Shown here: in pieces, positions 1 to 64,000 of the stretch
Position numbering within the stretch: position 1 is the first letter of the stretch
Layout: the number at the start of each line of letters is the position of its first letter
Assembly (NCBI GenBank): GCA_937996795.1
Contig: CALKUH010000050.1
Location: 5,867 to 69,866 of the forward strand
Direction of reading: 5' to 3'
Length of the DNA stretch: 64,000 nt
From: an uncultured Verrucomicrobiota bacterium
GTDB taxonomy: Bacteria; Verrucomicrobiota; Kiritimatiellia; CAIVKH01
The notes under the pieces: model-generated
Told to the model about the DNA's origin: nothing
The model's database searches: none
Seen by the model: the letters and a program-made list of their open reading frames with translations, nothing else
Program-made: the position numbers and the translations under genes

Positions 1-98
1 GCGGCTGCAGGAAGCTCAGTCGTCGCGCGCGCTGCAATAATCCGCGCGCCCCATGCGTTCTCTCCACGGAAGCGCCACCGGATGGTGGCCACAGGAGA

Positions 99-650
99 AT
101 GATCATGAATGCATGGATGAAGACCTCGATGCTCGCGCTGGCGGTCACCGCACTCACGGCCACGGCCCAACCGGATGGCGGTCCGGGCGGACCCGGCAAG
201 GGCATGGAAAAAATGCGCCACGGCCTCGATCTCGGGCGCATGCTGGACAACGAAGAAGTCGTCCAGAAACTCGGCCTCACGGCGGACCAGGTGACGGCGC
301 TGAAGGCGCGCTTCGCCGAAGCGGAGAAGACCCTGATCAAATTGCGCGCCGACGCACAGCTCGCGGAAGCGGATGTCCGCCGCCTCATGCAGGACGACAC
401 CGTGGACCGCGCGGCCATTATGAAGGCGGTTGAAGCCGCCGGCGCCGCGCAACTCGCCGTGCGCAAGGCCATGATCGAAGAGCGCCTGGCGTTTCGTGAG
501 ATCGCCGGACCGGACGCCGCGAAGAAGGTCCGCCATCACATGGCCAAGCGGATGCAGGGCGGCGGCGGTCCCGAAGGCGAACGCCCGATGCGCAAGGAAA
601 AGAAGGAAAAGCGCGGACCCGGCGCGGGTGGCCCGCCGGTTGAGGAATAA
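99..650 (+). CDS. Periplasmic LTXXQ-motif protein (Spy/CpxP-like stress or chaperone family)
   Basis: N-terminal signal peptide (MKTSMLALAVTALTATAQP). Repeated L-T-x-x-Q motifs (LTADQVTALKARF) and a Lys/Glu-rich C-terminus, as in CpxP/Spy-type periplasmic proteins. Confidence 0.55.
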   Translation: MIMNAWMKTSMLALAVTALTATAQPDGGPGGPGKGMEKMRHGLDLGRMLDNEEVVQKLGLTADQVTALKARFAEAEKTLIKLRADAQLAEADVRRLMQDDTVDRAAIMKAVEAAGAAQLAVRKAMIEERLAFREIAGPDAAKKVRHHMAKRMQGGGGPEGERPMRKEKKEKRGPGAGGPPVEE

Positions 651-654
651 GTTG

Positions 655-700
655 GAAGCGTGATCGGTGACCGGTGATCAGTAACCGGTCACTGGTCACT
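655..700. repeat. GTGACCGGT / ACCGGTCAC palindromic short repeat (family member 1)
   Basis: gtgatcggtgaccggtgatcagtaaccggtcactggtcac lies between the convergent ends of the LTXXQ gene and murA. It shares GTGACC(A/G)GT units with the copies at 5311-5380 and 20292-20345. Confidence 0.6.
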
Positions 701-1969
701 TCTTTCCACATCGGCCCCGAGCGCCCGCAGGCGCTCGTCGACGTTTTCATAGCCGCGGTCGATGACCCCCGCGCTGTCGATGATGCTGGTGCCCTTCGCG
801 CACAGCGCCGCAATCAGCATCGCCATGCCCGCGCGAATGTCGGGCGAACTCATGTGGATGCCGTTCAGCCGCGCGGGGCCCTCGACGAGCACGCGGTGCG
901 GGTCGCACTGCACGATGCGCGCGCCCATCTCGATCAGGCGATCGACAAAGTACATGCGGCTCTCGAACATCTTTTCAAAAAACAGCATGCACCCGCGCGC
1001 CTGCGTCGCCAGCACGATGGCCACGCTCATCAGGTCCGACGGGAACGCCGGCCACGCACCGTCCTCGATTTTCGGGATCGCGCCGCCGAGGTCGCGCCGC
1101 ACGCGGAAATGGTTGTGCGCCGGCTGCACCAGCGTGTCGCCGTCCGGCTTCCACGCGACCCCGAGCTTGGAAAACGCGCGCGCGATGACGGCGAGCGTTT
1201 CGTTTTCCGGAAATCCCTCCACGCGCAACTCGCCGCCGGTCGCCGCCGCCGCGGCGAGGTAGCTGCCGGCCTCGATATAGTCGGGGCCGATCGTGTGCTC
1301 CGCGCCGCCGAGCGCCTCGACGCCCTCGATGCGGAGGCGGTTCGTGCCGAGCCCCTCGATGCGCGCGCCCATTTTGTTGAGCAGCGCGCCCAGGTCCTGG
1401 ACGTGCGGTTCGCACGCCGCGTTGGAGATCGTTGTCACACCATCCGCCGTGGCGGCGGACATCAGGATGTTTTCCGTTGCCGTGACGCTGGCCTCGTCCA
1501 GGAGCAGTGAGGCGCCGCGCAGGCGCCGTGCCGCGCGGAAGGAGAAGAAATCACCGCCCTCGATTTTGACACCCAGTGCACGGAGTCCGAGCAGGTGTGT
1601 ATCCACCCGCCGCCGCCCGATCACATCGCCGCCGGGCGGGAACAGCGTCGCGCGCCCGGTCCGCGCCACGAGGGGACCCGCGAAGAGAATCGATGCGCGC
1701 ACGCGCCGACACAATTCGCGATCCAGCCGTGAGCGCCGGATACGCTGCGCGCGCAGCGTCACCGAGTGGCCGTCGAGCTGGACATCCACCCCGAGCCCCT
1801 CGAGCAGTTCCAGCATGACGTGGACATCCACGATCCGCGGCAGGTTGCGCAACGTCACCGGCTGGTCCGTCAGCAGGCACGCCGTAAGCATCGGCAGCGC
1901 CGCATTCTTGTTGCCGACCGGACGGAAGGTCCCGGAGAGGCGCCGCTGGCCTTTGATGATGAAGCGCAT
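689..1969 (-). CDS. murA: UDP-N-acetylglucosamine 1-carboxyvinyltransferase
   Basis: Full-length (426 aa) match by eye to the MurA/EPSP-synthase fold family (MRFIIKGQRRLSGTFRPVGNKNAALP..., C-terminal IDRGYENVDERLRALGA). Confidence 0.93.
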   Translation of the reverse strand: MRFIIKGQRRLSGTFRPVGNKNAALPMLTACLLTDQPVTLRNLPRIVDVHVMLELLEGLGVDVQLDGHSVTLRAQRIRRSRLDRELCRRVRASILFAGPLVARTGRATLFPPGGDVIGRRRVDTHLLGLRALGVKIEGGDFFSFRAARRLRGASLLLDEASVTATENILMSAATADGVTTISNAACEPHVQDLGALLNKMGARIEGLGTNRLRIEGVEALGGAEHTIGPDYIEAGSYLAAAAATGGELRVEGFPENETLAVIARAFSKLGVAWKPDGDTLVQPAHNHFRVRRDLGGAIPKIEDGAWPAFPSDLMSVAIVLATQARGCMLFFEKMFESRMYFVDRLIEMGARIVQCDPHRVLVEGPARLNGIHMSSPDIRAGMAMLIAALCAKGTSIIDSAGVIDRGYENVDERLRALGADVERSDQ

Positions 1970-1984
1970 GGGGTTTTGGGGGAA

Positions 1985-2085
1985 GAAGGTGTCGGGTGTC
2001 AGGTGTCGGAGAGGAATCGAATTTACAGACGTTGTAAGGCCCCCAAAAAGTTTTTACAGACGTTGCAACTTTTTCTCCCCGACAC

Positions 2086-2092
<7 letters not shown>
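1985..2092. repeat. Intergenic composite element: GGTGTCGGGTGTCAGG left arm, two TTACAGACGTTG(C/T)AA motifs, CCCCGACACC right arm
   Basis: Read directly between the glmS stop and the murA start. Closely related copies occur at 11299-11380 and 43616-43680. Confidence 0.6.
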
Positions 2093-3912
<1,820 letters not shown>

Positions 3913-4075
3913 ACACGTGTCCTTCCCCCGAACGCGTCCACGCTGGAGACGGATCCGGGCCCTCGCATCGACCGCGCCCAGCGTGCGCGGCTATAGAAGA
4001 ATGAGACGGCATTAAGCAGCGCGCCGCGGCCTCCGTCAAGAGAGCCGCGGCGCGGGAATGAGCAATGAGGTGGAC

Positions 4076-4738
4076 TTACGGGAACTGGCCGCCGCGCGGA
4101 TAGGCCGCCGGCATGTTGGTCACTGCGCCTGAAAAGAAGAAGTTCGTGATGGTGGCCGTGCTCTTGTCCATGCTGTACACGCTGCCGCCGTAGGTCACGA
4201 CGACGCTGGCTTTGTCGTTGAAGGGCAAGGAGGAGCCACTCAATCCCTGAAACTGACCGAGATTCTTCGCGGCGGTAAGATTGATGTTTTGTGTGAAGAA
4301 CACAGGTGTGCCGGCGCCGGTGCCCGAGTTTACGCCGAGCGTCACGCACCAGGCGTTGCGCAGATCCGCGCCGCGGAATTCCGTCAGATCGCGGGCCGGG
4401 GAGATGCCCTTGGCCGCGAAGAAGGCGAAGTTGATGTTGAAGGACTCGTTCGTCGCGATTTTCTCGAAGAAGTCGTTCGAGTTCGGCAGCCCGTTCGTCG
4501 GCCAGGAAACGGAGCCGGCCGTCGCCTGCAAGCCGAGCGGGTTGCTCATGTCTTCGGCGAACATCAGCGTGTAGAGCTGCTTGCCGTTGCTGATGGTCTG
4601 GGTGACGTTGCCTTTCAGCAGCGCGTTGCTCACCGCCGGGGTCAGGATGGCGGCCAGCGTGGCGATGATCGCGATAACGACCAGCAATTCGATGAGGGTG
4701 AATCCCTTTTTCTGCAGACGGCGCAACAGCTTGATCAT
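4076..4738 (-). CDS. Prepilin-type N-terminal cleavage/methylation domain protein (pseudopilin-like)
   Basis: MIKLLRRLQKKGFTLIELLVVIAIIATLAAILTP is the classic GFTLIELLVVIAII class-III signal. A GGAG sits 6 nt upstream of this ATG. The ORF-track start at 4831 is probably too far upstream. Confidence 0.8.
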   Translation of the reverse strand: MIKLLRRLQKKGFTLIELLVVIAIIATLAAILTPAVSNALLKGNVTQTISNGKQLYTLMFAEDMSNPLGLQATAGSVSWPTNGLPNSNDFFEKIATNESFNINFAFFAAKGISPARDLTEFRGADLRNAWCVTLGVNSGTGAGTPVFFTQNINLTAAKNLGQFQGLSGSSLPFNDKASVVVTYGGSVYSMDKSTATITNFFFSGAVTNMPAAYPRGGQFP

Positions 4739-4841
4739 GATGAGCTCCTGTGGTTCTTTGAACGCGTTGTCGGCAGACCCGCGTTCACCCGGGAAAAAAG
4801 AGTACCCCGGGGGCCGCCCCGGCGTCAACACTCCGAACTTC

Positions 4842-5927
4842 GTGAAAACCAGCGATTTTGATTATGTCCTGCCCCCGGAACGGATCGCCCAGGATCCGGC
4901 GGAGCGCCGCGATGGATCACGCATGATGGTCCTCCACCGGGCCACCCGGCGATGGGAACACAAGCGCTTCACCGACCTGCCCTCATACCTGCGCGCGGGC
5001 GACCTGCTGGTCTTCAACGACACGAAGGTCATCCCGGCCCGCCTGTTCGGGCGCAAACCCGGCACCGGCGGCCTCGCCGAACTCTTCCTGCTCGAGGAGC
5101 GCGAGCCGGGGGTTTGGGACATCCTGCTGCGCTGCCGCCGCCGCCCCCATCCCGGAGGGCAGCTTGAGCTGGAGGGCGGGGGCTCCGCCGAGATTCTGTC
5201 CTATGGTGAACAAGGCGCGGCGACGGTCCGGTTCCACATCGACCGCCCGGTGCTCGCGTATTTGGAGATGCACGGGCATACGCCGCTGCCGCCTTACATT
5301 AAGAGAGTGACCGGTAATCAGTTATCAGTGACCAGTGAAGGCGCCGAACCGATCACCGGTCACCGGTCACCGGTCACGGACAAGGAGCGCTACCAGACCG
5401 TCTATGCGCGGGCGCCCGGCTCCGTGGCGGCGCCGACGGCGGGGTTGCATTTTACGCCCGGACTGCTGGAGCGCCTGGCCGCGCAGGGCATACCGCGCGC
5501 AGAGGTGACGCTGCACGTCGGGATTGGAACGTTCCGGCCCGTCAGCGCGGAGCGCGTCGAAGATCACGTGATGCACGAGGAGCGGTACTGCGTTCCCGAA
5601 GGGACCGCCCGCGCGATCGCGAACACCCGCGCGAACGGCGGACGTGTCGTTGCGGTGGGCACCACGACCGTGCGCACGCTGGAAAGTGTTTCGGCCCGGC
5701 ACGGCGCCGTCGTGGCGGATTCCGGGCGGACCGGCATCTTCATTTATCCGCCCTACACCTTCCGCGCGGTGGACGCGATGCTCACGAACTTCCACCTTCC
5801 GCAATCGACGTTGCTCATGATGATTTCCGCCTTTGCGGATCGCGAGTTCATCCTCGCCGCCTACGCCGAAGCCGTTAAGGAGCAGTACCGCTTTTTCAGC
5901 TACGGCGATTGCATGCTGATTCTGTAG
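4842..5927 (+). CDS. queA: S-adenosylmethionine:tRNA ribosyltransferase-isomerase
   Basis: The SDFDYVLPPERIAQDP N-terminus, PLPPYIKR, ERYQTVYA and AAPTAGLHFT motifs match QueA. The start is inferred as the GTG at 4842, since the ORF track begins upstream at 4581. The gene carries an in-frame repeat-derived insertion (see findings). Confidence 0.85.
   Translation: MKTSDFDYVLPPERIAQDPAERRDGSRMMVLHRATRRWEHKRFTDLPSYLRAGDLLVFNDTKVIPARLFGRKPGTGGLAELFLLEEREPGVWDILLRCRRRPHPGGQLELEGGGSAEILSYGEQGAATVRFHIDRPVLAYLEMHGHTPLPPYIKRVTGNQLSVTSEGAEPITGHRSPVTDKERYQTVYARAPGSVAAPTAGLHFTPGLLERLAAQGIPRAEVTLHVGIGTFRPVSAERVEDHVMHEERYCVPEGTARAIANTRANGGRVVAVGTTTVRTLESVSARHGAVVADSGRTGIFIYPPYTFRAVDAMLTNFHLPQSTLLMMISAFADREFILAAYAEAVKEQYRFFSYGDCMLIL
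5311..5380. repeat. GTGACC(A/G)GT repeat copy 2, in frame inside queA
   Basis: agtgaccggtaatcagttatcagtgaccagtga...gatcaccggtcaccggtcaccggtcac. It is translated as VTGNQLSVTSEGAEPITGHRSPVT between the conserved PLPPYIKR and ERYQTVY blocks. Confidence 0.65.
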
Positions 5928-5952
5928 GAAATGCCGCGCCGCGCGGCATTTC

Positions 5953-7203
5953 CTACCACGCCGGGATCCGCTCGCCCCGCACCAGGTCCTCGAACGTCTC
6001 GCGCGAGCGCACGACTTCGTGGCGGCCGCCGCTGACCATGATCTCGGCCGCGCGGGTGCGGCTGTTGTAGTTGGAGGACATCGAGAACGCGTAGGCGCCG
6101 GCGCTGTGCACGGCGAGCAGGTCGCCCTGTTGCGCGGCGGGCAGGTCGCGGTCCAGCGCGAGGAAGTCGCCCGACTCGCAGACCGGGCCGACGACATCGC
6201 CGAACACCGTGCCGTCGGTTTGCTTCACGGCGGAAATTTCGTGGTGCGCCTGGTAGAGCGGCGGGCGGATCAGGTCGTTCATCGCCGCGTCCACGATCAG
6301 GAACTGCTTGGACGGCCCCTGCTTCACGTATTGCACGCGCGTCACGAGCAGGCCGGCGTTGCCGACGATGAACCGGCCCGGCTCCATCAGGATCTGCACG
6401 CCCAGCGGCTTGAGGATCGGCACCACCGCGTCCGCAAACGTCTTCGGCAGCAGCGGCTCCTGGTCGGGGCGGTAGCGGATGCCGATGCCGCCGCCGATGT
6501 CGAGCATGCGGAACGTCGGATAGCGCGCCTTCAACTGGCGGCACACCTGCGCCACTTTTTCCGCGGCCTCCGCGTACGGCTGCGCGGACAGGATCTGCGA
6601 GCCGATGTGCATGTGAAGGCCCGCGATTTCGAGCCCCGGCAGCTTCGCGGCCCGCTCGTAGATTTGCAGGGCGCGCAGGATGTCGACGCCGAACTTGTTC
6701 TCCTTCTTGCCCGTGCTGATGTACTTGTGCGTCTTCGGGTCGACATCCGGATTCACGCGGATCGCGATCCGCCCCGTCACGCCCATCGCGGTCGCGCGCG
6801 CGGAGATGCGGTCCAGCTCGGCCTCCGATTCCACGGTGAACAGCAGGATGTTCTCGCGCAGCGCCGCGTCAATCTCGTCCTCCGTCTTGCCCACGCCCGC
6901 GAACGTGATCTTGTCCGCCGGGATGCCCGCGCGCCGCGCGCGCGCCAGCTCGCCCGCCGACACGACGTCCGCCCCCGCGCCCTCCGCCGCCAGCGTCGCG
7001 ATCACCGCTGCGTTCGAGTTCACCTTCACCGCGTAGCAGACCAGCGGCTTCAGCTCCGCCAGCGCGTCCTTCAGCGCGCGGAAATGCGCCTGGATATAGG
7101 TCCGGCTGTAGATGAACAGCGGCGTCCCATACCGTTCCGCCAACTCCGCCACCGCCACGTCTTCCGCGAACAACTGACCACCGCGATACGTAAAGACTTC
7201 CAT
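5953..7203 (-). CDS. lysA: Diaminopimelate decarboxylase
   Basis: Fold-III PLP decarboxylase signature (YAVKVNSN, GxHxHIGSQ, EPGRFIVG, CESGD). Start chosen at MEVFTYRGG, which has an upstream GGAG. Confidence 0.9.
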   Translation of the reverse strand: MEVFTYRGGQLFAEDVAVAELAERYGTPLFIYSRTYIQAHFRALKDALAELKPLVCYAVKVNSNAAVIATLAAEGAGADVVSAGELARARRAGIPADKITFAGVGKTEDEIDAALRENILLFTVESEAELDRISARATAMGVTGRIAIRVNPDVDPKTHKYISTGKKENKFGVDILRALQIYERAAKLPGLEIAGLHMHIGSQILSAQPYAEAAEKVAQVCRQLKARYPTFRMLDIGGGIGIRYRPDQEPLLPKTFADAVVPILKPLGVQILMEPGRFIVGNAGLLVTRVQYVKQGPSKQFLIVDAAMNDLIRPPLYQAHHEISAVKQTDGTVFGDVVGPVCESGDFLALDRDLPAAQQGDLLAVHSAGAYAFSMSSNYNSRTRAAEIMVSGGRHEVVRSRETFEDLVRGERIPAW

Positions 7204-7238
7204 GATAACTCCGCGAATTTTCGCGAATGGGCGCGAAT

Positions 7239-7622
7239 TTATCGAGAACTGTCCAGGACGATTCGTTCCCATTCAAGCGATGAATTTCTAAAGTTCAGAA
7301 TCAGACCAACCTTGAGACCTGTCACGCGCAGATAGTTCAGCATTTGCGCCCGCTCCACATCCGTGATCTCCGCGATGCTTTTCGCATCAACGATTACGCG
7401 ACCCTCAACCACAAGATCCGGAATGTACTCATCCACCTGCTCGCCGCGGTAGTGAATCGGATAGGACGACTGTTTTGAAAAGGAAATGGATTCAAAACGG
7501 AAGTCGACCTCAAGCGCTCGCTCGTACGTTTTCTCCCGCAATCCGCGCCCCACCTCGCCATGAACACGCATCGCGCACCCGACGATGCGGAACACCAACT
7601 CCTTCTCCAACAACTCCGCCAT
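7239..7622 (-). CDS. GxxExxY family protein (PD-(D/E)XK-like)
   Basis: ELLEKELVFRIVGCAMRVHGEVGRGLREKTYERALEVDF matches the GxxExxY family consensus. About 127 aa. Confidence 0.7.
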   Translation of the reverse strand: MAELLEKELVFRIVGCAMRVHGEVGRGLREKTYERALEVDFRFESISFSKQSSYPIHYRGEQVDEYIPDLVVEGRVIVDAKSIAEITDVERAQMLNYLRVTGLKVGLILNFRNSSLEWERIVLDSSR

Positions 7623-7662
7623 GAAACTCCCCATTCGCGCCCATTTGCGCTAATTAGCGGAG

Positions 7663-8865
7663 TTATTTCTGCCCCATCTTCGCCCGCACGCGGAGGCGGA
7701 GGGCGTTGAGTTTGATGAAGCCGGTCGCGTCGCTTTGGTTGTAGCCGCCCGCGCCCTCGAAGCTGGCCATGTGCGGGTCGTAGAGCGACTTCCGCGCCTT
7801 GCGGCCGACCACGCTCGCGGTGCCCTTGTAGAGCTTGATTCGCGCGACGCCGGTCACGTTCGCCACCGCCTCGTCCATCGCCGTCTGCAGCATCTCGCGC
7901 TCCGGCGCGTACCAGAAGCCGTTGTACACCAGCTTCGCGTACTGCGGGATCAGGCTGTTGCGCAGGTGCAGCACTTCGCGGTCCATCGTGAGCTGCTCCA
8001 CCGCCTCGCGCGCGCGGTGCAGAATCGTGCCGCCCGGCGTCTCGTACACGCCGCGGCTCTTCATGCCGACGAACCGGTTCTCGACGAGATCGATGCGGCC
8101 CACGCCGTGCTTGCCGCCCAGCTTGTTCAGCACCTGCATCACGCCGAGCGGGTTCAGTTTCTTCCCGTTCACCGCCACCGCGTTGCCGGCCTTGAATTCC
8201 ACCTCGACATACTCCGGCTTCGCCGGCGCCTGCTCCGGGCTCACGCTCAGCTTGAACATGTCCGCCGGCGGCTCGTTCCACGGATCCTCCAGGATGCCGC
8301 CCTCGAAGCTGATGTGCAGCAGGTTGCGGTCCATCGAATACGGCTTCTTCGCCGACGCCTCGACCGGGATGCCGTGCGCCTCGCAATACGCCAGCATGTC
8401 ATTGCGCCCGGTGAACTGCTTGCGGTAGCGCTCCTCGCGCCACGGCGCGATCACCTGGATGCCGGGCCGCAGCGCGTACGCCGTCAGCTCGAACCGTACC
8501 TGGTCGTTGCCCTTGCCCGTCGCGCCGTGCGCGATCGCATCCGCGCCCTCGGCCACCGCGATCTCCACCATCCGCTTCGCGATCAGCGGGCGCGCGATCG
8601 ACGTGCCCAGCAGGTAGCCGCTCTCATACACCGCGCCCGCGCGGATCATCGGGAACACGAAATCGCGCGCGAACTCTTCGCGCAGGTCGTCCACATAGCA
8701 CTTCGCCGCGCCGGACTTCCGCGCCTTCGCCTTGAGCCCCTTGAGCTCCTCCTCCTGCCCGACATCCGCCGCGAAGCAGATCACCTCCGCGTTGTACGTC
8801 TCCTTGATCCACCCGAGGATCACCGACGTGTCCAGACCGCCCGAATATGCCAATACCACGCGCAT
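7663..8865 (-). CDS. argG: Argininosuccinate synthase
   Basis: [17 protein letters not shown]-loop ATPase start with conserved ArgG blocks throughout; 400 aa. Confidence 0.95.
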
Positions 8866-8916
8866 GATGTTTCTCCGTAAAAACTACGAATCCAACCTTG
8901 TTCCGCCGCTGAAATA

Positions 8917-11298
8917 ATGCTGCATGCGGCGCACCGGTTCTTGTATCGTGTGGCTTCCAATATGCAATATCCAAACGCGATGCGGCTGCCGCCTCGAGAA
9001 CGCGCGGTGCTGGCCGCGCTGGTGGTCCTCGCGCTGTGCATGCGCGGATATCTGGCGTGGGTGGGGCAGTGGTCCACCGACCCCGACCGCGGCATCGTGA
9101 ACCTCATGGCCCTGCACATGGCCGAGGGCCGCGCGTGGCCCGTGTTCTATTACGGGCAGGCCTACATGGGCAGCCTGGAACCGTTCCTCTCGTCCTTGTT
9201 CGTACGCCTGCTTGGCCCCTCCGGTTTTGCCGTCGGCCTCGGCACGGCGGTCCCGGCGGCGCTGCTCGTGATCCCCGTCTATTTCCTCGCGCGCCGGATC
9301 GCGGGCCCGCTGGCCGCGACGCTTGCCGCTGCTTTCCTCGTGATCGGCCCCGACCCGTTCGCGGCCTACATGTCGTCCCCGCGCGGCGGCTATGCGCTGG
9401 TCCTGCTGTTCAACACCTTGATCCTGCTTCTCGGTGCGCGCATGGCCGACCGGGCGTGGCGGCGGGAACCCCTCCCCGCTTCGGATTGGCTCTGGATCGG
9501 CCTGCTCGGCGGCCTCGGGTGGTGGATCGGCCCGATGGTGGTGTCGGCGCTCGGCGCCGCGGGACTCGTGGTGCTGGTCGCGCTGCGCGGCCGCTTCTGG
9601 ATTCCCGGGATCGCCTGGGCCGCCGGCGCGTTTGTAGCCGGCGCCGCGCCGTGGTGGCTCTGGAACGCGCGCAATGACTGGCAGTCGCTCTCGATGTTCA
9701 GCAGTGTTGGCGGCGCCTCGGTGGGAAGCGGCGCCGCGCGCCTGCTGCGCCGCACCTGGGACGCCCTCGGCTTCCCCGCGCTCGGCTGGTCGTCCGCCCT
9801 GCTTATCGGGCTCGTCCTCGCGCTTTTGCTCGCCTTCGTCGGCGCGGCGTATTGGCGGATGCGCCGCGATCCACGCCCGACCGCACCCTGGGCGCTCGCC
9901 GCAACGCTCCTGTTTGTCCTGTTGTTCGGCTATGCGTACAGCACGTCCAGTTTCAACCGGACGGAAACCCTCCGCTACCTGCTCCCGCTCTATCCCGCCG
10001 TCGCGGTGCTGTTCGGCGCCGCCTGCGCCGCGGCCGGCGCCCGATCCCGCGTCCTCGCCGTCCTGATGGCCCTGCCCTTTCTCGCGCCGCATGTGGAGGC
10101 GCGCCTGCGGAACCGGGGTCCGGACTCGCGCCGCGAAGAAATTGCGACCGCCGCCGCGTTCGCGGACGAGTTGTCCCGCCGCGGGATCGACGCCGTCTTC
10201 GCCTCGTATCACAACCACTGGAAAAATTTCGTCACCCGCGGCGCGTTCCCGTTTGTCGAGCCGAGCGGTGATTGCGTGCCGCTCAATGACTGCGCCGGCC
10301 TGCTCGCCCGGCGCCCCGCCTATCTCATCTCCAAGGACCTCGAAACCTTCGCCGATGCCACGCGCACCCGCGCGACCATGTGGAAACTGCGAGGGGGCAC
10401 GGTGGCGGTGGATCTACAGTGCGCGGCCACCCCGTCGCGCCCGCTGCCGGTGACGGACGTCGCCGCCGCCACCGTGGTGCCCGGCGGTGAAGAGAGCCGC
10501 GCGGCCCTCGACCAGAACGTCGCAACCAGCTGGCGCGCGGACAGCCTCAAGGACCACCCGGCCCCGGCGCTCGAACTTCGTCTCACCCGCCCCGTGTGTG
10601 TGACCGGACTGCGCCTCTTCAGCCGCTCGTGGCGCTACCCGCTCTACACGAAAATCGAAGGCCGCGCCGCCGGCACCGAGCCCTGGCAGTCCCTGACGCC
10701 CGATACGCGTCTCACCGATTGGTATTGGAGCGGGCCGCAACTCTATGCGCGGGATTTGTACTACGCGCCGGAAGTGAGCTGCCCCCCGACCACGGTCACG
10801 GAAATCCGGGTTTCCTGCCCCGCCTCGCCGAATCGCCCCTCGTACCGGTTCTACCTCTCCGAGGTCGTCGTGCTGGAGGCCGATGTGGAAGCCGAATCCT
10901 CCACGCCGCCCGATCCCGACGCCGTGATCGCACAGTGCCGCGCCACCGGCGTCCGCGCGATGTATGCCCACCGCTGGCTCGCCGACCGCATCGGGGTTCG
11001 CTCGCTGCCCGACCTTCAAACCGACTACTCCGCGCGCCTGCGCCGCACCACCAGCACCGCGCGCGGCGGCCCGCCCCACGGCTTCACCACCATCACCAAC
11101 CTCCACCATACCGCGTTCTACAGCACCCCCGCCTGCGCCGCCCACAACCGCGCCGTGCTCGAAACCGCCGGGTGCGCCATCGCGGAGGACCCCGTGCCCG
11201 GCGGACACCTGCTGCGCGTCACCCGCGCCCCCGCCACCGACGTCGCCTTCGTCTGGACCGGCGACCTGCTGCTGCGCGACGCCCCCGACACGCCGTAG
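8917..11298 (+). CDS. Multi-pass membrane glycosyltransferase (GT-C fold, GT39/ArnT-PMT-like) fused to a C-terminal F5/8 type C discoidin-like domain
   Basis: The N-terminal roughly 400 aa are highly hydrophobic with about 10 or more predicted TM segments, typical of ArnT/PMT-like GT-C enzymes. The C-terminal ALDQNVATSWRADSLKDHPAPALELRLTRPVCVTGLRL resembles a discoidin domain. The start codon is uncertain (M1, M16 or M22). Confidence 0.55.
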   Translation: MLHAAHRFLYRVASNMQYPNAMRLPPRERAVLAALVVLALCMRGYLAWVGQWSTDPDRGIVNLMALHMAEGRAWPVFYYGQAYMGSLEPFLSSLFVRLLGPSGFAVGLGTAVPAALLVIPVYFLARRIAGPLAATLAAAFLVIGPDPFAAYMSSPRGGYALVLLFNTLILLLGARMADRAWRREPLPASDWLWIGLLGGLGWWIGPMVVSALGAAGLVVLVALRGRFWIPGIAWAAGAFVAGAAPWWLWNARNDWQSLSMFSSVGGASVGSGAARLLRRTWDALGFPALGWSSALLIGLVLALLLAFVGAAYWRMRRDPRPTAPWALAATLLFVLLFGYAYSTSSFNRTETLRYLLPLYPAVAVLFGAACAAAGARSRVLAVLMALPFLAPHVEARLRNRGPDSRREEIATAAAFADELSRRGIDAVFASYHNHWKNFVTRGAFPFVEPSGDCVPLNDCAGLLARRPAYLISKDLETFADATRTRATMWKLRGGTVAVDLQCAATPSRPLPVTDVAAATVVPGGEESRAALDQNVATSWRADSLKDHPAPALELRLTRPVCVTGLRLFSRSWRYPLYTKIEGRAAGTEPWQSLTPDTRLTDWYWSGPQLYARDLYYAPEVSCPPTTVTEIRVSCPASPNRPSYRFYLSEVVVLEADVEAESSTPPDPDAVIAQCRATGVRAMYAHRWLADRIGVRSLPDLQTDYSARLRRTTSTARGGPPHGFTTITNLHHTAFYSTPACAAHNRAVLETAGCAIAEDPVPGGHLLRVTRAPATDVAFVWTGDLLLRDAPDTP

Positions 11299-11380
11299 CC
11301 GCGGCGAAAAATTACAGACGTTGCAAACGCCGAAAAAACTTTTTACAGACGTTGCAACTTCCTCCCTGACACCCGGCACC
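11299..11380. repeat. Intergenic composite element copy 2: two TTACAGACGTTGCAA motifs plus a CCCTGACACC arm
   Basis: aaaaattacagacgttgcaaacg ... aaaaaactttttacagacgttgcaacttcctccctgacaccc lies between the glycosyltransferase stop and the nth start. Confidence 0.6.
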
Positions 11381-11402
11381 TGAAACCCTCCTCACCCCAA
11401 AA

Positions 11403-12026
11403 ATGACCCGCACCGAACGCGCGCAGTACGTCGGCCGCCGACTCGACGACTTTTTTCCGGACGTCGACGCGCCGCTCGCGCACGCCGACCCGTTTACGCT
11501 GCTCGTCGCGGTGATCCTCTCGGCGCAGTGCACGGACAAGCGCGTGAACGAAATCACGCCGGCACTGTTTGCGCTCGCCGATACGCCGCAAAAAATGGCC
11601 GCGCTGCCGGTCGCCACGATCCGCCGCATCATCCGCCCCTGCGGCCTCGCGCCCGCCAAGTCGAAGGCGATCCGCGCGACGGCGAAGCTGCTGCTGGAAA
11701 AGCATGACGGTGTGGTTCCGCGCACATTCGAGGAGTTGGAGGCGCTGCCCGGCGTCGGCCACAAGACGGCGTCGGTCGTGATGAGCCAGGCGTTCGGCGA
11801 ACACGCGTTCCCCGTGGATACGCACATCCACCGGATCGCGAAGCGGTGGAAGCTCACGCGCGGACGAAACGTCGTCGAGACCGAGCGCGATTTGAAAAAG
11901 CTGTTTCCGCCCGCCGACTGGCACAAGCGCCACCTGCAAATCATCTTCTACGGCCGCGCCCACTGCACCGCGCGCGGGTGCGACGGCCGGCGCTGCCCGA
12001 TCTGCAGCGAATTGCGGGCGCAGTGA
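11403..12026 (+). CDS. nth: Endonuclease III (DNA-(apurinic or apyrimidinic site) lyase)
   Basis: HhH-GPD motif (LPGVGHKTASVV), catalytic Lys and Asp context, and a C-terminal 4Fe-4S cysteine cluster (CTARGCDGRRCPICS). Confidence 0.9.
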   Translation: MTRTERAQYVGRRLDDFFPDVDAPLAHADPFTLLVAVILSAQCTDKRVNEITPALFALADTPQKMAALPVATIRRIIRPCGLAPAKSKAIRATAKLLLEKHDGVVPRTFEELEALPGVGHKTASVVMSQAFGEHAFPVDTHIHRIAKRWKLTRGRNVVETERDLKKLFPPADWHKRHLQIIFYGRAHCTARGCDGRRCPICSELRAQ

Positions 12027-12081
12027 TGCGCCGCCCCATTTGTCGCTTGCCCGGCGGCGGGGATCGGCTGAAGCTGTCCGC

Positions 12082-12435
12082 ATGGAACTGCTCGGGTACA
12101 TCGCGATCGGGTTGGTGGCGGGCGTGGCCAGCGGCTGTTTCGGCATCGGCGGCGGCGTGCTGATCGTGCCTGCGCTGATGCTGTTTTTTAAAGTGCCCTA
12201 CACGGTGGCCGTCGGCACGTCGCTCGCACTGATCATCCCGATTTCCCTCGCGGGCACGCTCACGCACCAGAAATTCGGCGCCATCGACTGGCGCATTTTC
12301 ACCGCCTGCGCGGTGGCGGGCGTGATCGGCGCGATCATCGGCGCGCTGCTGGTGCAGAAGGTGCCCGAGCTCTACGCGAAACGCGGCTTTGCGCTCTTCC
12401 TGCTCTACGCCGCGTGGCGGCTCTGGTTTAAATGA
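12082..12435 (+). CDS. Small TSUP (TauE/SafE)-family membrane protein, half-size
   Basis: GIGGGVLIVPALMLFF, TM-rich and about 117 aa from MELLGY. A 4-nt ATGA overlap with the downstream tatD-like gene. Confidence 0.55.
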   Translation: MELLGYIAIGLVAGVASGCFGIGGGVLIVPALMLFFKVPYTVAVGTSLALIIPISLAGTLTHQKFGAIDWRIFTACAVAGVIGAIIGALLVQKVPELYAKRGFALFLLYAAWRLWFK

Positions 12436-13232
12436 ACAGGCTCTACGACGCGCACAATCACCTGCAGGATGAGCGGTTTGACGGGCGGCGCGGGGCGTTG
12501 GTGGACGCGGCGCGCGCGGCGGGCGTGGTCCGCATGGTGGTCAACGGGTCGGGCGTGGACGACTGGCCCGCGGTCGCGGCCCTCGCGCAGCGCCATCCTG
12601 GTTTCGTGCAGCCGAGCTTCGGCGTGCATCCGTGGTACGTGCACGAGCAGCCCGCGGACTGGCCGGAGCGGTTGCGCGGGTGGCTGAAGGATTTTCCGGA
12701 AGCGGGCGTCGGCGAAATCGGATTGGACCGCTGGAAGCCGGGCCTGCCGTGGGACGGCCAGCCGGAGGCGTTCGAAGCGCAACTCCGCATCGCGGCGGAA
12801 CTCGACCGCCCCGCGAGCATCCACTGCCTGCAGGCGTGGGGCCCGCTGGTGGAACAGTTGGAGCAGGCGCCGCGTCCCGCGCGCGGATTCCTGCTGCACA
12901 GCTACGGCGGGTCCGCCGACCTGCTCGCGCGGCTGTTGCCGCTCGGCGCGTATGTGTCGCTGCCGGGTTACTTCGCGCACGAACGGAAGGCGCGCCAGCG
13001 CGAGACCTTCCGCCGCGTGCCGGGCGAGCGCCTGTTGATCGAAACCGATGCGCCCGACCAGCTGCTGCCGCCGGAGCGCGTGACGCATCCGCTCGCCGAC
13101 GGCGCCGGCCAGCCGCTGAACCACCCCGCGAACCTCGCCGCCGTGTACGCCTTCGCCGCCGAGTTGCTCGGCCGCCCGCTGCCGGACCTCGCCGCGCAGG
13201 TGGAAGTAAATTTCCAGCGTCTGTTCGGGTGA
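12432..13232 (+). CDS. TatD-family metal-dependent hydrolase or DNase
   Basis: The LYDAHNHLQ start, HxH metal ligands, and central and C-terminal TatD blocks (IGEIGLD, ETDAP). Confidence 0.82.
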   Translation: MNRLYDAHNHLQDERFDGRRGALVDAARAAGVVRMVVNGSGVDDWPAVAALAQRHPGFVQPSFGVHPWYVHEQPADWPERLRGWLKDFPEAGVGEIGLDRWKPGLPWDGQPEAFEAQLRIAAELDRPASIHCLQAWGPLVEQLEQAPRPARGFLLHSYGGSADLLARLLPLGAYVSLPGYFAHERKARQRETFRRVPGERLLIETDAPDQLLPPERVTHPLADGAGQPLNHPANLAAVYAFAAELLGRPLPDLAAQVEVNFQRLFG

Positions 13233-13278
13233 GGGGAGAAGATGTACCACGGAGACGTCTGCGCGGAAGGCTTCGTAG

Positions 13279-14058
13279 TTATTTCCCCTCCTCGCGCGCC
13301 AGCGTGCGCACCACGACACCGGCGGCGTGGAAGCCGAAGACGGCGGTGACGAAGACGGCGGAGCCGAGGCGGCCTTCGCACACCGGGCCGTCCGTGGCGT
13401 CGCCGATCGGCGACGCGGGTTCCGGCTCCGCGCACACCTGCGCCTCGATCACCGGCTCGGGCGAGAACACGCACGGAATGCCCATCGGCTTGTTGCCGCG
13501 GCCGGGCAGGCCGTAGTGCTTGCGCAGTTTCTTGCGGACGAACATCAGCAGGCGATCGTGGTGCACGCGCGCGAGGTCCGCCACCTGCACCTGCGACGGG
13601 TCGAGCTTGCCCGCGGCGGCGCCGCAGCAGACGACGGGAATCTTCCGCGCGAGGCAGTTCCCGATCAACGTCGCTTTCGCCATCACGCCATCCACGCAAT
13701 CGACGACGAAATCGAACGGCTCGTCGAACGGCCTGGCCTCGTCGTTCCGGTGGAAGAATTCCGCGCGGACACGGACCTGGCAGTCGGGGTTGATCGCCGT
13801 GACGCGCGCGGCCATGACCTCCGCCTTCGGCCTGCCGACCGCGTCGAGCACGGCGTGGAGCTGGCGGTTCGTGTTCGACACGCAGACATCGTCGCCGTCC
13901 ATCAGCGTCATCGCGCCGACGCCCGACCGCGCGAGCGCCTCGACGACCCACGACCCGACGCCGCCGAGCCCGACCACGAGCACCCGCGCCCGCGCGAGCC
14001 GCGCGAGGCCGCCGGGGCCGATCAGCCGCTCAAATCCGGAGAAACGTGGGGGAATCAT
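13279..14058 (-). CDS. tcdA: tRNA threonylcarbamoyladenosine dehydratase or ThiF/E1-like protein (TcdA/CsdL family)
   Basis: The VLVVGLGGVGSWVVEALARSGVG Rossmann motif and the rest of the fold align with ThiF/MoeB/TcdA. Start chosen at MIPPRFSGF. Confidence 0.75.
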   Translation of the reverse strand: MIPPRFSGFERLIGPGGLARLARARVLVVGLGGVGSWVVEALARSGVGAMTLMDGDDVCVSNTNRQLHAVLDAVGRPKAEVMAARVTAINPDCQVRVRAEFFHRNDEARPFDEPFDFVVDCVDGVMAKATLIGNCLARKIPVVCCGAAAGKLDPSQVQVADLARVHHDRLLMFVRKKLRKHYGLPGRGNKPMGIPCVFSPEPVIEAQVCAEPEPASPIGDATDGPVCEGRLGSAVFVTAVFGFHAAGVVVRTLAREEGK

Positions 14059-14141
14059 GGCCGCGGCAAGACAAGCGAATCCGGCGCTCGGTTGGCAAAT
14101 CAAAATTGGAAAATGGCCCCGCCCTCCCCTACACTCGATCC

Positions 14142-15221
14142 ATGCGCACTCCTCTCTACGATACCCACGTCGCCCTCAACGCCCGCATGGCCCCGTTCGG
14201 CGGGTGGGACATGCCGATCCAATACGAAGGCATCCTCGCGGAACACGCGTGGACGCGCACGCGCACGTCGGTGTTCGACATCTGCCACATGGGCGAATTC
14301 GAGTTGCGCGGACCGTCGGCCCAGGCGGACCTGGAGCGGCTGCTGACGCAGAACATCGCGACGATTGCGGTGGGCCAGGCGCGCTACGGCTACCTGCTGC
14401 GCGACGACGGCGGGTGCCTCGACGACCTGACGTGCTACCGGTTCGGCCCCGATCATTTCTGGCTGATCGTGAACGCCGCGACGTGCGCGGATGACGCGGC
14501 GTGGATCCGGGAGCGCTGCTCGGCCGGCACCCGCTTTGAGGACATTTCCCCGCGCATCGCGAAGCTCGACGTGCAGGGGCCGCGCGCGAAGGAGGATCTG
14601 GAGTCCGCGTTCGGTGTGAAGCTGCCGGACTTGAAATATTTCCGGTTCGCGCAGGTGGAGCTGGGCGGCGTGCCGGTGGTGTTGAGTCGCACGGGGTACA
14701 CAGGCGAATTTGGGTATGAACTGTATTTCCCGATGGAGCACGCGCTCGCGTTCTGGCAGCGGATCACGGCCGGCGGCGCGATCAAGCCCGCGGGGCTGGG
14801 CGCGCGCGACACATTGCGCCTGGAGGCGGGCTATCCGCTCTACGGCCACGAGATGGGCCTCGAGCGCACGCCCGTCGCGGCGGCGCGCGGGTCGTTCATG
14901 GACTTCAAGAAGACGTTCATCGGCTCCGCTGCGTGTGTCCGCGATCGCGACGCCGGCTGCGCGCGCTACCTGTGCGGCATCCGCCTGAACGGCAAACGCG
15001 CCGCGCGCGCACACGACAAGGTCATGCAGGGGGACCGCGTCGTCGGCGAGGTCACCAGCGGATCGCTGGCGCCCAGCTTGAACACCGCCGTGGCGCTGGC
15101 CTATGTGGACGCCGCGCTCACCGCGCCGGGTTCCGCGCTGGAGATCGACGTGCGCGGCACGCGCCTGCCGGGCGCCGTGGTGGCGCTGCCGTTCTACAAG
15201 GACGGCACCGCGCGTCGGTAA
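14142..15221 (+). CDS. gcvT: Glycine cleavage system aminomethyltransferase T protein
   Basis: MRTPLYDTHVALNARMAPFGGWDMPIQYEG matches the GcvT N-terminus. About 360 aa. Confidence 0.9.
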   Translation: MRTPLYDTHVALNARMAPFGGWDMPIQYEGILAEHAWTRTRTSVFDICHMGEFELRGPSAQADLERLLTQNIATIAVGQARYGYLLRDDGGCLDDLTCYRFGPDHFWLIVNAATCADDAAWIRERCSAGTRFEDISPRIAKLDVQGPRAKEDLESAFGVKLPDLKYFRFAQVELGGVPVVLSRTGYTGEFGYELYFPMEHALAFWQRITAGGAIKPAGLGARDTLRLEAGYPLYGHEMGLERTPVAAARGSFMDFKKTFIGSAACVRDRDAGCARYLCGIRLNGKRAARAHDKVMQGDRVVGEVTSGSLAPSLNTAVALAYVDAALTAPGSALEIDVRGTRLPGAVVALPFYKDGTARR

Positions 15222-15236
15222 CGGCCGCGCACCGCG

Positions 15237-16172
15237 CTACTGTTTGCTCGCGCTGAAGGAGCCCGAGTAGGTCACGGCGCCGGCGGCGGAGGTGGCGCTG
15301 CCGGAGATCTGGCCGAAGACGTTGTTGTTCACCCAGGACCCGTTGTAGGTGATGACGCCGTTCGTGCCGCCGCCGCTGACCTGCGCGGTGAAGGTGAACT
15401 GGTTGTTATTCAGCGGCGAGGTGAGCTGCTGGCCGGGGCGGATCGTGTCGCTGAAGACCACCTGGTTGGCGCCGATCAGGAGCGTAAACGATTCGCCGTC
15501 GCAGGTCGTGGGCTGGCCTTCGGGCGAGGTGCAGGTGGTGACCGTTCCGGCATAGGTCCCCGGCGCATTCGTGGAGGAATCGCCGCCGCCCCCTCCTCCG
15601 CCATTGTCATCGTCATCGCCGCCACCACCCCCGCCGCCGCTTTCGGAAATTGCATAGGCGCCGCCCAGCACGAGGACCGCGCCGCCGGCGACGAGGGCGG
15701 GTGTTTTCCATGACGCCTCACCGCTGCTCGAATCGGAAACGGGAATCACCGGCGCGGGGCCGGCGGGCGCGGGCGGTGGCGGGCTCGCGGCCACCGGGCG
15801 TTCGGACGGGCGCGGCTCGCGGAACTTCACCTCGTACCACGGCGTCTCGACCAGCGCGCCGTCGGCGTCCTGCGCCTCAATGTAGTACGAGACGCTTTCC
15901 ACGCCGCCGAGCAGGTTGGCCTCGATCGTGCCGACATAGAACCCGAGGCCGGTGCTTTTCATCGACACGCGGAACGGCGCGGCGTCGCGGAAGAGCGCGT
16001 AGTAGAGCGTGACCGACTGGGGCGTTGACGCGCCCGTGATCTTGGCCTTCATCGTCAGCGGTTGCCCCTTGAGCGCGAACGGAATCGGGTCGTGGGTGAT
16101 GACGAGGCTCGCGGCGTGGGCGGATGACGCGAGCGCGCAGGCCAGCGAAAGAGCGCAAATCAGCAAACGCAT
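15237..16172 (-). CDS. Hypothetical exported or membrane protein with a Gly/Asp low-complexity linker
   Basis: Signal peptide (MRLLICALSLACALASSAHA), a Pro-rich linker, a single hydrophobic helix (ALVAGGAVLVLGGAYAI), a GGGGGGGDDDDNGGGGGGG tract, and a C-terminal domain containing two Cys. No family recognised. Confidence 0.5.
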   Translation of the reverse strand: MRLLICALSLACALASSAHAASLVITHDPIPFALKGQPLTMKAKITGASTPQSVTLYYALFRDAAPFRVSMKSTGLGFYVGTIEANLLGGVESVSYYIEAQDADGALVETPWYEVKFREPRPSERPVAASPPPPAPAGPAPVIPVSDSSSGEASWKTPALVAGGAVLVLGGAYAISESGGGGGGGDDDDNGGGGGGGDSSTNAPGTYAGTVTTCTSPEGQPTTCDGESFTLLIGANQVVFSDTIRPGQQLTSPLNNNQFTFTAQVSGGGTNGVITYNGSWVNNNVFGQISGSATSAAGAVTYSGSFSASKQ

Positions 16173-16419
16173 GAGGGAACCTTTCGGATGAATACGCGCT
16201 ACTCTGTGCCAGATTCGCGCGCGGATGCCAGCGGAAAGAGGAAGCGGGAGTGTTCTTCAACCTAGAGTTCAGAATCGGACGACAGGATTAACGGGATGAA
16301 CAGGATGGGGTTGCGTCGGAATGGGCGTTCGCCACGCGCGTGAAGCCTGCGCACGATACAACCGGTTCCGCGTCAATCCCGTATATCCTGCCCATCCTGT
16401 CAAAATGCTCCTTTTATGC

Positions 16420-17967
16420 TCAGAAGCGCCCCAACGGGTCGCGGCGCCGGGCCTGTTCGGCGGCATGCAGCGCCTCCTCGCGGCGGCCGGCGAGTTCAAG
16501 GGCGACGGCGAGGTTGGCCCAGGCCTCGGCCTTGTCCGGACGCCGCGTGACGGCGGCTTGCAGGCGCGTGATCGCGGCGCCGGTGTCGCCGCGGCGACCG
16601 TCCATGACGGCGAGGTTCACCAGGGCGGTGACATCCTGCGGGTTGAGTTCGTCGGCGCGGGCGAGAAGCTGCGCGGCGATGTCGTCCGCGCCATCGGCGA
16701 GCGCGTCAAGGCCGAGCCCGACGTGGGCGCGCGCGCTGTGCGGTTCCACTTTGAAGGTGGACGCCCACAGGGCGCCGTCGCTGCGCCAGTCCGGCAGCCG
16801 CAGCTGGTGCAGCAGCAGGAACGTCACGACCAGCGCCGCGAGGCCGCGCCGCACGACGCGGTCGCCCATCGGCATTGCCGCGGGCAGCAGGGCGAAGCCG
16901 GCGATCAGCGCGTAGGCGTAGCGGTCGGCCATCGGGTTGTGCAGCGGGATGAGATTCGACACCGGCGCGAACGCGATGAGCAGCCAGCCGAGCCCGAGCG
17001 CGGCGAGCGGCTGGCGCGCGCGCAGGAAGAACGCCAGCCCGGGCGTGGCGAGGGTGACGATGACACCTGCGAGGAAACGCGGGTCGAACGCGCCGGACAC
17101 CGGCGCGACGATACGGTCCGCGCAGAGCGGCCACGGCGCGACAAGCAGCTTGGCGTAGTGCGCGAACAGCCAGGGCGCGGTCCACACGGTCTCCGCGCCG
17201 CGCAGCGAGAGCCCGTTCCACACCTCGCTGCCCAGCGCCTGCGGCGCGCGCGCGGCGAACAGCCAGGCGAGCCAGCCCAGCGCGACGAGCGGCAACAGGG
17301 CGTAGCCGATCGCGCCGCCCTTCGTCGCGGGGCGCTCGCGCGGGAAGCACCAGCAGATCCAGCCGATGAGGACCGGCAGCACGGCGGCGCTTTCCTTCGC
17401 GCCCAGCGCGAACAGCAGCGCGAGGACCTGGAGTGGCGCGCGCACGAGCGTGCGGCGGATCGGCATGGCCGCGAGCGCGACGCACATCCAGAACAGCGAC
17501 AGCGTGTCCTCGCGATAGGACGGCAGTTGCACGGCTTCGAGCCCGAGCGGGTGGATCGCGAACAGCGCCGCCGCGACCAGCGCGCGCCCGCGCGCCGACG
17601 GGTCGCCGTGCCGCCGCAACACCCCGCGCAGCCAGCCGAACAGCAACAGCGTGCACCCGGCGTGCAGCGCGAGGTTCGTGAGGCGGAAGTGCCACGCCTC
17701 GCGCGCGCCCCACGCGCGGTCCAGCAGGACGGAGGCGAGCAGCGCCGGCCGCTGCCCGTCGAGCACCACCGGATCGCGCACCGTCTGCAACGTCAACACG
17801 CGCGCCCACGCATCCGGCGCGGCAAGAAACGCATTCTCCTTCAGCGCCCCGTGGTCGTCATAGACAAACCCATAAAACAGCCCCGGAAGATACGGAACGA
17901 TCGCGAGCAGCAACAGCGCCACCACCGACAGGCCGCCCGGCGCGCGTCTGGGGGTCTCGGATGGCAT
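16420..17967 (-). CDS. Membrane protein with a PMT/ArnT-like multi-TM domain and C-terminal TPR repeats
   Basis: About 11 predicted hydrophobic helices are followed by TPR-like repeats (ALVNLAVMDGRRGDTGAAITRLQAAV..., AWANLAVALELAGRREEAL). Confidence 0.6.
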   Translation of the reverse strand: MPSETPRRAPGGLSVVALLLLAIVPYLPGLFYGFVYDDHGALKENAFLAAPDAWARVLTLQTVRDPVVLDGQRPALLASVLLDRAWGAREAWHFRLTNLALHAGCTLLLFGWLRGVLRRHGDPSARGRALVAAALFAIHPLGLEAVQLPSYREDTLSLFWMCVALAAMPIRRTLVRAPLQVLALLFALGAKESAAVLPVLIGWICWCFPRERPATKGGAIGYALLPLVALGWLAWLFAARAPQALGSEVWNGLSLRGAETVWTAPWLFAHYAKLLVAPWPLCADRIVAPVSGAFDPRFLAGVIVTLATPGLAFFLRARQPLAALGLGWLLIAFAPVSNLIPLHNPMADRYAYALIAGFALLPAAMPMGDRVVRRGLAALVVTFLLLHQLRLPDWRSDGALWASTFKVEPHSARAHVGLGLDALADGADDIAAQLLARADELNPQDVTALVNLAVMDGRRGDTGAAITRLQAAVTRRPDKAEAWANLAVALELAGRREEALHAAEQARRRDPLGRF

Positions 17968-17970
17968 GGA

Positions 17971-18897
17971 CTACCGCACGTAGCCGAATTTTTTCAGGAG
18001 CCAGAAGTTGCGGTCCCACTTGGGTTCGACCTTCACCCAGAGTTTGACGCGGACGGGTTTGCCGAACCAGGTGGCGAGTTCGCCTTCGGAGGAGCGTGTC
18101 ACCTTGCGCAGCAATCGGCCTTTTTCGCCGATGACGATGCCTTTTTGGGAGAATTTCTGGACGTAGATCGTGGCCTGCACGCTCCACGGCTCCGTCGTGT
18201 CGTCGAGCTCCTCGACGGACACGGCGATCGCGTGCGGCAACTCCTCGCGCAGCACGCCGAAGAGTTTTTCGCGGATGACGTCGGCGATGGCCAGCTTGCG
18301 GGGATAATCCGTGAGCACGTCCTCGGGGAACAGCAGCGGGCCTTCCGGCACCTGCGCGAAGAGCGTGGCGGTCAGCGCGTCGAGCCCCTCGCCTTTCTCC
18401 GCCGAGGCCTCCAGCCACACCGGGTCGGGCCGTTCCACCGCGTCGGCCGGGCGCTGGGCGGGCCACGCCTCGCGCAGCGCGGCGGCGCAGGCGCCGCCGA
18501 GGTCCATCTTGTTCAACACGGCGACGACGGGCAGCGTCTCGCGCTGCAATTTCTTCATCCAGCCGAGGTCCTCGTCGCGCGGCGGCTGGCTCGCGTCGAG
18601 CACGAGCAGCGCGACGTCGGCGCCCTCCGCCGCGCCGCGCGCCATCTGGTTCATCACGCGTCCGAGATCGCCCACGGCCTTGTGCACGCCGGGCGTGTCG
18701 TGGAACACGAGCTGGCCGCGCGGTTCGGTGAGGATGCCGCGCACGACGTTGCGTGTCGTCTGCGCGACGGGCGAGACGATGCTCACCTTTTCGCCGAGGA
18801 TCGCGTTCAGCAGCGACGACTTGCCGACATTCGCGCGGCCGACCAGCGCGATGATGCCGGCGCGGGACTGCGTTGCGGGTTCGGGGGTATCGCTCAC
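17971..18897 (-). CDS. era: GTPase Era
   Basis: G1 GRANVGKSS, G3 DTPG, G4 NKMD and a C-terminal KH domain; 308 aa. The inferred GTG start overlaps the stop of the upstream MBL-fold gene (GTGA). Confidence 0.9.
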   Translation of the reverse strand: MSDTPEPATQSRAGIIALVGRANVGKSSLLNAILGEKVSIVSPVAQTTRNVVRGILTEPRGQLVFHDTPGVHKAVGDLGRVMNQMARGAAEGADVALLVLDASQPPRDEDLGWMKKLQRETLPVVAVLNKMDLGGACAAALREAWPAQRPADAVERPDPVWLEASAEKGEGLDALTATLFAQVPEGPLLFPEDVLTDYPRKLAIADVIREKLFGVLREELPHAIAVSVEELDDTTEPWSVQATIYVQKFSQKGIVIGEKGRLLRKVTRSSEGELATWFGKPVRVKLWVKVEPKWDRNFWLLKKFGYVR

Positions 18898-20279
18898 AGC
18901 TCCACCTCGTCGCCCTGTTTGGGCAGGAACACCTGCGCGTGGCCGTCGCCGCGCAGCCGCTCCGCGAGCGCCTCGCGCTGGTCGGATTCGCCGTGCACGA
19001 GGAATATCCGTTTGGGTTGCGCCTTGCGCGCATAGCGCGCGAGGTCGTCGATGTCGGCGTGTCCGCTGAACGCGTTCAGCGTGGCCACCTCCGCGCGCAA
19101 TGTGAAGAGATCGCCGAAGATGCGGACCTGCGCGACCCCCTCCTGCAGGCGGCGCCCGAGCGTGTAGGACGCCTGATAGCCGACGAGCACGATGCTGTTG
19201 GCCTTGTTTTCGATGCCGTGTTTCAGGTGGTGCAGGATGCGGCCGTGTTCGCACATGCCGGAGGCGGCGATGACGATGCACGGTTTGTCCGACGCCGTGA
19301 TGGCCTTCGAGTCGTTCACGGTGATCGACGGGTGGACCCACGGCGGGCAGGTCAGGCAGCCCATCGCCGCGTAGAGTTTTTTGCCGCCTTCATCGAGGTA
19401 TTCCTGGTGCTGGTCGAACACCTCCGCAACGGCGTTCGCCATCGGGCTGTCGACGTAGATCGGGACCTGCGGGAGACGGCCCTGCAGGATCAGGCTGTTG
19501 AGGTGGTAGATGAGTTCCTGCGCGCGTTCGAGGGCGAAGGACGGGATGAGCACCTTGCCGCCGCGCGCGAGGGTGCGTTTCGCGATGTCGCACAACTGCT
19601 GGTCGGCCATCGCCGCGTCGTCGTGCCGGCGGTTGCCGTAGGTCGATTCGAGCACGAGCACGTCCACGGGGTCCATGAACTCCGGGTCGCGGATCAGCGG
19701 GAGGCCGAAGCGGCCGAGGTCCACGGCATACCCGACGCGCGCGGAGCGGCCGCCTTCCTCCAGGTCGAACACGGTCAGGGCGGAGCCGAGGATGTGGCCG
19801 GCGTCGAGATCGGTGAAGGCGACGCCGGGCGCGAGTTCGATGCGCTGGCGGTAGTCGTGTCCGCGGAGGAGCCGGATCGCGCGTTCCGCGTCGGCGCGCG
19901 AGTAGAGCGGGACCACGGGCGGCAGGCCGCGCCGGTTGGTCTTTTGGTTCAGGTATGCGGCGTCCGCCTCCTGGATGAACGCGGAGTCGCGCAGCATGAT
20001 CGGGGCGAGCGCGGTCGTGGCGCGCGTGGCGAGGATCGGGCCGGCGTAGCCCTGCGCCGCCCACCAGGGCAGGCGTCCGCAGTGGTCGATGTGCGCGTGG
20101 GAGAGCAGCGTGTGCTGGATCGACGCCGGGTCCACGGCGCGCGCGCGGTTGAGCGCCTCGGATTCCGCGCGGCGTCCCTGGAAGAGCCCGCAATCGCGCA
20201 GGACGCGGCAGCCCGCGGCCTCGATGAGGTGCATTGAGCCGGTGACCGTGTCGGTTCCGCCGAGGAATTGTAAGCGCAT
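18894..20279 (-). CDS. MBL-fold metallo-hydrolase, beta-CASP RNA-metabolising family (RNase J / CPSF-like)
   Basis: HxHxDH motif (SHAHIDHCG), beta-CASP signature blocks and a C-terminal RMMBL-like region; 461 aa. Confidence 0.8.
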   Translation of the reverse strand: MRLQFLGGTDTVTGSMHLIEAAGCRVLRDCGLFQGRRAESEALNRARAVDPASIQHTLLSHAHIDHCGRLPWWAAQGYAGPILATRATTALAPIMLRDSAFIQEADAAYLNQKTNRRGLPPVVPLYSRADAERAIRLLRGHDYRQRIELAPGVAFTDLDAGHILGSALTVFDLEEGGRSARVGYAVDLGRFGLPLIRDPEFMDPVDVLVLESTYGNRRHDDAAMADQQLCDIAKRTLARGGKVLIPSFALERAQELIYHLNSLILQGRLPQVPIYVDSPMANAVAEVFDQHQEYLDEGGKKLYAAMGCLTCPPWVHPSITVNDSKAITASDKPCIVIAASGMCEHGRILHHLKHGIENKANSIVLVGYQASYTLGRRLQEGVAQVRIFGDLFTLRAEVATLNAFSGHADIDDLARYARKAQPKRIFLVHGESDQREALAERLRGDGHAQVFLPKQGDEVEL

Positions 20280-20291
20280 CGTGATAGAGTT

Positions 20292-20345
20292 TCGGGTTAA
20301 CAGTGACCAGTGACCAGTGACCAGTGACCAGTGACCAGTAAACTA
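20292..20345. repeat. (GTGACCA)5 tandem heptamer, repeat copy 3
   Basis: cagtgaccagtgaccagtgaccagtgaccagtgaccagtaaactagtg lies in the divergent promoter region between the MBL RNase gene and the EndoIII-like gene. Confidence 0.7.
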
Positions 20346-20365
20346 GTGCGGAGAGTGTAGCGACG

Positions 20366-21055
20366 ATGGGACAGCGTGGCCATGTGAAACCGCCGGTGCG
20401 CGCGGTGTATCGCGCGTTGCACCGCCATTTCGGGCCGCAGCGGTGGTGGCCCGCGCGGACGCGGTTCGAGATGATGGTGGGCGCGATCCTGACGCAGAAC
20501 ACGGCGTGGACGAACGTCGAGCGGGCGATCGCGGAGCTGCGCCGGCGCCGCGTGCTGACGCCGCGCGCGCTGCACGATGTGCCGCCGGCGACGCTCGCGG
20601 GGTGGATCCGTCCCGCGGGCACGCCCACCGTGAAGGCCCGCCGGCTTCGCGCGTTCACGACGTGGGTGATGGAGGCGCACGGCGGTTCGCTGGCCCGTGC
20701 CCTCCGCGCGCCGGCGGCGGAGTTGCGCCGCGCGCTGCTGTCGATCCACGGCATCGGCCCGGAGACGGCGGACTGCATGGTGCTGTATGCGGCGCGCCGC
20801 CCGGTGTTCGTGGTCGATGCCTACACACGCCGTTTTTTGCACCGGCACGGATGGCTCGCGGGCGCGCCGTCGTATGACGACGTGGCGGCGCTTTTCACGC
20901 GGGCGTTGCCGGCGGACGCCGCGTTGTATAATGAATACCACGCGCTGATTGTCGCGCTCGGGAAATCGTATTGCCGGGCGACGCCGCGGTGCGGGGAATG
21001 CCCGTTGGGGCGATGGGGGCGGGTGGAGGAAGGGACGAGGGCGAGGCACGAGTGA
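20366..21055 (+). CDS. Endonuclease III-related HhH-GPD DNA glycosylase-like protein
   Basis: HhH motif (IHGIGPETADCMVLYA) and the GPD region. No C-terminal Fe-S cysteine cluster of the Nth type. Confidence 0.7.
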   Translation: MGQRGHVKPPVRAVYRALHRHFGPQRWWPARTRFEMMVGAILTQNTAWTNVERAIAELRRRRVLTPRALHDVPPATLAGWIRPAGTPTVKARRLRAFTTWVMEAHGGSLARALRAPAAELRRALLSIHGIGPETADCMVLYAARRPVFVVDAYTRRFLHRHGWLAGAPSYDDVAALFTRALPADAALYNEYHALIVALGKSYCRATPRCGECPLGRWGRVEEGTRARHE

Positions 21056-21402
21056 AGCGTGGTTTTTATCTGTGTGTGCTGGCGTTGGGGCTGGCGGGGT
21101 GTGCGTCGCCACTGCCGCCGGCGCCGGGCGTTTTGACGCCGCCGGCGCCGGGCGGGTCCATCGTGCGGGTGAACAGCCGCGATGGCTATGTGGTGGCGGA
21201 ATGTTCACTCTTGCCTTCACCGGGTGAAGAGGCCACCGTCTTTGTTGGCGACCAGCCGGTGGGCCGCCTGCGTTTTACCGGCCGGTCGCGAATGCCGTAT
21301 GCGGTGGCCGACCTCGTGGAGGGCCGGGCCCAAACGGGCGACCGCTGGCGGGTGGTGCCGCCGGAGCGGGCGCCTGACGTGGAGGCGGAAAGACAACCAT
21401 GA
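21052..21402 (+). CDS. Small hypothetical lipoprotein
   Basis: A GTG start overlaps the upstream stop. VKRGFYLCVLALGLAGCASP is a lipobox (LAGC). Confidence 0.45.
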   Translation: MKRGFYLCVLALGLAGCASPLPPAPGVLTPPAPGGSIVRVNSRDGYVVAECSLLPSPGEEATVFVGDQPVGRLRFTGRSRMPYAVADLVEGRAQTGDRWRVVPPERAPDVEAERQP

Positions 21403-21608
21403 TGACACTGGCGCAATTGATTCGAAATTTCGGCATGACCGAAATCCTGATCGTCCTGATCGTGCTGATCCTCCTGTTCGGCGCGCGCAAAATTCCGGAT
21501 CTCGCCCGTGCGCTGGGCCGCAGCCTCGGCGAATTCAAGAAGGGCCGCGAAGAGGGCGGCAAGGACGACCACGCCGGCGCAAAGCCGGGGAAGAACGGCG
21601 CGGAATAG
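21399..21608 (+). CDS. tatA: Twin-arginine translocase subunit TatA/TatE
   Basis: ILIVLIVLILLFGARKIPDLARALGRSLGEFKKG is the TatA TM helix plus amphipathic helix. The true start may be the internal ATG at 21435. Confidence 0.8.
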   Translation: MMTLAQLIRNFGMTEILIVLIVLILLFGARKIPDLARALGRSLGEFKKGREEGGKDDHAGAKPGKNGAE

Positions 21609-21725
21609 CCCGTATTCTCACCACGGAGACACGGAGGGGGAAGCGATGTTTCGGCCGGTCTCCCCCCAAAATGACCGCTCCGTGTACTCCAGCGAAGCGG
21701 GTGGTGAAAAATAGTTTCAGCGAAA

Positions 21726-22895
21726 CTACGGAGTCGCGGCGGGTTCTGCGGGGGCTTCCGCGGCTGCGGTCTCGTTGGTTTCCGCGGGCGGCGTCGGGTG
21801 GGACGCGCCGAATTCAATGAACTGCTGGAAGCGCGGATCGTCGCGGATTGGGGCGAAATCCTCGCTTTTTGCCCACGCGAGGACAAAGGCGGACCCGAAC
21901 CGGCGCGAGGCCTGGGTCAGGGTTTCCACACATTCCGTCACCGCCTGCTGCCGCGCGTGGCTGACGGCGAGGTTGTAGAACGCGACGGAATTGCCGGGAT
22001 CGGATTGCAACACCGTGCGGAAGATGTTTTGCGCATTTCGATAGTCGTTAATGGCCATCAGCGCGACGCCGAGGTTGTTTTGCACCGTGGGGTCGTCGCG
22101 CTTGATCGTCGCGAGGCGGCGCAGGTGCGAGAGGGCGTCCTGCGGTTTGTTCAGCGCGGTCAGCGCGGAGGCGGCGATTTCGTGGGCATCCTCCGAAAAG
22201 GGATCGGCTTCGATGACCCACCGTGCGGCGGCGAGGGCATTTTCGGGTTGTCCGCCGGAGAGGAACACGGAGGCGAGTTGCAGGCGGGCCGTTGTGCGCT
22301 CCGGGTCGCGGGCAAGCACGCGGCGCAGCTCGGCTTCCGCGCCGGCGTAGTCCTGTTTGTGCTCGAGGAACCGCGCCAGTTCGAGGCGAGCGGCGAGCAG
22401 TTCCGGCGCCAGTTCGATCGCGCGCCGCAACTTGGCCTCTCCGCCCGAGTGCCCGGCTTCCGCCTCCGCCGATCCTTCGCTGGTGAGAATGAGGGCCTGT
22501 TTCCAATTCTTGATGTCGTTTGCGATCGGGGTCGGCTGATCCGTGCGGGTGGCCAGCGGGATGGCCGGTTTTTCCGGAGCGGCGGCGGGCGGTGGCGCAT
22601 GGGCCGCGCGCCGCTTCGCCTTGTACTGGGTGTACCCGAGCGCCGCCGCGTACAGCAGCACCACGCCGCCGAGGCTCAGCCAGAGCAGTTTGTTGAACAG
22701 GGTCACGCGGCTGCTGTGTTCGCCGCGCCGCCGCCGGACGCGCGTGCGGTGCGCGTGGTGCGTGTGCGGCGCGGGCCCGGCGCCGGCCTGGAGGTAGGGA
22801 CGGGGGGGCTCGGGGCTCGCGGGGAGCGGATAGGATTTGCGCGCGAGCGGCGGCGCCTCGTCGCGGTGATACATGTCCTTTTTATCGGGGTCCAC
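21726..22895 (-). CDS. Membrane-anchored TPR-repeat protein
   Basis: One TM helix (LLWLSLGGVVLLYAAALGY) followed by several TPR-like repeats. Confidence 0.6.
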   Translation of the reverse strand: MDPDKKDMYHRDEAPPLARKSYPLPASPEPPRPYLQAGAGPAPHTHHAHRTRVRRRRGEHSSRVTLFNKLLWLSLGGVVLLYAAALGYTQYKAKRRAAHAPPPAAAPEKPAIPLATRTDQPTPIANDIKNWKQALILTSEGSAEAEAGHSGGEAKLRRAIELAPELLAARLELARFLEHKQDYAGAEAELRRVLARDPERTTARLQLASVFLSGGQPENALAAARWVIEADPFSEDAHEIAASALTALNKPQDALSHLRRLATIKRDDPTVQNNLGVALMAINDYRNAQNIFRTVLQSDPGNSVAFYNLAVSHARQQAVTECVETLTQASRRFGSAFVLAWAKSEDFAPIRDDPRFQQFIEFGASHPTPPAETNETAAAEAPAEPAATP

Positions 22896-22970
22896 GGGGA
22901 AGAACTAGCCGTGCCCCGGCATCAGGTCAAGCGGCGAAGCGGAATGAGGGGTTCGGGCGATACGTACAAA

Positions 22971-24164
22971 TCATGGCGATGGCGCATTGTTCAAGTACTG
23001 GAAGCCACCGGTCACGTCCCATCGAAAAACCGCAACTGCGTCGCTTATCACGAACGACCGCCCCTCGTTATCAGGATAAATCGCTGGCAACGGACAGGTC
23101 CAGTTGAAAGCCGCAAAGGGCCAAGTATTTGAACTGATACTCTTGGTGTTGAATATGCGCTGGGTTTCCACGGCAACGGCTAACGACCCAAACATTTTGT
23201 ATGTCGAATAGTTGTACCCGCCACCGTCTGGGCATGTATTGCCGAACGGCATACCGCCGGTCGAATAATAATGATCCCTCAAATAGAGCGGACCAAAAGC
23301 ACCAAACCAATTATCTCCGGCGCGAAGGTAGAGATCGACGCCGTGTGCCAGTGAGGAGGTGATATCTTCGATCAACGCATTTGCCCTCTTTCGGGATGAA
23401 GCGATGTCAAAGGCGTCTGGTTCGGACCAGCTTTCTGCGAGCACCCCATAGAAGACGCCATCCAAAAAGTCGTCCTCGGAGACATACGACGCACTAGCCC
23501 AACGAGATTCGTTATCGGAATAGGCCTCGGCACATGTGTGACCCAACCACCAATAGGGGTTGCCTGTCGCGATCTTTTGCTCGGATTGATACGGCCATGC
23601 GTATCTCCCCGTCCATAAGAGACGATTGACGAGCGTTGTCAAACCCGCGTAACCCGAAACATGGACAAAAAGTCCCGTTGTTGGCGATTCTACGAAAAAA
23701 TTAGTTGGGAGCGATGAGGCCTGCAAGAGAGCGGCTTCATTGGTCCAATACGGAAGGTCCGCGCCGGGGTTTGAAACGAACCACGCATCAAAGTTTCCGT
23801 TTGTCGAAAGTGAGTGATTCACGAAATCAGACAAGCTTCCCCGAAGACTTGATTTGCAGTGATGCAAAAGTCCCGAAGACACGCCCCTGTAGGGCAACGG
23901 CGGGGCGCCCCCACCCTGGGCCGCCGTGCGCTCCGAAACAGCGTTTCCGCACCACGTTCCGATGTTAACGGCGTAAATATGGTCCGATATCGCGGGTCGA
24001 CCCGCCAGATTGGTTGTCGAGGCGAGCGCACATGTAGCCGACACGAAGTGCGCAACCAGCCCGAGCGCCACTCTGACGCCAACAACTTTTGATGGCAACG
24101 TCCATGCGCGAAACAGCGCCAAGATAAGGGTCATAAACGTGGATGCTTGCCGGAGATGAATCAT
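22971..24164 (-). CDS. Hypothetical secreted protein (low-GC island gene 4)
   Basis: Signal-like N-terminus (MIHLRQASTFMTLILALF...ATCALAST). Rich in W, Y and N. No recognised domain. Start uncertain. Confidence 0.5.
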   Translation of the reverse strand: MIHLRQASTFMTLILALFRAWTLPSKVVGVRVALGLVAHFVSATCALASTTNLAGRPAISDHIYAVNIGTWCGNAVSERTAAQGGGAPPLPYRGVSSGLLHHCKSSLRGSLSDFVNHSLSTNGNFDAWFVSNPGADLPYWTNEAALLQASSLPTNFFVESPTTGLFVHVSGYAGLTTLVNRLLWTGRYAWPYQSEQKIATGNPYWWLGHTCAEAYSDNESRWASASYVSEDDFLDGVFYGVLAESWSEPDAFDIASSRKRANALIEDITSSLAHGVDLYLRAGDNWFGAFGPLYLRDHYYSTGGMPFGNTCPDGGGYNYSTYKMFGSLAVAVETQRIFNTKSISSNTWPFAAFNWTCPLPAIYPDNEGRSFVISDAVAVFRWDVTGGFQYLNNAPSP

Positions 24165-24293
24165 TACGCGAGACTTCACTTTATTGGGGTGCGCGTCTGC
24201 GGCGATACCTATGTGCGTAAAACAGAAGGCCGGGAAGACAAATCTGTTATTTCGATTCATAGCCGGGATTTCTATAGATTGATCATCGTTGTC

Positions 24294-24893
24294 TTATGAT
24301 CCAGAAAGTATATTAATTACGGTCCCCGAGAAAGCATCCACGGCAACGACGGCGGCATAATCGGGACCCAAGGTGTCCGCAGGCAAAAGATATCCAAAAG
24401 TAACAACGTAGACCTCCCCCGAAAGTACCGCCGTAATCGGCGCCCCTGGTTGCAGTTCGACCGTTCCGGCAATCGCGTCACTCGCGGCGGCAATTGCTTG
24501 AGTTGACGAAATCATGGTGGCACCAACGACGGAAAATACATTCGAATCGAGCAATTGAGAGCCAGAGCGTGCCTCCAACAGCATATTGCTCCATGCGCTG
24601 CTAATCGTGAGGCCTCGGATTTCGAGGTTTGTGGAGGTTGTCGCTATCAAGCTTGTGCCCATCGTTGACACAAATTCTGCGGAGCCGCTGCCTGTCAGCT
24701 TCTTAATTTCGAGGGTAACCGCATTGGTGTTTTCGCCCGGCGATATCAATATTCCTATGGTCGCCGCAGTGTTTGTCGGAATTGAGTAAAACTTTGTGAT
24801 GCTAACTTCAATGGCAATGGCTGCGGCGGGAGCGAAACAGCAACCGAGAAGACTAATTCTCCAAGCGTGCAAGCGAATAGTTTGAGTTTTCAT
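24294..24893 (-). CDS. Hypothetical secreted Ser/Thr-rich beta-type protein (low-GC island gene 3)
   Basis: GGAGA RBS plus ATG. Signal peptide (MKTQTIRLHAWRISLLGCCFAPAAAIA). About 200 aa, rich in Thr, Ser and Ala. Confidence 0.55.
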   Translation of the reverse strand: MKTQTIRLHAWRISLLGCCFAPAAAIAIEVSITKFYSIPTNTAATIGILISPGENTNAVTLEIKKLTGSGSAEFVSTMGTSLIATTSTNLEIRGLTISSAWSNMLLEARSGSQLLDSNVFSVVGATMISSTQAIAAASDAIAGTVELQPGAPITAVLSGEVYVVTFGYLLPADTLGPDYAAVVAVDAFSGTVINILSGS

Positions 24894-24906
24894 GTTAGTC
24901 TCCATC

Positions 24907-26295
24907 TTATGGCGGCAGCGTCCGTCTGTTGGGGCCACTATGATAAAGTTGGGAGGCACTGCCAATTGGATGGTTTGAGGGTATATTTCCGCCCGAGATC
25001 GCGCTGTAGTCCTGCACGACCCCAACAACATCGTAGTTATTGTGAAAAAGGGAATCAGCCCGCGATGGCCCGACGGCCCGACCATGCGGCCGATAGGTTG
25101 TGGGTGTATGTGTATGAAAATAGGCGATTGTATAGGTCGGCCTATCTATTGGTGATGGAGTTAGATGGCTATCAGAGGGCTTGCTTCTCGGTCTTACCGA
25201 TGCGTTTGTGTAGGGGCCAACCGTTGGGCCGATATCTGTCGCGGCAAATTCGTATCGTTGCGACTGGGTGTTGACCTGAATCCAGAAACCCTCCTCCCTC
25301 CGCCCCGTGGAGGTCGTGGCGGCAAGCGTATTTGACCACGCCTGGGACGTGCGCTGTATAACCGCTGTGTTCGCAATAATTTCCTGATAGCTTGGAAACT
25401 GCGCAACGAACTCCCGTTCGGTTGAAATTGCCACGGCATTCGTAAGCCATGCCGTGACCCGAACGTTGAAGGTTCCCGCCACTGCGACCACGGTTGTTAC
25501 TGCCGACGAGGGGCCGTTGGTGATTGTATACCAATTGGTTGACGCCGCCCGACGAACCTCAAACAGGTAGTTTGTCGGCGGGAACCTCGTCGGATATGAC
25601 ATGGCCATAAAGACATTTGTCATCAGAAGTGAATTTGTCGGCGGCATTACGATTAAATCGGGAATCAGAAGCTCGTAGTACGTATCGAGATTCGCCTTAT
25701 AGACGACATCTGTAGCGATGCCTGATCCGAGATAATTGGTGATAAGCGCCCAATTCGTGGGTCCTATGTCGAGAACGTTGGTCTGCGGCGGATAGTCGCC
25801 CAATGAACCGACGAGCACCTGTAGGATGCGGTTCGTCACACCATGAGGGCTGATCCACACGTTCGTGACCGACGTGGTGAAGGAAATCTGGTTTTGCAGA
25901 TACCACAAATAGGCGCCCCATGATCCGTAGGCCTCTTTTGTCCCCCTTACCCATCCCGCGTTGTCATAGATCTTGTTGGTGTGATTTCGGGAGTATGACT
26001 GGTACACCGCAACGACCGACGTCCAGGCGGCATTCGCGCTCTCGTAACCCCAGGCGAATCCCTCGTACTCCACAGCCTTGGTCGCGTTGGTGTTGATGAA
26101 GATGTTTGTGGTCCCCACAACTTCCGTGAGCTGACTGGCCATGTTGACAAGCCGATAAGCTGAAATGTTCGGATAATTTGTGAGGACGATGGGACTGAAA
26201 ACGCGATTGGTGTGATAGAGATTGGTAGTTTGAGCCTGGGCCGCGGAAACCGTTAAGAGTCCGAGAACCATTGCGATGCGACACGCACCATTCAT
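24907..26295 (-). CDS. Hypothetical secreted Asn/Thr-rich protein (low-GC island gene 2)
   Basis: Signal peptide (MNGACRIAMVLGLLTVSAAQA). 462 aa. Its stop overlaps the start of gene 3 by 4 nt. Confidence 0.6.
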   Translation of the reverse strand: MNGACRIAMVLGLLTVSAAQAQTTNLYHTNRVFSPIVLTNYPNISAYRLVNMASQLTEVVGTTNIFINTNATKAVEYEGFAWGYESANAAWTSVVAVYQSYSRNHTNKIYDNAGWVRGTKEAYGSWGAYLWYLQNQISFTTSVTNVWISPHGVTNRILQVLVGSLGDYPPQTNVLDIGPTNWALITNYLGSGIATDVVYKANLDTYYELLIPDLIVMPPTNSLLMTNVFMAMSYPTRFPPTNYLFEVRRAASTNWYTITNGPSSAVTTVVAVAGTFNVRVTAWLTNAVAISTEREFVAQFPSYQEIIANTAVIQRTSQAWSNTLAATTSTGRREEGFWIQVNTQSQRYEFAATDIGPTVGPYTNASVRPRSKPSDSHLTPSPIDRPTYTIAYFHTHTPTTYRPHGRAVGPSRADSLFHNNYDVVGVVQDYSAISGGNIPSNHPIGSASQLYHSGPNRRTLPP

Positions 26296-28187
26296 GGGGC
26301 CGCTGGTCCTCCGACGAAAAAGTTGGTCGCCAGGGTCATAAGTTTTTCCTTCAACTCGTTCAGATCTGCCTGCGAGCCTGGCGGGTGGCTAAACGTTGGC
26401 GCGGTTGCATTGATGGCGGTCCAGTGCGCACGGATTTTTGATCGCACGATGGCAAGTGCAGTAATTCCGTCTTGCGCGTCGTCGGGATTCATTCCCGAAA
26501 CAAACCCCTCCTCAAAGTCCGTGAATCCGTCGCCGTCTGAATCAAGTCCGAGCGTAATTCCGACACCTGCGACCCGATTGCTGACGGGTATAGCGTTCAG
26601 GGCGTGTTGCCCGGCGGGCTCGCCGGGCGTGTAAACTCCGTTGTAGTCCTCATCCACAAACGCGCGAATCCAGTAGTTGGACACGGGCATTCCCGCGATG
26701 GAGTAATTCATCGGGAATGAAGCGAAATACTGCTCGCCGGTCAGGCCGCCGCTGGTGATCCACGGCAGAACCGTCTGATGCGTCGCGTCCCAACTGTTCG
26801 AGCTGGTGATGGCCACCACGTACACATCGCCCGTCGCCGCGCCTGAATAGCTGATGGTTCCCCACACCGACGGCACATCCTGCATGGCAATGTCGATGCC
26901 GCTCACGTCGCCCGTGACCAGCAGCGGGTTGCCGGCGTGTGCGCCCCATGGCTCCCACGCGTCGCGCGTGAGGTTGCCGTTCACGTCCCGGAACGCCTTG
27001 ATCCAGTAGCTTTGGTGATTGCCGATCTCGCTGTTGACGTAGGCGGCGGGGCTTGTCAGCGTCAACGACTTGGCCAGCGACCAGCTTTCGGACTCCGTGG
27101 CGAAGACGACATAAACCTTCCCGGTCTCCGGGCCGGTGTAGCTGACGCTGCCGGAGACCGTGGCCGGGTGCGAGGTCGCGGCGTTCGGGTCGGTCTGATA
27201 TACCATGAGTTCACGTCCATCGGGATAGCCGTCGCCGTCCGTGTCGGTCGTCGCGTCCGCTGCTGCGTACATGCGGACGGGGTATCCGGTCTGGACCCAG
27301 TTGTTTGTATCCACCCACACGAGGTTGGTGCCGCCGGTGGGCAGGTCTTTGGCGGCGAAGCTCCAGATTTCCGGGACCAGCTCGCTGCACATGAAGATGT
27401 CGAGGCCATTGGTGAACCCGGCCGGATAGACGATGGTCATGCTGAGGCCGTTGGTAACCTTAGCCATTTTCGAGAAATAGATATTGGTGGTGGTGCTCTC
27501 CTGCAAGAGCATCATCATCATTTCGCCCCCGCCTTCCAGTTCCGCCTGGGCGGCAAGGACTTGGGCTTTCGCGTACAGCCAGTGCTCCACGTCATCAGGT
27601 TCGATAAGGCGGGCGGTGATTTGCACGCGGGCGGGGTCAAGCATTCGCTCCCAATACGCGCGGGTGTCCGGGTGCGCACGCGTGGTGTAGAGCGCGGGCA
27701 TTTTGTCCTTGAGGTAGGCAAAGGGGTCGTAGCCGGTGGCCGGGGACAGCGTATGGATCAACTGGCCTTCGAGATTGTAGAATTCGACGGCGCGCGTGAC
27801 CGGGTTCTCCGCTATGGTGACGGGGTATACCGGCACGCTGTATTCGCGGAGGCCGACCAAGCCCTTTACGAACTCCTTCGGGAACTTTTCCGCCGTGAAG
27901 GGAATTAATCCCGGCTCGCCGGGCTGGCCTTTGAGCACGAAGTCGGCAACCGGCGGCACAATGGGCAGCAGGGCGTATTGCTGCGGGACGAACCACTGTT
28001 CGAGATCGTAGATCGTCTCGACGCGGGCGGCAAAAATGGCGTCGTATTCGGCTTTGTCGAAGTAGACCGCCTCCTCCTTTTCCGTGGCGACCGCCAGTAT
28101 CAGCGTGGCGGCGAGGACGACGACGGCGAGTCCGGAAAGCAGCCGCAGGTCAACCCGTCCGAACAGGCGTTTGAGTTTCTGCACCAT
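26292..28187 (-). CDS. Membrane-anchored surface protein with two tandem roughly 110-aa repeats and TSP type-3-like Ca-binding motifs (low-GC island gene 1)
   Basis: N-terminal TM anchor (LLSGLAVVVLAATLILAVA). DTDGDGYPDGRE and DSDGDGFTDFEEG motifs. An internal repeat (SYTGPETGKVYVVFA...YWIKAF / SYSGAATGDVYVVAI...YWIRAF). Confidence 0.6.
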   Translation of the reverse strand: MVQKLKRLFGRVDLRLLSGLAVVVLAATLILAVATEKEEAVYFDKAEYDAIFAARVETIYDLEQWFVPQQYALLPIVPPVADFVLKGQPGEPGLIPFTAEKFPKEFVKGLVGLREYSVPVYPVTIAENPVTRAVEFYNLEGQLIHTLSPATGYDPFAYLKDKMPALYTTRAHPDTRAYWERMLDPARVQITARLIEPDDVEHWLYAKAQVLAAQAELEGGGEMMMMLLQESTTTNIYFSKMAKVTNGLSMTIVYPAGFTNGLDIFMCSELVPEIWSFAAKDLPTGGTNLVWVDTNNWVQTGYPVRMYAAADATTDTDGDGYPDGRELMVYQTDPNAATSHPATVSGSVSYTGPETGKVYVVFATESESWSLAKSLTLTSPAAYVNSEIGNHQSYWIKAFRDVNGNLTRDAWEPWGAHAGNPLLVTGDVSGIDIAMQDVPSVWGTISYSGAATGDVYVVAITSSNSWDATHQTVLPWITSGGLTGEQYFASFPMNYSIAGMPVSNYWIRAFVDEDYNGVYTPGEPAGQHALNAIPVSNRVAGVGITLGLDSDGDGFTDFEEGFVSGMNPDDAQDGITALAIVRSKIRAHWTAINATAPTFSHPPGSQADLNELKEKLMTLATNFFVGGPAAP

Positions 28188-28293
28188 CTTCTTTGCTCAC
28201 CGGTGTTCGCGATCCGTTCACAGCGGCCCAATGATTGAAATCCTCACTATGGTTTGATCCGGTGTCAAGTCTGTTATCCAGTAATGCTGATGC

Positions 28294-28590
28294 GTGCCCA
28301 ATGCCGATACATACCTGACCGTCGTGGCAACTGTTGTACGTCTACTCCAAGAAGAGCGCACAAAAAAGAAATTTTCCATGAATGCAGTGGCCGTGCGCGC
28401 CGGCTTGTCCCAACAGATGGTTAGCTACGTTGAGCGCGGAATGCGGAATCCAACGCTCGAAACACTTTTGCGAATTTCGAATGCCCTCGACGTTGATCTT
28501 GCGTTGATTTTGAGGCGCGCCGTCGCCGCCCGCGCTACTCCATCGGGCCGCCGGGCGTCGTGTCGTGCGGCTGCAGGTCCTCGGGGATGA
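28294..28590 (+). CDS. XRE-family helix-turn-helix transcriptional regulator
   Basis: VRLLQEERTKKKFSMNAVAVRAGLSQQMVSYVERGMRNPTLETLLRISNALDVDL matches the Cro/C1 HTH. The low-GC 5' half lies in the island, and the 3' end overlaps the convergent TPR lipoprotein gene. Confidence 0.7.
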   Translation: MPNADTYLTVVATVVRLLQEERTKKKFSMNAVAVRAGLSQQMVSYVERGMRNPTLETLLRISNALDVDLALILRRAVAARATPSGRRASCRAAAGPRG

Positions 28591-29701
28591 CGAGGGCGGG
28601 GTTGAGTTGCCGGAGCGGGACGAGGAGCTGCGGCACCCGGTCGTGTTGGCCGGATTTGGCGTAGGCCTGGGCGAGGCGCACGCCGATTTCAATGCGGGTT
28701 TCCGGGGAGAGCGTGCGCGCGCGGTGCCACGCGCGTTCGAGCACGGGGACGGCCTCGGCGTGGCGGCCTTGTTTCATCAACACGAAGCCCTGTGTGTCGA
28801 GCAGGCGCGGATTGCTGGGCTCCAGCAGCACCGCGCGGCGCGCGAGTTCGTCCGCCTCCTCCAGCGCGCGGCCCTGCTCGGCCAGCATCCACGACAGGTT
28901 GTTGGCGGCGCGCACATGGCGCGGGTTGAGCGCGAGCGCGCGCCGCAGCAAGTGTTCGGCGTCCGCGGGACGGCCCCGGCTCCACGCGCGAAGGCCCAGG
29001 CTGGCGAGCAGGTCCGGGTTGTTCGGATCGCGCGCGAGGGCCTCCTCGCCGATCGCGTCGGCGCGCGCCGACTGTCCGGTCCGGTCCATGAACCGGATCA
29101 GGTTCACGCGCTCGCCGCTGCGCATGGGCCAGGTCGCGCGCTCCGGCGGAGAGGCGGTGAGCATCCAGTAGCGGACGGGCCGCCAGGCGGTGACAAAATC
29201 CACTTCGCTGAGGGCGACCTCGCGCCCGTCGTCATACAGCACCGTGAGCGCGCCCGAGGCGGGCGCTGCCGTCACAATGGCGAACCGGCGCCCGCGCTGG
29301 CGTCCGGACCCGGCGGCGAGTTGGACCACGACGGGGCAGCCCGCGGCGACGCGGTCGCGCACCTGCGGGAGGTTGGCGTAGCTGGCGTGCGTCCACAACC
29401 CGAGGCCGGGCAGCAGGACGAGCAGCGCCTCCTCGGTGGTGAGGCCGTCGGCCTTGAGGTCGTTGAGGCGCGCGAGGTGCGGCGCGGGGTCATCGGCATG
29501 CGCCCAATAGTGGAGCAGCCATGGCACGAGCCAGTCGCCCGCATCGGAATAGGCGACGCGCAGGTGATCGGGAAACCGCTCCTTCATCATCGCGGATGGC
29601 GGGACCGGCTCCCGCTTGAGCGGCGACGGCAGCGGCGCGGTTGCGCACCCGGCCAGCAGCAGCGCGATCAGCGCCAGGCATCCGGGCGGGCGCGCGCGCA
29701 T
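28535..29701 (-). CDS. Lipoprotein with an N-terminal globular domain and C-terminal TPR repeats
   Basis: Start MRARPPGCLALIALLLAGCATAP (lipobox LAGC). C-terminal TPR-like repeats (NNLSWMLAEQGRALEEA, LLDTQGFVLMKQGRHAEA). Confidence 0.65.
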   Translation of the reverse strand: MRARPPGCLALIALLLAGCATAPLPSPLKREPVPPSAMMKERFPDHLRVAYSDAGDWLVPWLLHYWAHADDPAPHLARLNDLKADGLTTEEALLVLLPGLGLWTHASYANLPQVRDRVAAGCPVVVQLAAGSGRQRGRRFAIVTAAPASGALTVLYDDGREVALSEVDFVTAWRPVRYWMLTASPPERATWPMRSGERVNLIRFMDRTGQSARADAIGEEALARDPNNPDLLASLGLRAWSRGRPADAEHLLRRALALNPRHVRAANNLSWMLAEQGRALEEADELARRAVLLEPSNPRLLDTQGFVLMKQGRHAEAVPVLERAWHRARTLSPETRIEIGVRLAQAYAKSGQHDRVPQLLVPLRQLNPALVIPEDLQPHDTTPGGPME

Positions 29702-29705
29702 GGGG

Positions 29706-30005
29706 TCAGGGCGCGACGCGCAACTGGTCGATGACACTTTCGATGCCCGGCGTGCCGCGCACGACGCCGAGTACGCGCATGCGCTCCGCCTCGCTGCGGA
29801 CCGTGCCGCGCACGCGGGCCTGCGTGCCCTGCACATCCACGGCGTACATCTTGCTCCGCGTGACGGAATCCGTCGCGAGCCGTTCTTCAATCAGGTCGCG
29901 CGTTTCGCCGTCCGTCCCGGTCGCTTCCGGCTCCGCGGGCATGGTGACGCAACCCGCGAGGCCGAGGACCGCCACGGCCGCACATCGCTTGAGAACTGTC
30001 ATCAT
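29706..30005 (-). CDS. BON-domain lipoprotein
   Basis: [21 protein letters not shown] lipobox. ...[31 protein letters not shown] is BON-like. Lies 5 nt upstream of the TPR lipoprotein. Confidence 0.65.
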
Positions 30006-30088
30006 GTGAAGACCCCTCCTTCGTTCCGCCGCTGGACAATGCCTCGCGGCGCATTATATTCCCCCCATTCACTTCAGGAGGAACCCAC

Positions 30089-30715
30089 ATGCCGCATACC
30101 CTACCCGCCCTGCCGTATCCTGCCAACAGCCTGGAGCCGTTCATCGATGAACAGACCATGCTGATCCATCACGGCAAGCACCACGCCGCGTACGTCAACA
30201 ACCTCAACGCGGCGCTCGAAAAATACCCGGACCTGCAGGCGAAGTCCATCGAAGCGTTGATCGCCGACCTCAACGCCGTGCCGGCGGACATCCGCGGCGC
30301 GGTGCGCAACAACGGCGGCGGCCACTGGAACCACACCTTCTTCTGGAACCTGCTGAAGAAGAATGACGGCGCGAAGCCGTCCGGCGCGCTCGGCGCGGCG
30401 ATCGACAAGACCTTCGGCGGCCTCGATGCGTTCAAGGAGCAGTTCGCGAAGGCCGGCGCCACGCGCTTCGGCTCCGGCTGGGCGTGGCTGTGCGTCAAGG
30501 CGGACAAGTCGCTCTGCATCTGCTCGACGCCGAATCAGGACAACCCGCTGATGGCGGGCGTCGCGGAGTGCCCCGGCACGCCGATCCTCGGCCTCGATGT
30601 GTGGGAGCACGCGTATTACCTCAAGTACCAGAACCGCCGCCCCGACTACATCGCGGCCTTCTGGAACGTGGTGAACTGGAGCGCGGTGGAAGCGTTGTAC
30701 GCGAAAGCGGTCTGA
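30089..30715 (+). CDS. sodA/sodB: Superoxide dismutase (Fe/Mn family)
   Basis: [40 protein letters not shown] plus DVWEHAYY metal ligands. Confidence 0.95.
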
Positions 30716-30810
30716 TCGCGTCCCCATGACCTTGCGCGGGGCTGCACGGGCCTGGCCTGTGCAGCCCCGCCTTTTTTTGCGCGCAGACGCCGTTTCGGGA
30801 TGAGGCGGGG

Positions 30811-33792
30811 TCAGGCTTGGGTCGGGTGTTCCTCGCGGTGCAGGGCGCGGCGGACGGCGTCGAGCAGGTCGTCCGCGCGATAGGGCTTGGGCAGGATGCC
30901 GGAGAAACCGGCGCTCTTGAACTGGGCGAGCACTTCGTCGGGCGCATAGCCGCTGGAGACGATGGCGTTCAGGCCCGGATCGCGCGCGCGCAGGTGCCGC
31001 AGCGCCTCGCGGCCGCCCATGCCGCCGGGCACGGTGATGTCGAGGATGGCGAGATCGACGCGCCGCCCCGCGCGGAGCTCCTCGTCGAGCAGGCGGACGG
31101 CCTCTTCGCCGCGGTCCGCGACGAGCACCTCGTAGCCGGCCCTGCCCAGGGCGCGCTGCGCGAGGCCGAGGATGGGCTTTTCGTCGTCCATCACCAGGAT
31201 GCGGCCCTGCCCGGTCGCGGCGCGCGGCGCGGCGGCGGCTTCCGCCGGGAGCTCGGCGGTTTCCGATGCAGCCGGCAGGTAGAACGTAAAGGCGGCGCCG
31301 TTCCCGGGTTCCGACGTCACCTCGATCAGGCCGCCGTGTTTCTGCACGATGGAAAAGCACATCGTGAGGCCGAGTCCGCTGCCTTTTTTCTTGGTCGTGA
31401 AATACGGGTCGAAGATGCGGCCGATGAGGCGGTCCGGGATGCCGGTGCCGGTGTCGGACACGCGGACCTGCACATAGCGGCCGGGCGCGAGGCGCGGCAC
31501 CTCGTTTGCGCCGACGTGCCGGTTGGCGGTCTCGATCGTGATGACGCCGCCCGCGGGCATGGCCTGGTCGGCGTTGATGATCAGGTTCTGGATGACCTGT
31601 GTGATCTGGCCGCTGTCGATTTCCGCCCGCCACGTGTCCGGGTCGATCTTGTACACGCAGCGCGAGGCGGACCCGCGCACGGTGAAGCCGGCGGCCTCGC
31701 GGACCACGGCGCCGACGTCGTGCAGTTTCTTGATCGGCGCGCCGCCCTTCGCGAAGGTCAGCAACTGGTGCGTGAGGTCGCGGGCGCGGATGGCCGCGCG
31801 CTCCGCGTCCTGCAGCGCCTCGGCCAGCTCCGCGGGCGGCGTGCCGGGCTCGCGCGCGGCGGAGATGTTGCCGAGGATGGCGGTCAGGATGTTGTTGAAG
31901 TCGTGGGCGAGGCCGCCGGCGAGCAGGCCGAGCGACTCCAGCTTCTGCGTGCGCATGCGCTCCTCTTCGATGCGCCGCCGCTCGGAGAGGTCCTGCACGA
32001 TGGCGATCCCGCTGGTGATCGCGCCCGCCGCGTCGAACAGCGGGGCCGCGCGCAGGCTGATCCACGTGTCCTCCTCCAGCGCGATGAACCCGCGCGAGCC
32101 TTCGTGGTAGCCCTCGCCGCCATCGAGCGCGGCGCGCAGGGTCGGCAGGATGGCCGCGTCCGCCAGTTCTTCCAGCGGGGCGCCCGCGAGGTCGCGCCGG
32201 CTCTTGCGCAGCAGCGCGGCGAAGCGGTCGTTGAATTCCGTGATGCGCAGTTCGCGGTCGTAGTGGAAGACGCCGGCGGGCGCATACTCGAAGAGCAGCC
32301 GGTAGCGTTCGCCCGCCTCGCGGTGCTGCTGCATCTCGGTGCGCAGCGCGCGGTTCGCCTCCGCGAGCTCGCGGGTGCGCTGGTGGACGCGCTGTTCGAG
32401 GTCGGCGCTCAGCGCGCGCTGTTCGCGCTCGGCGGCGGCGAGGCGCAGGGCGCTTTCCCACAGCCGGTGATGCCGGGTGAAGAAATCGAGGATCAACAGC
32501 ACCAGCAGCGCGCCGAGGCCCAGGCCGATCAGCCGCCAGCGCGCGATGGACTGCAGATAGTCGTCGGCGGCGATGTCGAGGCCCAGCGCGAGGCGCACGC
32601 GCCCGTCGCCCTCCTCGCGCAGCGCGGGCACGGTGGCCGACACCCAGCGCCCCCAGCGGTCGGTGAACGGGCCGAAGGTGTAGGGCTTGGCGGTGTTGAA
32701 GAAGGTGTAGTCCTGCGGGGAGATGTCGCCTTCGTAGAGGTCGCCGGGCCGGACACGGGCCGACGGGGTCCTCGCTTCCGACGAGGCGTAGAACATGAAA
32801 CGGCCGCCGCGCAGGCCATAGAGGTAGATCTGCTGCACATCGGGAAACGCGAGGCGCGCGCGCGTCAGCATGGATTCGACTTCATGCACCACGGGGTGCC
32901 GCTCGTCCGTGGGGCTGGCGCGAAGGGCCGAGAGCAACGAGGGATCGAGCAGGTTGGCCACGCTGGAGGCGCGCTCGAGGATGGAGGTGCGCAGCATGCG
33001 TCCCGCGAGCCGCCCGAGCGCATCCGTCCCGATCCACGTCGCGAGAAACACGCCGGCGAGTGCACTGATCGTGGTCTTCAGACGCAGGGGCGCTTCGTGC
33101 TGGAGCGCGTGGCCCGTGCGCGGCAGGTGGGCCATGGAAATCGTCCACAGGGCCGCGGCGAGGCCGGCGGCGATCACGGCGCGCACGACTTCCATCGGCA
33201 GGCCGGTCCCGTGCAGCCACGCCTGCGTGTGGAGGACCTGCGACGGGCCGAGCGCGGAGGGGCCGGTGAAGAGGCCCGCGGCGATGGCGTAGAGCAACAG
33301 GAAGAAGGCGGCAGCCTTGAGCCCGCCCCGGCCGGGTCCCTCGCTATCGCGCGCGGCGCGCCGGAAGGCGAGGCTCGCGAGAAACGCGCCGGGCAGGGCC
33401 AGCCCGTAGCGCACGGCCGCCTCCCACTCCGCCGGGCCCCCGCGGGCGGCCAGCACCACGGTGAGGACGAGCAGGCCGGGGAACAGCCCGCGGCGCCCCG
33501 GCAGCGGGCCGTATGCCGCGCATCCGCGGAGGCCGAAATCGAGCAGGATCGCGAACGAGACCGCGAGCAGGCCGATGCGGAGGATCGGCGGGGCGACGGC
33601 CTCCCACGCCGGCGCGGCGCCCGCCCACCACTCATACAAGCCGTGCAGGGCGGCGAACAGGGACAGCCGTGGCCACGGCAGGCGCGAGGCGCCGTGGCGG
33701 CGGGGCGTCTGCGCGAAGGCCGCGAGGATCAGGAAGGCCGATCCGTAGAGAAAATAGATGAAATCCATGTGCTGTTGGAACGTCGCACTCAT
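30811..33792 (-). CDS. Hybrid sensor histidine kinase/response regulator (multi-TM N-terminal sensor, PAS, HisKA, HATPase_c, REC)
   Basis: About 8 N-terminal TM helices plus a periplasmic segment. H-box LAGGLAHDFNNIL, G-boxes DTGTGIP and GSGLGL. The C-terminal receiver has the phospho-acceptor Asp in LAILDITVPGG. Confidence 0.88.
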   Translation of the reverse strand: MSATFQQHMDFIYFLYGSAFLILAAFAQTPRRHGASRLPWPRLSLFAALHGLYEWWAGAAPAWEAVAPPILRIGLLAVSFAILLDFGLRGCAAYGPLPGRRGLFPGLLVLTVVLAARGGPAEWEAAVRYGLALPGAFLASLAFRRAARDSEGPGRGGLKAAAFFLLLYAIAAGLFTGPSALGPSQVLHTQAWLHGTGLPMEVVRAVIAAGLAAALWTISMAHLPRTGHALQHEAPLRLKTTISALAGVFLATWIGTDALGRLAGRMLRTSILERASSVANLLDPSLLSALRASPTDERHPVVHEVESMLTRARLAFPDVQQIYLYGLRGGRFMFYASSEARTPSARVRPGDLYEGDISPQDYTFFNTAKPYTFGPFTDRWGRWVSATVPALREEGDGRVRLALGLDIAADDYLQSIARWRLIGLGLGALLVLLILDFFTRHHRLWESALRLAAAEREQRALSADLEQRVHQRTRELAEANRALRTEMQQHREAGERYRLLFEYAPAGVFHYDRELRITEFNDRFAALLRKSRRDLAGAPLEELADAAILPTLRAALDGGEGYHEGSRGFIALEEDTWISLRAAPLFDAAGAITSGIAIVQDLSERRRIEEERMRTQKLESLGLLAGGLAHDFNNILTAILGNISAAREPGTPPAELAEALQDAERAAIRARDLTHQLLTFAKGGAPIKKLHDVGAVVREAAGFTVRGSASRCVYKIDPDTWRAEIDSGQITQVIQNLIINADQAMPAGGVITIETANRHVGANEVPRLAPGRYVQVRVSDTGTGIPDRLIGRIFDPYFTTKKKGSGLGLTMCFSIVQKHGGLIEVTSEPGNGAAFTFYLPAASETAELPAEAAAAPRAATGQGRILVMDDEKPILGLAQRALGRAGYEVLVADRGEEAVRLLDEELRAGRRVDLAILDITVPGGMGGREALRHLRARDPGLNAIVSSGYAPDEVLAQFKSAGFSGILPKPYRADDLLDAVRRALHREEHPTQA

Positions 33793-36785
33793 GAGGCTTG
33801 CGGATGGGAGGGATGCAGCGTCTGGCCCATGAGGTGCAGGAGCGCGGGCGGAGGATAGGGCTTGGCGAGGAATCCGTCCAGCGCCGCGAGCCGCTCGCGC
33901 CAGCGTTCGCGTTCTTGGGTGTAGCCGCTGGTCAGGAGGATCTTCAGCGCCGGGTGCCGCGCCCGGGCCTCCTCCGCCAAGTCGAGCCCGTTGCCGTCCG
34001 GCAGCACGACATCCGAAAACATCAGCGCAAACGGGATCTCCGGCGCAAGCAGCAGCGCGCGCGCCTCCGCGACCGTGCCCACGGCGGTGACCCGGTAGTG
34101 GTTGCGATGCAGGATCCGCGTGGTGAGTTCGCGCACGCCCGTCTCATCCTCGACCACCAGAATGTGTTCGCCGCGCCCCTCCAGCCCCCGCGCCACCGTG
34201 GTGGCGGCGGGGTCCGGCGACGCCGGAAGCGCCCCGGTCTCCTCCGTCGGCAGGTAGATGCAAAAGGTGCTGCCCTCGCCAGGCGCGCTGTGCACCTCGA
34301 TGAACCCCTCGTGCTGGCGCACGATGCCGTACACCACCGGAAGACCGAGCCCGGTGCCCCTGCCCGGTTCCTTTGTGGTGAAGAACGGCTCGAACAACTG
34401 CTCCCGCACCTCGGGGGTCATGCCGACGCCGGTATCCTGCACGCACAGGCGGACGAAGCGGCCCGGCCGCGCGCCGGGCACGGGCGGCAGGGCCCCGTCC
34501 TCCAGGCACACCACGCTCGTGGCGAAACGCAGCAGGCCCCCGCCGGGCATCGCGTCGCGGGCGTTGATCGACAGGTTGACGAGGATCTGTTCGAGCTGGC
34601 CGGCATCCGCGCGGATGGGGGGCAGCTGCTCATCGAAGTCCGTTTCGATGCGAATGTTTTCCCCCAGCAGCCGGTGCAGCAACTTGGCCGCGCCCCTGAC
34701 GATTTCGTTGAGCGCGAGGGACTCCACATGCATCTTCTGGCGCCGCCCGAAGGCCAGCAGCTGGCGCGTGAGCGCGGCGGCGCGCTGGGCGGCCCGGTCG
34801 ATTTCCAACACGTCGCTCCGACGCGGGTCGCCCTCCGCGATTTCGGAGAGCAGGATCGCGCTGAACCCGGTGATGGCCTGGAGCAGGTTGTTGAAATCGT
34901 GCGCGATGCCCCCCGCCATTCGCCCGATGCTCTCCATCTTCTGGGCCTGCCGGAGCTGCAACTCCAGCGTCTTTTGCTCGGTGACGTCCTGTTTGATCGC
35001 GATAAAATGCGTCAATTTCCCCGCGCTGTCCCGCACCGGCGTGATGGTCATTTCCTCCGTGACCAGCGACCCGTTCTTGCGGCGGTTCGTGATCTCGCCG
35101 CGCCAGACCAGCCCGGCGGTGATCGTCTTCCACATCGTGTCGTAGAACGCGCGCGCGTGGACGCCGGAGGCGAGCAGGGACGGCGTCTGGCCGACGACCT
35201 CGTGTCGCGCATAGCCCGTGTGGCGGCAGAACGCATCGTTCACCCACAGGATGCGGCCCTGCGCGTTGGTGATGACGATGCTGTTGGCGGCGGCGCCCAG
35301 CGCCGTGCGCTGGAGGCGCGTTTCCTCCTCCGCCCCCTCGCGCCGGATCGCTTGGGCGATCAACTGCGCGGCGAGGCGGAGGATTTCCTTCTCCGGCGCG
35401 GTCCAGCGACGCGGCACGCGGCCATCCGCGAAACAGATGAAGCCCCACCACGCCCGGTCCGCGACAATGGGCGCGAGGTGCACCGAGAGGATGCCGCGTT
35501 CCGCCAGCATCCCGCGCGCGGGCTCCGGCAATTCTTCAACGACGCCTCCAACCGTTTCCCCTTTCGCAAGCCGGTCGCACCAGTCTTCGAGGCCCGCGAG
35601 GGACAGGTTGCAGGAAAACGGGCGCCCGGGTTCCGCGAGCGGCGCGTGCGTGGGCGCGTTCCATTCGCAGCGCAGGGTGCTTTCCTGCGCGCCGCCCCCG
35701 GCGTCCACCTGTTGGAATAACGCGACGCGGCTGACCTCGGCCGCAAGGCCGAGCTCGCGGAGGAACGGATCGATGTGGCGGGTCCAGCCCTCGTCGCGCA
35801 TCAGGCGCTCCGCCGCCGTCGCGGCGGCCGCAAGCAGGGCGTCGCGACGCCGTGTGCCCTGCGCGAAATCGGCGTTCATCCGCTCCTGCAGCTTGGCGTG
35901 GATCGCGGTGGTGATCGCGGGCAGCAGGTTGTGCAGGATATTCCGGTCCCGGTCCGTCAGCGGCGGATCGTCCGCATACGCCTGCACGGCGACCACCCCG
36001 AGCGCCGCATTGCCGTAGCGCAGCGGGCCGCCGAGCCACTGGCGCGGGCGCGCGCCCAGGACCTCCGCCGCGCCGCTCGCCTCAAGCGCCGCGAGCCCGG
36101 CCTCGTCGAGCAGCACGGTCTCTCGGCCGTTCATCGCATATTCGGTGAGCCCGCGCCCCGGCCGCTTGCACGGCGGCGCCGGGTCCGCGCGGTCCACCCA
36201 GCATGGAAAATACAGGGCGTCGTGCTCCCGGCTGTAGAGGGCGATGTAGAAGTGGCGGGCGGGCATCACGGCGGCGAGGGCCTCGTGGATCTCGCCGCCC
36301 AGCGCCTCGACCGAGGTGGCGGCAGGCGCGGCTCGCGCAATCCGCTGTTCCGCCGCGCGGATGGCATCGCCGAGCGCGCGCTCCCGCAGGTCGCGGGCGG
36401 TGATGACGACCGTGCGCCTGCCCTCGAACACGAAATCGTGCGGGGCGCACTCCAGCGGCACCGCGGACCCGTCCCGATGCAGCGCCCGGAAGTGGATCGC
36501 GTAGCGCGCCTCCGGATGGCGGAGGTAATCGGTGAGTTCCGCGGCGGCGCGGTCACGGTCCTCCGGGTGCACCAAGTCGAGCACGTTCAGCCCCCGCAGC
36601 GCGTCGGGGTCGTGCCCCAGCACCGCGCGCACGGCCTCGCTGGCCTGCAACAGCGAGCCGTGTTCATCAAGGACCACCTGCACGTCAAAGCCGTTCCGCC
36701 ACGCGGCGGCTCCCAGCCGGTCCATCGTGTCCGCGCCGCCGATGTCCCGGCGGCCCTGCCCTGTGCGTTCACCCGAAATCGTCAT
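33789..36785 (-). CDS. Cytoplasmic hybrid sensor histidine kinase (PAS-GAF-GAF-PAS-HisKA-HATPase_c-REC)
   Basis: H-box MAGGIAHDFNNLL, G-boxes DTGVGM and GTGLGL, receiver with FSDVVLPDG. A 4-nt overlap (ATGA) with the upstream kinase. Confidence 0.88.
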   Translation of the reverse strand: MTISGERTGQGRRDIGGADTMDRLGAAAWRNGFDVQVVLDEHGSLLQASEAVRAVLGHDPDALRGLNVLDLVHPEDRDRAAAELTDYLRHPEARYAIHFRALHRDGSAVPLECAPHDFVFEGRRTVVITARDLRERALGDAIRAAEQRIARAAPAATSVEALGGEIHEALAAVMPARHFYIALYSREHDALYFPCWVDRADPAPPCKRPGRGLTEYAMNGRETVLLDEAGLAALEASGAAEVLGARPRQWLGGPLRYGNAALGVVAVQAYADDPPLTDRDRNILHNLLPAITTAIHAKLQERMNADFAQGTRRRDALLAAAATAAERLMRDEGWTRHIDPFLRELGLAAEVSRVALFQQVDAGGGAQESTLRCEWNAPTHAPLAEPGRPFSCNLSLAGLEDWCDRLAKGETVGGVVEELPEPARGMLAERGILSVHLAPIVADRAWWGFICFADGRVPRRWTAPEKEILRLAAQLIAQAIRREGAEEETRLQRTALGAAANSIVITNAQGRILWVNDAFCRHTGYARHEVVGQTPSLLASGVHARAFYDTMWKTITAGLVWRGEITNRRKNGSLVTEEMTITPVRDSAGKLTHFIAIKQDVTEQKTLELQLRQAQKMESIGRMAGGIAHDFNNLLQAITGFSAILLSEIAEGDPRRSDVLEIDRAAQRAAALTRQLLAFGRRQKMHVESLALNEIVRGAAKLLHRLLGENIRIETDFDEQLPPIRADAGQLEQILVNLSINARDAMPGGGLLRFATSVVCLEDGALPPVPGARPGRFVRLCVQDTGVGMTPEVREQLFEPFFTTKEPGRGTGLGLPVVYGIVRQHEGFIEVHSAPGEGSTFCIYLPTEETGALPASPDPAATTVARGLEGRGEHILVVEDETGVRELTTRILHRNHYRVTAVGTVAEARALLLAPEIPFALMFSDVVLPDGNGLDLAEEARARHPALKILLTSGYTQERERWRERLAALDGFLAKPYPPPALLHLMGQTLHPSHPQAS

Positions 36786-36925
36786 GGCGCCATCAATTGA
36801 TGGCGAGTGTACCCCGCGCGAGGCGCATCATCTACTGCATTTCTGCGGGCGGCGCGGGCGGGACGCCCGGGCGCGCATTCACGCTGGCGGGCGGGGCGGC
36901 GCTTCGCCATACTAAAAAGCTGCCC

Positions 36926-39643
36926 ATGTCATTCCGGTTCACACACGTTTATCGCCTTGCGCTGGGGGCGCTCGCCCTCGCGCTGGCGTCCGTGCTTTTC
37001 CTGTGGGGACCCTCCCCGCGCGAGGCGGCGCTGCTGGCGGGCGCGGCCTTCGGCGCGGGCCTGGTGCTGCTGGTGGCGCAGGAGTTCCAGCAACGCCGCC
37101 GGCTGCGCCGGTTTACGCAGGCGATCCGCCAGGTCCGTGGACAGGCGGATTTCGGCGCGCGGGTGCCGGAGGCGGATGATCCCGAGCTGGCCGAGCTCGC
37201 GGGGGAAATCAACGGCCTGCTCGGCACCCTCCAGCGCGTGCATGAGAAGCTGCTGGGCATGAACGCGGAACTTGAGCAGCGCGTGGCCGAGCGCACGGCG
37301 GAGGTCGAGGAGAGCAAGGCGACGCTGGCGGCGGACGCCGCGCGCCGCATCGAGGCCGAGCGCGCCACGGCGGAGCGCGAGCGCGTGTACCGCACGCTGC
37401 ACGAATTGTCCCCCACCGGCATCCTGCTGGAGTCCGAGGACGGCGTGATCCTCGACGCGAACCAGGCCATCTGCGACGCGCTGGGCTTCACGCGTGAGGA
37501 GCTGGTGGGCCGCAATGTGCGCTCGCTCCCGCCGCCGGGCGACCTCCCGCGCGTGGAGCGCGATCTCGAGTCTCTGCTCGAGGGCCACACGCTCTTCCAC
37601 GAGGTGCGCAACATCCGCAAGGACGGGCGCGAGTGTTCCATGGAGCTGCGCGAGCGCGCCATCACGCTGCCGGACGGACAGCGCCGCATCATCGTCGCCG
37701 CGAACGACATCACCGCGCGCAAGGCCGCGGAGGCGCGGCTGCGCGAAAGCGAGCACCGCTACCACACGCTGTTCAACACGCTGATCACCGGGTTCGGCCT
37801 GCACGAGATGGTCTATGACGCGGACGGGCGCGCGGTGGACTACATCTTCCTCGACGTAAACCCCGCGTTCACCGCGATGACCGGCCGCCGCCGCGACGAG
37901 GTCGTGGGCCGCCGCGTCAGCGAGGTGTTTCCCGGCACGGAACAATCGTGGATCGAGCGCTACGGCGAGGTCGCGCGCACCGGGCGGGCCATCGCATTCG
38001 ACAACTATTCCAGCGCCCTGCAAAAGCACTTTTCCGTCATTGCCTACAGCCCGCAGCGCGGCCAGTTCGCGGTGAATTTCATCGACATCACCGAGCAGCG
38101 CCGCGCGGAAAGCCAGCTCAAGCTGCAGGCCACGGCGCTGGAGTCGTCCGCCAACGGCATCATGATCGTGAACCGCGCGGGCGTCATCACCTGGGTCAAC
38201 CGCGCCTTCACCCAGCTCACCGGCTACGCCCGCACGGAGATCGAGGGGCGGACGCCGAATGTCCTCAAATCCGGGCGGCACGGTCCCGCGTTCTATGCAG
38301 AGTTGTGGACGACGGTCACCGAGGGCCGCATGTGGCGCGGGGAGCTGGTCAACCGCCGCAAGGACGGCTCGCTGTACCTGGAGGAGATGACGATCACGCC
38401 GGTGCTGGACGAACAGGGACGCGCGGATTATTTCGTCGCGATCAAGCAGGACATCACCGAGCGGCGCGACCTGCAGCAGCAGTTGTTCCAGGCGCAGAAG
38501 ATGGAGGTCATCGGGCGCCTCGCCGGCGGCATCGCGCATGACTTCAACAACCTGTTGCAGGCCATCACCGGCTTCAGCCACCTGCTGCTCGAAAGCCTCG
38601 ACACGCACAGCCCGCACCGCGCCGATGTGCAGGAAATCGAGCGCGCCGCGCGCCGCGCGTCCGACCTGACGCGCCAGCTGCTCGCCTTCAGCCGGCGCCA
38701 GATGATCGAGACGCGGGCGGTGGATCTCAACGCGCTGGTCGAAGGCACCGAGAAGATGCTCCAGCGCCTGATCGGCGAGGACATCGAGCTCGTGCTCGAC
38801 CTGGAGAAGGACCTCGAACCCGTCCGCGCCGACGCCGGCCAGATCGAGCAGGTGCTCGTCAACCTCACCGTCAACGCGCGCGACGCGATGCCGACGGGCG
38901 GGCGGCTCACCGTCAGCACCAGCAGCATCGTCCTGCTCAAGGAGGACACGCTGTTCAAGCCGGACGCCCGCCATGGGCGCTTCGCCGTGCTCTCCATCAC
39001 CGACACCGGTTTCGGCATGACGCCGGATGTGCAGGAACACATTTTTGAGCCGTTCTTCAGCACCAAGGGCCCCGGGCGCGGCACCGGGCTCGGGCTCTCC
39101 GTGGTGTACGGCATCATCCAGCAGCACGAGGGCATGATCCGCGTGTACAGCGAGGTCGGGCAGGGCTCCACCTTCCGCATCTACCTGCCGATCACCTCGG
39201 AGCAAAGCCGCGAGGCGGATGTGCCCGCCGAGGCTTCGGACAAGGTGCTGGCGCGCGGCCGCGGGGAGCGCATCCTGCTCGTCGAGGACGAGGCCGGCGT
39301 CCGCGATTTCGCCCTCAGCGCCCTCCGGCAATATGGCTACGACCCGATCCCGGCATCCAGCTACGCCGAGGCCGAGACGGTCTTTGCGGAGCATGAGGGC
39401 CGGTTCGATCTCCTCTTCACCGATGTGGTCCTGACCGACCAGACGGGGCTCGACCTCGCCGCCACGCTGCGCCGGAAGCGCCCCGACCTGCGCCTGCTCT
39501 TCACCAGCGGATACATGGACGAAAAGTCGCGCTGGCCGGTCATCCGCGACCGGGGCTATCCCTTCCTGCAAAAGCCCTATCCGCTCGACAGCCTGCTGCG
39601 CACGCTGCGCGCCGTGCTCGACCACCCCCCGCCCGGGGCGTAG
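36926..39643 (+). CDS. Hybrid sensor histidine kinase (2 TM plus HAMP, three PAS domains, HisKA, HATPase_c, REC)
   Basis: Start MSFRFTHVYRLALGALALALAS. H-box LAGGIAHDFNNLL, G-boxes DTGFGM and GTGLGL, receiver with FTDVVLTDQ. Diverges from the two minus-strand kinases. Confidence 0.88.
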   Translation: MSFRFTHVYRLALGALALALASVLFLWGPSPREAALLAGAAFGAGLVLLVAQEFQQRRRLRRFTQAIRQVRGQADFGARVPEADDPELAELAGEINGLLGTLQRVHEKLLGMNAELEQRVAERTAEVEESKATLAADAARRIEAERATAERERVYRTLHELSPTGILLESEDGVILDANQAICDALGFTREELVGRNVRSLPPPGDLPRVERDLESLLEGHTLFHEVRNIRKDGRECSMELRERAITLPDGQRRIIVAANDITARKAAEARLRESEHRYHTLFNTLITGFGLHEMVYDADGRAVDYIFLDVNPAFTAMTGRRRDEVVGRRVSEVFPGTEQSWIERYGEVARTGRAIAFDNYSSALQKHFSVIAYSPQRGQFAVNFIDITEQRRAESQLKLQATALESSANGIMIVNRAGVITWVNRAFTQLTGYARTEIEGRTPNVLKSGRHGPAFYAELWTTVTEGRMWRGELVNRRKDGSLYLEEMTITPVLDEQGRADYFVAIKQDITERRDLQQQLFQAQKMEVIGRLAGGIAHDFNNLLQAITGFSHLLLESLDTHSPHRADVQEIERAARRASDLTRQLLAFSRRQMIETRAVDLNALVEGTEKMLQRLIGEDIELVLDLEKDLEPVRADAGQIEQVLVNLTVNARDAMPTGGRLTVSTSSIVLLKEDTLFKPDARHGRFAVLSITDTGFGMTPDVQEHIFEPFFSTKGPGRGTGLGLSVVYGIIQQHEGMIRVYSEVGQGSTFRIYLPITSEQSREADVPAEASDKVLARGRGERILLVEDEAGVRDFALSALRQYGYDPIPASSYAEAETVFAEHEGRFDLLFTDVVLTDQTGLDLAATLRRKRPDLRLLFTSGYMDEKSRWPVIRDRGYPFLQKPYPLDSLLRTLRAVLDHPPPGA

Positions 39644-39727
39644 CCGCGCGGGGGCGGTCCGCGCCGCGGCTTGACCGTTCCGTCGTGCGGGTGTTGAATG
39701 GCTTCAGGCCCCAAGCGGAGAACTGTC

Positions 39728-40579
39728 ATGAATACCTGCCGTTTCCTGTCGATCCTGGTCCTCGGGTTTGGGTTGGTGGCCCCCGCCACGGCGGAGCGCC
39801 TCGTCATCAAAGGGTCCAACACCTTCGGCGAGGAGCTCGGCCCTCGCCTCATTGAGGACTTCAAGAAGACGCACGCGGAGTGGGAGATCGAACTCGAGTC
39901 GCGCAGCACCGGCCACGGCATCCAGGCCCTGCTCGACGGCGCGTGCGACATCGCCCCCGCCTCCCGCTCGCTTAATGATGACGAAATCCGCCTCGCGAAA
40001 TCCCGGGGCCTCACGCTGCGGGTGCACACCATCGGCTACTACGGCATCGCCGTGATCGTGCACCGCGACAACCCGGTGGGCTCGCTCGCCGACCACCAGG
40101 TGCGCGACATCTTCACCGGCGCCCTCAAGAACTGGAGCGCCGTGCGCGGGCCCGACGCGCCGATCGTTACGCATATTTCCGTGCCCGAGGCCGGCACGTA
40201 CCTCGGCTTCCAAGAACTGGCGATGGACCGGCGCCCGTACCGCGCCGACGCCGTCGCGCATGAGAGCTATGCGGATATCGCCGCCGCGGTCGCGAAGGAC
40301 CCGAACGCAATCGGGTATGTGTCGATGTCGCTGGCGGCCGGCCCGTCGGTGCGCGCCGTGAAGATCAACGGCGTGCCCGCCACGCCGATTTCCGTGTCGG
40401 ACGACCAGTATCCCTACGCGCGCCTGTTGCGTTTCTACACGGACAAGAACCGCGAATCGCTCGCCGCCCGCGAATTCATCCGCTACGTCCGCTCGCGTCA
40501 GGGCCAGAACGTGCTGGAGGACGCCGGCTTCGTCCGCCGCTTCCAGCGCCACCTCTCCTTCGGCATGGAAACGCAGTAA
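39728..40579 (+). CDS. PstS-family (PBP-like_2) periplasmic phosphate or oxyanion-binding protein, orphan
   Basis: Signal peptide (MNTCRFLSILVLGFGLVAPATA). IKGSNTFGEELGPRLIEDF and TGHGIQALLDGACDIAPASR resemble PstS/PhoT substrate-binding proteins. No adjacent pstCAB. Confidence 0.7.
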   Translation: MNTCRFLSILVLGFGLVAPATAERLVIKGSNTFGEELGPRLIEDFKKTHAEWEIELESRSTGHGIQALLDGACDIAPASRSLNDDEIRLAKSRGLTLRVHTIGYYGIAVIVHRDNPVGSLADHQVRDIFTGALKNWSAVRGPDAPIVTHISVPEAGTYLGFQELAMDRRPYRADAVAHESYADIAAAVAKDPNAIGYVSMSLAAGPSVRAVKINGVPATPISVSDDQYPYARLLRFYTDKNRESLAAREFIRYVRSRQGQNVLEDAGFVRRFQRHLSFGMETQ

Positions 40580-40598
40580 GGCTCCGCCTTCCCGCCGG

Positions 40599-42191
40599 CT
40601 ACCGCTGAGGCGTGAGCTTAACCAGCACGACATCGTTCTCGCGCAACAGCGCGCGCCCGCGCCAGACGCCGTCCGCGCCGACGTGCGTCTCGTGCTCGTG
40701 GGTCGGTGCGCCGGTCGACAGCGCCTTCAGCTCCGCCACCTGGCTGCGGGTGAGCCGGGCCGGTGCGCCCATCGCGAGATAGCGGCTGTAAGGATCGTTC
40801 ACGCCGTAGCCCGCGCGGTATTCCTCCACGCTATAGCGCCCCGGTTTCAGGCCGGCGAGCTGAAGCGCCACCGGGCCGCGCACCGCGGAGGGGCGCTCCT
40901 TGATAAAGCCCTGCTGGTTCACCGTCTTGCCATCCGGGAACGGATGCGCGAGATCCCAGAACAGGACCTGGGCGCCGCCCCCGTCGTCGGCACAGACCCA
41001 CGACGACGCATCCTCCGTCGCATACGCGCGGTCGCCAAGCCGCTGCAGGAAGGCATAGGCCCAGTAGGCCGTCTTCTTGATGCCCTGCAGGTTCATCAGC
41101 CCGAACCCGCCGTGGAACGGCTTCATCGGGATGCCCGACTCCTCGAAGATGTCGGTGAAGACCCAGTAGGACATCGACTGCGCGTGGCCGGTGCCGAGCT
41201 TGATCTGCTCAAGGATGAACGGCGCGGAGAAGTAGTCGTCGTGCACCGGGTCGCGCGACGAGTAGGACGCGCTCCACTCGGTGAAGTGCAGCTCGCGCCC
41301 CGCGAACGCCGTTTCTTCGATCAGCTTCCGCACGCGCCGGAAGTCCCGGCCGACCTGCCGCACGTTGTCCATCAGCTGTTGCTGCTGCGTGCCGAATTCG
41401 TCCAGCGCGCCCTTCACGTTGTAGGTGTGCGTCGAGAAGAAATCGAGCGGCACGTTTTCCTTCGCGCAGAACGCCGCGAGTTCCTGGATCCAGCCGCACC
41501 CCGCCGTGGACGGCCCGCCCACGCGGTAGGCCGGGTCCACGCCTTTAACCGCCGCGGCCGACGCGCGGTAGAGCTCGAAATACTGCTCCTGCGTGCCGGA
41601 CCAGAAGTAATTGTGGTTCGGCTCGTTCCACACCTCGAAGTACCACGTGCGCACCTCGTCCGCGCCGTAGCGCGCCGTGACATGTTCGGTGAAATCGCGG
41701 ACCAGCGCGGCCCACTCGTCCATCTGCTTCGGCGGCGTCACGTTGCCCTGCCACCAGAAGACCGTCTGGGTCCCGCTGGCGAGGGGCTTGGGCATGAAGG
41801 ACAGCTCGACAAATGGTTTCATGCCGATCGAGAGCAGGAAGTCGAAGAGCGCGTCGACGTACTGCCAGTTGAACTGCAGCGCGCCGCTCTTCGGGTCGCG
41901 TCGGCACACGCCCATGTCTTCGTGGAAGAGGCCGTGGAACCGGATGTACTCGAACCCCAGCTCCCGCCGCACCTCCGCGAGCTGCTGCTGCCAGTCCGCC
42001 CGCAGCCCCTCGTTCGCACGGCCCGCGCCGACGCACACGCGGTACGCGCGGTTCATCGGCTGCGACGGCCCCGCGAGATCCGCAGCAATCGTCCGCACGG
42101 CGGATTCACTGTCCGGACCGGGTGCAAGGGATTGCACGGCAAGCGCAACGGCGACGGTGGCCATATTCATATCCATGGCGTTCTCCATATT
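40599..42191 (-). CDS. Glycoside hydrolase family 39-like (beta-xylosidase / alpha-L-iduronidase-type (beta/alpha)8 protein)
   Basis: The acid/base VWNEPN motif, the nucleophile-region TEWS motif and the overall length fit GH39. Signal peptide after MENAMDMNMATVAVALAV. Start uncertain (42191, 42179 or 42167). Confidence 0.7.
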   Translation of the reverse strand, partial: NMENAMDMNMATVAVALAVQSLAPGPDSESAVRTIAADLAGPSQPMNRAYRVCVGAGRANEGLRADWQQQLAEVRRELGFEYIRFHGLFHEDMGVCRRDPKSGALQFNWQYVDALFDFLLSIGMKPFVELSFMPKPLASGTQTVFWWQGNVTPPKQMDEWAALVRDFTEHVTARYGADEVRTWYFEVWNEPNHNYFWSGTQEQYFELYRASAAAVKGVDPAYRVGGPSTAGCGWIQELAAFCAKENVPLDFFSTHTYNVKGALDEFGTQQQQLMDNVRQVGRDFRRVRKLIEETAFAGRELHFTEWSASYSSRDPVHDDYFSAPFILEQIKLGTGHAQSMSYWVFTDIFEESGIPMKPFHGGFGLMNLQGIKKTAYWAYAFLQRLGDRAYATEDASSWVCADDGGGAQVLFWDLAHPFPDGKTVNQQGFIKERPSAVRGPVALQLAGLKPGRYSVEEYRAGYGVNDPYSRYLAMGAPARLTRSQVAELKALSTGAPTHEHETHVGADGVWRGRALLRENDVVLVKLTPQR

Positions 42192-42253
42192 TTTACGCGT
42201 CGCGAAACGGTAGTAAACAAGGGCCGCGCTGTCAGCTGGAAACGATGCTGAAG

Positions 42254-43603
42254 TTATTTCAACGGTTGCGTCTGCAGCCGCTGGAGCGCCCGGTGGCCCC
42301 ACCACAAGGTGAAGAGGCCGGCGGACCAGGTCACCGCGCCGACGCCGAACCAGAGGCCGGGCGGACCGAACCAGGCGGACAGCAGCGGGTACAGCGCGAG
42401 CGGCGCGGCGATCTGGCGGTAGAGGCCGATCCAGAGCGCGTACATCGGCTGCTGCACCGCCTGCAGCAGCGACGTGGTCACGAACAGGAAGACGTACGCG
42501 AGCGAGATGAAGACCGCGATGCGCAGATACGCCGCGCCGGCGGCGATGACGGCGGGATCATTCGAGAACGCATCCAGCGCCACGCGCGCGCACAGGAAAA
42601 TGCCGATCCCGCCGGCCGCCATCAGGATGCAGCCCTCCCGCAGGGCGGTGCGCCAGACTTCGCCGACCCGCTCGATCCGCCCCGCGCCGAGGCTCTGTCC
42701 CGCGATGGCCAGCGTCGCCGAGGTCAGGCCGAGCACGGGCAGGAGGAAGACCTGTTCGATGCGCGTCGCGACGCCGTACGCCGCCACGGTGGCGTCGCCG
42801 AACCGGCTCGCGTAGTAGGTGATGACAAAAATGCCGATGCCGATGGTCGCGTGGTTCAGCGCGGCTGGCGCGCCCTGTCCGAAGATCCGGCGGAACGGCT
42901 CCGCCCGCGGCCACAGGTGCCCCACGCTTTCGCGGTCCAACAACCCCGCGCGCACGGCGCGCCGGATCATGTAGGCGAGGCCGCCGGCCTGGATCAGGAT
43001 CGTGGAGAGCGCGATGCCGGAAAGTCCCATCGCGGGCAGGCCGAACCCGCCGTACATGAACCACGGGTCGAGGCCCGCGTTCACGACCGCGCCGACGGCC
43101 AGCACGTTGCGCAGCGTGTGCGTGTCGCCGCGCGCGACGAGTCCCGCGTTCACGGCGTAGCTGCCGACAAAGAACGCCGTGCCGGCGAAAATCACGTGGA
43201 TGTAGCGCAGCGCATTCTCCAGATAGGCGCCCTCCGCGCCGAGCAGCACAAACAGCGGACGCGAAAACAGCAGGCCCAGCACGGTGAGCGCGAGCGAGGC
43301 GAGCAGGCCCAGCGAAAGCGCCTGCGCCGCGAGCAGCCGCGCGCGCGGGAGGTCGCCGCGCCCGATGGCGTGCGCGATGAGGGCTGTCGTGCCCGCCCCC
43401 AGCCCCGCGCCCAGCGCGATGATGCTGAAAAAGACGGGGAACGAAATCGACAGCCCGGCCAATGCGTCCGTGGACAGGCGTCCCGCGAAATACGTGTCGG
43501 TCAGGTTGTAGAGCGTGTTGCAGAACATCCCCACCGCCGCCGGGATCGCGATCCGCCGCAGCAGCGGTCGCACCGGCCCGGTGGTGAGGTCGTGGATGTG
43601 CAT
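42254..43603 (-). CDS. MATE-family efflux transporter
   Basis: 12-TM protein with MATE N-terminal signature (FCNTLYNLTDTYFAGRL). 449 aa. Confidence 0.88.
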   Translation of the reverse strand: MHIHDLTTGPVRPLLRRIAIPAAVGMFCNTLYNLTDTYFAGRLSTDALAGLSISFPVFFSIIALGAGLGAGTTALIAHAIGRGDLPRARLLAAQALSLGLLASLALTVLGLLFSRPLFVLLGAEGAYLENALRYIHVIFAGTAFFVGSYAVNAGLVARGDTHTLRNVLAVGAVVNAGLDPWFMYGGFGLPAMGLSGIALSTILIQAGGLAYMIRRAVRAGLLDRESVGHLWPRAEPFRRIFGQGAPAALNHATIGIGIFVITYYASRFGDATVAAYGVATRIEQVFLLPVLGLTSATLAIAGQSLGAGRIERVGEVWRTALREGCILMAAGGIGIFLCARVALDAFSNDPAVIAAGAAYLRIAVFISLAYVFLFVTTSLLQAVQQPMYALWIGLYRQIAAPLALYPLLSAWFGPPGLWFGVGAVTWSAGLFTLWWGHRALQRLQTQPLK

Positions 43604-43615
43604 GTGAAGGTGCGC

Positions 43616-43680
43616 GCTGCGCGCGCCCGGGTGTCAGGTGTCAGGTTTCGAAAGGTTCCTCCCTGACACCCGAAACCCGC
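43616..43680. repeat. Intergenic element copy 3: GGTGTCAGGTGTCAGG ... CCCTGACACCC inverted arms only (hairpin)
   Basis: gggtgtcaggtgtcaggtttcgaaaggttcctccctgacacccg lies between the gnd stop and the MATE start. Confidence 0.6.
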
Positions 43681-43692
43681 TTCCTCCCCGTC

Positions 43693-45114
43693 CTAATCCA
43701 TCCACTCCGTGTGGAAGAACTGGCCGCGCGGCTTGTCGACGCGCTCGTAGGTGTGGGCGCCGAAGAAGTCGCGCTGCGCCTGCAGCAGGTTCGCGGGCAG
43801 GACCTCGGCTCGGTAGCTGTCGTAGTACGCCAGCGCGGCGCCGAAGCACGGCACGGGGATGCCGAGTTTCGCGGCCTGCTGGATCACCCGGCGCAGGCTG
43901 CCCTGGCCGCGGCCGACGATCTTCTTGAAATGCGGGTCGAGCAGCAGGTTCGCCGGCGCCTTGCGGCGGCTGAACGCGTCGCGGATCTGCGTGAGGAACG
44001 CCGCGCGGATGATGCACCCGCCGCGCCACAGCATCGCGAGCTGGCCGAGGCTGAGCTTCCAGCCGTATTTTTCGGACGCCGCCTTCAGCAGCGCGAAGCC
44101 CTGCGCGTAGGAGCAGATCTTCGCGACGAACAGCGCCTGGCGGATGGATTCGATGAACTTCGCGCGGTCGCCCTTGTACGCGCTCTTCGGCCCGCGCAGC
44201 TTCTGCGACGCGGCGACGCGCTCCTCCTTCTGCGCGGCCATGATGCGCGCGAACACGGACTCGGTGATCAGCGTCACCGGCACGCCGAGGTCCAGCGCGA
44301 TGTTGCTGGTCCACTTGCCGGTGCCCTTCTGGCCGGCCGCGTCGAGGATCACGTCCACCAGCGGCTTGCCCGTTTCCGGGTCCGTGCGCGTGAAGACCTT
44401 GGCGGTGATTTCGATCAGGTACGAATCAAGTTCGCCCTTGTTCCAGATCGAGAAGATGTCGTGCAGCTCGCCCGCCGTCATGCCGAGGCCGCGCTTCAGC
44501 AGGTCGTAGGCCTCGCAGATGAGCTGCATGTCGCCGTATTCGATGCCGTTGTGGACCATTTTGACGAAATGGCCCGCGCCGTCGCTGCCGACCCAGTCGC
44601 AGCACGCCTCGCCGTTCACCTTCGCGGCGATCGCCTGGAAGATCGGCTGGATGTGCGGCCACGCCGCGGCGGAGCCGCCGGGCATGATGCTTGGGCCGCG
44701 CAGCGCGCCTTCCTCGCCGCCGGACACGCCGCTGCCGACGTACAGCAGGCCGCGCGCCTCGACGGCCTTCTGCCGGCGCTGCGTGTCTTCAAACCACGAG
44801 TTGCCGCCGTCGATCAGGATGTCGCCCGGCTCCAGCAGCGGGATGAGCTGTTCGATCAGCTGGTCCACAGCCGGCCCCGCCTTGACCATCATCATCACCC
44901 GGCGCGGGCGTTTCAGCGCCGCGACGAACTCCTGCAGCGTATGCGCGCCGATGATCGATTTGCCCGCCGCCCGGTTCTTGAGGAACTCATCCACCTTCGC
45001 GACCGTGCGGTTGTGCACGACCACGGTGAACCCGTTGTTCGCCATGTTCAGGACGAGGTTCTCGCCCATCACGGCCAACCCGATAAGCCCGATATCTGCC
45101 TGGGATGCGGTCAT
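43693..45114 (-). CDS. gnd: 6-phosphogluconate dehydrogenase, decarboxylating
   Basis: IGLIGLAVMGENLVLNMANNGF Rossmann start and 6PGD C-terminal domain. 473 aa. Confidence 0.95.
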   Translation of the reverse strand: MTASQADIGLIGLAVMGENLVLNMANNGFTVVVHNRTVAKVDEFLKNRAAGKSIIGAHTLQEFVAALKRPRRVMMMVKAGPAVDQLIEQLIPLLEPGDILIDGGNSWFEDTQRRQKAVEARGLLYVGSGVSGGEEGALRGPSIMPGGSAAAWPHIQPIFQAIAAKVNGEACCDWVGSDGAGHFVKMVHNGIEYGDMQLICEAYDLLKRGLGMTAGELHDIFSIWNKGELDSYLIEITAKVFTRTDPETGKPLVDVILDAAGQKGTGKWTSNIALDLGVPVTLITESVFARIMAAQKEERVAASQKLRGPKSAYKGDRAKFIESIRQALFVAKICSYAQGFALLKAASEKYGWKLSLGQLAMLWRGGCIIRAAFLTQIRDAFSRRKAPANLLLDPHFKKIVGRGQGSLRRVIQQAAKLGIPVPCFGAALAYYDSYRAEVLPANLLQAQRDFFGAHTYERVDKPRGQFFHTEWMD

Positions 45115-45177
45115 GCGAATCTCCTTAACCTGTAGCTAACAGGGCGTCCTCCCCCGCGAAACAGGGGAACGGGTATA

Positions 45178-46554
45178 TCACACCCCCCGCGGGGGCGCAA
45201 CCGGAGGGCGTCCGCGGCAACTGCGTATCCAATTCCGGTACCACCGGGCGGAGTCCTTTGGCGTGCGCTGGCCCGTCGCAAAATCGACATGGACCAGCCC
45301 GAAGCGTTCCTTGTAGCCTTCAGCCCACTCGAAATTGTCGAGCAGGGTCCAGTGGAAGTAGCCGCGCACGTCCACACCCGCCCGAATCGCGGCGTGCAGC
45401 GCCCCCAAATAGCGTTCGAGGTAATCGATCCGCGCGGCATCCCGCACGCGGCCGTCCGCGCCGACCCAGTCGGGCAGGCTGATCCCGTTTTCCGTGATAA
45501 CCACCGGCGTTTTGTAGCGCGCGTGGAAGAAGGTCGCCGCCCAATACAGGCTGCGCGGCAAGACCGCCCACCGGCACAGGCTCATCGGGGTCCCCGGCGG
45601 CAACGGCATCTCGCGGGGCCGCCCGCGCGCGTCGCCGCGCACGGGCACGCCGCTGTAGACATTCAGGCCCACGAAATCGAGGGGTTGTGCGATCACCGCC
45701 CCGTCCTCCGCCAGCGCGTCGGCCGCGGCGGCGCCGTAGGCCCGCCGCCCGGTGGCCGGTGGCCGTCCGAGGAAGATCGGGTCGCTCCACCAGACATTGT
45801 TCCATGTGGAGCCCGGCGCGACCGCCGCCATGGCGTTCATCGCGGCGCGCCGGTCCTGCTCGCGCCGCTCGTCGTGCGGCACATGCACCACGGCGGCGTG
45901 GGCGATCCCGATGGACAGGGGGCGTCGGGCGCTGGCGCGCAGCACCTGCACCGCGCGACCGTGCGCCAGCAGCGCATGGTGTGCGGCGCGCAACACCGCG
46001 GGCATCGGCAGGCGGTCGCCGGGGGCGTGGATGCCGGTGCGATGGCCGTAGTCGATAAAGCACTGCGGTTCGTTCAGCGTTATCCAGCGGTCCACACGAT
46101 CCGCCAGCCGGTCCGCCACGCGCGCCGTGTACTCCGCGAACCAGTCTGCGCTGTCGCGGTTTCGCCAGCCTCCACGCCGGTACAGGGCGAGCGGGTAGTC
46201 CCAATGGAACAGCGTGAGCCAGGGTTCTATGTGTGCGCCGAGCAGCTCGTCCACCAGCCGGTCGTAGAAATCCAGGCCCCTGGTATTTTCGCGGCCGACA
46301 CCCTGCGGCATCACGCGCGGCCACGACACCGAAAACCGGTACGCGTGCAACCCCATGCGCCGCATCAGTGCCAGATCCTCGCGCCAGCGCCGCACATGGT
46401 CGCAGGCCCGGTTGCCGGTGTGTCCCCCAAACACCGCGCCGGGCCGGCGGCAAAAGGCATCCCAGACACTGCGGCCCCGTCCGGCGGCATCGCCCTCGAT
46501 CTGGAACGCCGAGGATGCGGCGCCCCAGGCAAACGACGCGGGCCATCCGGTCAC
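45178..46554 (-). CDS. GH1 beta-glucosidase
   Basis: FAWGAASSAFQIEG N-terminal signature, the acid/base TLNEP motif and the nucleophile ITENG motif. The inferred GTG start overlaps the upstream pseudopilin stop (GTGA). The ORF-track start at 46836 is too far upstream. Confidence 0.88.
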   Translation of the reverse strand: MTGWPASFAWGAASSAFQIEGDAAGRGRSVWDAFCRRPGAVFGGHTGNRACDHVRRWREDLALMRRMGLHAYRFSVSWPRVMPQGVGRENTRGLDFYDRLVDELLGAHIEPWLTLFHWDYPLALYRRGGWRNRDSADWFAEYTARVADRLADRVDRWITLNEPQCFIDYGHRTGIHAPGDRLPMPAVLRAAHHALLAHGRAVQVLRASARRPLSIGIAHAAVVHVPHDERREQDRRAAMNAMAAVAPGSTWNNVWWSDPIFLGRPPATGRRAYGAAAADALAEDGAVIAQPLDFVGLNVYSGVPVRGDARGRPREMPLPPGTPMSLCRWAVLPRSLYWAATFFHARYKTPVVITENGISLPDWVGADGRVRDAARIDYLERYLGALHAAIRAGVDVRGYFHWTLLDNFEWAEGYKERFGLVHVDFATGQRTPKDSARWYRNWIRSCRGRPPVAPPRGV

Positions 46555-47150
46555 GGCTGCGTCCCCCACCACCACCACGGCGACTGGCCGTTGGGATCGG
46601 CCCCCATCAGGTCCGCGCGTGTTTTCGCCTGCACATGGCCGTCGAGAAACACGACGTTGTCCGTGTCGCGGTGTCGCGGGCGCACGGCCCAGTCCGTGTC
46701 CAGCGCCACGACGAGCCACGCGGCGCTCGCGAACGCGGACGCATCGCGCCCGGCGACGGCGGTCTGGTTGTCGTTCATCTTGTAGGTCGTGCAGATCTCG
46801 GTTCCATCCACCGTCGCGCAGGCGAACGTGTACCACGCGGGCCAGAGATCATCGCGGTGGAGCGTCGCTGGACAGCGGAAGACGGCGAACTGGTCGCGCA
46901 GGTACTCGCGCAGCATTGAAATCTGGCGGTGCTGCGTGTCCCAGCGCAAATCCGGCATCCGGCCGGCGTGGTCGGCGGCGTAGAAGCGCACCGCGGTTCC
47001 AATCTCGCGCAACTGGGCCGCGCACGCCGTTTGCCAGGCCGATTCCCGCGCGCGCGCCACCATCGAGACGGCCAGCGACGCCAGCACCGCGATCACGGCG
47101 ATCACGGCCAGCAGCTCGACCAGCGAGAATCCGCGCACGCGGCGTTTCAT
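46551..47150 (-). CDS. Prepilin-type N-terminal cleavage/methylation domain protein embedded in the CAZyme operon
   Basis: MKRRVRGFSLVELLAVIAVIAVLASLAVSM, with GGAGG 6 nt upstream. ATGA overlap with the upstream GH94-like gene and GTGA overlap with the downstream GH1 gene. Confidence 0.8.
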   Translation of the reverse strand: MKRRVRGFSLVELLAVIAVIAVLASLAVSMVARARESAWQTACAAQLREIGTAVRFYAADHAGRMPDLRWDTQHRQISMLREYLRDQFAVFRCPATLHRDDLWPAWYTFACATVDGTEICTTYKMNDNQTAVAGRDASAFASAAWLVVALDTDWAVRPRHRDTDNVVFLDGHVQAKTRADLMGADPNGQSPWWWWGTQP

Positions 47151-50100
47151 CGCGCGCCTCCTGGCGGCAAGGCCAGGTCGAGCACGTTGCCCTCCTCTCG
47201 CAACCGGCTTCGGAATTCGGCGTATGCCACGCTTCCGCCGCCCGCGCGGTAGGGATTTCCCGCCAGCGGCAGCATCGCCAGCGGTTCGCCATTCAGCCGC
47301 GCGCAAAGCCCGCCCGCGCCAGGCTGCACGCGGTGCAGCACCAGCAGCGGACGCCCGAATAGTTCATGCCGCAAGGCAACGCCGTCCCACGCCGCCGGCA
47401 GGACGGGATCAAGTTCCAGCCGGTCGAAGCGGCGGCGCCACCCAAACAACCGCGCCAGCACCGCGTGGACAAAAATGCCCGGGCCGCTGGAATAGACGCG
47501 CCAGCCGCCGCGCACCGGCACGCCGCCCGCGCGCAATTCCTCCCACCGGGCCGCCGCCTCGGCGCGGGTGTCGAATCGCGCATCGCTGCTGCTGAAATAG
47601 GCGTTGGCCTGGCGGCATTCCGCGTTTGCCACGGTCTCCTGCAGCGCGACCGGGTTCACGGCCAGCAGGCCGCGCACCAGCTCGTCCGCATCGCCGACCC
47701 GCGCCATCGCCTCGCAATAGCGCAGGTGCGCGTGCACATACTGCAACCCCACCTCGCGCCCGAAGAAGGCCGCCGTTTCGGCGCGCTGGAAATGCGTGCG
47801 CCGCCCGCCGCGGTACGGCACCGGCGTGTCCATTAAATGCACGCCGTCCGGCATCCAGAGCCATTCGCGCAGCAGGGCCAGGTGGGCGCGGGCCTCCGTC
47901 GGCGTGAAGAGTCCGCTGAGGATGCCGCGGTTGATCGACAGCAGGCGCAGGCGCGGCCCGGAGCTGTGGTCGGACGGATGCAGCAGCAGGCGCGCGCGGC
48001 CGTCCGCGCCGAACAGGGCGAACCCCGCGATGACGCCGTCGCGGATCAGATGGCGGTGCACGTCGGTGTGAATGCGTTCGGCCAGATCCGCGCAACGGCC
48101 CGCGAGGCCGTGCCATCCGTACCGGCGCGCGCAGGCGGCGAACCGCGTGACGGTTTCAAACACGAGCATCACCGTCCACGCGCTCGTCATCCGCTCGCGC
48201 ATCTCCGCGCGCAGCGGCTGCAAGGTGTCGTCCCAGTCGCCGTCGCGGTAGCGCAGCAGCGAGGTGCCCTCGATGCAGTCGTGTTCCAGGATGCCGAGCT
48301 GGCGCTCGACGTGATCACGCAGCGGCGTGGCGGGCCGCGGCCGATGGTCCGCGCCCATCCAGCCGACCGGCCGGTCCAGCAGGCCGGGATCGTCCGTCGC
48401 CTCCAGGACATCGCACAGCGCCTTCAGCGGCCACACCACAATGTCGCCGTGGCAGTGGCGCTGACGAATCGCGCCGTACGGCTCGAACATGAACCACTGC
48501 GGCCACAGCCCGGTGTCCGCGTCCTGCTGGGCATACACGCGGTCCAGCAGGACCGGCAGATACGCCGTCCGCCCCGTCGCGATCAGCCACTCCAGCGGGC
48601 CCTGGCATACGTCGCGCGTGCCCCATGCGCCGCCATTAAACTGTTCCAGGCCATGCGGCGTCGCGAGGTGCACGAGCGCATTGTGCGAGAACCAGGGCAG
48701 GATCGTGTCGAGCCGCTCCGCCTCCGCCACGCCCATCACGCGGACGCCACCCGTCAGGGCGGACCGGTACGGTTGCGTGCCGTCCAGCCGGTCCTCGCGC
48801 GACGGCGCAGGGCGGTCATCCGCCGCCCGGATGCGCAGGGTCGCCGACGCCGTCGTCGGCCAGGTCCATTCGAGCAGGGGCGTATCCGCATCGTGGTCCC
48901 ACACGTCCGCCGGACCGGCCGCGGCGGCGCCCGCATCGCCTTCCACGATGTAGGACGGATGCGCGGTGGACGCCTCCTCGCCCGTCACAAGCGGGCAGCA
49001 CAACACTCCGCATCCCCGCGCCATCGCGCGATACGGGCGCGCCCCGTCCACATCCAGCTCCAGCGTCGCCCGCATCGAAAGCGGCGGACCTTCGAGCACA
49101 CGCGCGGTGAAGGTTAATTCGCGCGAGGCGGCGGCGGACGACCGCACTTCCAGTGTGATTCCGCCGAACCGGTACACCCACTCCGCCGCCCGCGCGTGCA
49201 TGCCGAAGGCGGAGGGAATGCCGAGCTGCCGCCATGCCCCATCCCAGTCCACGAAGAGGCGCAGGCCGGACGATCGCTGGAGGTTCAACGGGTGCCGCAC
49301 CACCGACAGCAGGCGATGCAGGTTCGGATTGCCGCGCGTCACATGGCTGTGGAACACACCCATCGCGTACACCGTGCTGCACAGCGGTTCCGCCTCAGGA
49401 CCCGGCGGATCGCCGCACACGAGGATGTGGCCGTGCGGACGCTCGACCCGCCGCTCTTTGGCGCCAAGCACCACATGCGCGCCGGATTCGGTGAAAAACG
49501 AAAGCAGCGCCCCGTCCCTCCGCTCCTCATGACGCCAGGGACCGCCCCAGCGCGCGCGCAGTGCCGCCTCGTCCAGCGGCTCGCCGGCCAGCAGCGGACC
49601 CTCAAACCGGCCCGCCTCCGGCGGCGGCCCTTCCACGCACGGACGGCCGGGCCACGCAGTGGACGCCGCCCACTGCGCCGCCGCAGCCACGCGCCGCGCG
49701 TCGCTGCCGCCGGACGCGGACGGATGGTGGGGCACAAATTCGGCGAAAAAACGCGCCTCGCCGTGATCGCCCGCCGCCAGCCGCTGCGCCATCGACACCA
49801 GCGCTCCGCAGCCCATTTCATATTGCATCACGCGCGACGGCAGGTGCGCCGCGCGCCACGCCTCCGGTTCGCCGGTGGCGCGGAACCCGAGGCCCAGCAC
49901 CTGTAGTCCGTCGGTTGCATACGACGCCGCGCCGGGCTGGCAGCCCTGCAGCATCCACGGGAACCGCTCTCCGGCCTGCGGCTGGTTCTGCCGTGACAAC
50001 AGCACCGGGCCGGCGGCGGTCTCCAGGACCGTGTGATCCACATAGTGCGCCGCATACGCCTCGTTGATCCGCAGCGTGGCGGGCGGCGCCAGTCCGAGAT

Positions 50101-50530
50101 CCTGCGCATACAAGACGTCCCACTCCACCGCCTCCGCGCCCCGGTTCGCCACGCGGACCAGCCACGCCCAGCGCGCGGCCGCGTCGTCCAACACCAGCGC
50201 GACTTCGACGGCCAGCGCGCCGTCGTGCACGCGCCACCGCACCGCACCGTCCGCCGGCGCCGCCGCCGCGCGCGCGCGCAATCCCAGCAGTGGAACCACG
50301 CGCACAACCTTCGCGCCTGAACGGACCCGCAATACGAGCTGGAACATCCCGGCTTCGTGCGGCGACACGCGCAATGCATTGATCCGGAGGTCGCCGCAGG
50401 CCACGTCGTGAACAGCCGCCCCGCGCCCGCGCACACACAGGCCGTTCCCGCTGACCACCGTCCACGCGGGCGGCCCCCGGGGCGCCTCCAGGATCACCCG
50501 CTCGTCAAGAACCTGTGTATCCATCTTCAT
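47147..50530 (-). CDS. Large (alpha/alpha)6-barrel glycoside hydrolase or phosphorylase-like protein (GH94/GH36-superfamily-like; 1,2-beta-oligoglucan-phosphorylase-sized)
   Basis: About 1127 aa. A central WFSHNALVHLATPHGLEQFNGGAWGTRDVCQG block resembles the GGxWGxRD catalytic region of GH94-type phosphorylases. Family assignment is by motif and size only. Confidence 0.5.
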   Translation of the reverse strand: MKMDTQVLDERVILEAPRGPPAWTVVSGNGLCVRGRGAAVHDVACGDLRINALRVSPHEAGMFQLVLRVRSGAKVVRVVPLLGLRARAAAAPADGAVRWRVHDGALAVEVALVLDDAAARWAWLVRVANRGAEAVEWDVLYAQDLGLAPPATLRINEAYAAHYVDHTVLETAAGPVLLSRQNQPQAGERFPWMLQGCQPGAASYATDGLQVLGLGFRATGEPEAWRAAHLPSRVMQYEMGCGALVSMAQRLAAGDHGEARFFAEFVPHHPSASGGSDARRVAAAAQWAASTAWPGRPCVEGPPPEAGRFEGPLLAGEPLDEAALRARWGGPWRHEERRDGALLSFFTESGAHVVLGAKERRVERPHGHILVCGDPPGPEAEPLCSTVYAMGVFHSHVTRGNPNLHRLLSVVRHPLNLQRSSGLRLFVDWDGAWRQLGIPSAFGMHARAAEWVYRFGGITLEVRSSAAASRELTFTARVLEGPPLSMRATLELDVDGARPYRAMARGCGVLCCPLVTGEEASTAHPSYIVEGDAGAAAAGPADVWDHDADTPLLEWTWPTTASATLRIRAADDRPAPSREDRLDGTQPYRSALTGGVRVMGVAEAERLDTILPWFSHNALVHLATPHGLEQFNGGAWGTRDVCQGPLEWLIATGRTAYLPVLLDRVYAQQDADTGLWPQWFMFEPYGAIRQRHCHGDIVVWPLKALCDVLEATDDPGLLDRPVGWMGADHRPRPATPLRDHVERQLGILEHDCIEGTSLLRYRDGDWDDTLQPLRAEMRERMTSAWTVMLVFETVTRFAACARRYGWHGLAGRCADLAERIHTDVHRHLIRDGVIAGFALFGADGRARLLLHPSDHSSGPRLRLLSINRGILSGLFTPTEARAHLALLREWLWMPDGVHLMDTPVPYRGGRRTHFQRAETAAFFGREVGLQYVHAHLRYCEAMARVGDADELVRGLLAVNPVALQETVANAECRQANAYFSSSDARFDTRAEAAARWEELRAGGVPVRGGWRVYSSGPGIFVHAVLARLFGWRRRFDRLELDPVLPAAWDGVALRHELFGRPLLVLHRVQPGAGGLCARLNGEPLAMLPLAGNPYRAGGGSVAYAEFRSRLREEGNVLDLALPPGGAR

Positions 50531-53500
50531 GGGGGCTCCGTGCCGTGACTCCATTCGTAATACCCCGCCGGGTCGCGGGCGGACGCCGCCACCGCACGCC
50601 CGTCGACCTCCATCCTCGCAATCGTCGTCTCCGCCGGCAGATGGAGCCGGATGCGGCCGGTGAGCCGCGGCGGCGACTTCACCGACACCCCGTATCCTTC
50701 CGCGGAGCGCTCAATCCGCAGGTCCAGCGGCCCGAATCGCGTCGGCAGGGCCTCGAGCGAGAAGCCGCCCCCGTTCCACCACGCGGCGGGCGCGCCTTCC
50801 AGCAGCCAGAGGTCGTCCCCTGCTTCGCGCACGAGCATTGTGCGCACGGACACGACGTAATCCGCGCCGACCCACGTGTGCGGCATGTCCCCGATGTAGG
50901 TGCCGCGCCGGGGATCGCTCGTGACCACCTCGGCGTAGTGACGCCAACCCGGCGGGCGCCGGTCGCGAAAGAGCCGGTCGTGCAGTGCGCGCGCGTCGTC
51001 GATCCGCCCCATCACCTGCAGCGCCGCGATGTTTCGCGCCTCGTAGGGTGTGTAGAGCCACGCGGCATCCGCCGCATCGCGCCGCGCGACGTGCGCGAGA
51101 TAATCATCGTAGGTCTTCGCGATCGCCTCCGGCGTGAACACGTCGTCCGCCACCTCGCACGGAAAGAAGGCGATCGACACCGAGGTCGCGTCCGGGTCGC
51201 CGCGCTCCGCGGAACCGGGAATGAAATCAATGCCGCACTCGCTCATCGTAAGGGCCAGCGACGCGCGAACCGACGCGGCGAGCAGCGCATACTGTTCGTC
51301 GGCCCACGCGGCGGTTTCCTCCTCGCCCATCCGCCGCGCCAGTTCGGCCCCGTCGCGCCATCCGCGCAGCGCCCAGTAGTCGTCCCAGTACGAATGGTGC
51401 GGCGTGTTGTAGCCCTCGTGACTGATCGACGCGGGCAGCAGGCCGCGGTAACGTGCGCGGCGCGGATCATCCGCGGCGTAGTCGTCCTCCAGCGTCTGTT
51501 CGCGCAGCGCCTGCATGCAGCGCATCGCGCGGAGCACCGCCGGATAGTGGCGGCGCAGGAAGGCGTCGTTGCCGGTGAAGCGCGCGGTCTCCGCGACGAT
51601 GAAGATGAACTGCCCCTGCGCGTCATATTCGAGATTCGAGCCGAACCCGTCATGCACCGTGCCGTCATTGTCGAGAATCGGCGGGACCAGGCCATCCTCG
51701 CGGACCGCGCGGGCATACCAGTCGACGTAGTCCACCGCCTCCTCCACAAGGCCCAGCCGCAACAGCGCGGACGCAGTCAGCGACCCGTCGCGAATCCAAA
51801 CCCTGTTGTAGTTGCGTGAACCCGGCTGCAGCGCGACGCCGTCGCGGTTGACCAGGATGTACCCGGCCTGCGCATACAGCGTGTCCGTGACTTCACGGTC
51901 GCCGAGCGCGATTCCGGCGCGCCGCACGCGCCCCCGCCAAACATCTTCCGCGGCCTCGCGCCGCGCGGCAAATTCAGCCGAATCCACCGCCGCCGTGCCG
52001 CCGACCGTCAGCACGACGGACGTGGATGCCCCGGGCGAGAGATCAACCGTGTGCCGCGATGCAACGGATATCATGCCCGACGGATCGTCAACACCCGCGA
52101 CGCCCGACCAGCGGCCGCGCGCCGCCGCGTGCACCACATCGCCTCCGGCATGGGGCGCGGCCAGGGCTGCATCCGCCGGAGGCGTTAAGGTGTACCCCCA
52201 TCCATCCACCTCGACGCGCGTTGCATCGGCTGCCGGCCGGATGAGGACGCGATGAATTGGCGACACGCCGCCATGCTGCCATTTCGGGTTGATCTGTATC
52301 GGACGCAGCAGCAGCAGAAAATCGCCGGCCAGCGGCGCATCACCCGTTGCGGTGACGGTGTAGCGCACCAGCGTGACGTCGCGGTCGTCCAGCCGGTCCG
52401 GCATCGCGTCGATCCGGACCCGCGCGCCGGCGGCCTGCCATTCGACGGACGGCAGAGGCAGCTGTCCCTCCGCGAGCGACTGCGTGATGGCGGTGGCATC
52501 AAGCGGCGTGACCAGCCGCCCGCCGATGCGCAGGTACGGCATGAGCGCGGGACCGCGCGCGAACACCTCCAGGTTTCCATACTCATCCAGCAGGGCCTCG
52601 TGTGTCGAATCCGGCGGGCCGACGACCGTCCAATACACCTGGCGCCGGTGCAACGACTCCGGATACCAGCCGGGCGGCGCCTTCGCCGCGGCGCGTTCGT
52701 AGAGCGCGAGAGACGTGCGTTCCTCGCCGGGTCCGCGCGGGGAGAGGGTGTTGATGAGCAGATCCGCCGGGTCGTCCGCGCGCATCGCCAGGCGCGCCCG
52801 TCGCACGGTTCGCAGGTCGTGCATCAGGAGGTCGAAGTCGCCTTCGCTCTCGGGCAGGACGTCGGCTGTCCTCCACGCGCCGGATGCGTCCTCAAGTTCC
52901 CAGCGCAGATCGCGCCGCGCGGCGCGGGCCCATTCGATGCGCAGGCCGCTGATCGACTCCGGCGACGGCCATTCCAGCTCAAGCACCGCTTCCGGGGTGT
53001 CGGGATGCCAGCGCGCGGCGACCTCGCCCGCCGGGAACCTGGTTTCGCCGGCCACGTGGGGCGCGGCGTCCGGCCCGAGCACATCGAGGTCCCAGATCGA
53101 TGCGCCCCATCCGGTGGCGCGCCGTTCAATCACCACGCGGACCTGTCGTGCGGTCACGGTCGGGAAATAGATGCGGTCCAGATGCCCGTCCCCGGTGTCC
53201 ACCCGCTGCGCAACCTGCCATGCGCTTCCATCCATCGACGTTTCCACGCGATACGCGGAGGCGAACGCGGTCTCCCACGCGATGCGCAGCCCGGCCACCG
53301 GAGCCGCGCGGCCGAGGTCCACCGCGAGGTGGTGTCCGTCCTCAAACGGGCTGCTCCAGCGCGTGTCCTCGCGCCCGTCAATCGCCGCCGCCGCCGGAAA
53401 TTCGCCGTCCTGTCCGCCCGACGCCGACGCGCTCCACTGCGCACGCGGCGGCAACGCCATGGCAACCGCCGGCCATGCCGCGACCGCCACCGCGAGGAAT

Positions 53501-53550
53501 CGCAGCGCCCGCGCGCCCGGGCGCGACTTTGTGAATCCGTCCTTCTTCAT
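50527..53550 (-). CDS. Secreted protein: N-terminal F5/8 type C (discoidin) domain(s) plus a GH15-like (alpha/alpha)6 glycoside hydrolase domain
   Basis: Signal peptide (MKKDGFTKSRPGARALRFLAVAVAAWPAVA). AIDGREDTRWSS...LAVDLG...GLRIAWE and GLRIEWARAA are discoidin-like. NYNRVWIRDGSLTASALLRLG matches the GH15 W-x-R-D region. Confidence 0.55.
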   Translation of the reverse strand: MKKDGFTKSRPGARALRFLAVAVAAWPAVAMALPPRAQWSASASGGQDGEFPAAAAIDGREDTRWSSPFEDGHHLAVDLGRAAPVAGLRIAWETAFASAYRVETSMDGSAWQVAQRVDTGDGHLDRIYFPTVTARQVRVVIERRATGWGASIWDLDVLGPDAAPHVAGETRFPAGEVAARWHPDTPEAVLELEWPSPESISGLRIEWARAARRDLRWELEDASGAWRTADVLPESEGDFDLLMHDLRTVRRARLAMRADDPADLLINTLSPRGPGEERTSLALYERAAAKAPPGWYPESLHRRQVYWTVVGPPDSTHEALLDEYGNLEVFARGPALMPYLRIGGRLVTPLDATAITQSLAEGQLPLPSVEWQAAGARVRIDAMPDRLDDRDVTLVRYTVTATGDAPLAGDFLLLLRPIQINPKWQHGGVSPIHRVLIRPAADATRVEVDGWGYTLTPPADAALAAPHAGGDVVHAAARGRWSGVAGVDDPSGMISVASRHTVDLSPGASTSVVLTVGGTAAVDSAEFAARREAAEDVWRGRVRRAGIALGDREVTDTLYAQAGYILVNRDGVALQPGSRNYNRVWIRDGSLTASALLRLGLVEEAVDYVDWYARAVREDGLVPPILDNDGTVHDGFGSNLEYDAQGQFIFIVAETARFTGNDAFLRRHYPAVLRAMRCMQALREQTLEDDYAADDPRRARYRGLLPASISHEGYNTPHHSYWDDYWALRGWRDGAELARRMGEEETAAWADEQYALLAASVRASLALTMSECGIDFIPGSAERGDPDATSVSIAFFPCEVADDVFTPEAIAKTYDDYLAHVARRDAADAAWLYTPYEARNIAALQVMGRIDDARALHDRLFRDRRPPGWRHYAEVVTSDPRRGTYIGDMPHTWVGADYVVSVRTMLVREAGDDLWLLEGAPAAWWNGGGFSLEALPTRFGPLDLRIERSAEGYGVSVKSPPRLTGRIRLHLPAETTIARMEVDGRAVAASARDPAGYYEWSHGTEPP

Positions 53551-53557
53551 TCCGCAA

Positions 53558-54418
53558 TCATCCCTTCACCGCGCCGGAGGTGAGCCCGGCAATAAATTCG
53601 CGCTGCAACCCGATGAACAGCGCCATTACAGGCAGAATGGAGACGAGCGTGCCGGCCATCAGCAGGCCGTAGTCGGTGCCGTAGATGCCCTTCACCTGCG
53701 CAAGGGCGACGGCGAGCGGGAAGCGCTCGGGCGATTGCAGGATGATTTGCGGGCCGATGAAATTGTTCCAGGCGCCGATGAACGTGATGAGCAGGAACGC
53801 GCCGAGCATCGGCCGGCACAGCGGAAGCACGATTTCAAAAAACAGCCGCACCTCGCCGCACCCGTCCATGCGCGCGGCCTCAAGCAGGTCGGGCGGCACG
53901 GCGTTGAGCATCGCCTGCCGGAACAGGTACACGCCGAACGCGGGGGCCAGGCCGGGCAGGATCAGCCCCGCGAAGGTGTCGAGCAGGCCGAGGCGATGGA
54001 CAAGAGCGTAGCCCGGCGCCAGCAGGAGCGGCGCGGGCACGATCAACGCGCCGAGCACCAGCGCCGTCACCGCGGCGCGGCCGCGGAACGCGAACCGCGC
54101 GAGCGCGTAGCCGCCCATCGCCGCGCACAGCGTCGCGAGGACGCCGGACACGGACGCATAGAACACGGAGTTCAGCAGGCTCGCGCCGAACCGCAGGCTC
54201 GGGTCGCTGAAGAGGCGCGCCAGGTGGTCGAGGGTCAGGCCGCCCCAGTCCACGCCCAGCGCCCCCGCGCCGCGCGGCAGGAAATGCGCGGAGAAGAAGG
54301 CGTCGCGTGTTTTGAACGCGCCGCAGACGAGGTACGCAAACGGCGCGAGCGTCAGCAGCGCCGCGGCGCCGAGCAGGCCGTGTGCCAGCGCGGAGGACAT
54401 GCGCGCGCGCAGGTTCAT
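53558..54418 (-). CDS. Carbohydrate ABC transporter permease (MalG/UgpE-like)
   Basis: 6-TM protein with the EAA-type loop (EAARMDGCGEVRLFFEIVLPLCRP). Start MNLRARM, with ATGA overlap with the upstream permease. The ORF-track start at 54988 is too far upstream. Confidence 0.85.
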   Translation of the reverse strand: MNLRARMSSALAHGLLGAAALLTLAPFAYLVCGAFKTRDAFFSAHFLPRGAGALGVDWGGLTLDHLARLFSDPSLRFGASLLNSVFYASVSGVLATLCAAMGGYALARFAFRGRAAVTALVLGALIVPAPLLLAPGYALVHRLGLLDTFAGLILPGLAPAFGVYLFRQAMLNAVPPDLLEAARMDGCGEVRLFFEIVLPLCRPMLGAFLLITFIGAWNNFIGPQIILQSPERFPLAVALAQVKGIYGTDYGLLMAGTLVSILPVMALFIGLQREFIAGLTSGAVKG

Positions 54419-55296
54419 GACCGCGCCTCCCGCTGGAGCGCGCGCTGCAGCACGGCGATGCCCATCAGGAACAGCGCGAGCACCCAGCCGATCGCCGCCG
54501 CGTAGCCGAGGTCGCCGGTCTCGAATCCGTTCTGGTAGAGGTACATCACGATCGTAAGGCCGCGGCTCTCCGGGCCGGCCCCGCCGAGCAGGATGTAGGG
54601 CAGCTCGAAGAGCTGCATGCTGCCGATCACCGACAGCAGCGTCACGAAACCAGCCACCGGCGCGATGGCGGGCCAGGTCACATGGCGGAAAACGCTGCAC
54701 GGCCCCGCGCCGTCCACTCGCGCGGCCTCGACCAGGGACTTGTCGACGCCCTGCAGCGCGGCGAGGAAATAGATCATGTTGAACCCGGCGTACATCCACA
54801 GCGAGGCGAGGATCAGCGCGGGCATGATGTGGCGCTGCAGCCACGGGAACTCCGCGGGAAAGCCCGGCCATACGCGCGCGAGCGCGGCGTTTAGCAAGCC
54901 CTCGCGCTCGTGCAGGATCAGCGCGAACAGCGCGGCGACGAAGACGAGGCCGACGAGCGACGGCGAGAAAAACGCGAGCCGGAACCACGCGCGCCCGCGC
55001 AGGCCCGGCTGGTTCAGCAACAGTGCCAGCCCCAGCGCAACCGGCAACTGCACGAACAGCGAACCCGCGGTGTACGCGAATGTGTTCCGCGCAGCCGTCC
55101 AGAACAGCGGGTCGCGGAACAGGTCGGCGAAATTTTTAAGGCCGACCCGCACGGCCGTGTCGGGCCCGTATGTCTGCTGCAGTGCCAGTCCCACCGAGGA
55201 CACCAGCGGGAAAACCATAAACACACCGAACAGCACGACGAACGGCGCGAGAAAAATCCACGGAGCCCAAACCGGATGGAGGCGCGCGGAGGACAT
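54415..55296 (-). CDS. Carbohydrate ABC transporter permease (MalF/UgpA-like)
   Basis: EAA loop (EAARVDGAGPCSVFRHVTWPAIAP) and 6 TM helices. Confidence 0.85.
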   Translation of the reverse strand: MSSARLHPVWAPWIFLAPFVVLFGVFMVFPLVSSVGLALQQTYGPDTAVRVGLKNFADLFRDPLFWTAARNTFAYTAGSLFVQLPVALGLALLLNQPGLRGRAWFRLAFFSPSLVGLVFVAALFALILHEREGLLNAALARVWPGFPAEFPWLQRHIMPALILASLWMYAGFNMIYFLAALQGVDKSLVEAARVDGAGPCSVFRHVTWPAIAPVAGFVTLLSVIGSMQLFELPYILLGGAGPESRGLTIVMYLYQNGFETGDLGYAAAIGWVLALFLMGIAVLQRALQREARS

Positions 55297-55298
55297 GA

Positions 55299-56696
55299 TC
55301 AGGGCGTCTCCCCGGCGGACTCAAAAAATACGTTCCGCGCCATGTGTTGCCGCACGCGCTGCTCGGCTTGCGCGAGGTGCGCTCGCGCGAGCGGCTCCAA
55401 CTGCTCCACGCGGTGCAACGCATGGCGCTCGGCCTCGGCTTTCAGTCCCAGGGCCGCGTCGCCAAGCGCCGCGAGCGCAAGCCGCTGGTAGGGCGACGAG
55501 GTGCGCGCGGGCACGTGGGGCGCCTGCTCAAGATACAGACGGCCCGCCGGCTGGCCGGAGAAGAACGGGTTCGGCTCGTCGAACACCGGATCGTCCCAAA
55601 ACGTGCGGACCGCGGTGACGATGCCGGCCTCGCGGTACAGGCGGCGTGCGATGTCGCGGTTCAGATAGAGTTGCTGCGCGAGCGACCACGCGCGCTCGAC
55701 GTCCCGCGCCGCGCGCGGCAGGCCGAGCATCGTGCCGCCCATTACGCTCGTGCGCCGCCCGCCGGGCGTCCAGGCCGGCAGCGACATCACCTTGACCCTG
55801 CCCGCGAGGCCGGGCAGGTCGAGCTGCCACGCGCCGGCGAGCCAGTCCGGCAGCAGGCTGCACAACACAACGCCGTCGAGCCGCAGCCGGTTGCCGGCGG
55901 CGTCGAATTCCGGCGCGTTGATCGCGATTCGGTCCGGACCGGTGGTCCAGGATGCGATTGTTGCAAGGACATGCGCGTTTACGTCCGTCGACATCGCCAG
56001 CTGTTCGCGCGCATCGAAGAGGCCGCCGCCCGCCTGCAGCAGCAACACCTCGAGCAGTTCCGGGTTCGTTTCCCAGAGGTTCAAGAGGTAGCGGTCCGGC
56101 CGCCCGTCGCCGTCGGCATCCGCCATCAGCGGTTTCAGCACATGCACGAATTGGTCCCACGTCTGGACCGATGACAGGTCAATGCCCGCCGCCTCGACAA
56201 CATCCGCACGGTAGCCGAGCAGCACCGGGTGCACATCGTGCGGCAGGCCGTAGATGCGGCCGCGCGTGGTCCACGGCGTCAGCGACGGCGGATTGAATTG
56301 CTCTAACAAGCCGGTTTCGCGCAGCCGGTCGGTGAGGTCGAGGAACCCGATCTGCTCGACGGGTCCGCGGAACACCTGCGCCGCAATGCCGCCGTGCACC
56401 TCGACCACGTCGGGCAGCGGCGTGCCCGACAGGAAGCCGGACAGCAGGCGGCGCTGCAGCGCATCCGTCGTCAGCAGCAGCGACTCCGCGCGCGGCCGGT
56501 CCGGCGCCGCATTCCATTCCTCCAGCACCGGCGCATACATCTCCTGGTGCGGCCGCGCGAAGGTCCACAGGAGCAGGTCGGGGCGCGGGGCGTCGGGCCG
56601 CAGCGCGACGGCCACGGACGACAGCACGGCCAGCGTGCAGACGATCCAGACCGCGGGCGTCAGGGCCGGTTCGCGGTCTGTGCGGCGGGTGTTCAT
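55299..56696 (-). CDS. Extracellular solute-binding protein (family 1) of a sugar ABC transporter
   Basis: Start MNTRRTDREPALTPAVWIVCTLAVLSSVAVA, about 465 aa, directly upstream of the two permeases. The exact start coordinate is uncertain by 1-2 nt in my reading. Confidence 0.7.
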   Translation of the reverse strand: MNTRRTDREPALTPAVWIVCTLAVLSSVAVALRPDAPRPDLLLWTFARPHQEMYAPVLEEWNAAPDRPRAESLLLTTDALQRRLLSGFLSGTPLPDVVEVHGGIAAQVFRGPVEQIGFLDLTDRLRETGLLEQFNPPSLTPWTTRGRIYGLPHDVHPVLLGYRADVVEAAGIDLSSVQTWDQFVHVLKPLMADADGDGRPDRYLLNLWETNPELLEVLLLQAGGGLFDAREQLAMSTDVNAHVLATIASWTTGPDRIAINAPEFDAAGNRLRLDGVVLCSLLPDWLAGAWQLDLPGLAGRVKVMSLPAWTPGGRRTSVMGGTMLGLPRAARDVERAWSLAQQLYLNRDIARRLYREAGIVTAVRTFWDDPVFDEPNPFFSGQPAGRLYLEQAPHVPARTSSPYQRLALAALGDAALGLKAEAERHALHRVEQLEPLARAHLAQAEQRVRQHMARNVFFESAGETP

Positions 56697-59263
56697 CGGG
56701 CGGCCTTGTCGCGCGCCTGCATGTTTTCGCGCTCGGCGACCACCCGCGCCACGCGGGCCCGTTCGCGCTCGCGCGTGTCCTCCGCCGGCAGCGCCAGCCG
56801 GTACGACGCGTTGTTCGCGTCGTGGGCCCGTTCGCGGTACAGCGCGATTTCGCGGTAGGCCTTCTGCGCGATCGGGTGTTCGCGCACCCACGCGCGCAGG
56901 TCGCGGTCATGCAGCGCATTGAACAGGCTCAGGAACAGCATCGCCTGGTCGAGCAGCAGGTAGTCGGGGCTGACCGCGCCGCTGACGAGGTCCACCGAAT
57001 CGCGGAAACCGAATTGCGGGTCGCGCGCGCCAAGCCGTTCGAGCGCGCGCAGGTTGGCGACCACCTCGGCGGGAAACGCCTCAATGGCAAGGACCGACGC
57101 GTGCGGTGTGACGATCTCGTCGCGCAGATGGCCCCACCCGAGATACACGCCGTCCGGCGCGCGGCACGCGGACCAGCCCCACGCGGCGAACGCGTTTTCA
57201 CGCGCGTGCCGGATCTGCGCGTAGGCGAAGTTCTCCGCCGACCGGCCCATCAGCGTCCCGCGCTCGTCGAGCCACAGCCCGTTGATGAACTGCATGAACA
57301 AGCCTCCGCCCTGCCAGCCGGGCGCGAGGTATTCGGCGTGGTGCCGCGTCTCCGTCGCCCGGGAGAGCCGGTCCCACATCGAGGCGGGCACGCGGCCCGA
57401 GCCGGCGGCGGCGAACTGCGCGAGCCGCGCGTCGGTCCCGAGCGTGTGCAGCAGCCAGTCGCGGTTGAACGACTCCGCCGCCACATCGTAGCCGCCGACG
57501 AGCAACCCGCGCTCCGCGTCGTAAAACGCGTCCCACGCCATCGCGTCGAGCAGCCGGTCGCAGCGCGCGCGCAGATTTGGCAGGCGGACGCCCGCCGCCA
57601 TCAACCCGCCGGCCAGGTTGCCGCTGTCGAGCAGCGAGATCCAGGTGTCGTTGGTGGACGGCGCGCCGTCCTCGACATCGTGCCAGCACTGGACGAAGCC
57701 GTGTCGCGTGTTCCACCCCTCCATTGCGTCGAGCACGCGCGTGACCGCCGCTTCGGCCTCCCTGTCGGTGAGGTAGCCCCATTCCGCCGCCGCCGCGCAC
57801 GCGCTCAGGTAGAGCCCGATGTTGCTGACCGAACTCGGTCCGCGCACCTGCTGGTCGTCGGACGGCAGGCCGGTGTCCGGGTGGACCATCGACGCGATGG
57901 AGCGCCAGGTGTCGCGCGCGACGCCTTCGAGATAGCGCCGGTCCTCGTCCGGCAATCCGGGCGCGTTCGGGATGAACCCCGCGCGGGCCAGGGCGTTCGA
58001 GATCGGTGCATAGCTCATAAAACGTTCCCACACAAAACCCGACCGCGCGTTCTCGATCATCAACAGGGTGATTCCGACATCAATCCCGATGTGTGCGCCG
58101 GCGGACCAGCTGTCGTGCGGATCGAAGGCGGTCACGAACCCGTAGCGGCCCCAGGCCGCATCGGCGTGCGCCGCGCGGATGCGCCCCACCGTGGGACGGC
58201 AGAGGTCCGGCGCAAACGGCAGCGAGCCGGCGGCGGCGTAGGGCACGATGCTGCCGTCCGGCGGCGGGTCGCCGCTCGCGGGCGGTCCGCCCCACCCCGC
58301 GTACCCGCCGCGCCAGTCGGATGCGCTCAGCCCCCACACCTGCTCGTTCCACGCCGGGAACTGCGGCTGCAGGTCCACCGACCACAGGTGTTGCGCGCGC
58401 GTCGCCAGCGCGGAGTTCAGGAAGTAGTCGGCGTAGGCGTCGCGCGTTCCGCGAAAATCGATCCACGCATGCGAGAACTGGTGGGTGAACAGCGGCGGGC
58501 ACTGGATGTACGTGTACGGGCCGTAGGTGATGACCGGCTCGCGCTTCCACGCGTGCCAGGCGTCGTCGGCGAGCGGGTGCTCCGGCGCGGCGAGGCCGAG
58601 CAGGACGAGGATCATGAGTTCGTTGTACCATCCCCACCGCGCGGGCAGGAAACCGCCCTCCGGCGACCAGCCCATGCTCAGCGTGCCGTCATCGTGCAGC
58701 ATCCACGGCCACTCGACGCGCGCGATGATCCGGTCCGCCCAGGCCGCCAGCGGCGTGTCCGGCCAGTGCTGGCGGCAGGTGATCACGCCGGCGAGCAGCA
58801 GCGCGGTGTCGATCGTGGACAGTTCGGAGTCCCATCGCCGCTCGCCGGTGCCGGGCTCGACAAAGTGGTAAAAAAAACCGCGCTCGTGCGGCATCTGCTC
58901 CGCCAGGAAGCGCATCGCCGTTTCCGCTCGCCGGTACGCCTCGCCGGGAGGCAGCCAGCCGCGCGCATCGGCGATACAGAGCGCCGTGAGGCCGAACCCG
59001 GTGGCCGCCGAGCTCGCCACCTCGCCCGGCTTCCGTCCCGAGGCGTCGACGCGATCCCACACGAGGCCGGTCTCCGGATGCATCCAATCGTTGAAATAGG
59101 CGAAGCTATGCCGCGCCAGCTCCTCCACGGGATCCTCTTCCGCGGGTGCGACGTGTTCGTGCTCGGCGGGCGCAGCCGGTTCTGGCGGCCGCACCGCACA
59201 GCCCGTCCAGCATGCGGCCACCATTGCGCCCCAGAGGCCCCGTATCACCATGCGCCCCGTCAC
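56693..59263 (-). CDS. Lipoprotein with two tandem glucoamylase-like/DUF3131-type domains (GH144-like?)
   Basis: MTGRMVIRGLWGAMVAACWTGC lipobox. Two homologous halves (HPETGLVWDRVDASG ... and HPDTGLPSDDQQVRG ...). The family call rests on weak motif resemblance only. Confidence 0.45.
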   Translation of the reverse strand: MTGRMVIRGLWGAMVAACWTGCAVRPPEPAAPAEHEHVAPAEEDPVEELARHSFAYFNDWMHPETGLVWDRVDASGRKPGEVASSAATGFGLTALCIADARGWLPPGEAYRRAETAMRFLAEQMPHERGFFYHFVEPGTGERRWDSELSTIDTALLLAGVITCRQHWPDTPLAAWADRIIARVEWPWMLHDDGTLSMGWSPEGGFLPARWGWYNELMILVLLGLAAPEHPLADDAWHAWKREPVITYGPYTYIQCPPLFTHQFSHAWIDFRGTRDAYADYFLNSALATRAQHLWSVDLQPQFPAWNEQVWGLSASDWRGGYAGWGGPPASGDPPPDGSIVPYAAAGSLPFAPDLCRPTVGRIRAAHADAAWGRYGFVTAFDPHDSWSAGAHIGIDVGITLLMIENARSGFVWERFMSYAPISNALARAGFIPNAPGLPDEDRRYLEGVARDTWRSIASMVHPDTGLPSDDQQVRGPSSVSNIGLYLSACAAAAEWGYLTDREAEAAVTRVLDAMEGWNTRHGFVQCWHDVEDGAPSTNDTWISLLDSGNLAGGLMAAGVRLPNLRARCDRLLDAMAWDAFYDAERGLLVGGYDVAAESFNRDWLLHTLGTDARLAQFAAAGSGRVPASMWDRLSRATETRHHAEYLAPGWQGGGLFMQFINGLWLDERGTLMGRSAENFAYAQIRHARENAFAAWGWSACRAPDGVYLGWGHLRDEIVTPHASVLAIEAFPAEVVANLRALERLGARDPQFGFRDSVDLVSGAVSPDYLLLDQAMLFLSLFNALHDRDLRAWVREHPIAQKAYREIALYRERAHDANNASYRLALPAEDTRERERARVARVVAERENMQARDKAAR

Positions 59264-59862
59264 GATTCGCGCCTTCGGGAAAGGCGCCGTGTGGCCAGGA
59301 GCCCGCCGAGGATGAGCAACCCGGCCGAACCCGGCTCAGGCACGACGGAGAAGTCGTCAAAGATGTGGAAATCCGTGTTCACTGCCGGCGTCGCGCTCAT
59401 AAATACGATGCCGCGCACGCTCGCCGTCACGGCGTTGACCGGCGCGAGGGCGTCCTCAATCGATATCCACGTGAACGGTTGGTCCGCCGTCACATGTGTG
59501 GACTGGAGCTGATTGATGATGCCGCCCGATGAATCGAGCCACTGCACCTCAAGCCACGATTCGGAGCTCTCCACATTCACCGCGCGGATCTGGACGCCGA
59601 AGTCGTAGGTCGCTCCGCCCACGACCGGCAGCTCCTGGAAGATCCCCCGGAAGCTGTCCGCGTCGGTGTCCTGCACATCGTTGACCACGCCGAACAGGCC
59701 TGAGTTCGCGTCGCCTCCGCCGGACGTGCGCCAGCCCTGGCCGAACGTGCTCCACCCCGTGAAGTCGCCGGTTTCGAACCCGGCATTGATCAAATCGGCA
59801 TGTCCCGACAGCGTCAGGACGCAGGCCGCCGCACAGGCGGCCATCCCGGATTTTACGTTCAT
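59260..59862 (-). CDS. PEP-CTERM sorting-domain protein with an N-terminal CBM-like beta-sandwich domain
   Basis: Signal peptide. NAGFETGDFTGWSTFGQGW resembles CBM4/9-type modules. C-terminal VPEPGSAGLLILGGLLATRRLSRRR is a PEP-CTERM signal. Confidence 0.75.
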   Translation of the reverse strand: MNVKSGMAACAAACVLTLSGHADLINAGFETGDFTGWSTFGQGWRTSGGGDANSGLFGVVNDVQDTDADSFRGIFQELPVVGGATYDFGVQIRAVNVESSESWLEVQWLDSSGGIINQLQSTHVTADQPFTWISIEDALAPVNAVTASVRGIVFMSATPAVNTDFHIFDDFSVVPEPGSAGLLILGGLLATRRLSRRRES

Positions 59863-59879
59863 CGCGCGCTCCTTTCTTT

Positions 59880-60509
59880 TTAGAAACCGCCGCGGAACCG
59901 ACGCCGGCGCCACCAGGCGATGGCTGCGCCCGCGCCGCCCAACAGCGTCAGCGTGCCGGGTTCGGGCACAACCGGCCCGCCGCTGAAATCAAAGCTGTCG
60001 AAGATGCTGAAGTCCGGCGCTCCGGAGGTGTTGTGCATCTGCACGATGCCGCGCACGCTGACGGTGACGGCGTTGATGGGCGCCACCATGTTGGTGAGGG
60101 ACAGGTAGGTGAACGGTTGGTCGGCCGTTGTGTGCACGGACTGCAACTGGCTGATGAACCCGCCGACGTTGTCGAACCACTGGATCTCCAGCCACGACTC
60201 CGTGGTGTCCATCGTTACCGTGCGGAGCCACACCCCCGCGCTGTAGGATGCGCCGCCTACGATTGCGATATTCTGGAAGACGCCCCGGAATTGATCCACA
60301 TCGCCGCCGAGCATGTCGTTCACTGCGCCATACGAGCCGGCCTGCGCGTCGGCACCGACGCCGATGCGCCAGCTCTGGCCGAACGTGCTCCACCCCGTGA
60401 AGTCGCCCGTTTCGAATCCTGGATTCACCAGTGTTGCTGCGCCGGTCGCCTGCCCCCACAGGAAGCCCGCCGCCGCCACCGCCCTGATCCGCCGCCCCCA
60501 TGCATGCAT
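59880..60509 (-). CDS. PEP-CTERM sorting-domain protein, paralogue of the previous gene
   Basis: NPGFETGDFTGWSTFGQSW. C-terminal VPEPGTLTLLGGAGAAIAWWRRRR. Many identical positions shared with the 59260-59862 gene. Confidence 0.75.
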   Translation of the reverse strand: MHAWGRRIRAVAAAGFLWGQATGAATLVNPGFETGDFTGWSTFGQSWRIGVGADAQAGSYGAVNDMLGGDVDQFRGVFQNIAIVGGASYSAGVWLRTVTMDTTESWLEIQWFDNVGGFISQLQSVHTTADQPFTYLSLTNMVAPINAVTVSVRGIVQMHNTSGAPDFSIFDSFDFSGGPVVPEPGTLTLLGGAGAAIAWWRRRRFRGGF

Positions 60510-60537
60510 GACTGCACCCCCTGGCTCGTATTGCCCC

Positions 60538-61533
60538 TTACGCGGAAGACCGACCGCAGGTCTCGCGCACCACGAGACGCGGCGCAAACCGCATGTGTCC
60601 CTGGACGCGCTCGCCCACCGCAAACCGAACAGCCGCCGCGCCGATTTCGCCGAGCGGCACCTCGACCGTGGTCAGCCCTACAAAGCGCGCCGTGTAGATG
60701 TCGTCGAAGCCTGTCACCGCGGTATCCTCCGGCACGCGGATGCCTTGTTCCTTCAATGCCTGCAGCACCCCGAGCGCGGTCGCGTCGTTCAGCGCCATCC
60801 AGGCATCCGGCATCGCGCGGCCCGCCTTGAGCCAGGACGCCACCGCCGCCGCGCCGGCGCGCTCCGTGAAATCGCCGGGCAGCACATCCTCGTCCGACAG
60901 CGCGATGCCGCGCTCAAGCAAGGCGTTGCGACACGCGTCCAGGCGTTCCTCCGCGTCGTAGGTGCCGTGTGGCCCGCCGACCACGACCACGTGGCGGTGA
61001 CGACGGACCGCCACGAGATGGTCCACGAGCTGTTCCATTCCAGCCGCGTTGTCGATCACGAGCGATGAAACCCCCTTCAGGGTTGTGGGCCGGTCGAGTT
61101 GCACGAGCGGCAACCCGCGCCGCGCGATCGATTCAATGAACACATCATCAAGCCCGAGATTCATCACCACCAGCGAGTCCACCCGGCGGCCCGTCGCGAA
61201 GGACAGCAACTGTTCGCGCGCGTCGTCGTCCGACGCCGCAACCACCGTCAGGATGTGTTTGCCCATCCGCAGCGCTTCGTCACTGATCGCGCTGAGCAGC
61301 TCGGCATAAAAACCCGCCGTCACCGCTGGAAATACCACGCCGATCAAATCCGTCCGTTGCCGCGCCAGCGCCACCGCCGCATGGCTGGGCTGATAGCCCA
61401 TTTCGTCGGCGACGCGACGCACCCGCGCCGCCGTTTCCGCGTTCACGTCCCACCGCCCGTTTAGGGCGCGCGAGACTGTGCCGTACGAAACGCCAGCCCG
61501 TTCCGCCACATCAAAAAGGGTCACTTTTCCCAT
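60538..61533 (-). CDS. LacI-family transcriptional regulator
   Basis: HTH start VTLFDVAERAGVSYGTVSRALNG plus a periplasmic-binding-protein-like effector domain. Confidence 0.9.
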   Translation of the reverse strand: MGKVTLFDVAERAGVSYGTVSRALNGRWDVNAETAARVRRVADEMGYQPSHAAVALARQRTDLIGVVFPAVTAGFYAELLSAISDEALRMGKHILTVVAASDDDAREQLLSFATGRRVDSLVVMNLGLDDVFIESIARRGLPLVQLDRPTTLKGVSSLVIDNAAGMEQLVDHLVAVRRHRHVVVVGGPHGTYDAEERLDACRNALLERGIALSDEDVLPGDFTERAGAAAVASWLKAGRAMPDAWMALNDATALGVLQALKEQGIRVPEDTAVTGFDDIYTARFVGLTTVEVPLGEIGAAAVRFAVGERVQGHMRFAPRLVVRETCGRSSA

Positions 61534-61626
61534 ATCGTCAGCGCTTACGGTACGCCGCGTGCTTACGGCTGTCAACGCTGCTTTTTTAGGAAAGCGCGGG
61601 GCGTTCTGCCGGCCCGCGCGGATTTG

Positions 61627-63975
61627 CTACTGGCTGAGCACGGTGTATTCGCGGGTGGCGTCGTTGAAGTACACCTCCGCGAAGGACAGGTCGGCCCAGA
61701 TGTCCGCGCCGTTGCTTTCCGCCACGCCGGTGAACGGGGGGGTCAGGGTCGGCGGGTTGTTGTCGCCCCAGTTGGCGGACCATCCGCCGTTGGCGGCGAA
61801 CTTGAACTGGACGCGGCCGCCGGCGAAGAAGCCGGCGTACCACAGGTTGTTGTCCACCAGCCGCATCGGTGTGCCCGCCGGGTTCCAGCCGTTGAACGAG
61901 CCGGGCAGCGCCATGCTCGTGTGGTTGCGGCGGATCGGATTCGCCGCGAGCGGGCTGGTGCCGTTGCGGTACTCGTAGAAATTCCAAAATCCGTCGTTGT
62001 CGGGGTCGAGCCGCGCGTCATTCTGATCATTCGGGTTCAGGCCGTAGCTGGTTTCCCACGCGTCGGGCATGCCGTCGGCGTCCGTGTCCTGGATCGTGAC
62101 CTCGACCGAATACAGGCGCGTCTGCTCGTTGAACCGCACGCGCAGGTCGCCGTTCAGCGTGCCGTTGATGCGGATGTTGCCGCCGCCGGCCTCCGCGCCG
62201 CCCGAGGCGGGCACGTCGAAGTCGGACTGGTTGTTCTCGCCCCAGTTCGACGCCCACGCGTTGTTCGCCGCGAACTTGAATTGCAGGCCGGTGACGCCGC
62301 TCACCGTCGCGGTGTATTCCCATGTGTAGTTCGCGACGAGCCGCATCGGCGCCGCCGCCGGGCTCCACGCGTTCAACGTGCCGGGCCAGTGCATCGACGC
62401 ATACGCGCTGGCGAAGTTCGCGACGCGCGGGTTGGTGCCGTTCTGGTACTCCTGCAGGTTCGTGAAGCCGTCGCCGTCCGGGTCGAGCCCCGCGTCGGAC
62501 GCATCGTTCGGATTGAGCCCGTTCGCCGTCTCCCACGCGTCGGGCATGCCGTCGCCATCCGTGTCCGCCGGCGGCACGAGCGAGATCGTGTACACGCGCG
62601 TCTGCTCGTTGAAGAGGAACCGGTACACGCCGTTCAGCGCGCCGTTCACCACGATGTCCGCGCTGCCGTTCTCGGCCGTGCCGAGGACCGGCAGATCGCG
62701 ATCGGTCTGGTTCGCCTCGCCCCAGTTCACCGCCCAGCCGTCGTTCGCCGCGAACTTGAAGCGGAACGCGCCGCTCGTGATCCCGAGGCGGGCCTCCCAC
62801 AGGTAGTCGTCAACGAGCCGCATGTTGCGCGCGGCGGGGTTCCAGCTGTTCTGCACGCCCGCGACGGCGAGCTGCGCGTACGCGCTGCGCATCGGATCAA
62901 CCACGCGCGGATTGCTGCCGCGCTGGTACTCGCGCAGGTTGCTGAACCCGTCGCCATCCGCGTCGAGCGCGGCGTCCGACGAGTCGTTCGGGTTGAGCGC
63001 GTATTCCACCTCCCACGCGTCGGGCATGCCGTCGCCGTCCGTGTCCACCGGCGGCACGAACTCCACGCGGTACGCCAGCGTGCGCTCGTGGAAGGTGAAC
63101 CGGTACAGGCCGTTCAGCGTGCCGTTCACCACGATGTCCGCGCGCCCGGCCTCGGCGACCTGGTTTTCCACCGGCAGGTCGCGGTCAGCCTGGTTCGCCT
63201 CGCCCCAGTTCGACGCCCAGCCGTCGTTCGCGGCGAACTTGAAGCGGACGCCGGTCGCGTTGGCCAGCGGAAGCTCCGCCTGCCACAGGTGGTCGCCGAC
63301 GAGCCGCATGTTGCGCGCCGCCGGGTTCCATCCGTTGAACGTCGCCGCCACGGCCATGCGCGCGTGGTCGGAGGCGTAGGTCAGCTCCGTGCCGAGCCGG
63401 CCGTTGATGAAATAGTAGCCCTGGCATCCATAGTCCGAGTAGCCGCTCGGCGTCGCCGCCATCGGCTGGCCCACGCCCACGCCGCTGATCTGCAGGTAGT
63501 AGAGCCCCGCCGGGACCTGCGCGCGGATGCGCGCGCCGAGCTGGTCCGCCGGATTGCTCACCGCCACCACGATCCAGTTCGCGTCGAGCAGGCGGACCTC
63601 CAGGTCGAGGTTGCCGCCGAGCTTCGTGGTCGACACGTCGTTCGTGTGCTGGAAGGCGGAGATCGTCAGGTCGATGCCGCCCGACGGCGCGTAGACGTGG
63701 AAAAAGTCGACATCGTTGTACCCGTAGTAGCCGAGGATGCCGCGGTTCACGAAGTTCTGGCTGTTCGGCTCGGCGATCCAGTCCACGCTTACGACCTCGT
63801 TGCTGCCGGTCAGGATCAGCGGACGCGAGGTGCCGAGGGTCGGCGCGCCGAGGTCCTCATCCGCCCGCGCGCCGAGCCGCTGCAGCATGATGGACAGGTC
63901 GTCCTCCGGGTTGTTCGCGTGGTAGTAGTCGCCGCGGCTCCATTGCGACACGTTGCCGCCGTAGCTCGCGCCCAT
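61627..63975 (-). CDS. Large repeat protein (5' end probably beyond the window): PPC-like domain, then four tandem roughly 125-aa Trp-rich repeats, each followed by TSP type-3-like Asp-rich Ca-binding motifs
   Basis: Four repeats follow the pattern FNGWNPAARNMRLV..W......FKFAANDGWASNWGE....DTDGDGMPDAWE..LNPND.SDA.LD.DGDGF.NL.EYQ.G.NPRV. The ORF reaches the right edge of the window. Confidence 0.65.
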   Translation of the reverse strand: MGASYGGNVSQWSRGDYYHANNPEDDLSIMLQRLGARADEDLGAPTLGTSRPLILTGSNEVVSVDWIAEPNSQNFVNRGILGYYGYNDVDFFHVYAPSGGIDLTISAFQHTNDVSTTKLGGNLDLEVRLLDANWIVVAVSNPADQLGARIRAQVPAGLYYLQISGVGVGQPMAATPSGYSDYGCQGYYFINGRLGTELTYASDHARMAVAATFNGWNPAARNMRLVGDHLWQAELPLANATGVRFKFAANDGWASNWGEANQADRDLPVENQVAEAGRADIVVNGTLNGLYRFTFHERTLAYRVEFVPPVDTDGDGMPDAWEVEYALNPNDSSDAALDADGDGFSNLREYQRGSNPRVVDPMRSAYAQLAVAGVQNSWNPAARNMRLVDDYLWEARLGITSGAFRFKFAANDGWAVNWGEANQTDRDLPVLGTAENGSADIVVNGALNGVYRFLFNEQTRVYTISLVPPADTDGDGMPDAWETANGLNPNDASDAGLDPDGDGFTNLQEYQNGTNPRVANFASAYASMHWPGTLNAWSPAAAPMRLVANYTWEYTATVSGVTGLQFKFAANNAWASNWGENNQSDFDVPASGGAEAGGGNIRINGTLNGDLRVRFNEQTRLYSVEVTIQDTDADGMPDAWETSYGLNPNDQNDARLDPDNDGFWNFYEYRNGTSPLAANPIRRNHTSMALPGSFNGWNPAGTPMRLVDNNLWYAGFFAGGRVQFKFAANGGWSANWGDNNPPTLTPPFTGVAESNGADIWADLSFAEVYFNDATREYTVLSQ

Positions 63976-64000
63976 GATCGGCGCCCAGAAACCGGTGTCC

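Follow-up and report, generated by a model that had tools for sequence, protein, structure and literature searches.

Putative helically phased operator pairs upstream of murA and nth in Kiritimatiellae, and the separate heptamer repeats beside them

In this study, we examined three intergenic sites in a 64,000-nucleotide stretch of DNA (hereafter the window; G+C about 68%), which MurA homologues assign to the Kiritimatiellae of the PVC group and whose sequence is found again in L001 and L002, two metagenome assemblies made independently of each other. Each site occupies the junction between two co-directional genes, the stop codon of the first on one side and the start of the second on the other, and the flanking proteins are those named in a preliminary description of this DNA: GlmS and MurA at site 1, a PMT_2-like glycosyltransferase and Nth at site 2, and Gnd and MatE at site 3 (Table 1). 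That description had united the sites as copies of a single composite element, in which inverted arms able to pair as a hairpin flank a tandem core. The sequence features are real and non-random, but they were wrongly merged: two unrelated things lie side by side.

Table 1. Positions and character of the features at the three sites of the window, of heptamer arrays resembling short tandemly repeated repetitive (STRR) sequences, and of the bAvd genes in relatives
Feature	Position	Strand	Sequence	Context
Site 1	1985-2092	minus-strand gene line		glmS stop (2086-2088) to murA start (1969)
Site 1 heptamer repeat	1988..2013	-	(GGTGTCR)x3 on + strand	Tandem Repeats Finder period 7, 3.1 copies
Unit 1A	2023..2037	+	TTACAGACGTTGTAA	15-bp dyad with perfect 5-bp arms TTACA/TGTAA; 53 nt to murA start codon (1969, - strand)
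Site 1 linker	2038..2053		GGCCCCCAAAAAGTTT	16 nt; G/C-rich stretch then A5 tract; sets 31-nt spacing
Unit 1B	2054..2068	+	TTACAGACGTTGCAA	17 nt from glmS stop codon (2086-2088)
Site 1 right arm	2075..2089	-	CTCCCCGACACC(TAC)	overlaps glmS stop codon
Site 2	11299-11380			stop of 793-aa PMT_2-like glycosyltransferase (11298) to nth start (11403)
Unit 2A	11312..11326	+	TTACAGACGTTGCAA	13 nt past PMT_2-like glycosyltransferase stop
Site 2 linker	11327..11342		ACGCCGAAAAAACTTT	16 nt; G/C-rich stretch then A6 tract
Unit 2B	11343..11357	+	TTACAGACGTTGCAA	45 nt upstream of nth start codon (11403)
Site 2 C-rich heptamer-like run	11361..11390	+	CCTCC CTGACAC CCGGCAC CTGAAAC CC	nth leader
Site 3	43616-43680			gnd stop to MatE gene start
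Site 3 heptamer hairpin	43628..43679	-	GGTGTCA x2.4 paired with CCTGACACC	no dyad unit
STRR-like window examples	1988-2009; 11365-11390; 20301-20339; 43630-43646			
bAvd gene	L061 4812-5282; L062 9531-10001; L070 9504-10004; L072 9513-10004; L071 ~2849-3250			

Away from the three sites, several other features of the window deserve mention. A low-G+C island at 22000-28000 (0.52-0.61 versus 0.66-0.72 elsewhere) is possibly acquired DNA. At 61700-63400, tandem repeats of ~480 nt, ~80% identical to one another (Tandem Repeats Finder score 1218), sit within a large minus-strand open reading frame (61627-63975) that probably encodes a repeated-domain protein. Long inverted similarity (73-78% over blocks of 100-230 nt) links 34250-34970 to 38470-39190, two regions separated by ~4 kb that presumably hold paralogues on opposite strands. 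A PDDEXK_3 gene (7239-7634, minus strand) lies within 7205-7666 between 34-nt inverted repeats (7205-7238 and 7633-7666, 88% complementary); the slot it occupies between argG and lysA holds a HicB-like gene in the relative L062 and is empty in L064 and L067, which suggests a variable small-gene cassette site.

The core TTACAGACGTTG occurs four times in the window, at 2023, 2054, 11312 and 11343, always on the plus strand, and a 16-mer search allowing up to three mismatches returned 4 matches in the window against 0.12 expected. At both site 1 and site 2, TTACAGACGTTG(C/T)AA is present twice at a spacing of 31 nt, and these units are the sole AT-rich sequence of their GC-rich spacers; the core is absent from site 3. 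A duplicated core of 25 nt had been reported for two of the copies, but what is duplicated within each site is a 15-nt unit, the longer 27-mer AAAAA(G/C)TTTTTACAGACGTTGCAACTT occurring once per site at sites 1 and 2. The earlier proposal that the core is a dimeric transcription-factor site or operator gained support from comparison with relatives, although its symmetry axis had been misplaced: the relatives define the dyad TTNCA-N5-TGNAA, with its axis at the C of ACG and not at GTTGCAAC. Most units of the window type are asymmetric, TTACA standing opposite TGCAA, and such asymmetric units are arranged as direct repeats in 6/6 modules. Throughout the window-type modules (n = 6, from at least five genomes), TTACAGACGTTG-AA is invariant in both units and an A tract is kept in the linker, and a 12-mer that includes the centre is invariant in 12/12 units at non-orthologous loci of at least five genomes. 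Their linkers share a pattern, namely a G/C-rich stretch followed by A5-7 and then S and TTT. Relative to the downstream gene, the window-type pair is inverted at murA and in L032 and forward at nth and in L062, L041 and L068.

The supposed arms are of a different nature. GGTGTCAGG and CCTGACACC occur exactly five times in the window (1995+, 43630+, 43637+, 11365- and 43662-) against 0.35 expected, and Tandem Repeats Finder resolves them not as unique terminal inverted repeats but as tandem heptamers, (GGTGTCR)n, of period 7, with period-7 arrays in the window at 660, 1988, 5306, 5348, 20301 and 43630. At site 1, the inner heptamer copy of the array serves as the left arm of a hairpin; the right arm, which is CCCGACACC with one mismatch, pairs with 2002-2013 (11/12) and so encloses the unit pair. 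The arm hairpin forms in the predicted fold of site 1 (minimum free energy -34.3 kcal/mol, z = -2.0 versus shuffles), and on the sense (minus) strand of murA the array reads GACACCY three times, between the unit pair and the murA ATG. The fold of site 3, where the 2.4 copies of GGTGTCA occupy 43630-43646, is stronger (-48.1 kcal/mol, z = -5.6 versus shuffles). Site 2 has only the right-hand CCTGACACC, with no complementary left arm upstream, and folds no better than shuffles (z = -0.56). Hairpin arms, originally claimed for all three copies, are thus present at sites 1 and 3 and missing at site 2.

Core and arms also occur independently of one another. The core is found without arms in L064, L067 and L041, arms are found without the core at site 3 and four other heptamer loci, and both arms surround a core only at site 1. 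Full-length similarity among the three sites was not detected, the interior of site 3 being unlike those of sites 1 and 2. A single composite family of the REP or MITE kind with terminal inverted repeats, as initially envisaged, is not supported by these observations. The site 3 hairpin is not kept in L073 and L074, despite a Gnd that is 92% identical, which marks the arms as a separate, fast-evolving repeat class; this genome carries such heptamers in many intergenic regions. The arms at site 1 bracket the unit pair by chance juxtaposition.

Further heptamer arrays with related units lie at 660-689, 5306-5377 (two inverted arrays) and 20301-20339. The unit variants include CACCTGA, GACACCY and GTCACTG, and TCAGTTA inside queA is the reverse complement of TAACTGA. 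Wherever an array precedes a start codon (murA, nth, MatE, the beta-CASP RNase gene and the genes in L032 and L071), the sense strand carries the C-rich or TAACTGA-like sequence; in relatives, long GTGACCR arrays follow the glmS stop. Individually, these arrays are varied. At 20301-20339, CAGTGAC is repeated perfectly 5.6 times, and, read on the minus strand, this array precedes the start of a beta-CASP/RMMBL (RNase J-like) gene (18894-20279) by 22 nt. At 660-689, the heptamers GTGATCG, GTGACCG and GTAACCG switch into their own complement, GGTCACTGGTCAC, forming a hairpin between the convergent Metal_resist and murA genes, where no start codon lies. At 5306-5377, a heptamer hairpin (AGTGACC... 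with TCACCGG x3; RNA fold z = -3.2) is situated in frame within queA and encodes VTGNQLSVT-SEGAEP-ITGHRSPVT. This insertion is also present in L062, longer in L072 and absent from L064 and L067, and it recalls repeat elements that insert in frame into genes.

Most telling for the units were the loci of relatives, which were fetched by MurA homology and hence independently of the motif. The lineages of the window, L064 and L067 are roughly equidistant (MurA mutually 78-79% identical), and arrays are kept before murA and nth in all three. In L064, L065 and L066 and in L067, the glmS-murA spacers carry TTCCAA-N3-TTGGAA twice, 32 nt apart, and a second such pair lies upstream of nth; arrays are confined to these two genes throughout the 74 kb of the window together with L001, the 21 kb of L064 and the 43 kb of the L067 genome (L067 plus L074). 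L062 (MurA 84%) has a window-type pair upstream of nth, in the divergent nth/argG promoter region. In L068 (MurA 79%), two copies of a hybrid unit, TTACAGAGCATGGAA, are spaced at 31 nt, and the pair stops 4 nt short of a PEP-mutase start. The more distant L069 (MurA 73%) bears five arrays of two to four TTCCAA-type units within 21 kb, their linkers all differing from one another; one array precedes murA, which there has other neighbouring genes, and another is between convergent genes, just past the sod stop. No array was found in L070, L072 or L075 (21 kb each), and in the nearest relatives of the window (MurA 94% and 84%) a bAvd gene replaces the array between glmS and murA. Altogether, 14/15 arrays lie 4-80 nt upstream of a start codon, 4 of these in divergent promoter regions; the genes that follow the arrays are murA, nth, CN_hydrolase and PEP_mutase. 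In L064, L067 and L068, 4-11 nt separate the second unit from the ATG, and several arrays have a short run of T immediately after the second unit.

Comparison of the orthologous arrays of L064 and L067 revealed where conservation lies. Their arms are identical at 24/24 positions and their spacing is kept, whereas centres (2-3/6), linkers (6-8/17) and flanks (14/40) agree at near-random levels. Since arms and spacing remain perfect while the rest is randomised, selection appears to act on the arms at these loci. Within L064 itself, the murA and nth linkers are identical at 11/17 positions, above the value for orthologous arrays of different genomes.

Some further observations concern the same loci. 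The small gene found between glmS and murA in several relatives, 23S_rRNA_IVP/bAvd, encodes a four-helix bundle and in most cases overlaps with the start of murA; its copy in L071 has inverted heptamer arrays on both sides, in the manner of an excisable cassette. Between divergent genes at 2546-2587, L068 also contains a different phased pair, TGATCTGACGGATCA and TGATCTGACAGATCG, spaced by 27 nt, which is probably the operator of another regulator. In the unrelated loci of L059 (65-79) and L068 (5509-5523), a perfect palindrome of the new half-site, TTACAG-N3-CTGTAA, stands as a third unit, 16 nt from the second and off the 31-32-nt phase.

Over 263 kb of Kiritimatiellae loci, TTNCA-N5-TGNAA was matched 35 times, compared with ~0.95 expected from base composition, and none of these matches was isolated, each having a neighbour no more than 100 nt away; the dyad was absent from 63 kb of additional unique sequence. 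The distances between neighbours (n = 20) were 31 nt in ten cases, 32 nt in seven, 16 nt in two and 95 nt in one, the last being about three times 31.7, and in 17/17 intervals of 31 or 32 nt the linker measured 16-17 nt. Across 37 units, arm positions were complementary in 93.6% of cells, as against 88% in shuffles, of which 0/500 reached the observed value; displacing the partner by one column reduced complementarity to 54-57%. Both-sided changes occurred in two arm pairs, from C-G to A-T at position 3 and from A-T to G-C at position 6. Single-sided changes, read as covariation of an RNA hairpin, give sense-strand G-U in some units and A-C in others.

A scan for the 17-mer TTTACAGACGTTGCAAC in 185,579 species genomes (one per species) gave 55 single matches, approximately the number due to chance; the true matches were L032 and L041 only, both PVC metagenome-assembled genomes with the same tandem pair, L032 being the Verrucomicrobiota-labelled CAYMCD01 (the same genome as L071) and L041 a member of the Kiritimatiellia. 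Matches in L034 and L053 were discarded as one coding sequence split across two contig ends. Scanning metagenomes for the tandem pattern gave 3 matches, of which L059 is real, and L058 and L060 were rejected as unrelated repeats. A de novo search for other phased palindromes in L070-L075 found none beyond GC-rich coding matches, and in L068 it found an unrelated TGATCTGAC(G/A)GATC pair.

Known signals were sought at the same sites. A scan for sigma-70-like promoters (TTGACA- and TATAAT-like hexamers 16-18 nt apart) gave no match in 1900-2200 or in 11200-11500, so that the promoter cassette suggested earlier finds no backing at sites 1 and 2. The accompanying idea of a terminator hairpin fares poorly as well: the scan identified no canonical terminator at site 1, the sole match within the site 2 array is a 6-bp stem on the minus strand, opposite to both genes, and two relatives have the same pair in a divergent promoter region, where a terminator would serve no gene. 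Rfam had no match at its gathering threshold in the whole window, and at an E-value threshold site 1 matched only a sub-threshold nematode sRNA (21.2 bits versus a threshold of 38). In Pfam searches of 25 window and locus proteins together with the precomputed calls for all loci, no transcription-factor gene adjoined an array, and no AsnC-family gene was seen in any locus. The ECF sigma consensus combines a -35 TGCAAC with a -10 CGT; this and the consensus sites of sigma-54, parS, LexA, CRP/FNR, the LacI family, BlaI/CopY, WalR and IHF were each discarded for a mismatch in spacing or half-sites.

Taken together, arm dyads, conservation restricted to the arms, fixed phasing with free linkers and retention before the same two genes in three lineages form a signature of cooperative protein binding. 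We therefore favour, with somewhat more confidence than doubt, the explanation that an oligomeric DNA-binding protein uses the TTACAGACGTTG(C/T)AA pairs as helically phased operators. Each unit is a 15-bp dyad, TTNCA-N5-TGNAA, whose half-site arms lie one helical turn apart, and two units (two to four in a relative) are set 31-32 bp centre to centre, that is, three turns of B-DNA. This three-turn spacing places the units on the same face of the helix, where an oligomeric protein, perhaps a tetramer as in NrdR or a DNA-wrapping octamer as in the Lrp type, could read them cooperatively, one dimer per unit, and control the genes immediately downstream, murA and nth. Protein and half-site would have diverged within the clade, to TTCCAA-N3-TTGGAA in the relatives and TTACAG-ACG-TTG(N)AA in the window lineage. 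The occurrence of the asymmetric pair in both orientations fits recognition of double-stranded DNA. Protein binding, cooperativity and regulatory effect are what we infer from this comparative pattern. Several findings nevertheless speak against operators: the TTACA/TGCAA asymmetry is unusual for a homodimer; five arrays in 21 kb of L069, one of them at convergent genes, look more like a dispersed repeat or the sites of a global factor than like a small regulon; and the closest relatives have the bAvd gene in the array's place, L070, L072 and L075 being array-free.

The main rival, which we consider possible but distinctly less probable, holds that the units are dispersed palindromes like REP/REPIN sequences, copied by a dedicated enzyme or by gene conversion from one master sequence per lineage, any effect on neighbouring genes being secondary. 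Like the units described here, REP, REPIN and BIME sequences are short, imperfect intergenic palindromes that are clustered, homogeneous within a genome and different between lineages. Such copying would explain why units are alike within genomes and different between them, why the window-type 12-mer stays invariant at non-orthologous loci with a common linker pattern, why the linkers of the paralogous L064 arrays resemble each other, how L069 accumulated its arrays, and why the glmS-murA array comes and goes among close relatives; in addition, two adjacent palindromes can fold into a REPIN-like stem of ~20 bp. The likeness of linkers within a genome and the frozen 12-mer are indeed a hint of copying or gene conversion and, together with the bAvd replacement and the density in L069, they keep a REP/REPIN-like origin alive. 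What it explains less readily is the low copy density in most relatives, with arrays only at two orthologous genes in the window with L001, in L064 and in the L067 genome, and the perfect preservation of arms and spacing in orthologous arrays whose remainder is randomised. Moreover, the linkers of L069 are all different, the asymmetric units are direct repeats and not inverted REPIN pairs, and Pfam calls for the fetched loci, a small part of each genome, include no Y1_Tnp/RAYT gene.

It is rather improbable that the element acts as RNA, its leader or intergenic palindromes folding singly or together into hairpins that affect murA and nth through processing, stability, attenuation or control of translation. 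Pairs do fold better than shuffles in L064 (z = -3.2) and L067 (z = -2.9), the second unit is close enough to the ATG in L064, L067 and L068 to mask ribosome access, and the short T runs would suit such a role. Nevertheless, the window-type pair is found in both orientations to the downstream gene, and in the nth orientation arm position 3 becomes an A-C mismatch; site 2 folds like its shuffles, arrays of 3-4 units cannot all pair, and a loop needs no fixed length, in contrast to the constancy of the linkers. The missing Rfam match and the lack of a canonical terminator at site 1 point the same way. A promoter module, with the right half of unit A (TTGNAA) as -35 and the left half of unit B (TACAGA) as -10, is very unlikely, even though the gap between TTG(N)AA and TACAGA is a constant 17 nt in 6/6 window-type modules and the units alone are AT-rich in GC-rich spacers: the consensus scan was negative, TACAGA lacks a conserved final T, its TTCCAA equivalent also lacks a conserved A at position 2, and at murA and in L032 the module would point the wrong way, directing transcription into the 3' end of the upstream gene. 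Least credible of all is a composite MITE-like element whose inverted GGTGTCAGG/CCTGACACC arms carry the tandem motif as cargo. The arms of site 1 bracket the pair and fold, and the inverted heptamer arrays of L071 bracket other cargo, the bAvd gene, at the same glmS-murA position; yet the window itself already contradicts the model, as there is a single arm at site 2, those of site 3 enclose no cargo, and the arms are heptamer repeats of variable length that accompany other sequences at 660, 5306 and 20301, to which L064, L067 and L041 add pairs without arms. By the usual definition, with terminal inverted repeats at both ends and similarity over the full length, the three copies are not a MITE family, given the missing left arm of site 2 and the different interior of site 3.

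The features that keep the copying hypothesis alive also motivate a bolder version of the operator hypothesis, in which the specificity of regulator and operator was rewritten within one bacterial family. The ancestral symmetric TTCCAA-N3-TTGGAA would have been replaced, at all targets at once, by a hybrid site in which the half TTACAG is new, the centre ACG is frozen and the half TTG(N)AA resembles the old one. The unit TTACAGAGCATGGAA of L068 has an intermediate form, and the third units of L059 and L068 are TTACAG-N3-CTGTAA. We regard such concerted rewriting as unlikely. If true, either the regulator would have been duplicated and now act as a heterodimer, or an operator cassette would spread and overwrite older copies by gene conversion or copy-paste, in which case a regulatory site would behave like a mobile element.

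Among known systems, the closest in geometry are NrdR and the Lrp type, and the sequence of the unit differs from both. The NrdR box is a 16-bp even palindrome, acaCwAtATaTwGtgt, upstream of nrd genes. Compared with this consensus, the unit described here is a 15-bp odd palindrome of other sequence with murA and nth as its targets; as unit sequence, parity and target genes all differ, the arrays are not members of the NrdR regulon, and L069 further departs from NrdR in having arrays of 3-4 units. The tandem geometry is shared, since NrdR binds two palindromic boxes ~31-32 bp apart (PMC2892513), as in the pairs of the window, L064 and L067, likewise in promoter regions. The Lrp-type regulator BarR recognises 15-bp semipalindromes, 3-5 per region, which follow one another at regular intervals of 15-17 bp on DNA that is wrapped around an octamer of dimers (PMC10201364). 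Arrays of this Lrp/AsnC type (BarR, Ss-LrpB) resemble those studied here in unit length (15 bp), linker length (16-17 bp) and number of units per array (2-4). However, Lrp-type sites have AT-rich centres and the form TTG.A...T.CAA, whereas the centres here are G/C-rich (ACG, GCC, CCG) between arms TTNCA/TGNAA, so that the arrays do not belong to an Lrp-type regulon either; the BarR and Ss-LrpB examples are also archaeal and autoregulatory, in contrast to loci here that hold no AsnC-family gene.

The heptamers, for their part, are related in form to a class that has been described elsewhere. Direct repeats of the heptamer TAACTGA, in two to six copies and mostly a few nucleotides upstream of start codons, are present in Beggiatoaceae, Cyanobacteria and Bacteroidetes, and their function is unknown (PMC4679880). 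Resembling these TAACTGA/STRR sequences, the arms of the window are intergenic head-to-tail heptamers on the sense strand near start codons (examples in Table 1). They differ in being GC-rich variants (CACCTGA, GACACCY, GTCACTG) that match TAACTGA at 5/7 positions, in often forming inverted pairs that fold into hairpins, and in one case in lying in frame inside queA. The arms therefore probably represent heptamer repeats of this known but unexplained class, for which our literature search found no report in Kiritimatiellae. Keeping them apart from the core keeps a false composite family out of repeat catalogues.

In conclusion, on unusually clear comparative evidence, the tandem core appears to be a phased operator pair, a cis-element that is new but of a familiar kind. 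Almost no Kiritimatiellae have been cultured, and in our literature search, which covered Kiritimatiellae palindromes and TTCCAA/TTGGAA operators, we found neither the motif nor an account of gene regulation in this group. Here, they present a testable cis-element with defined arms, defined phasing and two conserved targets, murA, for the first committed step of cell-wall synthesis, and nth, for a base-excision repair enzyme. The TTCCAA type, the L068 hybrid and the TTACAG type form a natural series of variants. Co-variation along this series could lead to the cognate protein, and the series could help to trace how the specificity of a regulator shifts in step with that of all its sites.

Follow-up and report, generated by a model that had tools for sequence, protein, structure and literature searches.

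How does a palindromic stretch of repeat DNA come to lie in frame within the gene of a conserved enzyme, and is it held there for the sake of the protein, of the nucleic acid, or of neither? The question is raised by queA (4842–5927, + strand), which encodes a tRNA preQ1(34) S-adenosylmethionine ribosyltransferase-isomerase of 361 residues from a GTG start. The gene lies in a 64,000-nucleotide stretch of DNA from an uncultured member of the Kiritimatiellia, and the whole of this stretch is referred to here as the window. An initial annotation, made from the sequence, described an in-frame, repeat-derived insertion in queA, and this description agrees with all that follows: the frame is intact, and the same heptamer arrays are found at 660–699 and 20299–20340.

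The inserted element comprises 71 nt (5307–5377, + strand), as delimited by sequence reading, TRF and RNA folding. Four GTGAYCR heptamers are followed by an 11-nt loop and then by four heptamers in reverse complement, the whole being an inverted repeat. The left arm (5307–5338, +) is made up of the forward heptamers GTGACCG, GTAATCA, GTTATCA and GTGACCA (5307–5334) followed by GTGA. It is succeeded by the loop or spacer AGGCGCCGAAC (5339–5349, +), which corresponds roughly to residues EGAEP, and by the right arm (5350–5377, +), comprising CGATCAC and three copies of CGGTCAC, which is stop-free in all frames. Period-7 arrays were reported by TRF at 5306–5338 (4.7 copies) and 5348–5377 (4.3 copies), with 73% matches in the degraded left arm and 95% in the right arm, and the RNA fold of the insert has an energy of −32 kcal/mol (z = −3.1). 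Together with base 5378, the element forms 24 in-frame codons, giving residues 156–179 (VTGNQLSVTSEGAEPITGHRSPVT), and a total of 28 residues (KRVTGNQLSVTSEGAEPITGHRSPVTDK) separate PLPPYI from ERYQT in the window QueA.

The enzyme that carries this insert looks intact. Pfam family PF02547 covers the product end to end (1–322 of 322, E = 4e-134), and both NCBIfam equivalogs score well above their cut-offs (NF001140, 451 bits against 324; TIGR00113, 376 bits against 267). The AlphaFold2 model has a mean pLDDT of 88 and a pTM of 0.87, and its best Foldseek matches are the QueA structures 1vky, 1yy3 and 1wdi, all with a probability of 1.00. Across 68 QueA sequences there are 80 invariant alignment columns, PLPPY and RYQT among them. 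Profile, model and structure comparison therefore all suggest that the family fold and conserved motifs are kept despite the insert, as the initial annotation had supposed. It had also proposed that the extra residues form a loop, and the model concurs: residues 158–174 have a pLDDT below 50 and are modelled as coil, so that the translated insert is predicted to be a disordered loop. The three solved structures align just 3 residues to positions 156–180 of the query. An exact look-up of the window QueA gave no match in the protein collection; collection entries start QueA at an upstream ATG, and P0122 and P0124 match it at all 361 positions.

The excess over insertion-free QueA proteins is about 17–21 residues, close to the figure of about 19 first given. 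The segment between PLPPYI and ERYQT measures 7–14 residues in 76 diverse bacterial QueA loci (among the matches listed) and 11 residues in the nearest insertion-free Kiritimatiellia clade, an outgroup. A metagenome scan with a degenerate LPPYIKR DNA pattern returned, among the matches listed, 46 unrelated queA loci with loops of 7–14 residues, with L098, from an unrelated lineage, as an outlier. A QueA scan of genome contigs, working through the universal KERYQTVY motif, returned mostly Firmicutes among the matches listed, at a best identity of 58%, and served as a control for loop length. Closer relatives do not bear out a strain-specific or recent insertion, an idea also raised at the outset. 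Of the 65 closest orthologues, about 25 (all Kiritimatiellia, 65–92% identity) have a hairpin-type loop of 21–49 residues at the corresponding position, and the hairpin of four plus four heptamers is present in all ten orthologues with readable DNA, starting in each directly after the AAR AGR codons. The folding energies of these hairpins range from −30 to −77 kcal/mol, with the window fold the second weakest. Hairpin-type loops are also found on each of the three main ingroup branches when QueA is placed in a neighbour-joining tree (333 columns), a rough tree that is compatible with one origin or with several. Two orthologues are shorter by exactly 7 residues, equal to three right-arm heptamers (21 nt). 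The initial annotation had taken loops of equal length in other lineages as a sign against repeat derivation; such loops do exist, but at the DNA level they prove to be this very hairpin, and the derivation of the insert from a repeat is upheld. An assembly artefact was rejected, as the same architecture recurs in many independent assemblies.

The heptamer family is dispersed in the window and mostly lies between genes. The motif GTGACCRGT occurs 14 times against 0.79 expected, a count reached by none of 100 shuffles; it clusters at 660–699, 5307–5377 and 20303–20339, with one lone occurrence at 23007. The window has five heptamer arrays, four of them between genes. The hairpin at 660–699 (no strand assigned) lies between a convergent ORF (99–650, +) and murA (689–1969, −); it is terminator-like, with a 16-pair stem followed by TTCTTTCC in the terminator scan, contains a TRF array at 660–689, and through its right arm (687–699) provides the last codons and the stop codon of murA. 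Heptamer hairpins occupy the same intergenic position in six relatives (L081, L082, L084, L085, L210 and L211). At 20299–20340, between divergent ORFs (18894–20279, −, and 20366–21055, +), are 5.6 perfect CAGTGAC copies with no inverted arm (TRF 20301–20339, 100% matches, score 78). A related hairpin built from another unit (three GGTGTCR copies and then CCGACACC) is found at 1987–2090 between murA and glmS, with its loop expanded by other repeat sequence, and L085 has a clean four-plus-four GGTGTCR hairpin at the matching site. The last array, at 43628–43670, is of the GGTGTCA type with a short complementary arm. Inverted arrays of the family heptamer can also enclose whole genes: in L081, L084 and L210 they flank a gene for a four-helix-bundle (‘IVS’) protein, and in the viral contig L218 they flank one gene. 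Just 13 of 2.9 million viral contigs have at least 3.5 repeat units, and only L218 among these was informative. A profile of the bracketed four-helix-bundle genes found no copy in the window or in the other loci examined. The proposal that the hairpins are empty versions of this gene cassette was set aside; it draws on one orthologous locus.

Does the family enter other proteins? A peptide search with an idealised translated hairpin found no further well-defined host protein. Just 281 protein clusters share any five-residue word with it, and the six scoring matches are hypothetical ORFs of 60–87 residues lying over arrays. The matches being so few and all of this small hypothetical type, other genuine proteins seldom contain an in-frame copy.

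Within queA, the repeat appears to be read and filtered by translation, to judge from the sequences. There is no stop codon in the QueA frame of any of the ten sequenced inserts, while the other two frames hold 1–4 stops in 19 of 20 cases. The only site at which the heptamer TGA would fall in the QueA frame is 5322–5324 (+), which in the window has been mutated to the sense codon TTA (Leu161). The same triplet in the third unit is a sense codon in all ten inserts (TTA, AAA, TGT, GGG, TGT, TCA, TGT, TCA, TTA and CTA), and a stop triplet is thus found in 0 of 10 third units against 22 of 30 units at positions 1, 2 and 4 (Fisher p = 5e-5). All alleles examined are in frame (more than 40 proteins and 12 DNA sequences), a result that is partly one of ascertainment because protein databases under-report frameshifted alleles. 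Where alleles differ in length, they do so by a multiple of 3.

Taken as a whole, the data make it probable that the insert, one of a dispersed family of heptamer hairpins, is a repeat palindrome which the gene tolerates and which has no evident role in QueA. The GTGAYCR hairpins would then be a kind of heptanucleotide simple-sequence repeat, elsewhere intergenic in these Kiritimatiellia genomes, one copy of which may have lodged once, long ago, in a permissive linker between PLPPYI and ERYQT. It would have persisted because it was harmlessly translated as a disordered loop. Change would be driven by the dynamics of the repeat itself, namely 7-nt slippage, arm-to-arm correction, segmental duplication and short-tract recombination between lineages, while translation would keep the length a multiple of 3 and destroy the single in-frame TGA. 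That the insert arose once and anciently, that it changes by these particular routes of mutation and that it lacks a function are all three things that we infer.

Change at the loop is rapid. The window and L089 share 95.5% of protein positions outside the insert and 85.8% of third codon positions, yet only 63.9% of insert DNA. Third positions have almost saturated between the window and L081 or L210 (56% and 43%), yet the insert is still 79% and 74% identical. This contrast indicates that the insert changes fast over short times but is kept close to the heptamer consensus over long ones. Whole alleles also differ between strains that are otherwise 98–99% identical. P0125 is about 98% identical to the window QueA, yet it has an 18-residue loop of the TEDGKRK type, which in L087 and L088 is encoded by an (ACGGAAR)4 array with no hairpin (0 to −3 kcal/mol). 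At 99.4% identity, P0016 and P0133 still differ in their alleles, which measure 28 and 25 residues and belong to different heptamer types. For P0133, the best-resolved swap, a flanking substitution is common to the donor-like lineage P0024, and the exchange looks like a short tract of homologous recombination. Comparison of these alleles indicates that there is probably no conserved peptide or RNA requirement in the loop.

A more radical reading is that the repeats represent a class of palindromic cassette not described before, self-propagating or hypermutable, the queA copy being actively exchanged, RNA-structured and able to modulate queA expression. Paired arrays in Kiritimatiellia and some phages would on this account bracket nothing, a few codons (as in queA) or whole genes, they would insert preferentially into existing hairpin loops, and the queA copy would be no passive passenger. 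Two observations weigh against the tolerated palindrome. In L213 a full second four-plus-four hairpin is nested in the loop of the first, the inner one preceded by GAGA ahead of GTGATC and the outer one by AAGAGA ahead of GTGATC, which looks like an active insertion. Further, three unrelated units (GTGAYCN, ACGGAAR and, in L098, GTGCGGG) each form about four copies from the same queA codon, and this recurrence may reflect a site-specific process instead of one old accident and a permissive loop. We regard the cassette as a whole as doubtful.

A signal at the DNA level lies in the relationship between the two arms. Pairing of each left arm with its own right arm has a mean energy of −40.2 kcal/mol against −30.5 kcal/mol with right arms from other species, a value reached by 2 of 20,000 permutations, and 80.7% of cells are paired in the arms against 16–41% when the partners are slid. 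Changes on both sides are seen in 9 of 26 pairs, and the number of cells changed on both sides is 20 against 9.4 ± 2.6 expected (reached in 0 of 500 shuffles). The two arms covary, and the insert is shaped at the DNA level. Both arms have persisted across lineages that are saturated at synonymous sites; selection for a hairpin in RNA or DNA would explain their upkeep just as well, and the data do not separate selection from hairpin-templated correction as its source. The hairpin might be kept for a nucleic-acid role, as an mRNA structure that governs how queA is expressed, whether a cleavage site of the RNase III type, a pause site or an element of stability, or as an array for a heptamer-binding protein, with translation merely a constraint. 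The complementarity kept over long divergence, the strength of the stems, and an insert that has strayed less from the heptamer consensus than the saturated third positions have all agree with this, as do the intergenic kin in places where hairpins are useful, such as the terminator-like copy at 660–699 with its six counterparts at the same convergent site, and the inverted arrays that bracket genes in L081, L084, L210 and L218. However, near-identical strains and L087 and L088 do without the hairpin while queA is otherwise intact, the window itself has a degraded left arm and almost the weakest fold, and an Rfam scan of window positions 1–24000 gave nothing at E up to 1. Arm-to-arm correction can also yield covariation without selection. 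A nucleic-acid role seems unlikely.

The nested hairpin of L213, with its like preceding sequences, and the start of different heptamer types at one codon, also in the unrelated L098, could further be explained if active miniature mobile elements (MITE-, REP- or RPE-like) repeatedly inserted or were replaced at the QueA site, so that the alleles are independent. The whole-allele differences between strains of 98–99% identity are compatible with this, as is L081, in which the third left-arm unit is GTGTCC in both the queA and the intergenic copy. But no target-site duplication or common target was seen in front of the five window arrays, nor a duplication or shared target at the queA junctions, nor a parent element within the loci examined. 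No transposase is associated: a link to RAYT was rejected, as the Y1_Tnp gene beside queA in L085 is flanked by GTAGGAGGGGCTTTACGCCCC palindromes of the GTAG type and not by heptamers (about 20 kb inspected per genome). The P0133 swap, with its shared flanking substitution, has more the look of homologous recombination, and few if any other genuine proteins contain an in-frame copy. Repeated insertion of this kind is improbable. Separately, we observe a GTAG-tagged palindrome family in these genomes, with a member at 5924–5956 in the window and others flanking the L085 transposase gene.

The initial annotation regarded the insert as exapted; on such a reading the extra residues would form a new interaction surface of QueA, for instance for tRNA or a partner protein. 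A length of exactly 28 residues in 13 of the 65 top orthologues, and the placement of the loop in the linker between conserved PLPPYI and ERYQT, are the points in its favour. Against them, the insert peptides of the window and L089 are identical at just 11 of 24 positions where the proteins are 95.5% identical elsewhere, the loop is predicted to be disordered, and the conserved features reside in the DNA (heptamer period and arm complementarity) and not in residues. The unrelated peptides in near-identical strains, and loops of only 10–18 residues in some close relatives, argue for tolerance and against a gained peptide function, and exaptation is very improbable. queA is dispensable in many bacteria, which would suit a contingency gene. 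Under phase variation, slippage by one unit would shift the frame and reversibly switch queuosine modification off. Heptamer tracts are reported to drive phase variation in Haemophilus influenzae (PMC8262952, PMC2651432), and the idea fits a right arm with three perfect units of a length that is not a multiple of 3, but with 3–4 mostly imperfect units, far below known switching tracts, and with every allele in frame and every length change a multiple of 3, it is highly unlikely.

The tolerated palindrome remains our preferred reading, and its value lies in what it records. Since the hairpin survives in a conserved enzyme across a whole clade, translation keeps a record of how such repeats change: the frame is kept, the in-frame TGA is removed, 21 nt of an arm are lost, the arms co-evolve and alleles are swapped. 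The locus is a tractable natural system in which to ask what keeps such repeats in place: a mutational mechanism, mobility, or selection acting on nucleic-acid structure. In practical terms, such loops make proteins look more divergent than they are, and can pass for errors of assembly or for markers of a strain.

Among known systems, the REP and REPIN elements, mobilised by RAYT (Y1) transposases (PMC3116915, PMC3733652), are likewise short dispersed palindromes, often between convergent genes and able to act as terminators. The heptamer hairpins differ in starting with GTGA without a GTAG or CGTC tag, in their internal 7-nt period, and in the lack of a linked RAYT.

Other parallels are found among heptamer repeats. 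Cyanobacterial STRR heptanucleotide repeats were reportedly described by Mazel and colleagues in 1990, and the L081 array unit AATGACC is the reverse complement of the STRR unit TTGGTCA. Simple-sequence repeats of heptamers are over-represented in bacteria; between related genomes they keep their intergenic places but differ in length and in sequence, with G-rich arrays in Xanthomonas and Nostoc and STRR cited for Calothrix (PMC4692102). The window family resembles all of these as dispersed tandem heptamers, mostly intergenic near gene ends, without an assigned function, at the same intergenic sites in relatives, extensively varied and in some cases inverted. Units and taxa differ, however, and those papers do not describe a conserved in-frame copy internal to an enzyme.

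The direct TAACTGA repeats of Beggiatoaceae, Cyanobacteria and Bacteroidetes (MacGregor 2015, PMC4679880) are also 7-nt tandem arrays, of 2–6 copies, and mainly intergenic. A forward TAACTGA stops every frame, so that in ORFs only reverse or gene-end copies survive (PMC4679880), and in the window too forward copies only overlap gene ends (here the murA stop) while translation can pass through copies in the reverse orientation. The window left arm contains a single unit that is its exact reverse complement (TCAGTTA, from GTTATCA), and relatives encode the same QLSVIS-type peptide. The consensus (GTGAYCR) and taxon are nevertheless different, which makes this the same kind of repeat but not the same family. 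In addition, the window arrays are paired as inverted hairpins, where PMC4679880 has one indirect repeat among 170 sets, and the queA copy is interior to a conserved enzyme and not at a protein edge.

The palindromic elements of Rickettsia (RPEs), reported by Ogata et al. (2000 Science, 2002 Genome Res) and summarised in PMC10969869, are in-frame palindromes in Rickettsia genes. The queA insert is likewise palindromic repeat DNA, in frame in a housekeeping gene and translated as an extra peptide compatible with the fold; its family is also intergenic, and the insert is common to orthologues across species. By the same account, RPEs measure about 100–150 bp, have family-specific sequences and occupy dozens of Rickettsia genes, whereas the insert is 71 nt, is made entirely of heptamers and belongs to Kiritimatiellia. 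It also differs in being interior to only one well-defined protein in our peptide search and in being far more variable between close strains; compared by description, RPEs have no sequence relationship to it. Protein-coding palindromes have so far been treated as nearly unique to Rickettsia, which makes the queA insert a rare case from outside that genus, and bacterial heptamer repeats (STRR, TAACTGA and the Xanthomonas and Nostoc arrays) are still without an accepted origin or function. The queA locus joins both themes, and the insert is best read as a new relative of these known kinds, the Rickettsia palindromic elements on one side and the STRR and TAACTGA heptamers on the other.

The gene queA (4842-5927, + strand, with a GTG start; Pfam PF02547 and NCBIfam equivalogs) encodes a protein that covers the PF02547 profile from end to end in a Pfam search (E = 4e-134) and scores above the curated thresholds of two NCBIfam equivalogs for QueA. 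In this protein the conserved motifs PLPPYI and ERYQT are separated by 28 residues, KRVTGNQLSVTSEGAEPITGHRSPVTDK. Each of three structure-solved QueA proteins aligns just three residues to query residues 156-180, and among the matches listed the same segment comprises 7 residues in 63 of 76 QueA loci from diverse genomes (otherwise 9, 11, 13 or 14) and 7-14 residues in all but one of 46 queA loci from metagenomes. Judged by these segment lengths, the initial annotation was correct in describing about 19 extra residues, and its coordinates for the insertion were also right.

The insert is a 71-nt heptamer-array hairpin at 5307-5377. As read from the sequence, the left arm comprises the forward units GTGACCG, GTAATCA, GTTATCA and GTGACCA (5307-5334) followed by GTGA, and an 11-nt spacer (5339-5349) leads to a right arm of four reverse-complement heptamers, CGATCAC and three CGGTCAC (5350-5377). 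Both arms are reported as period-7 arrays by TRF, and RNA folding gives a single long hairpin (-32 kcal/mol, z = -3.1). Together with one further base, the element makes up exactly 24 codons, residues 156-179.

The proposal that the insert belongs to a dispersed repeat family is borne out elsewhere in the window, where GTGACCRGT has 14 matches, spread over four places, compared to an expectation of 0.79. More exactly, the family members are arrays of tandem heptanucleotides, mostly as inverted pairs. The first place is a hairpin at 660-699, between the convergent ORF 99-650 and murA, which is terminator-like by terminator scan and whose right arm (687-699) encodes the last residues of murA (..SDQ) and its TGA stop (689-691, - strand). 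A TAA stop likewise comes from the equivalent array in L081, the DNA locus of a relative, so heptamer arrays also reshape gene ends. The second place is the queA insert. At the third (20299-20340), 5.6 perfect copies of CAGTGAC lie without an inverted partner in the 86-nt gap between the divergent ORFs 18894-20279 (-) and 20366-21055 (+); no other tract of the window is as prone to slippage, which here could change promoter spacing. The lone match at 23007 is probably due to chance. Hairpins of a GGTGTCR unit are also found in intergenic DNA at 1987-2090 (murA-glmS) and 43628-43670. The loop of the former contains two copies of TTTACAGACGTTG(T/C)AA, and a related sequence, TTTTTACAGACGTTGCAAC, is found again at 11320-11361; these form another small repeat family, which appears to have been inserted in a hairpin loop. 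The first 5.4 kb of the window holds three of the five heptamer arrays. The replication origin probably lies within a few kb of the window start, because dnaN and dnaA lie ~3-5 kb upstream of the counterpart of ORF 99-650 in all relatives compared (L081-L085, L210 and L211).

The nearest QueA proteins come, going by source names, from Kiritimatiellia metagenome-assembled genomes. Loops resembling translated heptamers, of 21-49 residues, are present in ~25 of the 65 closest proteins (62-92% identity), for example VTGDQCPVTS..PVTGHRSPVTD and VIRDPSSVVR..DHGSQITDH, and loop length is exactly 28 residues in 13 of the 65. On a rough neighbour-joining tree built with the loop left out, heptamer-type loops appear in all three main ingroup branches, indicating that the insert is old and clade-wide and thus not strain-specific. 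The sister clade has an 11-residue loop throughout (xRxxGSLDxDR), and one gain as against several would be a reading of the same rough tree.

Twelve orthologous queA loci were retrieved as DNA, all sharing the synteny dnaN-dnaA...murA-glmS-prepilin-queA-lysA-argG. In ten of these, the insert begins directly after AAR AGR codons with four heptamers in forward orientation, followed by a short loop and about four heptamers in reverse, and folding energies of the hairpin-type inserts are -30 to -77 kcal/mol. The unit varies by lineage (GTGACCG in several, GTGATCC in L085, GTGATCA/GTCATCA in L211), and the right-arm unit follows that of the left arm. The 126-nt insert of L084 has the left arm and loop duplicated, and that of L213 (147 nt) carries a whole second hairpin nested inside the loop of the first. 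L087 and L088 instead carry an unrelated heptamer, the purine-rich ACGGAAR, in four copies (read as TEDGKRKTEHD), with neither a right arm nor a fold. In an unrelated lineage, L098 (metagenome contig Ga0214473_10219889; QueA 49.6% identical), four GTGCGGG heptamers follow PLPPYIKR and the loop reaches 34 residues; this heptamer array is independent of the others but sits in the same QueA linker.

Population-level length polymorphism, a point raised in the initial annotation, is extensive among near-species QueA clusters. The proteins P0122 and P0124 match the window QueA exactly, and a different hairpin allele is found in P0001, P0123 and P0126 (~96% identical). Outside the loop, P0125 departs from the window QueA at four residues, none of them in the C-terminal half; its 18-residue allele, TEDGKRKTGKEGAPDR, keeps the EGA of the window loop but has no right arm. 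In another cluster, P0016 and P0133 are 99.4% identical and carry a 28-residue GTGACCA-type and a 25-residue GTGATCC-type allele, respectively. P0133 and the more distant P0024 share the same loop and the same Phe-to-His change 12 residues upstream, which may mark a short recombination tract.

A perfect forward array of at least three units has TGA in every frame, and in the QueA frame this position falls in frame at unit 3 only. There, the triplet is a sense codon in all ten orthologues (TTA, AAA, TGT, GGG, TGT, TCA, TGT, TCA, TTA, CTA), compared to a stop triplet kept in 22 of 30 cases in units 1, 2 and 4 (Fisher p = 5e-5). No insert has a stop in the QueA frame, and 1-4 stops occur in the other two frames in 19 of 20 cases (ten orthologues). 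In P0014 and P0017, GHRxPVT is missing exactly, i.e. 21 nt or three heptamers. Judging from sequence, the insert is translated and is filtered by translation.

Left arms folded with their own right arms give a mean of -40.2 kcal/mol, compared to -30.5 with those of other species, and just 2 of 20,000 partner permutations reached the observed pairing. Covariation was scored on eight aligned inserts using the hairpin from the L081 fold, so that the structure derives from one of the scored sequences and the sequences are related. Standard pairs fill 80.7% of cells, against 16-41% with partners slid by 1-3 columns; both sides changed in 9 of 26 pairs, and double-side changes number 20 cells against 9.4 +/- 2.6 in shuffles (reached by 0 of 500). 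This shows that the arms evolve in concert, as they would through selection or hairpin-templated correction alike. For L089, the closest relative represented by DNA, identity outside the insert is 95.5% in QueA protein sequence and 85.8% for third codon positions, compared to just 63.9% for the DNA of the insert (11/24 in protein). The order is opposite against L081 (third positions 56%, insert 79%) and L210 (43% and 74%). Over short times the insert therefore changes more quickly than silent positions, and over long times it is held to the heptamer consensus, a pattern expected of repeat turnover or homogenisation.

What is conserved is at the DNA level, namely the 7-nt period, arm complementarity and reading frame, and not the peptide. 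An AlphaFold2 model (68-sequence alignment; mean pLDDT 88, pTM 0.87), whose best structural matches are three QueA crystal structures, shows residues 158-174 as coil with pLDDT below 50. We therefore lean towards the view that the insert is a passenger, tolerated in QueA but playing no role there, because this peptide is predicted to be disordered, close relatives have an unrelated peptide or a 10-18-residue loop, and intact genes carry hairpin-less alleles. The variants seen suggest that such a passenger would change by 7-nt slippage, kept only as frame-preserving combinations, by correction of one arm by the other, by segmental duplication within the insert and by recombination between lineages. 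An excess of heptamer repeats is known from many bacteria, possibly produced by polymerase slippage, and these repeats stay at the same sites while their sequence varies (PMC4692102). A function at the RNA or DNA level seems improbable to us, and we likewise doubt that the insert is an actively mobile element, although both would fit the recurrence of unrelated heptamers, about four copies each, at one codon (L098 included), the nested hairpin in L213 and the long persistence of both arms. Exaptation of the loop at the protein level, as first proposed, is very unlikely for a peptide that is not conserved, is predicted to be disordered and is replaced or shortened in close relatives, and phase variation of queA is equally hard to credit. 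In short, the feature is real, unusual in form and ordinary in its probable lack of function.

A perfect GTAG-tagged palindrome, GTAGGAAATGCCGCG / CGCGGCATTTCCTAC, lies over the queA stop codon (5924-5956), between convergent queA and lysA; in L085 and L086 the corresponding site is occupied by the gene for a RAYT-like Y1 transposase of 174 aa, with GTAGGAGGGGCTTTACGCCCC palindromes on either side. The gene for a 131-aa GxxExxY protein (TIGR04256, PD-(D/E)XK family), at 7239-7634 on the - strand, lies between two inverted repeats of 34 nt (7205-7666), which are 88% complementary and themselves made of tandem decamers (CGCGAATNNN). The lysA-argG gap is a variable cassette site, with, among relatives, a similar gene in L082 and L083, a lone HicB antitoxin-like gene in L081, a HicA/HicB pair in L087 and nothing in L084. 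In the murA-glmS gap, three relatives (L081 6687-7255, L084 6715-7246 and L210 6572-7140) have a four-helix-bundle '23S rRNA IVS protein' gene (TIGR02436 / PF05635) flanked by inverted GTGAYCR arrays, with 4 units on one side and 9-12 on the other, and its C-terminus (..TTGHWSPVTGH) is array-encoded; the window and L085 instead have a GGTGTCR hairpin, and L082 has nothing. L218 (IMG/VR contig, 74% G+C) has a 388-aa phage ORF, with no PHROG match, between long inverted arrays of GTGACCR-type heptamers (~12 CYGGTCA units upstream, 1349-1437; ~13 GTGACCR units downstream, 2645-2740). At 61700-63400 of the window, about four tandem copies of a ~480-nt unit (65-91% identity between copies) suggest a gene for a repeat-domain protein, and several long inverted matches between 31500-35000 and 38400-39200, of up to 233 nt and with 71-78% complementarity, point to oppositely oriented paralogues that have diverged.

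Among known systems, a REP/REPIN was rejected for the queA insert, which has neither a GTAG tag nor a linked RAYT gene, and our literature search found no paper tying Kiritimatiellia to such repeats. Like the Rickettsia palindromic element (PMC10969869), the insert is an in-frame, translated, palindromic repeat, but it differs in size, sequence, heptamer substructure, taxon and rarity in other proteins, which rule out membership. The STRR and TAACTGA heptamers are repeats of the same kind and follow the same stop-codon logic (PMC4679880), but the insert has another unit and another organisation, that of a hairpin.

Follow-up and report, generated by a model that had tools for sequence, protein, structure and literature searches.

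In T6SS effector-immunity pairs of the Tae/Tai type, the toxin acts in the periplasm, and for this reason its immunity protein has a signal peptide. Toxin domains of the Tox-JAB-2/DUF4329 type are described by the residue motif E, H[ST]H, S, D, and Imm65, the immunity protein of Tox-JAB-1, is exceptional in being exported as a lipoprotein (PMC3482391). Moreover, proteins combining an N-terminal DUF4157 with a C-terminal toxin constitute a recognised class of eCIS toxins (PMC8213781, Geller et al. 2021). Here, we analysed a block of low GC content and its genes within a stretch of 64,000 nt (the window). Its features are the following:

22930..28510 (approximate, ~5.6 kb), no strand: compositionally foreign block, defined by GC and third-codon-position GC (GC3), without terminal repeats
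22971..24164, minus strand: gene D, 397-398 aa from MIHLRQ, last gene of the operon
24294..24893, minus strand: gene C, 199-200 aa from MKTQT, with a signal peptide, starting 13 nt past the stop of B
24907..26295, minus strand: gene B, 462 aa, its start overlapping the stop of A (ATGA)
26292..28187, minus strand: gene A, 631 aa, conserved leader of the operon
28294..28590, plus strand: XRE/Cro-C1 type HTH gene (HTH_3, E 2.4e-14; GC3 0.56)

Between ~22.93 and 28.50 kb the GC content is 50-61%, against 68-73% outside; the profile is not uniform, and the sharp drop that the initial annotation had placed at ~22.95-28.35 kb is real. In 500-nt windows, GC is 0.50-0.57 at 23.0-26.7 kb and 0.59-0.65 at 26.5-28.5 kb, compared with 0.65-0.75 in the flanks (whole-window mean 0.675, sd 0.049), and all segments below 0.60 except two fall inside the block when the whole window is scanned. 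With 100-nt windows the edges were located at ~22.90-22.95 kb and 28.48-28.52 kb, where the GC steps are sharp (within ~100 nt). GC3 is 0.78 in A, 0.61 in B, 0.53 in C and 0.59 in D, whereas it reaches 0.83-0.92 in six flanking genes. Because GC3 falls too, the drop is a codon-usage effect that goes beyond amino-acid composition. The latter is itself unusual, as had been noted, with N, T, S, Y and W enriched ~twofold in B, C and D relative to the flanking proteins. Two host TPR genes, both on the minus strand (21726-22895 and 28535-29701), flank the block and share no kinship outside their TPR repeats. In agreement with the initial annotation, neither an integrase nor a transposase is present among the called neighbour genes, and no direct or inverted repeats flank the block. 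The window contains no tRNA, and the block encodes no outer-membrane or delivery machinery.

The XRE gene, correctly described as abutting the block, is divergent from A, with 106 nt of 49% GC between them. Its HTH domain ends at about residue 75 (~nt 28520), and the tail of the ORF runs into the high-GC 3' end of the TPR gene, which places the right edge of the island inside the XRE ORF. Its position beside A is not conserved in other loci, and the XRE gene is no conserved partner of the operon. At one locus (L028), a gene for a CI-like HTH protein (35% identical over 57 aa) and a tyrosine integrase gene follow D.

The lengths given earlier for the four minus-strand genes (631, 462, 200 and 398 aa) and the ATGA overlap, which joins A and B, were confirmed. 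Read from the sequence, all four N-termini are charged, then hydrophobic, and end in AVA, AQA, AIA or ALA, as expected from the signal or anchor sequences announced for them. Rather than separate hypothetical genes, the four form an operon that recurs as A-B-(small gene)-D, with ~10 A-B-C-D loci in PVC metagenomes, no two of them in the same genomic context. Downstream of A come a protein with the B head (B_N) and one with the D head (D_N) in the window, L021, L024, L028, L029, L003/L016 and L005. L025 has an operon of B_N and D_N proteins with a first gene that is cut by the end of the locus and was not recognised as A; a D_N protein is found in eight operon loci. The operon is PVC-specific as far as present data go, having so far been found in Kiritimatiellia-type (PVC) bacteria only. 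Mobile-element genes are neighbours in two loci: terminase, ArdC and RadC in L021, the CI-like HTH and integrase in L028. In GC, A (0.61) and B-D (0.51-0.53) come close to the homologues in genomes of 54-59% GC. The GC3 contrast, this similarity, the genomic context that differs in each genome and the mobile neighbours of L021 and L028 together argue for a horizontal origin, and the view of the block as an accessory island fits both its foreign look and the unrelated contexts of the homologous operons in every genome examined. A scan for relatives found none, nor was a sister genome without the island found; insertion is thus deduced only from composition and context. GC falls along the operon in every carrier genome, a gradient that could also stem from selection on these genes and to that extent counts against transfer.

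The leader A consists of a helix of signal or anchor type (~14-37), a novel N-terminal module (A_N, ~45-312) with no structural match found, a TSP3 calcium-binding motif, two tandem transthyretin/Ig-like β-sandwich domains (~340-545) and two C-terminal helices. The TSP3-like motifs and the internal tandem repeat reported for this protein were both recovered: TSP3_bac matches residues 315-335 above the Pfam cut-off (E 2.9e-6), a second DxDGDG motif lies at 551-556, and ~340-435 aligns with ~436-547 at 34% identity (E 3e-13). Apart from TSP3 and HTH, the statement that no family is recognisable holds, and the head domains of A, B and D match no Pfam or NCBIfam model. Within the A family, one member matches a YD-repeat model, the homologue P0018 has a dockerin match, and in L007/L008 a 1921-aa RHS protein and small ORFs come after the gene of the A family.

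B comprises a signal peptide (1-22, AQA|QTT), a conserved stretch of low model confidence (23-70), B_N (~70-215), an Fn3/Ig domain (~220-300) and a JAB-like C-terminal domain (B_C, ~300-462) with the motifs RREEGFWI, FHTHTP and GPSRAD. The 58 homologues have in common with B either its head or its tail. The 36 B_N proteins end in at least 21 unrelated tips (last 170 aa), some with HExxH or GxSxG motifs, and Pfam detects Abhydrolase_6 and FlgD_ig tails behind B_N and eCIS_core or GT2 heads ahead of B_C. The data show that B and, likewise, D each pair a conserved N-terminal head with an interchangeable C-terminal tail. In the B_C alignment, all 20 sequences have E44, H104, H106, S121 and D124, and in an AF2 model of B (pLDDT 88) HTH lies at the end of a β-strand and SxxD at the start of a helix. 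None of the 20 sequences reaches a Pfam cut-off, with weak matches to Prok-JAB (two members) and DUF4329 (one of the 20, E 0.012); judged by its residues, the tail of B is shown to carry the E / H-T-H / S-x-x-D signature of JAB (JAMM) metallo-enzymes. At least 12 eCIS_core (DUF4157) proteins end in B_C, and one of them (P0075) lies in a locus of sheath, tube, baseplate, AAA and VgrG-like genes. In one protein, encoded in a polysaccharide-type, sugar-metabolism neighbourhood, B_C is joined to a GT2 glycosyltransferase; this fusion is odd for a toxin and was counted against the effector reading.

Homologues of C occur only where B carries B_C, namely in the window and as two copies in L021. The small genes directly 3' of the B_C genes beside eCIS (L026) and GT2 (L027) match positions 130-201 of the C HMM (E 1e-15 and 8e-13), so that the C-terminal ~70 aa of C are encoded directly after B_C in every context examined. 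C has a signal peptide here, and its relatives beside the eCIS and GT2 proteins are presumably cytoplasmic. In L021, a remnant of a B_C 3'-end (12019-12186, GIPAGHTLGGAAMLYHSGPERRRTP) lies immediately 5' of the second C copy. The constant position of the C domain after B_C and this orphan tip with its second C are signatures of polymorphic toxin-immunity loci, and the C-terminal ~70 aa of C would represent the cognate partner of B_C, a putative immunity or inhibitor domain. A PepSY match of C spans the whole profile, weakly and below the cut-off (E 0.017).

D, whose longest ORF extends to 24260 (429 aa), has a signal sequence and a conserved D_N (residues ~65-220, counted on the 429-aa form), and its C-terminal part, rich in Cys and Trp, is variable. 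Only two matches were found by a word-index search and 84 cluster representatives by full HMMER against 1.84 billion proteins, mostly over residues ~65-220 only; none of 70 members matches a Pfam family, and D has no recognisable enzyme motif. No candidate immunity gene follows D, which may therefore not be a toxin, a point against the effector reading.

We consider it probable that horizontal transfer brought in the block, as one copy of a PVC-specific operon for polymorphic effectors and their immunity. This reading is drawn from the recurrence of the operon, the tail polymorphism of B_N proteins and the invariant catalytic-type residues of B_C, together with the presence of B_C in an eCIS locus, its C partner, the orphan module of L021 and the link between A and RHS. 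Against it count, besides the points on D and the GT2 fusion, the lack of delivery genes in the block and of a structural match for A_N. In the mechanism that we propose, all four proteins would leave the cytoplasm via Sec. A, as a calcium-binding TSP3 and β-sandwich scaffold, would form a conserved carrier or presentation platform onto which the B and D heads may dock, residues 23-70 of B, conserved but unstructured, being a candidate docking strand. The JAB-like tail of B would act as a toxic or enzymatic warhead in the periplasmic or extracellular compartment, and C would neutralise B in the periplasm of the producer. D could be one more effector or else a targeting subunit that varies, and the XRE gene presumably arrived as cargo on the same element as the operon, which it may repress. 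Recombination would exchange tails and partner genes, and such exchange could explain why GC declines along the operon in all carrier genomes.

An alternative that we regard as unlikely is a secreted hydrolase complex serving nutrient acquisition, not warfare. A would then be a calcium-dependent dockerin/cohesin-like scaffold, the B family a set of exchangeable degradative enzymes (proteases, lipases, a JAB-like peptidase) and C a PepSY-like inhibitor or chaperone of the pro-peptide type, keeping the peptidase silent until export. The HExxH, GxSxG and Abhydrolase_6 tips, the full-length PepSY match, the dockerin match in P0018, the four Sec signals and the sugar-metabolism context of the GT2 fusion all agree with it. 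However, the eCIS_core toxin marker precedes B_C and its partner in an eCIS locus, the orphan tip with a second partner in L021 is a typical toxin-immunity arrangement, A is linked with an RHS protein, and the family, unlike core catabolic systems, is rare and patchily distributed, with links to mobile elements. We give still less weight to the surface adhesion module that the initial annotation favoured, i.e. structural β-sandwich and calcium-binding proteins devoid of enzymatic or toxic function: an accessory block of exported proteins it is, but the adhesion part, although compatible with the TSP3 motifs and two Ig/transthyretin-like domains of A, the Fn3 domain of B and the lack of an enzyme motif in D, is not supported, since B_N bears many unrelated, enzyme-like tails, B_C has invariant catalytic-type residues and occurs in an eCIS locus, and the small partner gene co-varies.

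It is also improbable that the block is not foreign but a long-resident operon whose low GC stems from amino-acid composition or from selection (e.g. for low expression or fast evolution). The same downward gradient in every carrier and a window devoid of att sites, tRNA and integrase would suit such an operon; against it, the drop is not limited to GC1 and GC2, since GC3 lies 0.25-0.35 below the flanks, the steps are abrupt, the XRE ORF crosses from low-GC into host high-GC DNA, and the homologues change context from genome to genome, twice beside mobile-element genes. Finally, an Akkermansia-type pilus-like system (Amuc_1098-1102) with A as the Amuc_1099 equivalent is hardly credible. Of 26 family members, 18 are matched by the NCBIfam model Amuc_1099_fam (best E 2e-15), and A is matched at E 1.7e-5, but the matches are confined to 30-70-residue stretches at model positions ~105-182 that coincide with TSP3 repeats; a score above the 50-bit cut-off is reached by a single member, through the sum of several short TSP3 segments, and the TSP3 proteins CglD and MtsD are matched by the same stretches. 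No secretin, PilM or pilin genes were found nearby, and this reading is effectively refuted.

Compared with the polymorphic toxin systems of the Rhs/CDI type (Zhang, Iyer, Aravind et al. 2012, PMC3482391), the effector-immunity operon proposed here differs in being split into a separate conserved leader A and the head-plus-tail proteins B and D, in heads (A_N, B_N, D_N) that match no described trafficking domain (TPS, PAAR/VgrG, LXG/WXG, MuF, MafB-N, DUF4157), in a putative immunity protein that has a signal peptide as well as an additional N-terminal domain, and in the absence of identifiable secretion machinery. It shares with them the conserved N-terminal part followed by many unrelated C-terminal tips, the small cognate gene directly downstream, the orphan tip remnant with an extra partner gene (L021), a GC of tip and partner below that of the conserved part, mobile and patchily distributed loci, and an A homologue directly 5' of an RHS protein. 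B_C departs from Tox-JAB-2/DUF4329 (PF14220) by an insertion of ~35 residues that separates the Glu from the HTH strand, and from classical JAMM proteins by an HxH-SxxD spacer of 14 residues instead of 7; its conserved residues are those of the Tox-JAB-2/DUF4329 motif, and it likewise stands at the extreme C-terminus of multidomain proteins. As in eCIS toxins (PMC8213781), B_C ends an eCIS_core protein within a complete eCIS-like locus, where a C-like gene comes next. The window has neither eCIS genes nor DUF4157, and B_C stands here behind a Sec signal and B_N, which implies a different export route. In contrast to Tae/Tai pairs, T6SS genes are lacking here and B itself carries a Sec signal; C is not NTF2-like as far as can be read from its residues, another difference from the Tox-JAB systems. 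The signal peptide on C, the putative immunity protein, nevertheless resembles that of the Tae/Tai immunity proteins and parallels the export of Imm65.

The low-GC block of the window is occupied by four co-directional genes, A to D, and by the divergent regulator gene that abuts them.

26292–28187, minus strand, A, 631 aa
24907–26295, minus strand, B, 462 aa
24294–24893, minus strand, C, ~199 aa
22971–24164, minus strand, D, ~397 aa (429 aa from the first ATG)
28294–28590, divergent from A–D, XRE-type HTH gene

The four minus-strand ORFs were recovered where the initial annotation had placed them, together with the ATGA overlap of A and B; C starts 13 nt past B. The signal or anchor sequences that it had described are visible in each product as a charged and then hydrophobic N-terminal segment ending in AVA, AQA, AIA or ALA, and the XRE identity of the divergent gene also holds. 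An unusual amino-acid composition had been noted by eye, and N, T, S, Y and W are indeed about twice as common in B–D as in the flanking proteins. Likewise, the lack of a recognizable family persisted in the databases, as the conserved N-terminal domains of A, B and D (A_N, B_N and D_N) and the partner domain represented by C all lie outside Pfam, NCBIfam, PHROGs and PADLOC. Searches of PHROGs and PADLOC with A–D returned nothing, PDB sequence searches with A, B, D and a profile of the C-terminal domain of B (B_C) gave nothing meaningful (a carbonic anhydrase was matched by chance over a short 'FHFHTP' stretch), and hhalign detected no relationships among A_N, B_N, B_mid, B_C, D_N, D_C and C.

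The sharp fall in GC that had been claimed for this block was reproduced by calculation in 500-nt windows, with values of 0.50–0.57 at 23.0–26.7 kb and 0.59–0.65 up to 28.5 kb, against 0.65–0.75 in both flanks. Mean GC across the window is 0.675 (sd 0.049), and values below 0.60 lie nearly all within the block, whose edges fall at ~22.90–22.95 kb and 28.48–28.52 kb (100-nt windows). Codon usage bears this out: GC3 is 0.83–0.92 in six flanking genes but 0.78 (A), 0.61 (B), 0.53 (C), 0.59 (D) and 0.56 (XRE) in the block. The composition step is real, strong and seated in codon choice. On the right, the border falls within the XRE ORF, the tail of which runs into the high-GC end of a host TPR gene; since the last ~23 residues of this ORF are encoded by high-GC host-like DNA, the annotated C-terminus of XRE is probably an accident of insertion. 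The 3' ends of this ORF and of the convergent TPR gene overlap by 56 nt (window 28535–28590). The sole other low-GC patch in the window (0.54–0.55 at ~7.0–7.75 kb) contains a minus-strand ORF of 131 aa (7239–7634) belonging to the PD-(D/E)XK nuclease superfamily (Pfam PDDEXK_3, E 1.6e-34), located between a diaminopimelate-decarboxylase-like (5953–7272) and an argininosuccinate-synthase-like (7663–8865) ORF, both named from their translations. The nuclease ORF resembles a small selfish or inserted gene.

The initial annotation had seen no mobility gene or repeat at the block, and in our search of the window no tRNA, terminal repeats, integrase or transposase were found among its neighbours; the window as a whole contains none of the hallmarks of integrative elements (integrase/recombinase, att repeats or tRNA target). 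The flanking TPR genes show no paralogy beyond their TPR repeats, a promoter and terminator scan gave nothing above chance, and A, B and the island DNA all went unmatched in plasmid and phage collections. A single scan of genome contigs for relatives, made with the flanking 993-aa histidine kinase, gave distant kinases alone (≤43% identity), the source genome itself being missed. Three large, adjacent PAS-HisKA-HATPase-receiver hybrid histidine kinases (~947–998 aa) lie beside SOD and BON genes (window 30811–36000 and locus L002 1–7377).

We then inspected the gene order of homologous loci, defined as contigs encoding A and B homologues. HMMs for the A N-module, the B head (built from BLAST-confirmed segments) and the D head support the gene assignments; the B_C HMM was derived from alignment A5 of this domain. 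A metagenome scan with alignment A1 was keyed on the TSP3 calcium motif of A and yielded L016 as its one useful locus; L016 and L003 are one and the same.

Gene order in the window and in homologous loci (lengths in aa; unnamed numbers are proteins located between B and D; C' is a second copy of C)
Window: A631-B462-C200-D398
L021: A632-B468-C204-C'198-D370
L028: A630-B551-194-D355
L029: A624-B699-216-D347
L024: A575-B554-276-106-171-D442
L003/L016: same order, with B and D fragmented
L005: A669-D423-B...

In L003/L016 (11897–14645), B is split into ORFs of 169 and 217 aa and D into ORFs of 252 and 101 aa, which suggests a decaying operon copy or assembly frameshifts. L025 carries a further B_N–D_N set on the minus strand, and also a B_N protein without a neighbouring A. 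L007/L008 departs from this order: downstream of its A homologue come a 1921-aa RHS-repeat protein and then a run of small ORFs.

Every homologous operon lies in another neighbourhood (trpE/G, an ABC transporter, dapB/folK/panB or glycogen phosphorylase). The closest full homologue is found on a 4.3-Mb contig (L021, JGI Ga0558716_00002), where the regions 1212–7400 and 14781–21121 encode a terminase large subunit, ArdC-N/MPTase-PolyVal, RadC, RtcB, a ResIII helicase and an N6/N4 methyltransferase; these surroundings look like a prophage remnant, an integrative element or a defence-island context. In L028 (GCA_964503335.1; 1777–2247 and 13258–14899), a ThsB_TIR (Thoeris-type) gene is located upstream of the operon homologue. 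This homologue is the only one adjoined by an integrase, a CI-like HTH gene and a tyrosine integrase gene lying immediately downstream. At every locus GC and GC3 fall from A to D relative to the flanks; in L029, GC3 is 0.82–0.84 in the flanks, 0.73 in A, 0.59 in B, 0.54 in the middle gene and 0.45 in D. The whole operon family, like Rhs loci, shows this GC step, which is not solely a mark of recent arrival. In the window, GC is 0.61 in A and 0.51–0.53 in B–D, resembling the values in genomes of 54–59% GC, and the contrast is merely larger here because the host is at 68% GC. We consider it very probable that the operon was acquired horizontally, presumably by insertion.

B is a modular protein. 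Its 58 homologues form three classes: full-length relatives (51–69% identity), proteins sharing residues ~1–215 only and then diverging, and proteins sharing residues ~215/298–461 only, behind another N-terminus. Among the 36 proteins with the B_N head, the last 170 residues fall into 21 unrelated clusters, several of which show HExxH(xxGxxH) or GxSxG motifs, and the Pfam matches are Abhydrolase_6 and FlgD_ig. B residues 23–70 show strong conservation but no structure in the monomer model, a combination that would suit a docking segment. The B_C tail is preceded by Pfam eCIS_core (PF13699, formerly DUF4157) in 12 proteins and by a GT2 glycosyltransferase in two. One of the latter, P0072 (L027, 8001–10122), joins GT2 to B_C through a Pro-rich linker and an Ig domain in a sugar-nucleotide/glycosyltransferase neighbourhood, which is unexpected for a putative toxin tail.

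In the alignment of 20 B_C sequences, E44, H104-T-H106, S121 and D124 are invariant ('RREEGFWI ... FHTHTP ... GPSxxD'). JAMM/JAB metallo-enzymes carry this E / HxH / SxxD set, and the signature tabulated by Zhang et al. for the polymorphic-toxin domain Tox-JAB-2 (DUF4329) is exactly that of B_C (PMC3482391). HxH and SxxD are separated by 14 residues instead of 7. In the AF2 model of B (pLDDT 88), HTH closes a β-strand and SxxD starts the next helix, as expected of a JAB fold. JAB-clan profiles run against the 20 B_C sequences stayed below their cut-offs (best Prok-JAB, E 0.025 in 2/20; DUF4329, E 0.012 in 1/20), PDB sequences gave no JAB match to B_C, and a comparison with one RadC was negative. 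Judged from its sequence, the B tail is JAB-like.

Homologues of C were found solely in operons with a B_C-bearing B, namely in the window and as the two copies in L021, whereas operons with other B tips carry different, unrelated signal-peptide proteins between B and D. More generally, in the window, L021, L026 and L027 the coding sequence for a C-type domain comes directly after that for B_C, and other tips have none behind them. The decisive comparison is with loci other than the operon. In L026, the protein P0075 (eCIS_core plus B_C) is encoded within a sheath, tube, baseplate, AAA and spike locus, and its next gene encodes a 96-aa protein matching the last ~70 residues of C (E 1e-15); the gene following P0072 encodes a 76-aa protein matching the same region (E 8e-13). 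Neither small protein has a signal peptide; C and the B of the window both have one. This pattern suits a partner that has to share a compartment with the tail, be it the one of synthesis or the one reached by export. Conserved adjacency identifies C as the cognate partner of B_C and a putative immunity protein. The eCIS-like locus L026 (JGI Ga0633546_0000274) comprises sheath, gp19 tube, baseplate, Pvc16_N, AAA, Phage_GPD, base_V and gp25 genes, with a prolipoprotein diacylglyceryl transferase (LGT) gene embedded in the cluster.

Between C and C' of L021, a 168-nt stretch (12019–12186) encodes a remnant of the 3' end of B_C (GIPAGHTLGGAAMLYHSGPERRRTP, against ...GIPASHPLNSAAQLYPSGPQRRNTPP), followed by C'. 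Such an orphan tip, accompanied by a partner gene of its own, is what tip replacement classically leaves behind in polymorphic toxin loci; the window itself contains no such remnant. C also gave a match to the PepSY peptidase-inhibitor profile (PF03413) over positions 2–59 of 60, at 15–15.8 bits (E 0.017–0.031), below the 24-bit cut-off, and four relatives did not match; the similarity is only a hint.

D has a head-and-tail build similar to that of B. An exhaustive HMMER search of 1.84 billion representatives with D yielded only 84 proteins, most of them matching D residues ~65–220 only, with C-terminal parts variable in length and sequence. The 51 C-terminal clusters among 69 sequences are an upper estimate, since these sequences represent clusters at 50% identity and their own alignment served to build the HMM. 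None of 70 family members carried a Pfam domain, and D is not followed by a partner gene.

A search of 5.8 billion protein clusters detected only 29 homologues of A, every one of them from MAGs or metagenomes of Kiritimatiellia, Verrucomicrobia or Lentisphaerae. The calcium motifs first read from the sequence correspond to TSP3_bac (PF18884) at 315–335 (27.5 bits, cut-off 25) and to a second DxDGDG motif; D315, D317, D319 and E326 of the TSP3 DxDxDGxxDxxE repeat are invariant across the family. The internal repeat that had been proposed is a true duplication (34% identity, E 3e-13). The AF2 model (pLDDT 81) consists of a helix, an α/β module (~45–215), a Gly/Met-rich linker, a β module (~237–312), the first TSP3 motif, two transthyretin/Ig-like sandwiches, the second calcium motif and two C-terminal helices. 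A match to the NCBIfam family of the Amuc_1099 pilus-like system protein (NF042425) reached 24.5 bits (cut-off 50, full-length) and was restricted, in every member tested, to the TSP3 stretch (model positions ~105–182 for A). A always stands first in the operon, also ahead of the RHS toxin, which suggests a role as carrier or presentation protein; that it is a dedicated carrier for B and D is a tentative proposal.

We regard the locus as probably a polymorphic effector–partner operon. A secreted complex of degradative enzymes with a pro-peptide-like inhibitor, which would agree with the hydrolase-like tips and the PepSY hint, seems unlikely, as it leaves the eCIS context, the orphan module and the RHS link unexplained. 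The surface or adhesion module favoured by the initial annotation is not supported as it was put: a purely adhesive function disregards the invariant catalytic-type residues of B_C and the co-varying partner gene, and we consider it quite improbable. That the block is not foreign we judge slightly less probable again; the level of GC3, the sharpness of the borders and the changing genomic contexts all speak against it. A pilus-like system, suggested by Amuc_1099, has hardly any probability left, as that similarity is TSP3 only.

Under the effector–partner reading, all four products would be exported by Sec, and A would form a Ca-stabilized scaffold at the envelope or surface, to which B and D may attach through their conserved heads. 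The JAB-like tail of B would be the active warhead, with a substrate that would be periplasmic or extracellular, e.g. an isopeptide-type bond, because the partner C is predicted to be exported; C would block this tail in the producer. D may be a second cargo or a variable targeting subunit, and XRE may be cargo of the element, possibly a repressor. More speculatively, A, B_N and D_N might constitute an undescribed, PVC-specific export or presentation route for polymorphic toxins, in which the Ca-binding scaffold A recruits interchangeable Sec-exported effectors via two unrelated adaptor heads, and RHS toxins too. If true, this would be a new class of toxin-trafficking module and not one more toxin tip.

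To our knowledge, very little has been learned about secreted effectors and interbacterial weapons in Kiritimatiellota, Lentisphaerota and Verrucomicrobiota, and our literature search found no paper tying Kiritimatiellota to polymorphic toxins. The operon offers a compact, testable four-gene system, with three unannotated conserved domains (A_N, B_N and D_N) that behave like trafficking or adaptor modules. Its putative JAB-like warhead is common to a Sec-dependent system and to contractile injection systems, and the recognizable cognate partner domain could serve the annotation of both.

The logic of the operon is that of the polymorphic toxin systems (sensu Zhang et al. 2012), already known and, from the comparison of loci, well supported here. 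As in those systems, B combines a conserved N-terminal part with many unrelated C-terminal domains, the downstream gene for the C-type domain, with a predicted immunity function, co-varies with the tip, and a displaced tip–immunity cassette lies downstream, as represented by the B_C remnant and C' of L021. Outside the databases searched lie the A_N, B_N and D_N domains, the split into a leader and two head–tail proteins, and the C-type partner domain.

Follow-up and report, generated by a model that had tools for sequence, protein, structure and literature searches.

Introduction

Genes for binding proteins (SBPs) that stimulate a sensor kinase tend to lie beside signalling genes rather than beside transporter genes, and the SBP-dependent kinases VirA, AioS, BctE and ChiS each possess an extracytoplasmic domain (PMC8050422). 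In the AioX-AioS-AioR, TorT-TorS and LuxP-LuxQ systems a binding protein gene without transporter genes lies next to the sensor kinase gene, and a folded periplasmic domain of AioS, TorS or LuxQ docks the SBP. A different arrangement is that of E. coli PhoR: its TM hairpin exposes only a tiny loop to the periplasm, its PAS domain is cytoplasmic, and the PstS-type protein of PstSCAB-PhoU is the ultimate periplasmic ligand binder. For histidine kinases that carry their own receiver (HK-REC hybrids), a neighbouring HK, response regulator or Hpt gene is typically absent (PMC4558063). Among phosphate-binding proteins, C. perfringens PBP-1 holds its ligand through nine residues, S11, T12, S13, S41, S59, R125, S129, G130 and T131 (PMC5381212), and SphX, in which the ligand Arg is absent, still binds phosphate with lower affinity (PMC13614923).

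Here we describe a cluster of three CckA-type HisKA–HATPase–REC hybrid kinases (K1, K2 and K3) with a gene for a secreted PstS-fold protein (PBP), in a 64-kb stretch of DNA, the whole of which we call the window. Does PBP act as the outside sensor of K3, or are these simply neighbours? We find ordinary redox and ligand sensors, each wired separately, better supported than PBP as K3's outside sensor.

Gene organization and the three kinases

K1 (993 aa, 30811-33792) and K2 (998 aa, 33789-36785) are encoded on the minus strand, and the K2 stop overlaps the K1 start as ATGA, read directly from …GCC TCA TGA / ATG AGT…. K3 (36926-39643) is on the plus strand; its reading frame extends to a TTG at 36797 (948 aa), and we place the start at ATG 36926 because the resulting 905 aa fit the orthologues (898-923 aa). 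A gene for an Fe/Mn superoxide dismutase (sod; 30089-30715, plus strand) completes the context. Pfam finds a HisKA, an HATPase_c and a C-terminal Response_reg domain in all three kinases, each of which also keeps the H-box His and, in its receiver, the Asp, Thr/Ser and Lys, as in HK-REC hybrids. Two overlapping minus-strand kinases and a third of about 905 aa, each ending in a receiver, were what the first-pass annotation had described, and this part of it is borne out. Scans with Rfam and for tRNA found no RNA element in the window.

K2 and K3 are paralogues, with 53% identity over the C-terminal 514 aa, whereas K1 shares 33-35% identity with either. K3, assigned by Pfam, hydropathy and model matches, runs TM hairpin (36944-37087, from hydropathy), HAMP-like segment (37097-37234), PAS, PAS, flavin-type PAS (PAS3, 38123-38500), HisKA, HATPase_c and REC (39272-39607), all on the plus strand. 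Its core is closest in structure to the CckA DHp-CA (5idj, E=4e-57) and also matches PRK13557 and CckA models. The hydrophobic helices, aa 7-31 and aa 32-54, are joined by about seven residues (GPSPREA) and followed directly by the HAMP-like segment, so that the earlier description of just two closely spaced TM helices with a minimal periplasmic loop is confirmed by hydropathy. Across orthologues the HAMP-like segment is conserved and the hairpin is not. The topology of K3 fits the intramembrane-sensing histidine kinases, but the HAMP-like segment and three PAS domains set K3 apart from that class. A metagenome scan with the K3 N-terminal alignment returned two weak PAS matches, the patterns being too degenerate.

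PAS3 matches MmoS PAS-A (3EWK, E=4e-34), NifL PAS1 (2GJ3, E=1e-20) and the Aer PAS (8DIK), and has a Pro aligned to the position of the LOV photo-cysteine. Close resemblance to FAD-binding PAS domains and lack of the LOV cysteine mark the NifL/MmoS-type flavin PAS, to which PAS3, judged by its sequence, would belong. K2 has no TM helix (Pfam, hydropathy and model matches) and runs PAS, GAF region, flavin-type PAS (aa ~490-610; 34956-35318, minus strand), HisKA, HATPase_c and REC; K2 matches the NifL model with E=4e-47. The flavin PAS beside the phosphorylation helix in both K3 and K2, together with the superoxide dismutase gene nearby, points to cytoplasmic redox sensing.

K1 is built differently (Pfam, hydropathy): about eight TM helices, an sCache-like extracytoplasmic domain of ~130 aa, a further TM helix, a coiled coil, PAS, HisKA, HATPase_c and REC. 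The N-terminal sensor module spans aa 1-440 (32473-33792, minus strand), with the sCache-like part at aa 282-408 (32569-32949, minus strand). In an AF2 model of pLDDT 91.8, Foldseek matches the Cache domains of WalK, Tlp3 and KinD. The module gave no Pfam-A match, even when K1 and four orthologues were scanned permissively. It is present in 3727 cluster representatives, and in the best 150 of these 3727 it occupies the N-terminal position. The K1-type combination of eight TM helices and a Cache domain is a widespread, under-described sensor module that has no Pfam model.

With what might these kinases exchange phosphoryl groups? The earlier statement that there is no stand-alone response regulator or Hpt protein was upheld across the 64-kb window: Pfam scans of ~55 further ORFs found neither, and a six-frame search of the window found no receiver domain beyond those of K1-K3. 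The Hpt and terminal response regulator of a multistep phosphorelay are thus missing from the window. Nor does an Hpt or response regulator gene adjoin the array in related loci, where the sole response regulator is an NtrC-type protein encoded 2-4 kb away on the opposite strand, with its own kinase as partner. Since HK-REC hybrids usually have no two-component neighbour, this absence is unremarkable.

The binding protein

PBP is a secreted S-type PstS-fold binding protein of 283 aa (39728-40579, plus strand; PBP_like_2, E=6e-30); its signal peptide is encoded at 39728-39793. Translation probably begins at ATG 39728 rather than ATG 39698, because GGAG lies 6 nt upstream and a 99%-identical protein (P0001) has 283 aa; the 39698 start is disfavoured because it overlaps the -10 box of a promoter-like element. 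The AF2 model (pLDDT 88) has the S-type class II fold, with 4GD5, 4Q8R, 1TWY and 4JWO (TM 0.78) as top Foldseek matches, and the profile match to 4GD5 has E=3e-44. Against the NCBIfam PstS family model TIGR02136, PBP scores 166.1 bits, below the cut-off of 206.6, and falls outside the family so defined.

By alignment, PBP retains or conservatively replaces seven of the nine PBP-1 phosphate ligands (S30, N31, T32, T61, S79, G156 and T157), and would have lost two, Arg125 to Ser151 and Ser129 to Ala155, both in the loop I150-T157 (40175-40198, plus strand). Both changes are common to the clade of K3-linked PBPs; sister clades without kinase linkage are also variable at these positions. Other S-type features are kept: among 33 sequences there is little or no variation at S79, T32, R232 and D85, and T32, R232 and D85, the equivalents of the SphX Thr-Arg-Asp triad, are invariant in the PBP family. 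One might think that the Arg and Ser losses prove a ligand other than phosphate. We rejected this argument, as SphX binds phosphate without the same Arg and the sister clades vary. PBP is likely to be a reduced-affinity binder of phosphate or a similar oxyanion, since, as in SphX, the triad is kept while the ligand Arg is lost, here together with one Ser.

The PBP family comprises ~1200 clusters, and 78 of 80 loci lack an ABC ATPase within ±10 kb; a large PVC group of S-type, PstS-like proteins without transporters, the family is itself under-described. In the window no ORF has both ABC-ATPase motifs, and pstC, pstA and pstB are not encoded with PBP. The first-pass annotation had called PBP a secreted PstS-family protein without pstCAB; the fold, the signal peptide and the missing transporter stand, and strict PstS membership does not, given the TIGR02136 score. 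Its use of this orphan status as a clue to function fails, because nearly the whole family is equally transporter-less.

Might PBP, unrelated to the kinases, simply feed a remote pstCAB or other importer, or buffer its anion? The PstS fold and the retention of most phosphate ligands are consistent with such transport or scavenging, as is the neighbourhood of family members in other clades, which adjoin MFS, SBF and Ppx/CHAD genes of phosphate or oxyanion handling; in one relative (L086) a Na/Pi-cotransporter-PhoU gene lies just upstream of K3-PBP. The sub-threshold PstS score and the lost Arg and Ser argue the other way, and a classical Pst role would oblige hundreds of genomes to encode the transporter at a distance, because ABC partners are almost always absent. 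We regard this explanation as unlikely.

Upstream of PBP, at 39671-39699 (plus strand), lies a promoter-like element, TTGACC and TTGAAT separated by a 17-nt spacer with an invariant CGGGTG, aligned in 7 of 7 loci. A consensus promoter scan missed the element, which alignment revealed. The motif occurs once in the window (0.01 expected by chance) and in 16 of 18 K3-linked loci, versus 1 of 77 others. A search for a terminator between K3 and PBP found none.

Conservation of the K3-PBP pair

Related loci, five from genomes and eight from metagenomes, represent ~11 Kiritimatiellia lineages. K3 followed by PBP is the only invariant pair across these 13 related loci. The pair is intact despite flanks rearranged independently in the window, where queE-queC has been lost and the K2-K1 block inverted, and in L086, where the region upstream of K3-PBP has been replaced; a search of the inversion borders for inverted repeats gave GC-rich noise only. 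In relatives the kinase array has sod as a conserved neighbour on its upstream side, and queE follows downstream of PBP at a spacing of -4 to +53 bp, tighter than the distance between PBP and K3 (at least 54 bp). K1 is found in 6 of the roughly 11 lineages and K2 in 3. The multi-kinase phosphorelay suggested earlier is not a conserved unit, because K1 and K2 are facultative.

Does PBP signal to K3? The K3-PBP arrangement, an SBP gene beside a kinase gene and away from transporter genes, is that of SBP-kinase systems. The first-pass annotation suggested that PBP may serve K3 as its periplasmic ligand sensor, which would mean direct docking on the minimal loop. The direct same-strand juxtaposition of the two genes in every relative and the HAMP-like segment following TM2 are compatible with that model, and the altered ligand site could be read likewise. 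The loop, however, is 7-21 aa long in seven orthologues, conserved in neither residue nor length, while PBP is 49-68% identical across the same loci; K3 lacks an extracytoplasmic docking domain, which VirA, AioS, BctE and ChiS have in folded form (PMC8050422); K3 is amply supplied with cytoplasmic sensors; and PBP has a promoter-like element of its own. The observations behind the proposal hold, but direct docking itself is highly improbable.

A less direct route is that oxyanion-loaded PBP docks on the sCache-like domain of K1, or on a membrane partner that contacts the K3 hairpin. The conserved K3-PBP adjacency, the altered ligand site and the absence of a transporter nearby would suit this three-component reading, as would the contiguity of K1, K3 and PBP in six lineages and the confident Cache-type domain of K1, a type that PMC8050422 names for several SBP-dependent kinases. 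On the other side, at least four lineages with K3-PBP (L084, L003, L086 and L002) lack K1 and with it the sCache-like domain, the linked clade represents one evolutionary event, and PBP has its own promoter-like element and tight spacing to queE. We consider docking of this kind somewhat unlikely, and would say the same of its further details, in which the kinase is modulated as in AioX/AioS or TorT/TorS, K3 and K2 supply the redox input and a common Hpt is shared.

Discussion

What, then, is the most reasonable account of this locus? With middling confidence, we see a lineage-specific sensory kinase array of the Kiritimatiellia type, within PVC, lying beside sod, and not a dedicated PstS-driven relay. 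K3 would be the ancestral member, tethered by its poorly conserved hairpin and reading cytoplasmic signals through three PAS domains; because its DHp-adjacent PAS is of the NifL/MmoS flavin type, its logic appears akin to that of Aer and NifL, a membrane-tethered redox sensor. K2 would be a soluble paralogue of K3, with the same flavin PAS, an identical DHp helix 1 and added GAF inputs, and K1 an unrelated addition, presumably sensing the outside through its eight-TM and sCache-like module. The intact catalytic residues suggest that each kinase autophosphorylates at its H-box His and passes the phosphoryl group to its own receiver. Onward transfer would need an Hpt protein and a response regulator from other parts of the genome, the usual situation for HK-REC hybrids. 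PBP would be exported, its transcription driven by its own promoter. Because the K3-linked PBP clade is monophyletic, adjacency and ligand-site change amount to a single evolutionary event, and the constant position of PBP after K3 most likely reflects gene order inherited in one clade. On the same ground we rejected the perfect correlation of motif with adjacency as statistical support.

Several observations pull against this separately wired array. The K3-PBP adjacency is unbroken in 13 loci in spite of the rearranged flanks, the binding-site change of the linked clade coincides with that adjacency, and the placement of an SBP gene near signalling genes and away from transporters is typical of signalling SBPs (PMC8050422). 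The conserved HAMP-like segment right after TM2 would suit transmembrane signalling. A signalling link between PBP and the kinases is possible. That a PstS-derived PBP, its ligand Arg and Ser lost and its gene fixed beside K3 in one Kiritimatiellia clade, now serves as an extracellular sensor independent of any transporter, and signals to a hybrid kinase that itself lacks a periplasmic domain via the K1 sCache domain or the K3 hairpin and HAMP-like segment, strikes us as doubtful, and equally doubtful is the corollary that the array combines periplasmic oxyanion status with cytoplasmic flavin redox sensing. Should PBP prove to signal to the kinases, this would be the first histidine-kinase co-sensor of the PstS type to act independently of the Pst transporter, and an example from the little-studied Kiritimatiellia. 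We view the locus as mostly ordinary, with a co-sensor role for the SBP as the minority reading. The lesson is that an orphan binding protein beside a kinase is weak evidence where the family is transporter-less and the adjacency comes from one clade.

Comparison with known systems

K3-PBP resembles AioX-AioS-AioR, TorT-TorS and LuxP-LuxQ in pairing a sensor kinase gene with that of a binding protein free of transporter genes; like K3, TorS and LuxQ are hybrid kinases, and AioX, of the phosphate/phosphonate-type SBP lineage, is comparable to PBP. Unlike those systems, K3 has no folded periplasmic domain, the PBP locus has no linked response regulator or Hpt gene, PBP is preceded by a promoter-like element of its own and in relatives sits tightly against queE-queC, and the interaction is here a hypothesis. 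With the E. coli Pho system the likenesses are the PhoR-type membrane topology and cytoplasmic PAS of K3, and a PstS-type binder; the locus differs in having no PstCAB/PhoU relay and no PhoB, and K3 is a hybrid with three PAS domains that scores 98 bits against the PhoR model (cut-off 334).

PBP shares its fold with SphX and C. perfringens PBP-1, as well as the replacement of the low-barrier Asp by Ser and the Thr/Ser-Arg-Asp triad. SphX has Pro at the ligand Arg position, where PBP has Ser and a second change, Ser to Ala; SphX is part of a Pst-type uptake system and the Pho regulon, whereas the ligand of PBP is predicted from sequence. Among kinases, CckA (with ChpT and CtrA) and the PRK13557-type proteins share with K1-K3 the core of HisKA (AHDFNN), HATPase and C-terminal receiver, and the absence of an Hpt domain, and CckA provides the nearest solved core. 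The scores of 263-417 bits are well under the CckA equivalog cut-off of 1000 bits, the sensor regions are unlike, and no ChpT-like gene is near. NifL, MmoS and Aer differ from the hybrid kinases K3 and K2 in domain order and output, and flavin binding is here a prediction. The DHp-adjacent PAS of both kinases is a close match to the FAD-binding PAS domains of NifL and MmoS, and K3, like Aer, joins a membrane hairpin to a HAMP segment and a flavin-type PAS.

Gene organization

The window (GC about 0.68), whose nearest relatives are MAGs carrying the label Kiritimatiellia or Verrucomicrobiota, does contain the cluster of three large hybrid histidine kinases described in the first-pass annotation. 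K1 (30811-33792, minus strand, 993 aa) and K2 (33789-36785, minus strand, 998 aa) share an ATGA overlap, and K3, divergent from both, runs on the plus strand from an ATG at 36926 to 39643 (905 aa). A longer, TTG-initiated K3 reading frame was rejected, as the orthologues give it no support. On the same strand and 3' of K3 lies the gene for PBP, a secreted binding protein of the PstS fold (39728-40579, 283 aa). The ATG at 39728 is its likely start because a GGAG lies upstream, the 99%-identical relative P0001 also has 283 aa, and an earlier ATG falls inside a promoter-like -10 box.

Pfam finds HisKA, HATPase_c and the expected C-terminal receiver in K1, K2 and K3, and each retains its phospho-accepting His together with the Asp, Thr/Ser and Lys of the receiver. 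The annotation was also right that the window has no Hpt or stand-alone response regulator: neither a receiver-domain HMM run over its six frames nor Pfam searches of some 55 additional ORFs turned up another receiver, an Hpt or a ChpT-like protein. The lack of a nearby Hpt or response regulator is normal: HKRR proteins outnumber HKRRHPt proteins two to one, and in most species their genes are not accompanied by an HK or RR gene (PMC4558063). Nor does any ORF within the window carry both ABC-ATPase motifs, and PBP stands there without pstCAB, as had been claimed.

Other features of the window may be recorded here. A small BON-domain ORF (29709-30053, minus strand), whose position is conserved in relatives, lies between a TPR gene and sod, the gene for an Fe/Mn superoxide dismutase (30089-30715, plus strand). 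A low-GC block of about 5.6 kb (22900-28500; 0.52-0.60 versus about 0.68), probably acquired horizontally, separates two TPR genes that adjoin in related loci; its ORFs (22971-24260, 24294-25085, 24907-26295 and 26292-28187) are all on the minus strand, and its sole Pfam match is one TSP3 repeat. At 45178-63975 there is a polysaccharide-utilisation neighbourhood with no relation to the kinases, encoding a GH1 protein, a beta-1,2-glucan phosphorylase-like SOGP protein, an F5/8 type C protein, a glucoamylase-like protein, a sugar ABC permease and SBP without an ATPase gene, a PEP-CTERM protein, a LacI regulator and a TSP3/CBM48 protein. Scans of the window found no Rfam families or tRNAs.

Sensor domains of the kinases

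The kinases have catalytic cores of the CckA/PRK13557 type, and among solved structures the CckA DHp-CA comes closest (E=4e-57); the kinase scores miss every equivalog cut-off by a wide margin. K2 and K3 are 53% identical across their last 514 residues and have the same DHp helix 1, AGGIAHDFNNLLQAITGFS. Judged by sequence the two are paralogues, and they probably share one phosphotransfer specificity.

What might these kinases sense? K3 begins with the two closely spaced TM helices noted earlier, a hairpin whose loop has 7 residues, and continues with a HAMP-like segment, which is conserved, and a set of three PAS domains. The soluble K2 has a PAS domain, a GAF region and a second PAS domain. 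The PAS of K3 that adjoins the DHp is a close match to the FAD-binding PAS domains of MmoS (3EWK, E=4e-34) and NifL (2GJ3) and also matches the Aer PAS domain, with a Pro at the position of the LOV photo-active Cys; K2 also matches the NifL model. These MmoS/NifL-type matches make it likely that K3 and K2 sense redox state in the cytoplasm and would bind flavin.

K1 is built differently. Its N-terminal module (32473-33792, aa 1-440; about 440-460 residues) has no Pfam-A model, either in K1 or in its homologues. An AF2 model made from 30 homologues (pLDDT 91.8, pTM 0.88) has eight TM helices, a long helix leading into a sCache-like α/β domain, and a ninth TM helix, and by Foldseek the α/β domain resembles the Cache/PDC sensor domains of WalK, Tlp3 and KinD. 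The module is present in 3727 cluster representatives, 1627 of them at E<=1e-10, and in the best 150 of the 3727 it forms the N-terminal part of signalling proteins that are 359-2006 aa long.

The binding protein and its family

PBP has a Sec-type signal peptide, belongs to Pfam family PBP_like_2, and scores 166 bits against the NCBIfam PstS-family model, under the cut-off of 206.6. Its AF2 model (pLDDT 88) is nearest to the S-type PstS structures 4GD5, 1TWY and 4JWO (TM 0.78). When the nine phosphate ligands described for C. perfringens PBP-1 (PMC5381212) were compared with the ligand site by profile alignment, seven positions were found kept or conservatively replaced (S30, N31, T32, T61, S79, G156 and T157), and PBP-1 Arg125 and Ser129 aligned with Ser151 and Ala155, in exactly the loop where AF2 confidence drops. 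SphX, which has a Pro in place of the equivalent Arg, binds phosphate all the same, though with lower affinity (PMC13614923), so phosphate may yet be a ligand of PBP despite the Arg and Ser losses. The equivalents of the SphX Thr-Arg-Asp triad, T32, R232 and D85, are invariant in the PBP family.

That family numbers at least 1193 clusters, the majority of them from Verrucomicrobiota and Kiritimatiellia. We surveyed 80 genome loci (L001-L080), each with 10 kb on either side, and in only two did this DNA hold an ABC-ATPase-like ORF. Orphan status is thus typical of this PstS-like family and says nothing about a kinase, and the missing pstCAB loses its value as a clue to partnership with K3. A K3-type kinase lies directly upstream of the binding protein at only five of the 80 loci. 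The neighbours in other clades are MFS transporters (6 loci, two with a 4-bp overlap), SBF/ACR3-type transporters (4), a T2SS-F gene (10), a Ppx/CHAD gene (1), and otherwise unrelated genes; there are hints here of secondary-transporter partnerships for these S-type PstS-like SBPs of about 280 aa. PBP might serve purely in transport or buffering with a remote carrier. Such a role would suit the fold and the neighbours linked to phosphate in other clades, but with ligands lost in PBP and ABC partners lacking family-wide we consider it unlikely.

Conservation and transcription of the K3-PBP pair

At a further eight metagenome loci, from the closest relatives, K3 is in every case followed by PBP. 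The ancestral order is TPR, BON, sod, (K2), (K1), K3, PBP, queE, queC; downstream of these, PMT2 and an NtrC-type TCS are encoded on the opposite strand. K1 occurs in six of about 11 lineages and K2 in three. Both the window and the near-identical L094 have the K2-K1 block inverted, with no inverted repeats found at the inversion, and a GH39 gene in place of queE-queC. At L086 a gene for a Na/Pi-cotransporter fused to PhoU domains (L086 5298-7043) has taken over the upstream side, immediately 5' of K3-PBP; it is the sole phosphate-related neighbour seen beside a kinase-linked pair. What stays constant throughout is the core pair, K3-PBP.

The Arg and Ser ligands are lost in every K3-linked PBP, and R..SGT is kept in almost all unlinked ones. 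In an NJ tree, however, all the linked PBPs fall into a single monophyletic clade, and adjacency and ligand loss thus count as one event. Kinase-unlinked sister lineages also vary, with S to G in L021, L053 and L054, and R to P in L015, L020, L028 and L045; these last four are a sister clade of the linked PBPs, with Pro at the ligand Arg as in SphX. Identity among relatives is 80-94% for SOD, 46-72% for K3 and 49-68% for PBP, and the relatives thus stand at no great distance. The functionally unrelated neighbours sod, queE and queC are conserved almost as well as the pairing itself.

The spacer between K3 and PBP is never shorter than 54 bp, and in relatives queE starts -4 to +53 bp after PBP. 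Upstream of the PBP gene, at 39671-39699, is a clade-specific promoter-like element, TTGACC-N17-TTGAAT with an invariant CGGGTG that may serve as an extended -10 or as a site for a regulator. The element aligns in 7/7 loci, and its motif is found once in the window (0.01 expected by chance) and at 16 (L001-L004, L081-L089, L093-L095) of 18 K3-linked loci versus 1 of 77 others; the second box is TTGAAT, TCTAAT or TTCACT, and the flanking spacer is unconserved. No terminator was found between K3 and PBP. With such a spacer, its own promoter-like element, and queE tight behind it, PBP looks to be transcribed independently of K3.

Does the binding protein signal?

The earlier proposal made PBP the periplasmic ligand sensor for K3. 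The SBP-dependent kinases VirA, AioS, BctE and ChiS, listed in a table of one review (PMC8050422), all have a folded extracytoplasmic domain. The K3 loop has 7 to 21 residues across relatives and no conserved position; this variability speaks against direct docking, and we regard docking onto the loop as very improbable. Could PBP signal instead through the K1 Cache domain, or another membrane partner, as a three-component system? That review has signalling SBPs encoded beside signalling genes, as here, but K1 is absent from at least four K3-PBP lineages, and we hold this arrangement to be unlikely. A minority reading, which we doubt to much the same degree, is that PBP is a PstS-derived co-sensor independent of any transporter.

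The best explanation, to which we give about even credence, is that these are independently sensing HK-REC kinases beside sod, with PBP present by inherited order. K3 and K2 would read cytoplasmic redox state through flavin PAS domains, the K3 hairpin acting as a membrane tether as in Aer, and K1 would read an extracellular ligand through its 8-TM and sCache module. Each kinase would phosphorylate its own receiver, and the receivers would need an Hpt and a response regulator encoded elsewhere. PBP would be a reduced-affinity binder of phosphate or another oxyanion, from a transporter-less family, its place after K3 reflecting inherited gene order.

Comparison with known systems

If PBP signals, K3-PBP would be like AioX-AioS, TorT-TorS and LuxP-LuxQ in its working, and conceptually like PhoR-PstSCAB. 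It misses the defining features of each, however, as K3 lacks a periplasmic domain for docking and neither a Pst transporter nor a linked regulator is present. From the PstS family PBP differs by the missed family cut-off and the two ligands; among S-type PstS relatives, SphX is closest to it in logic. The finding belongs with known kinds, orphan hybrid kinases together with an S-type PstS-like SBP.
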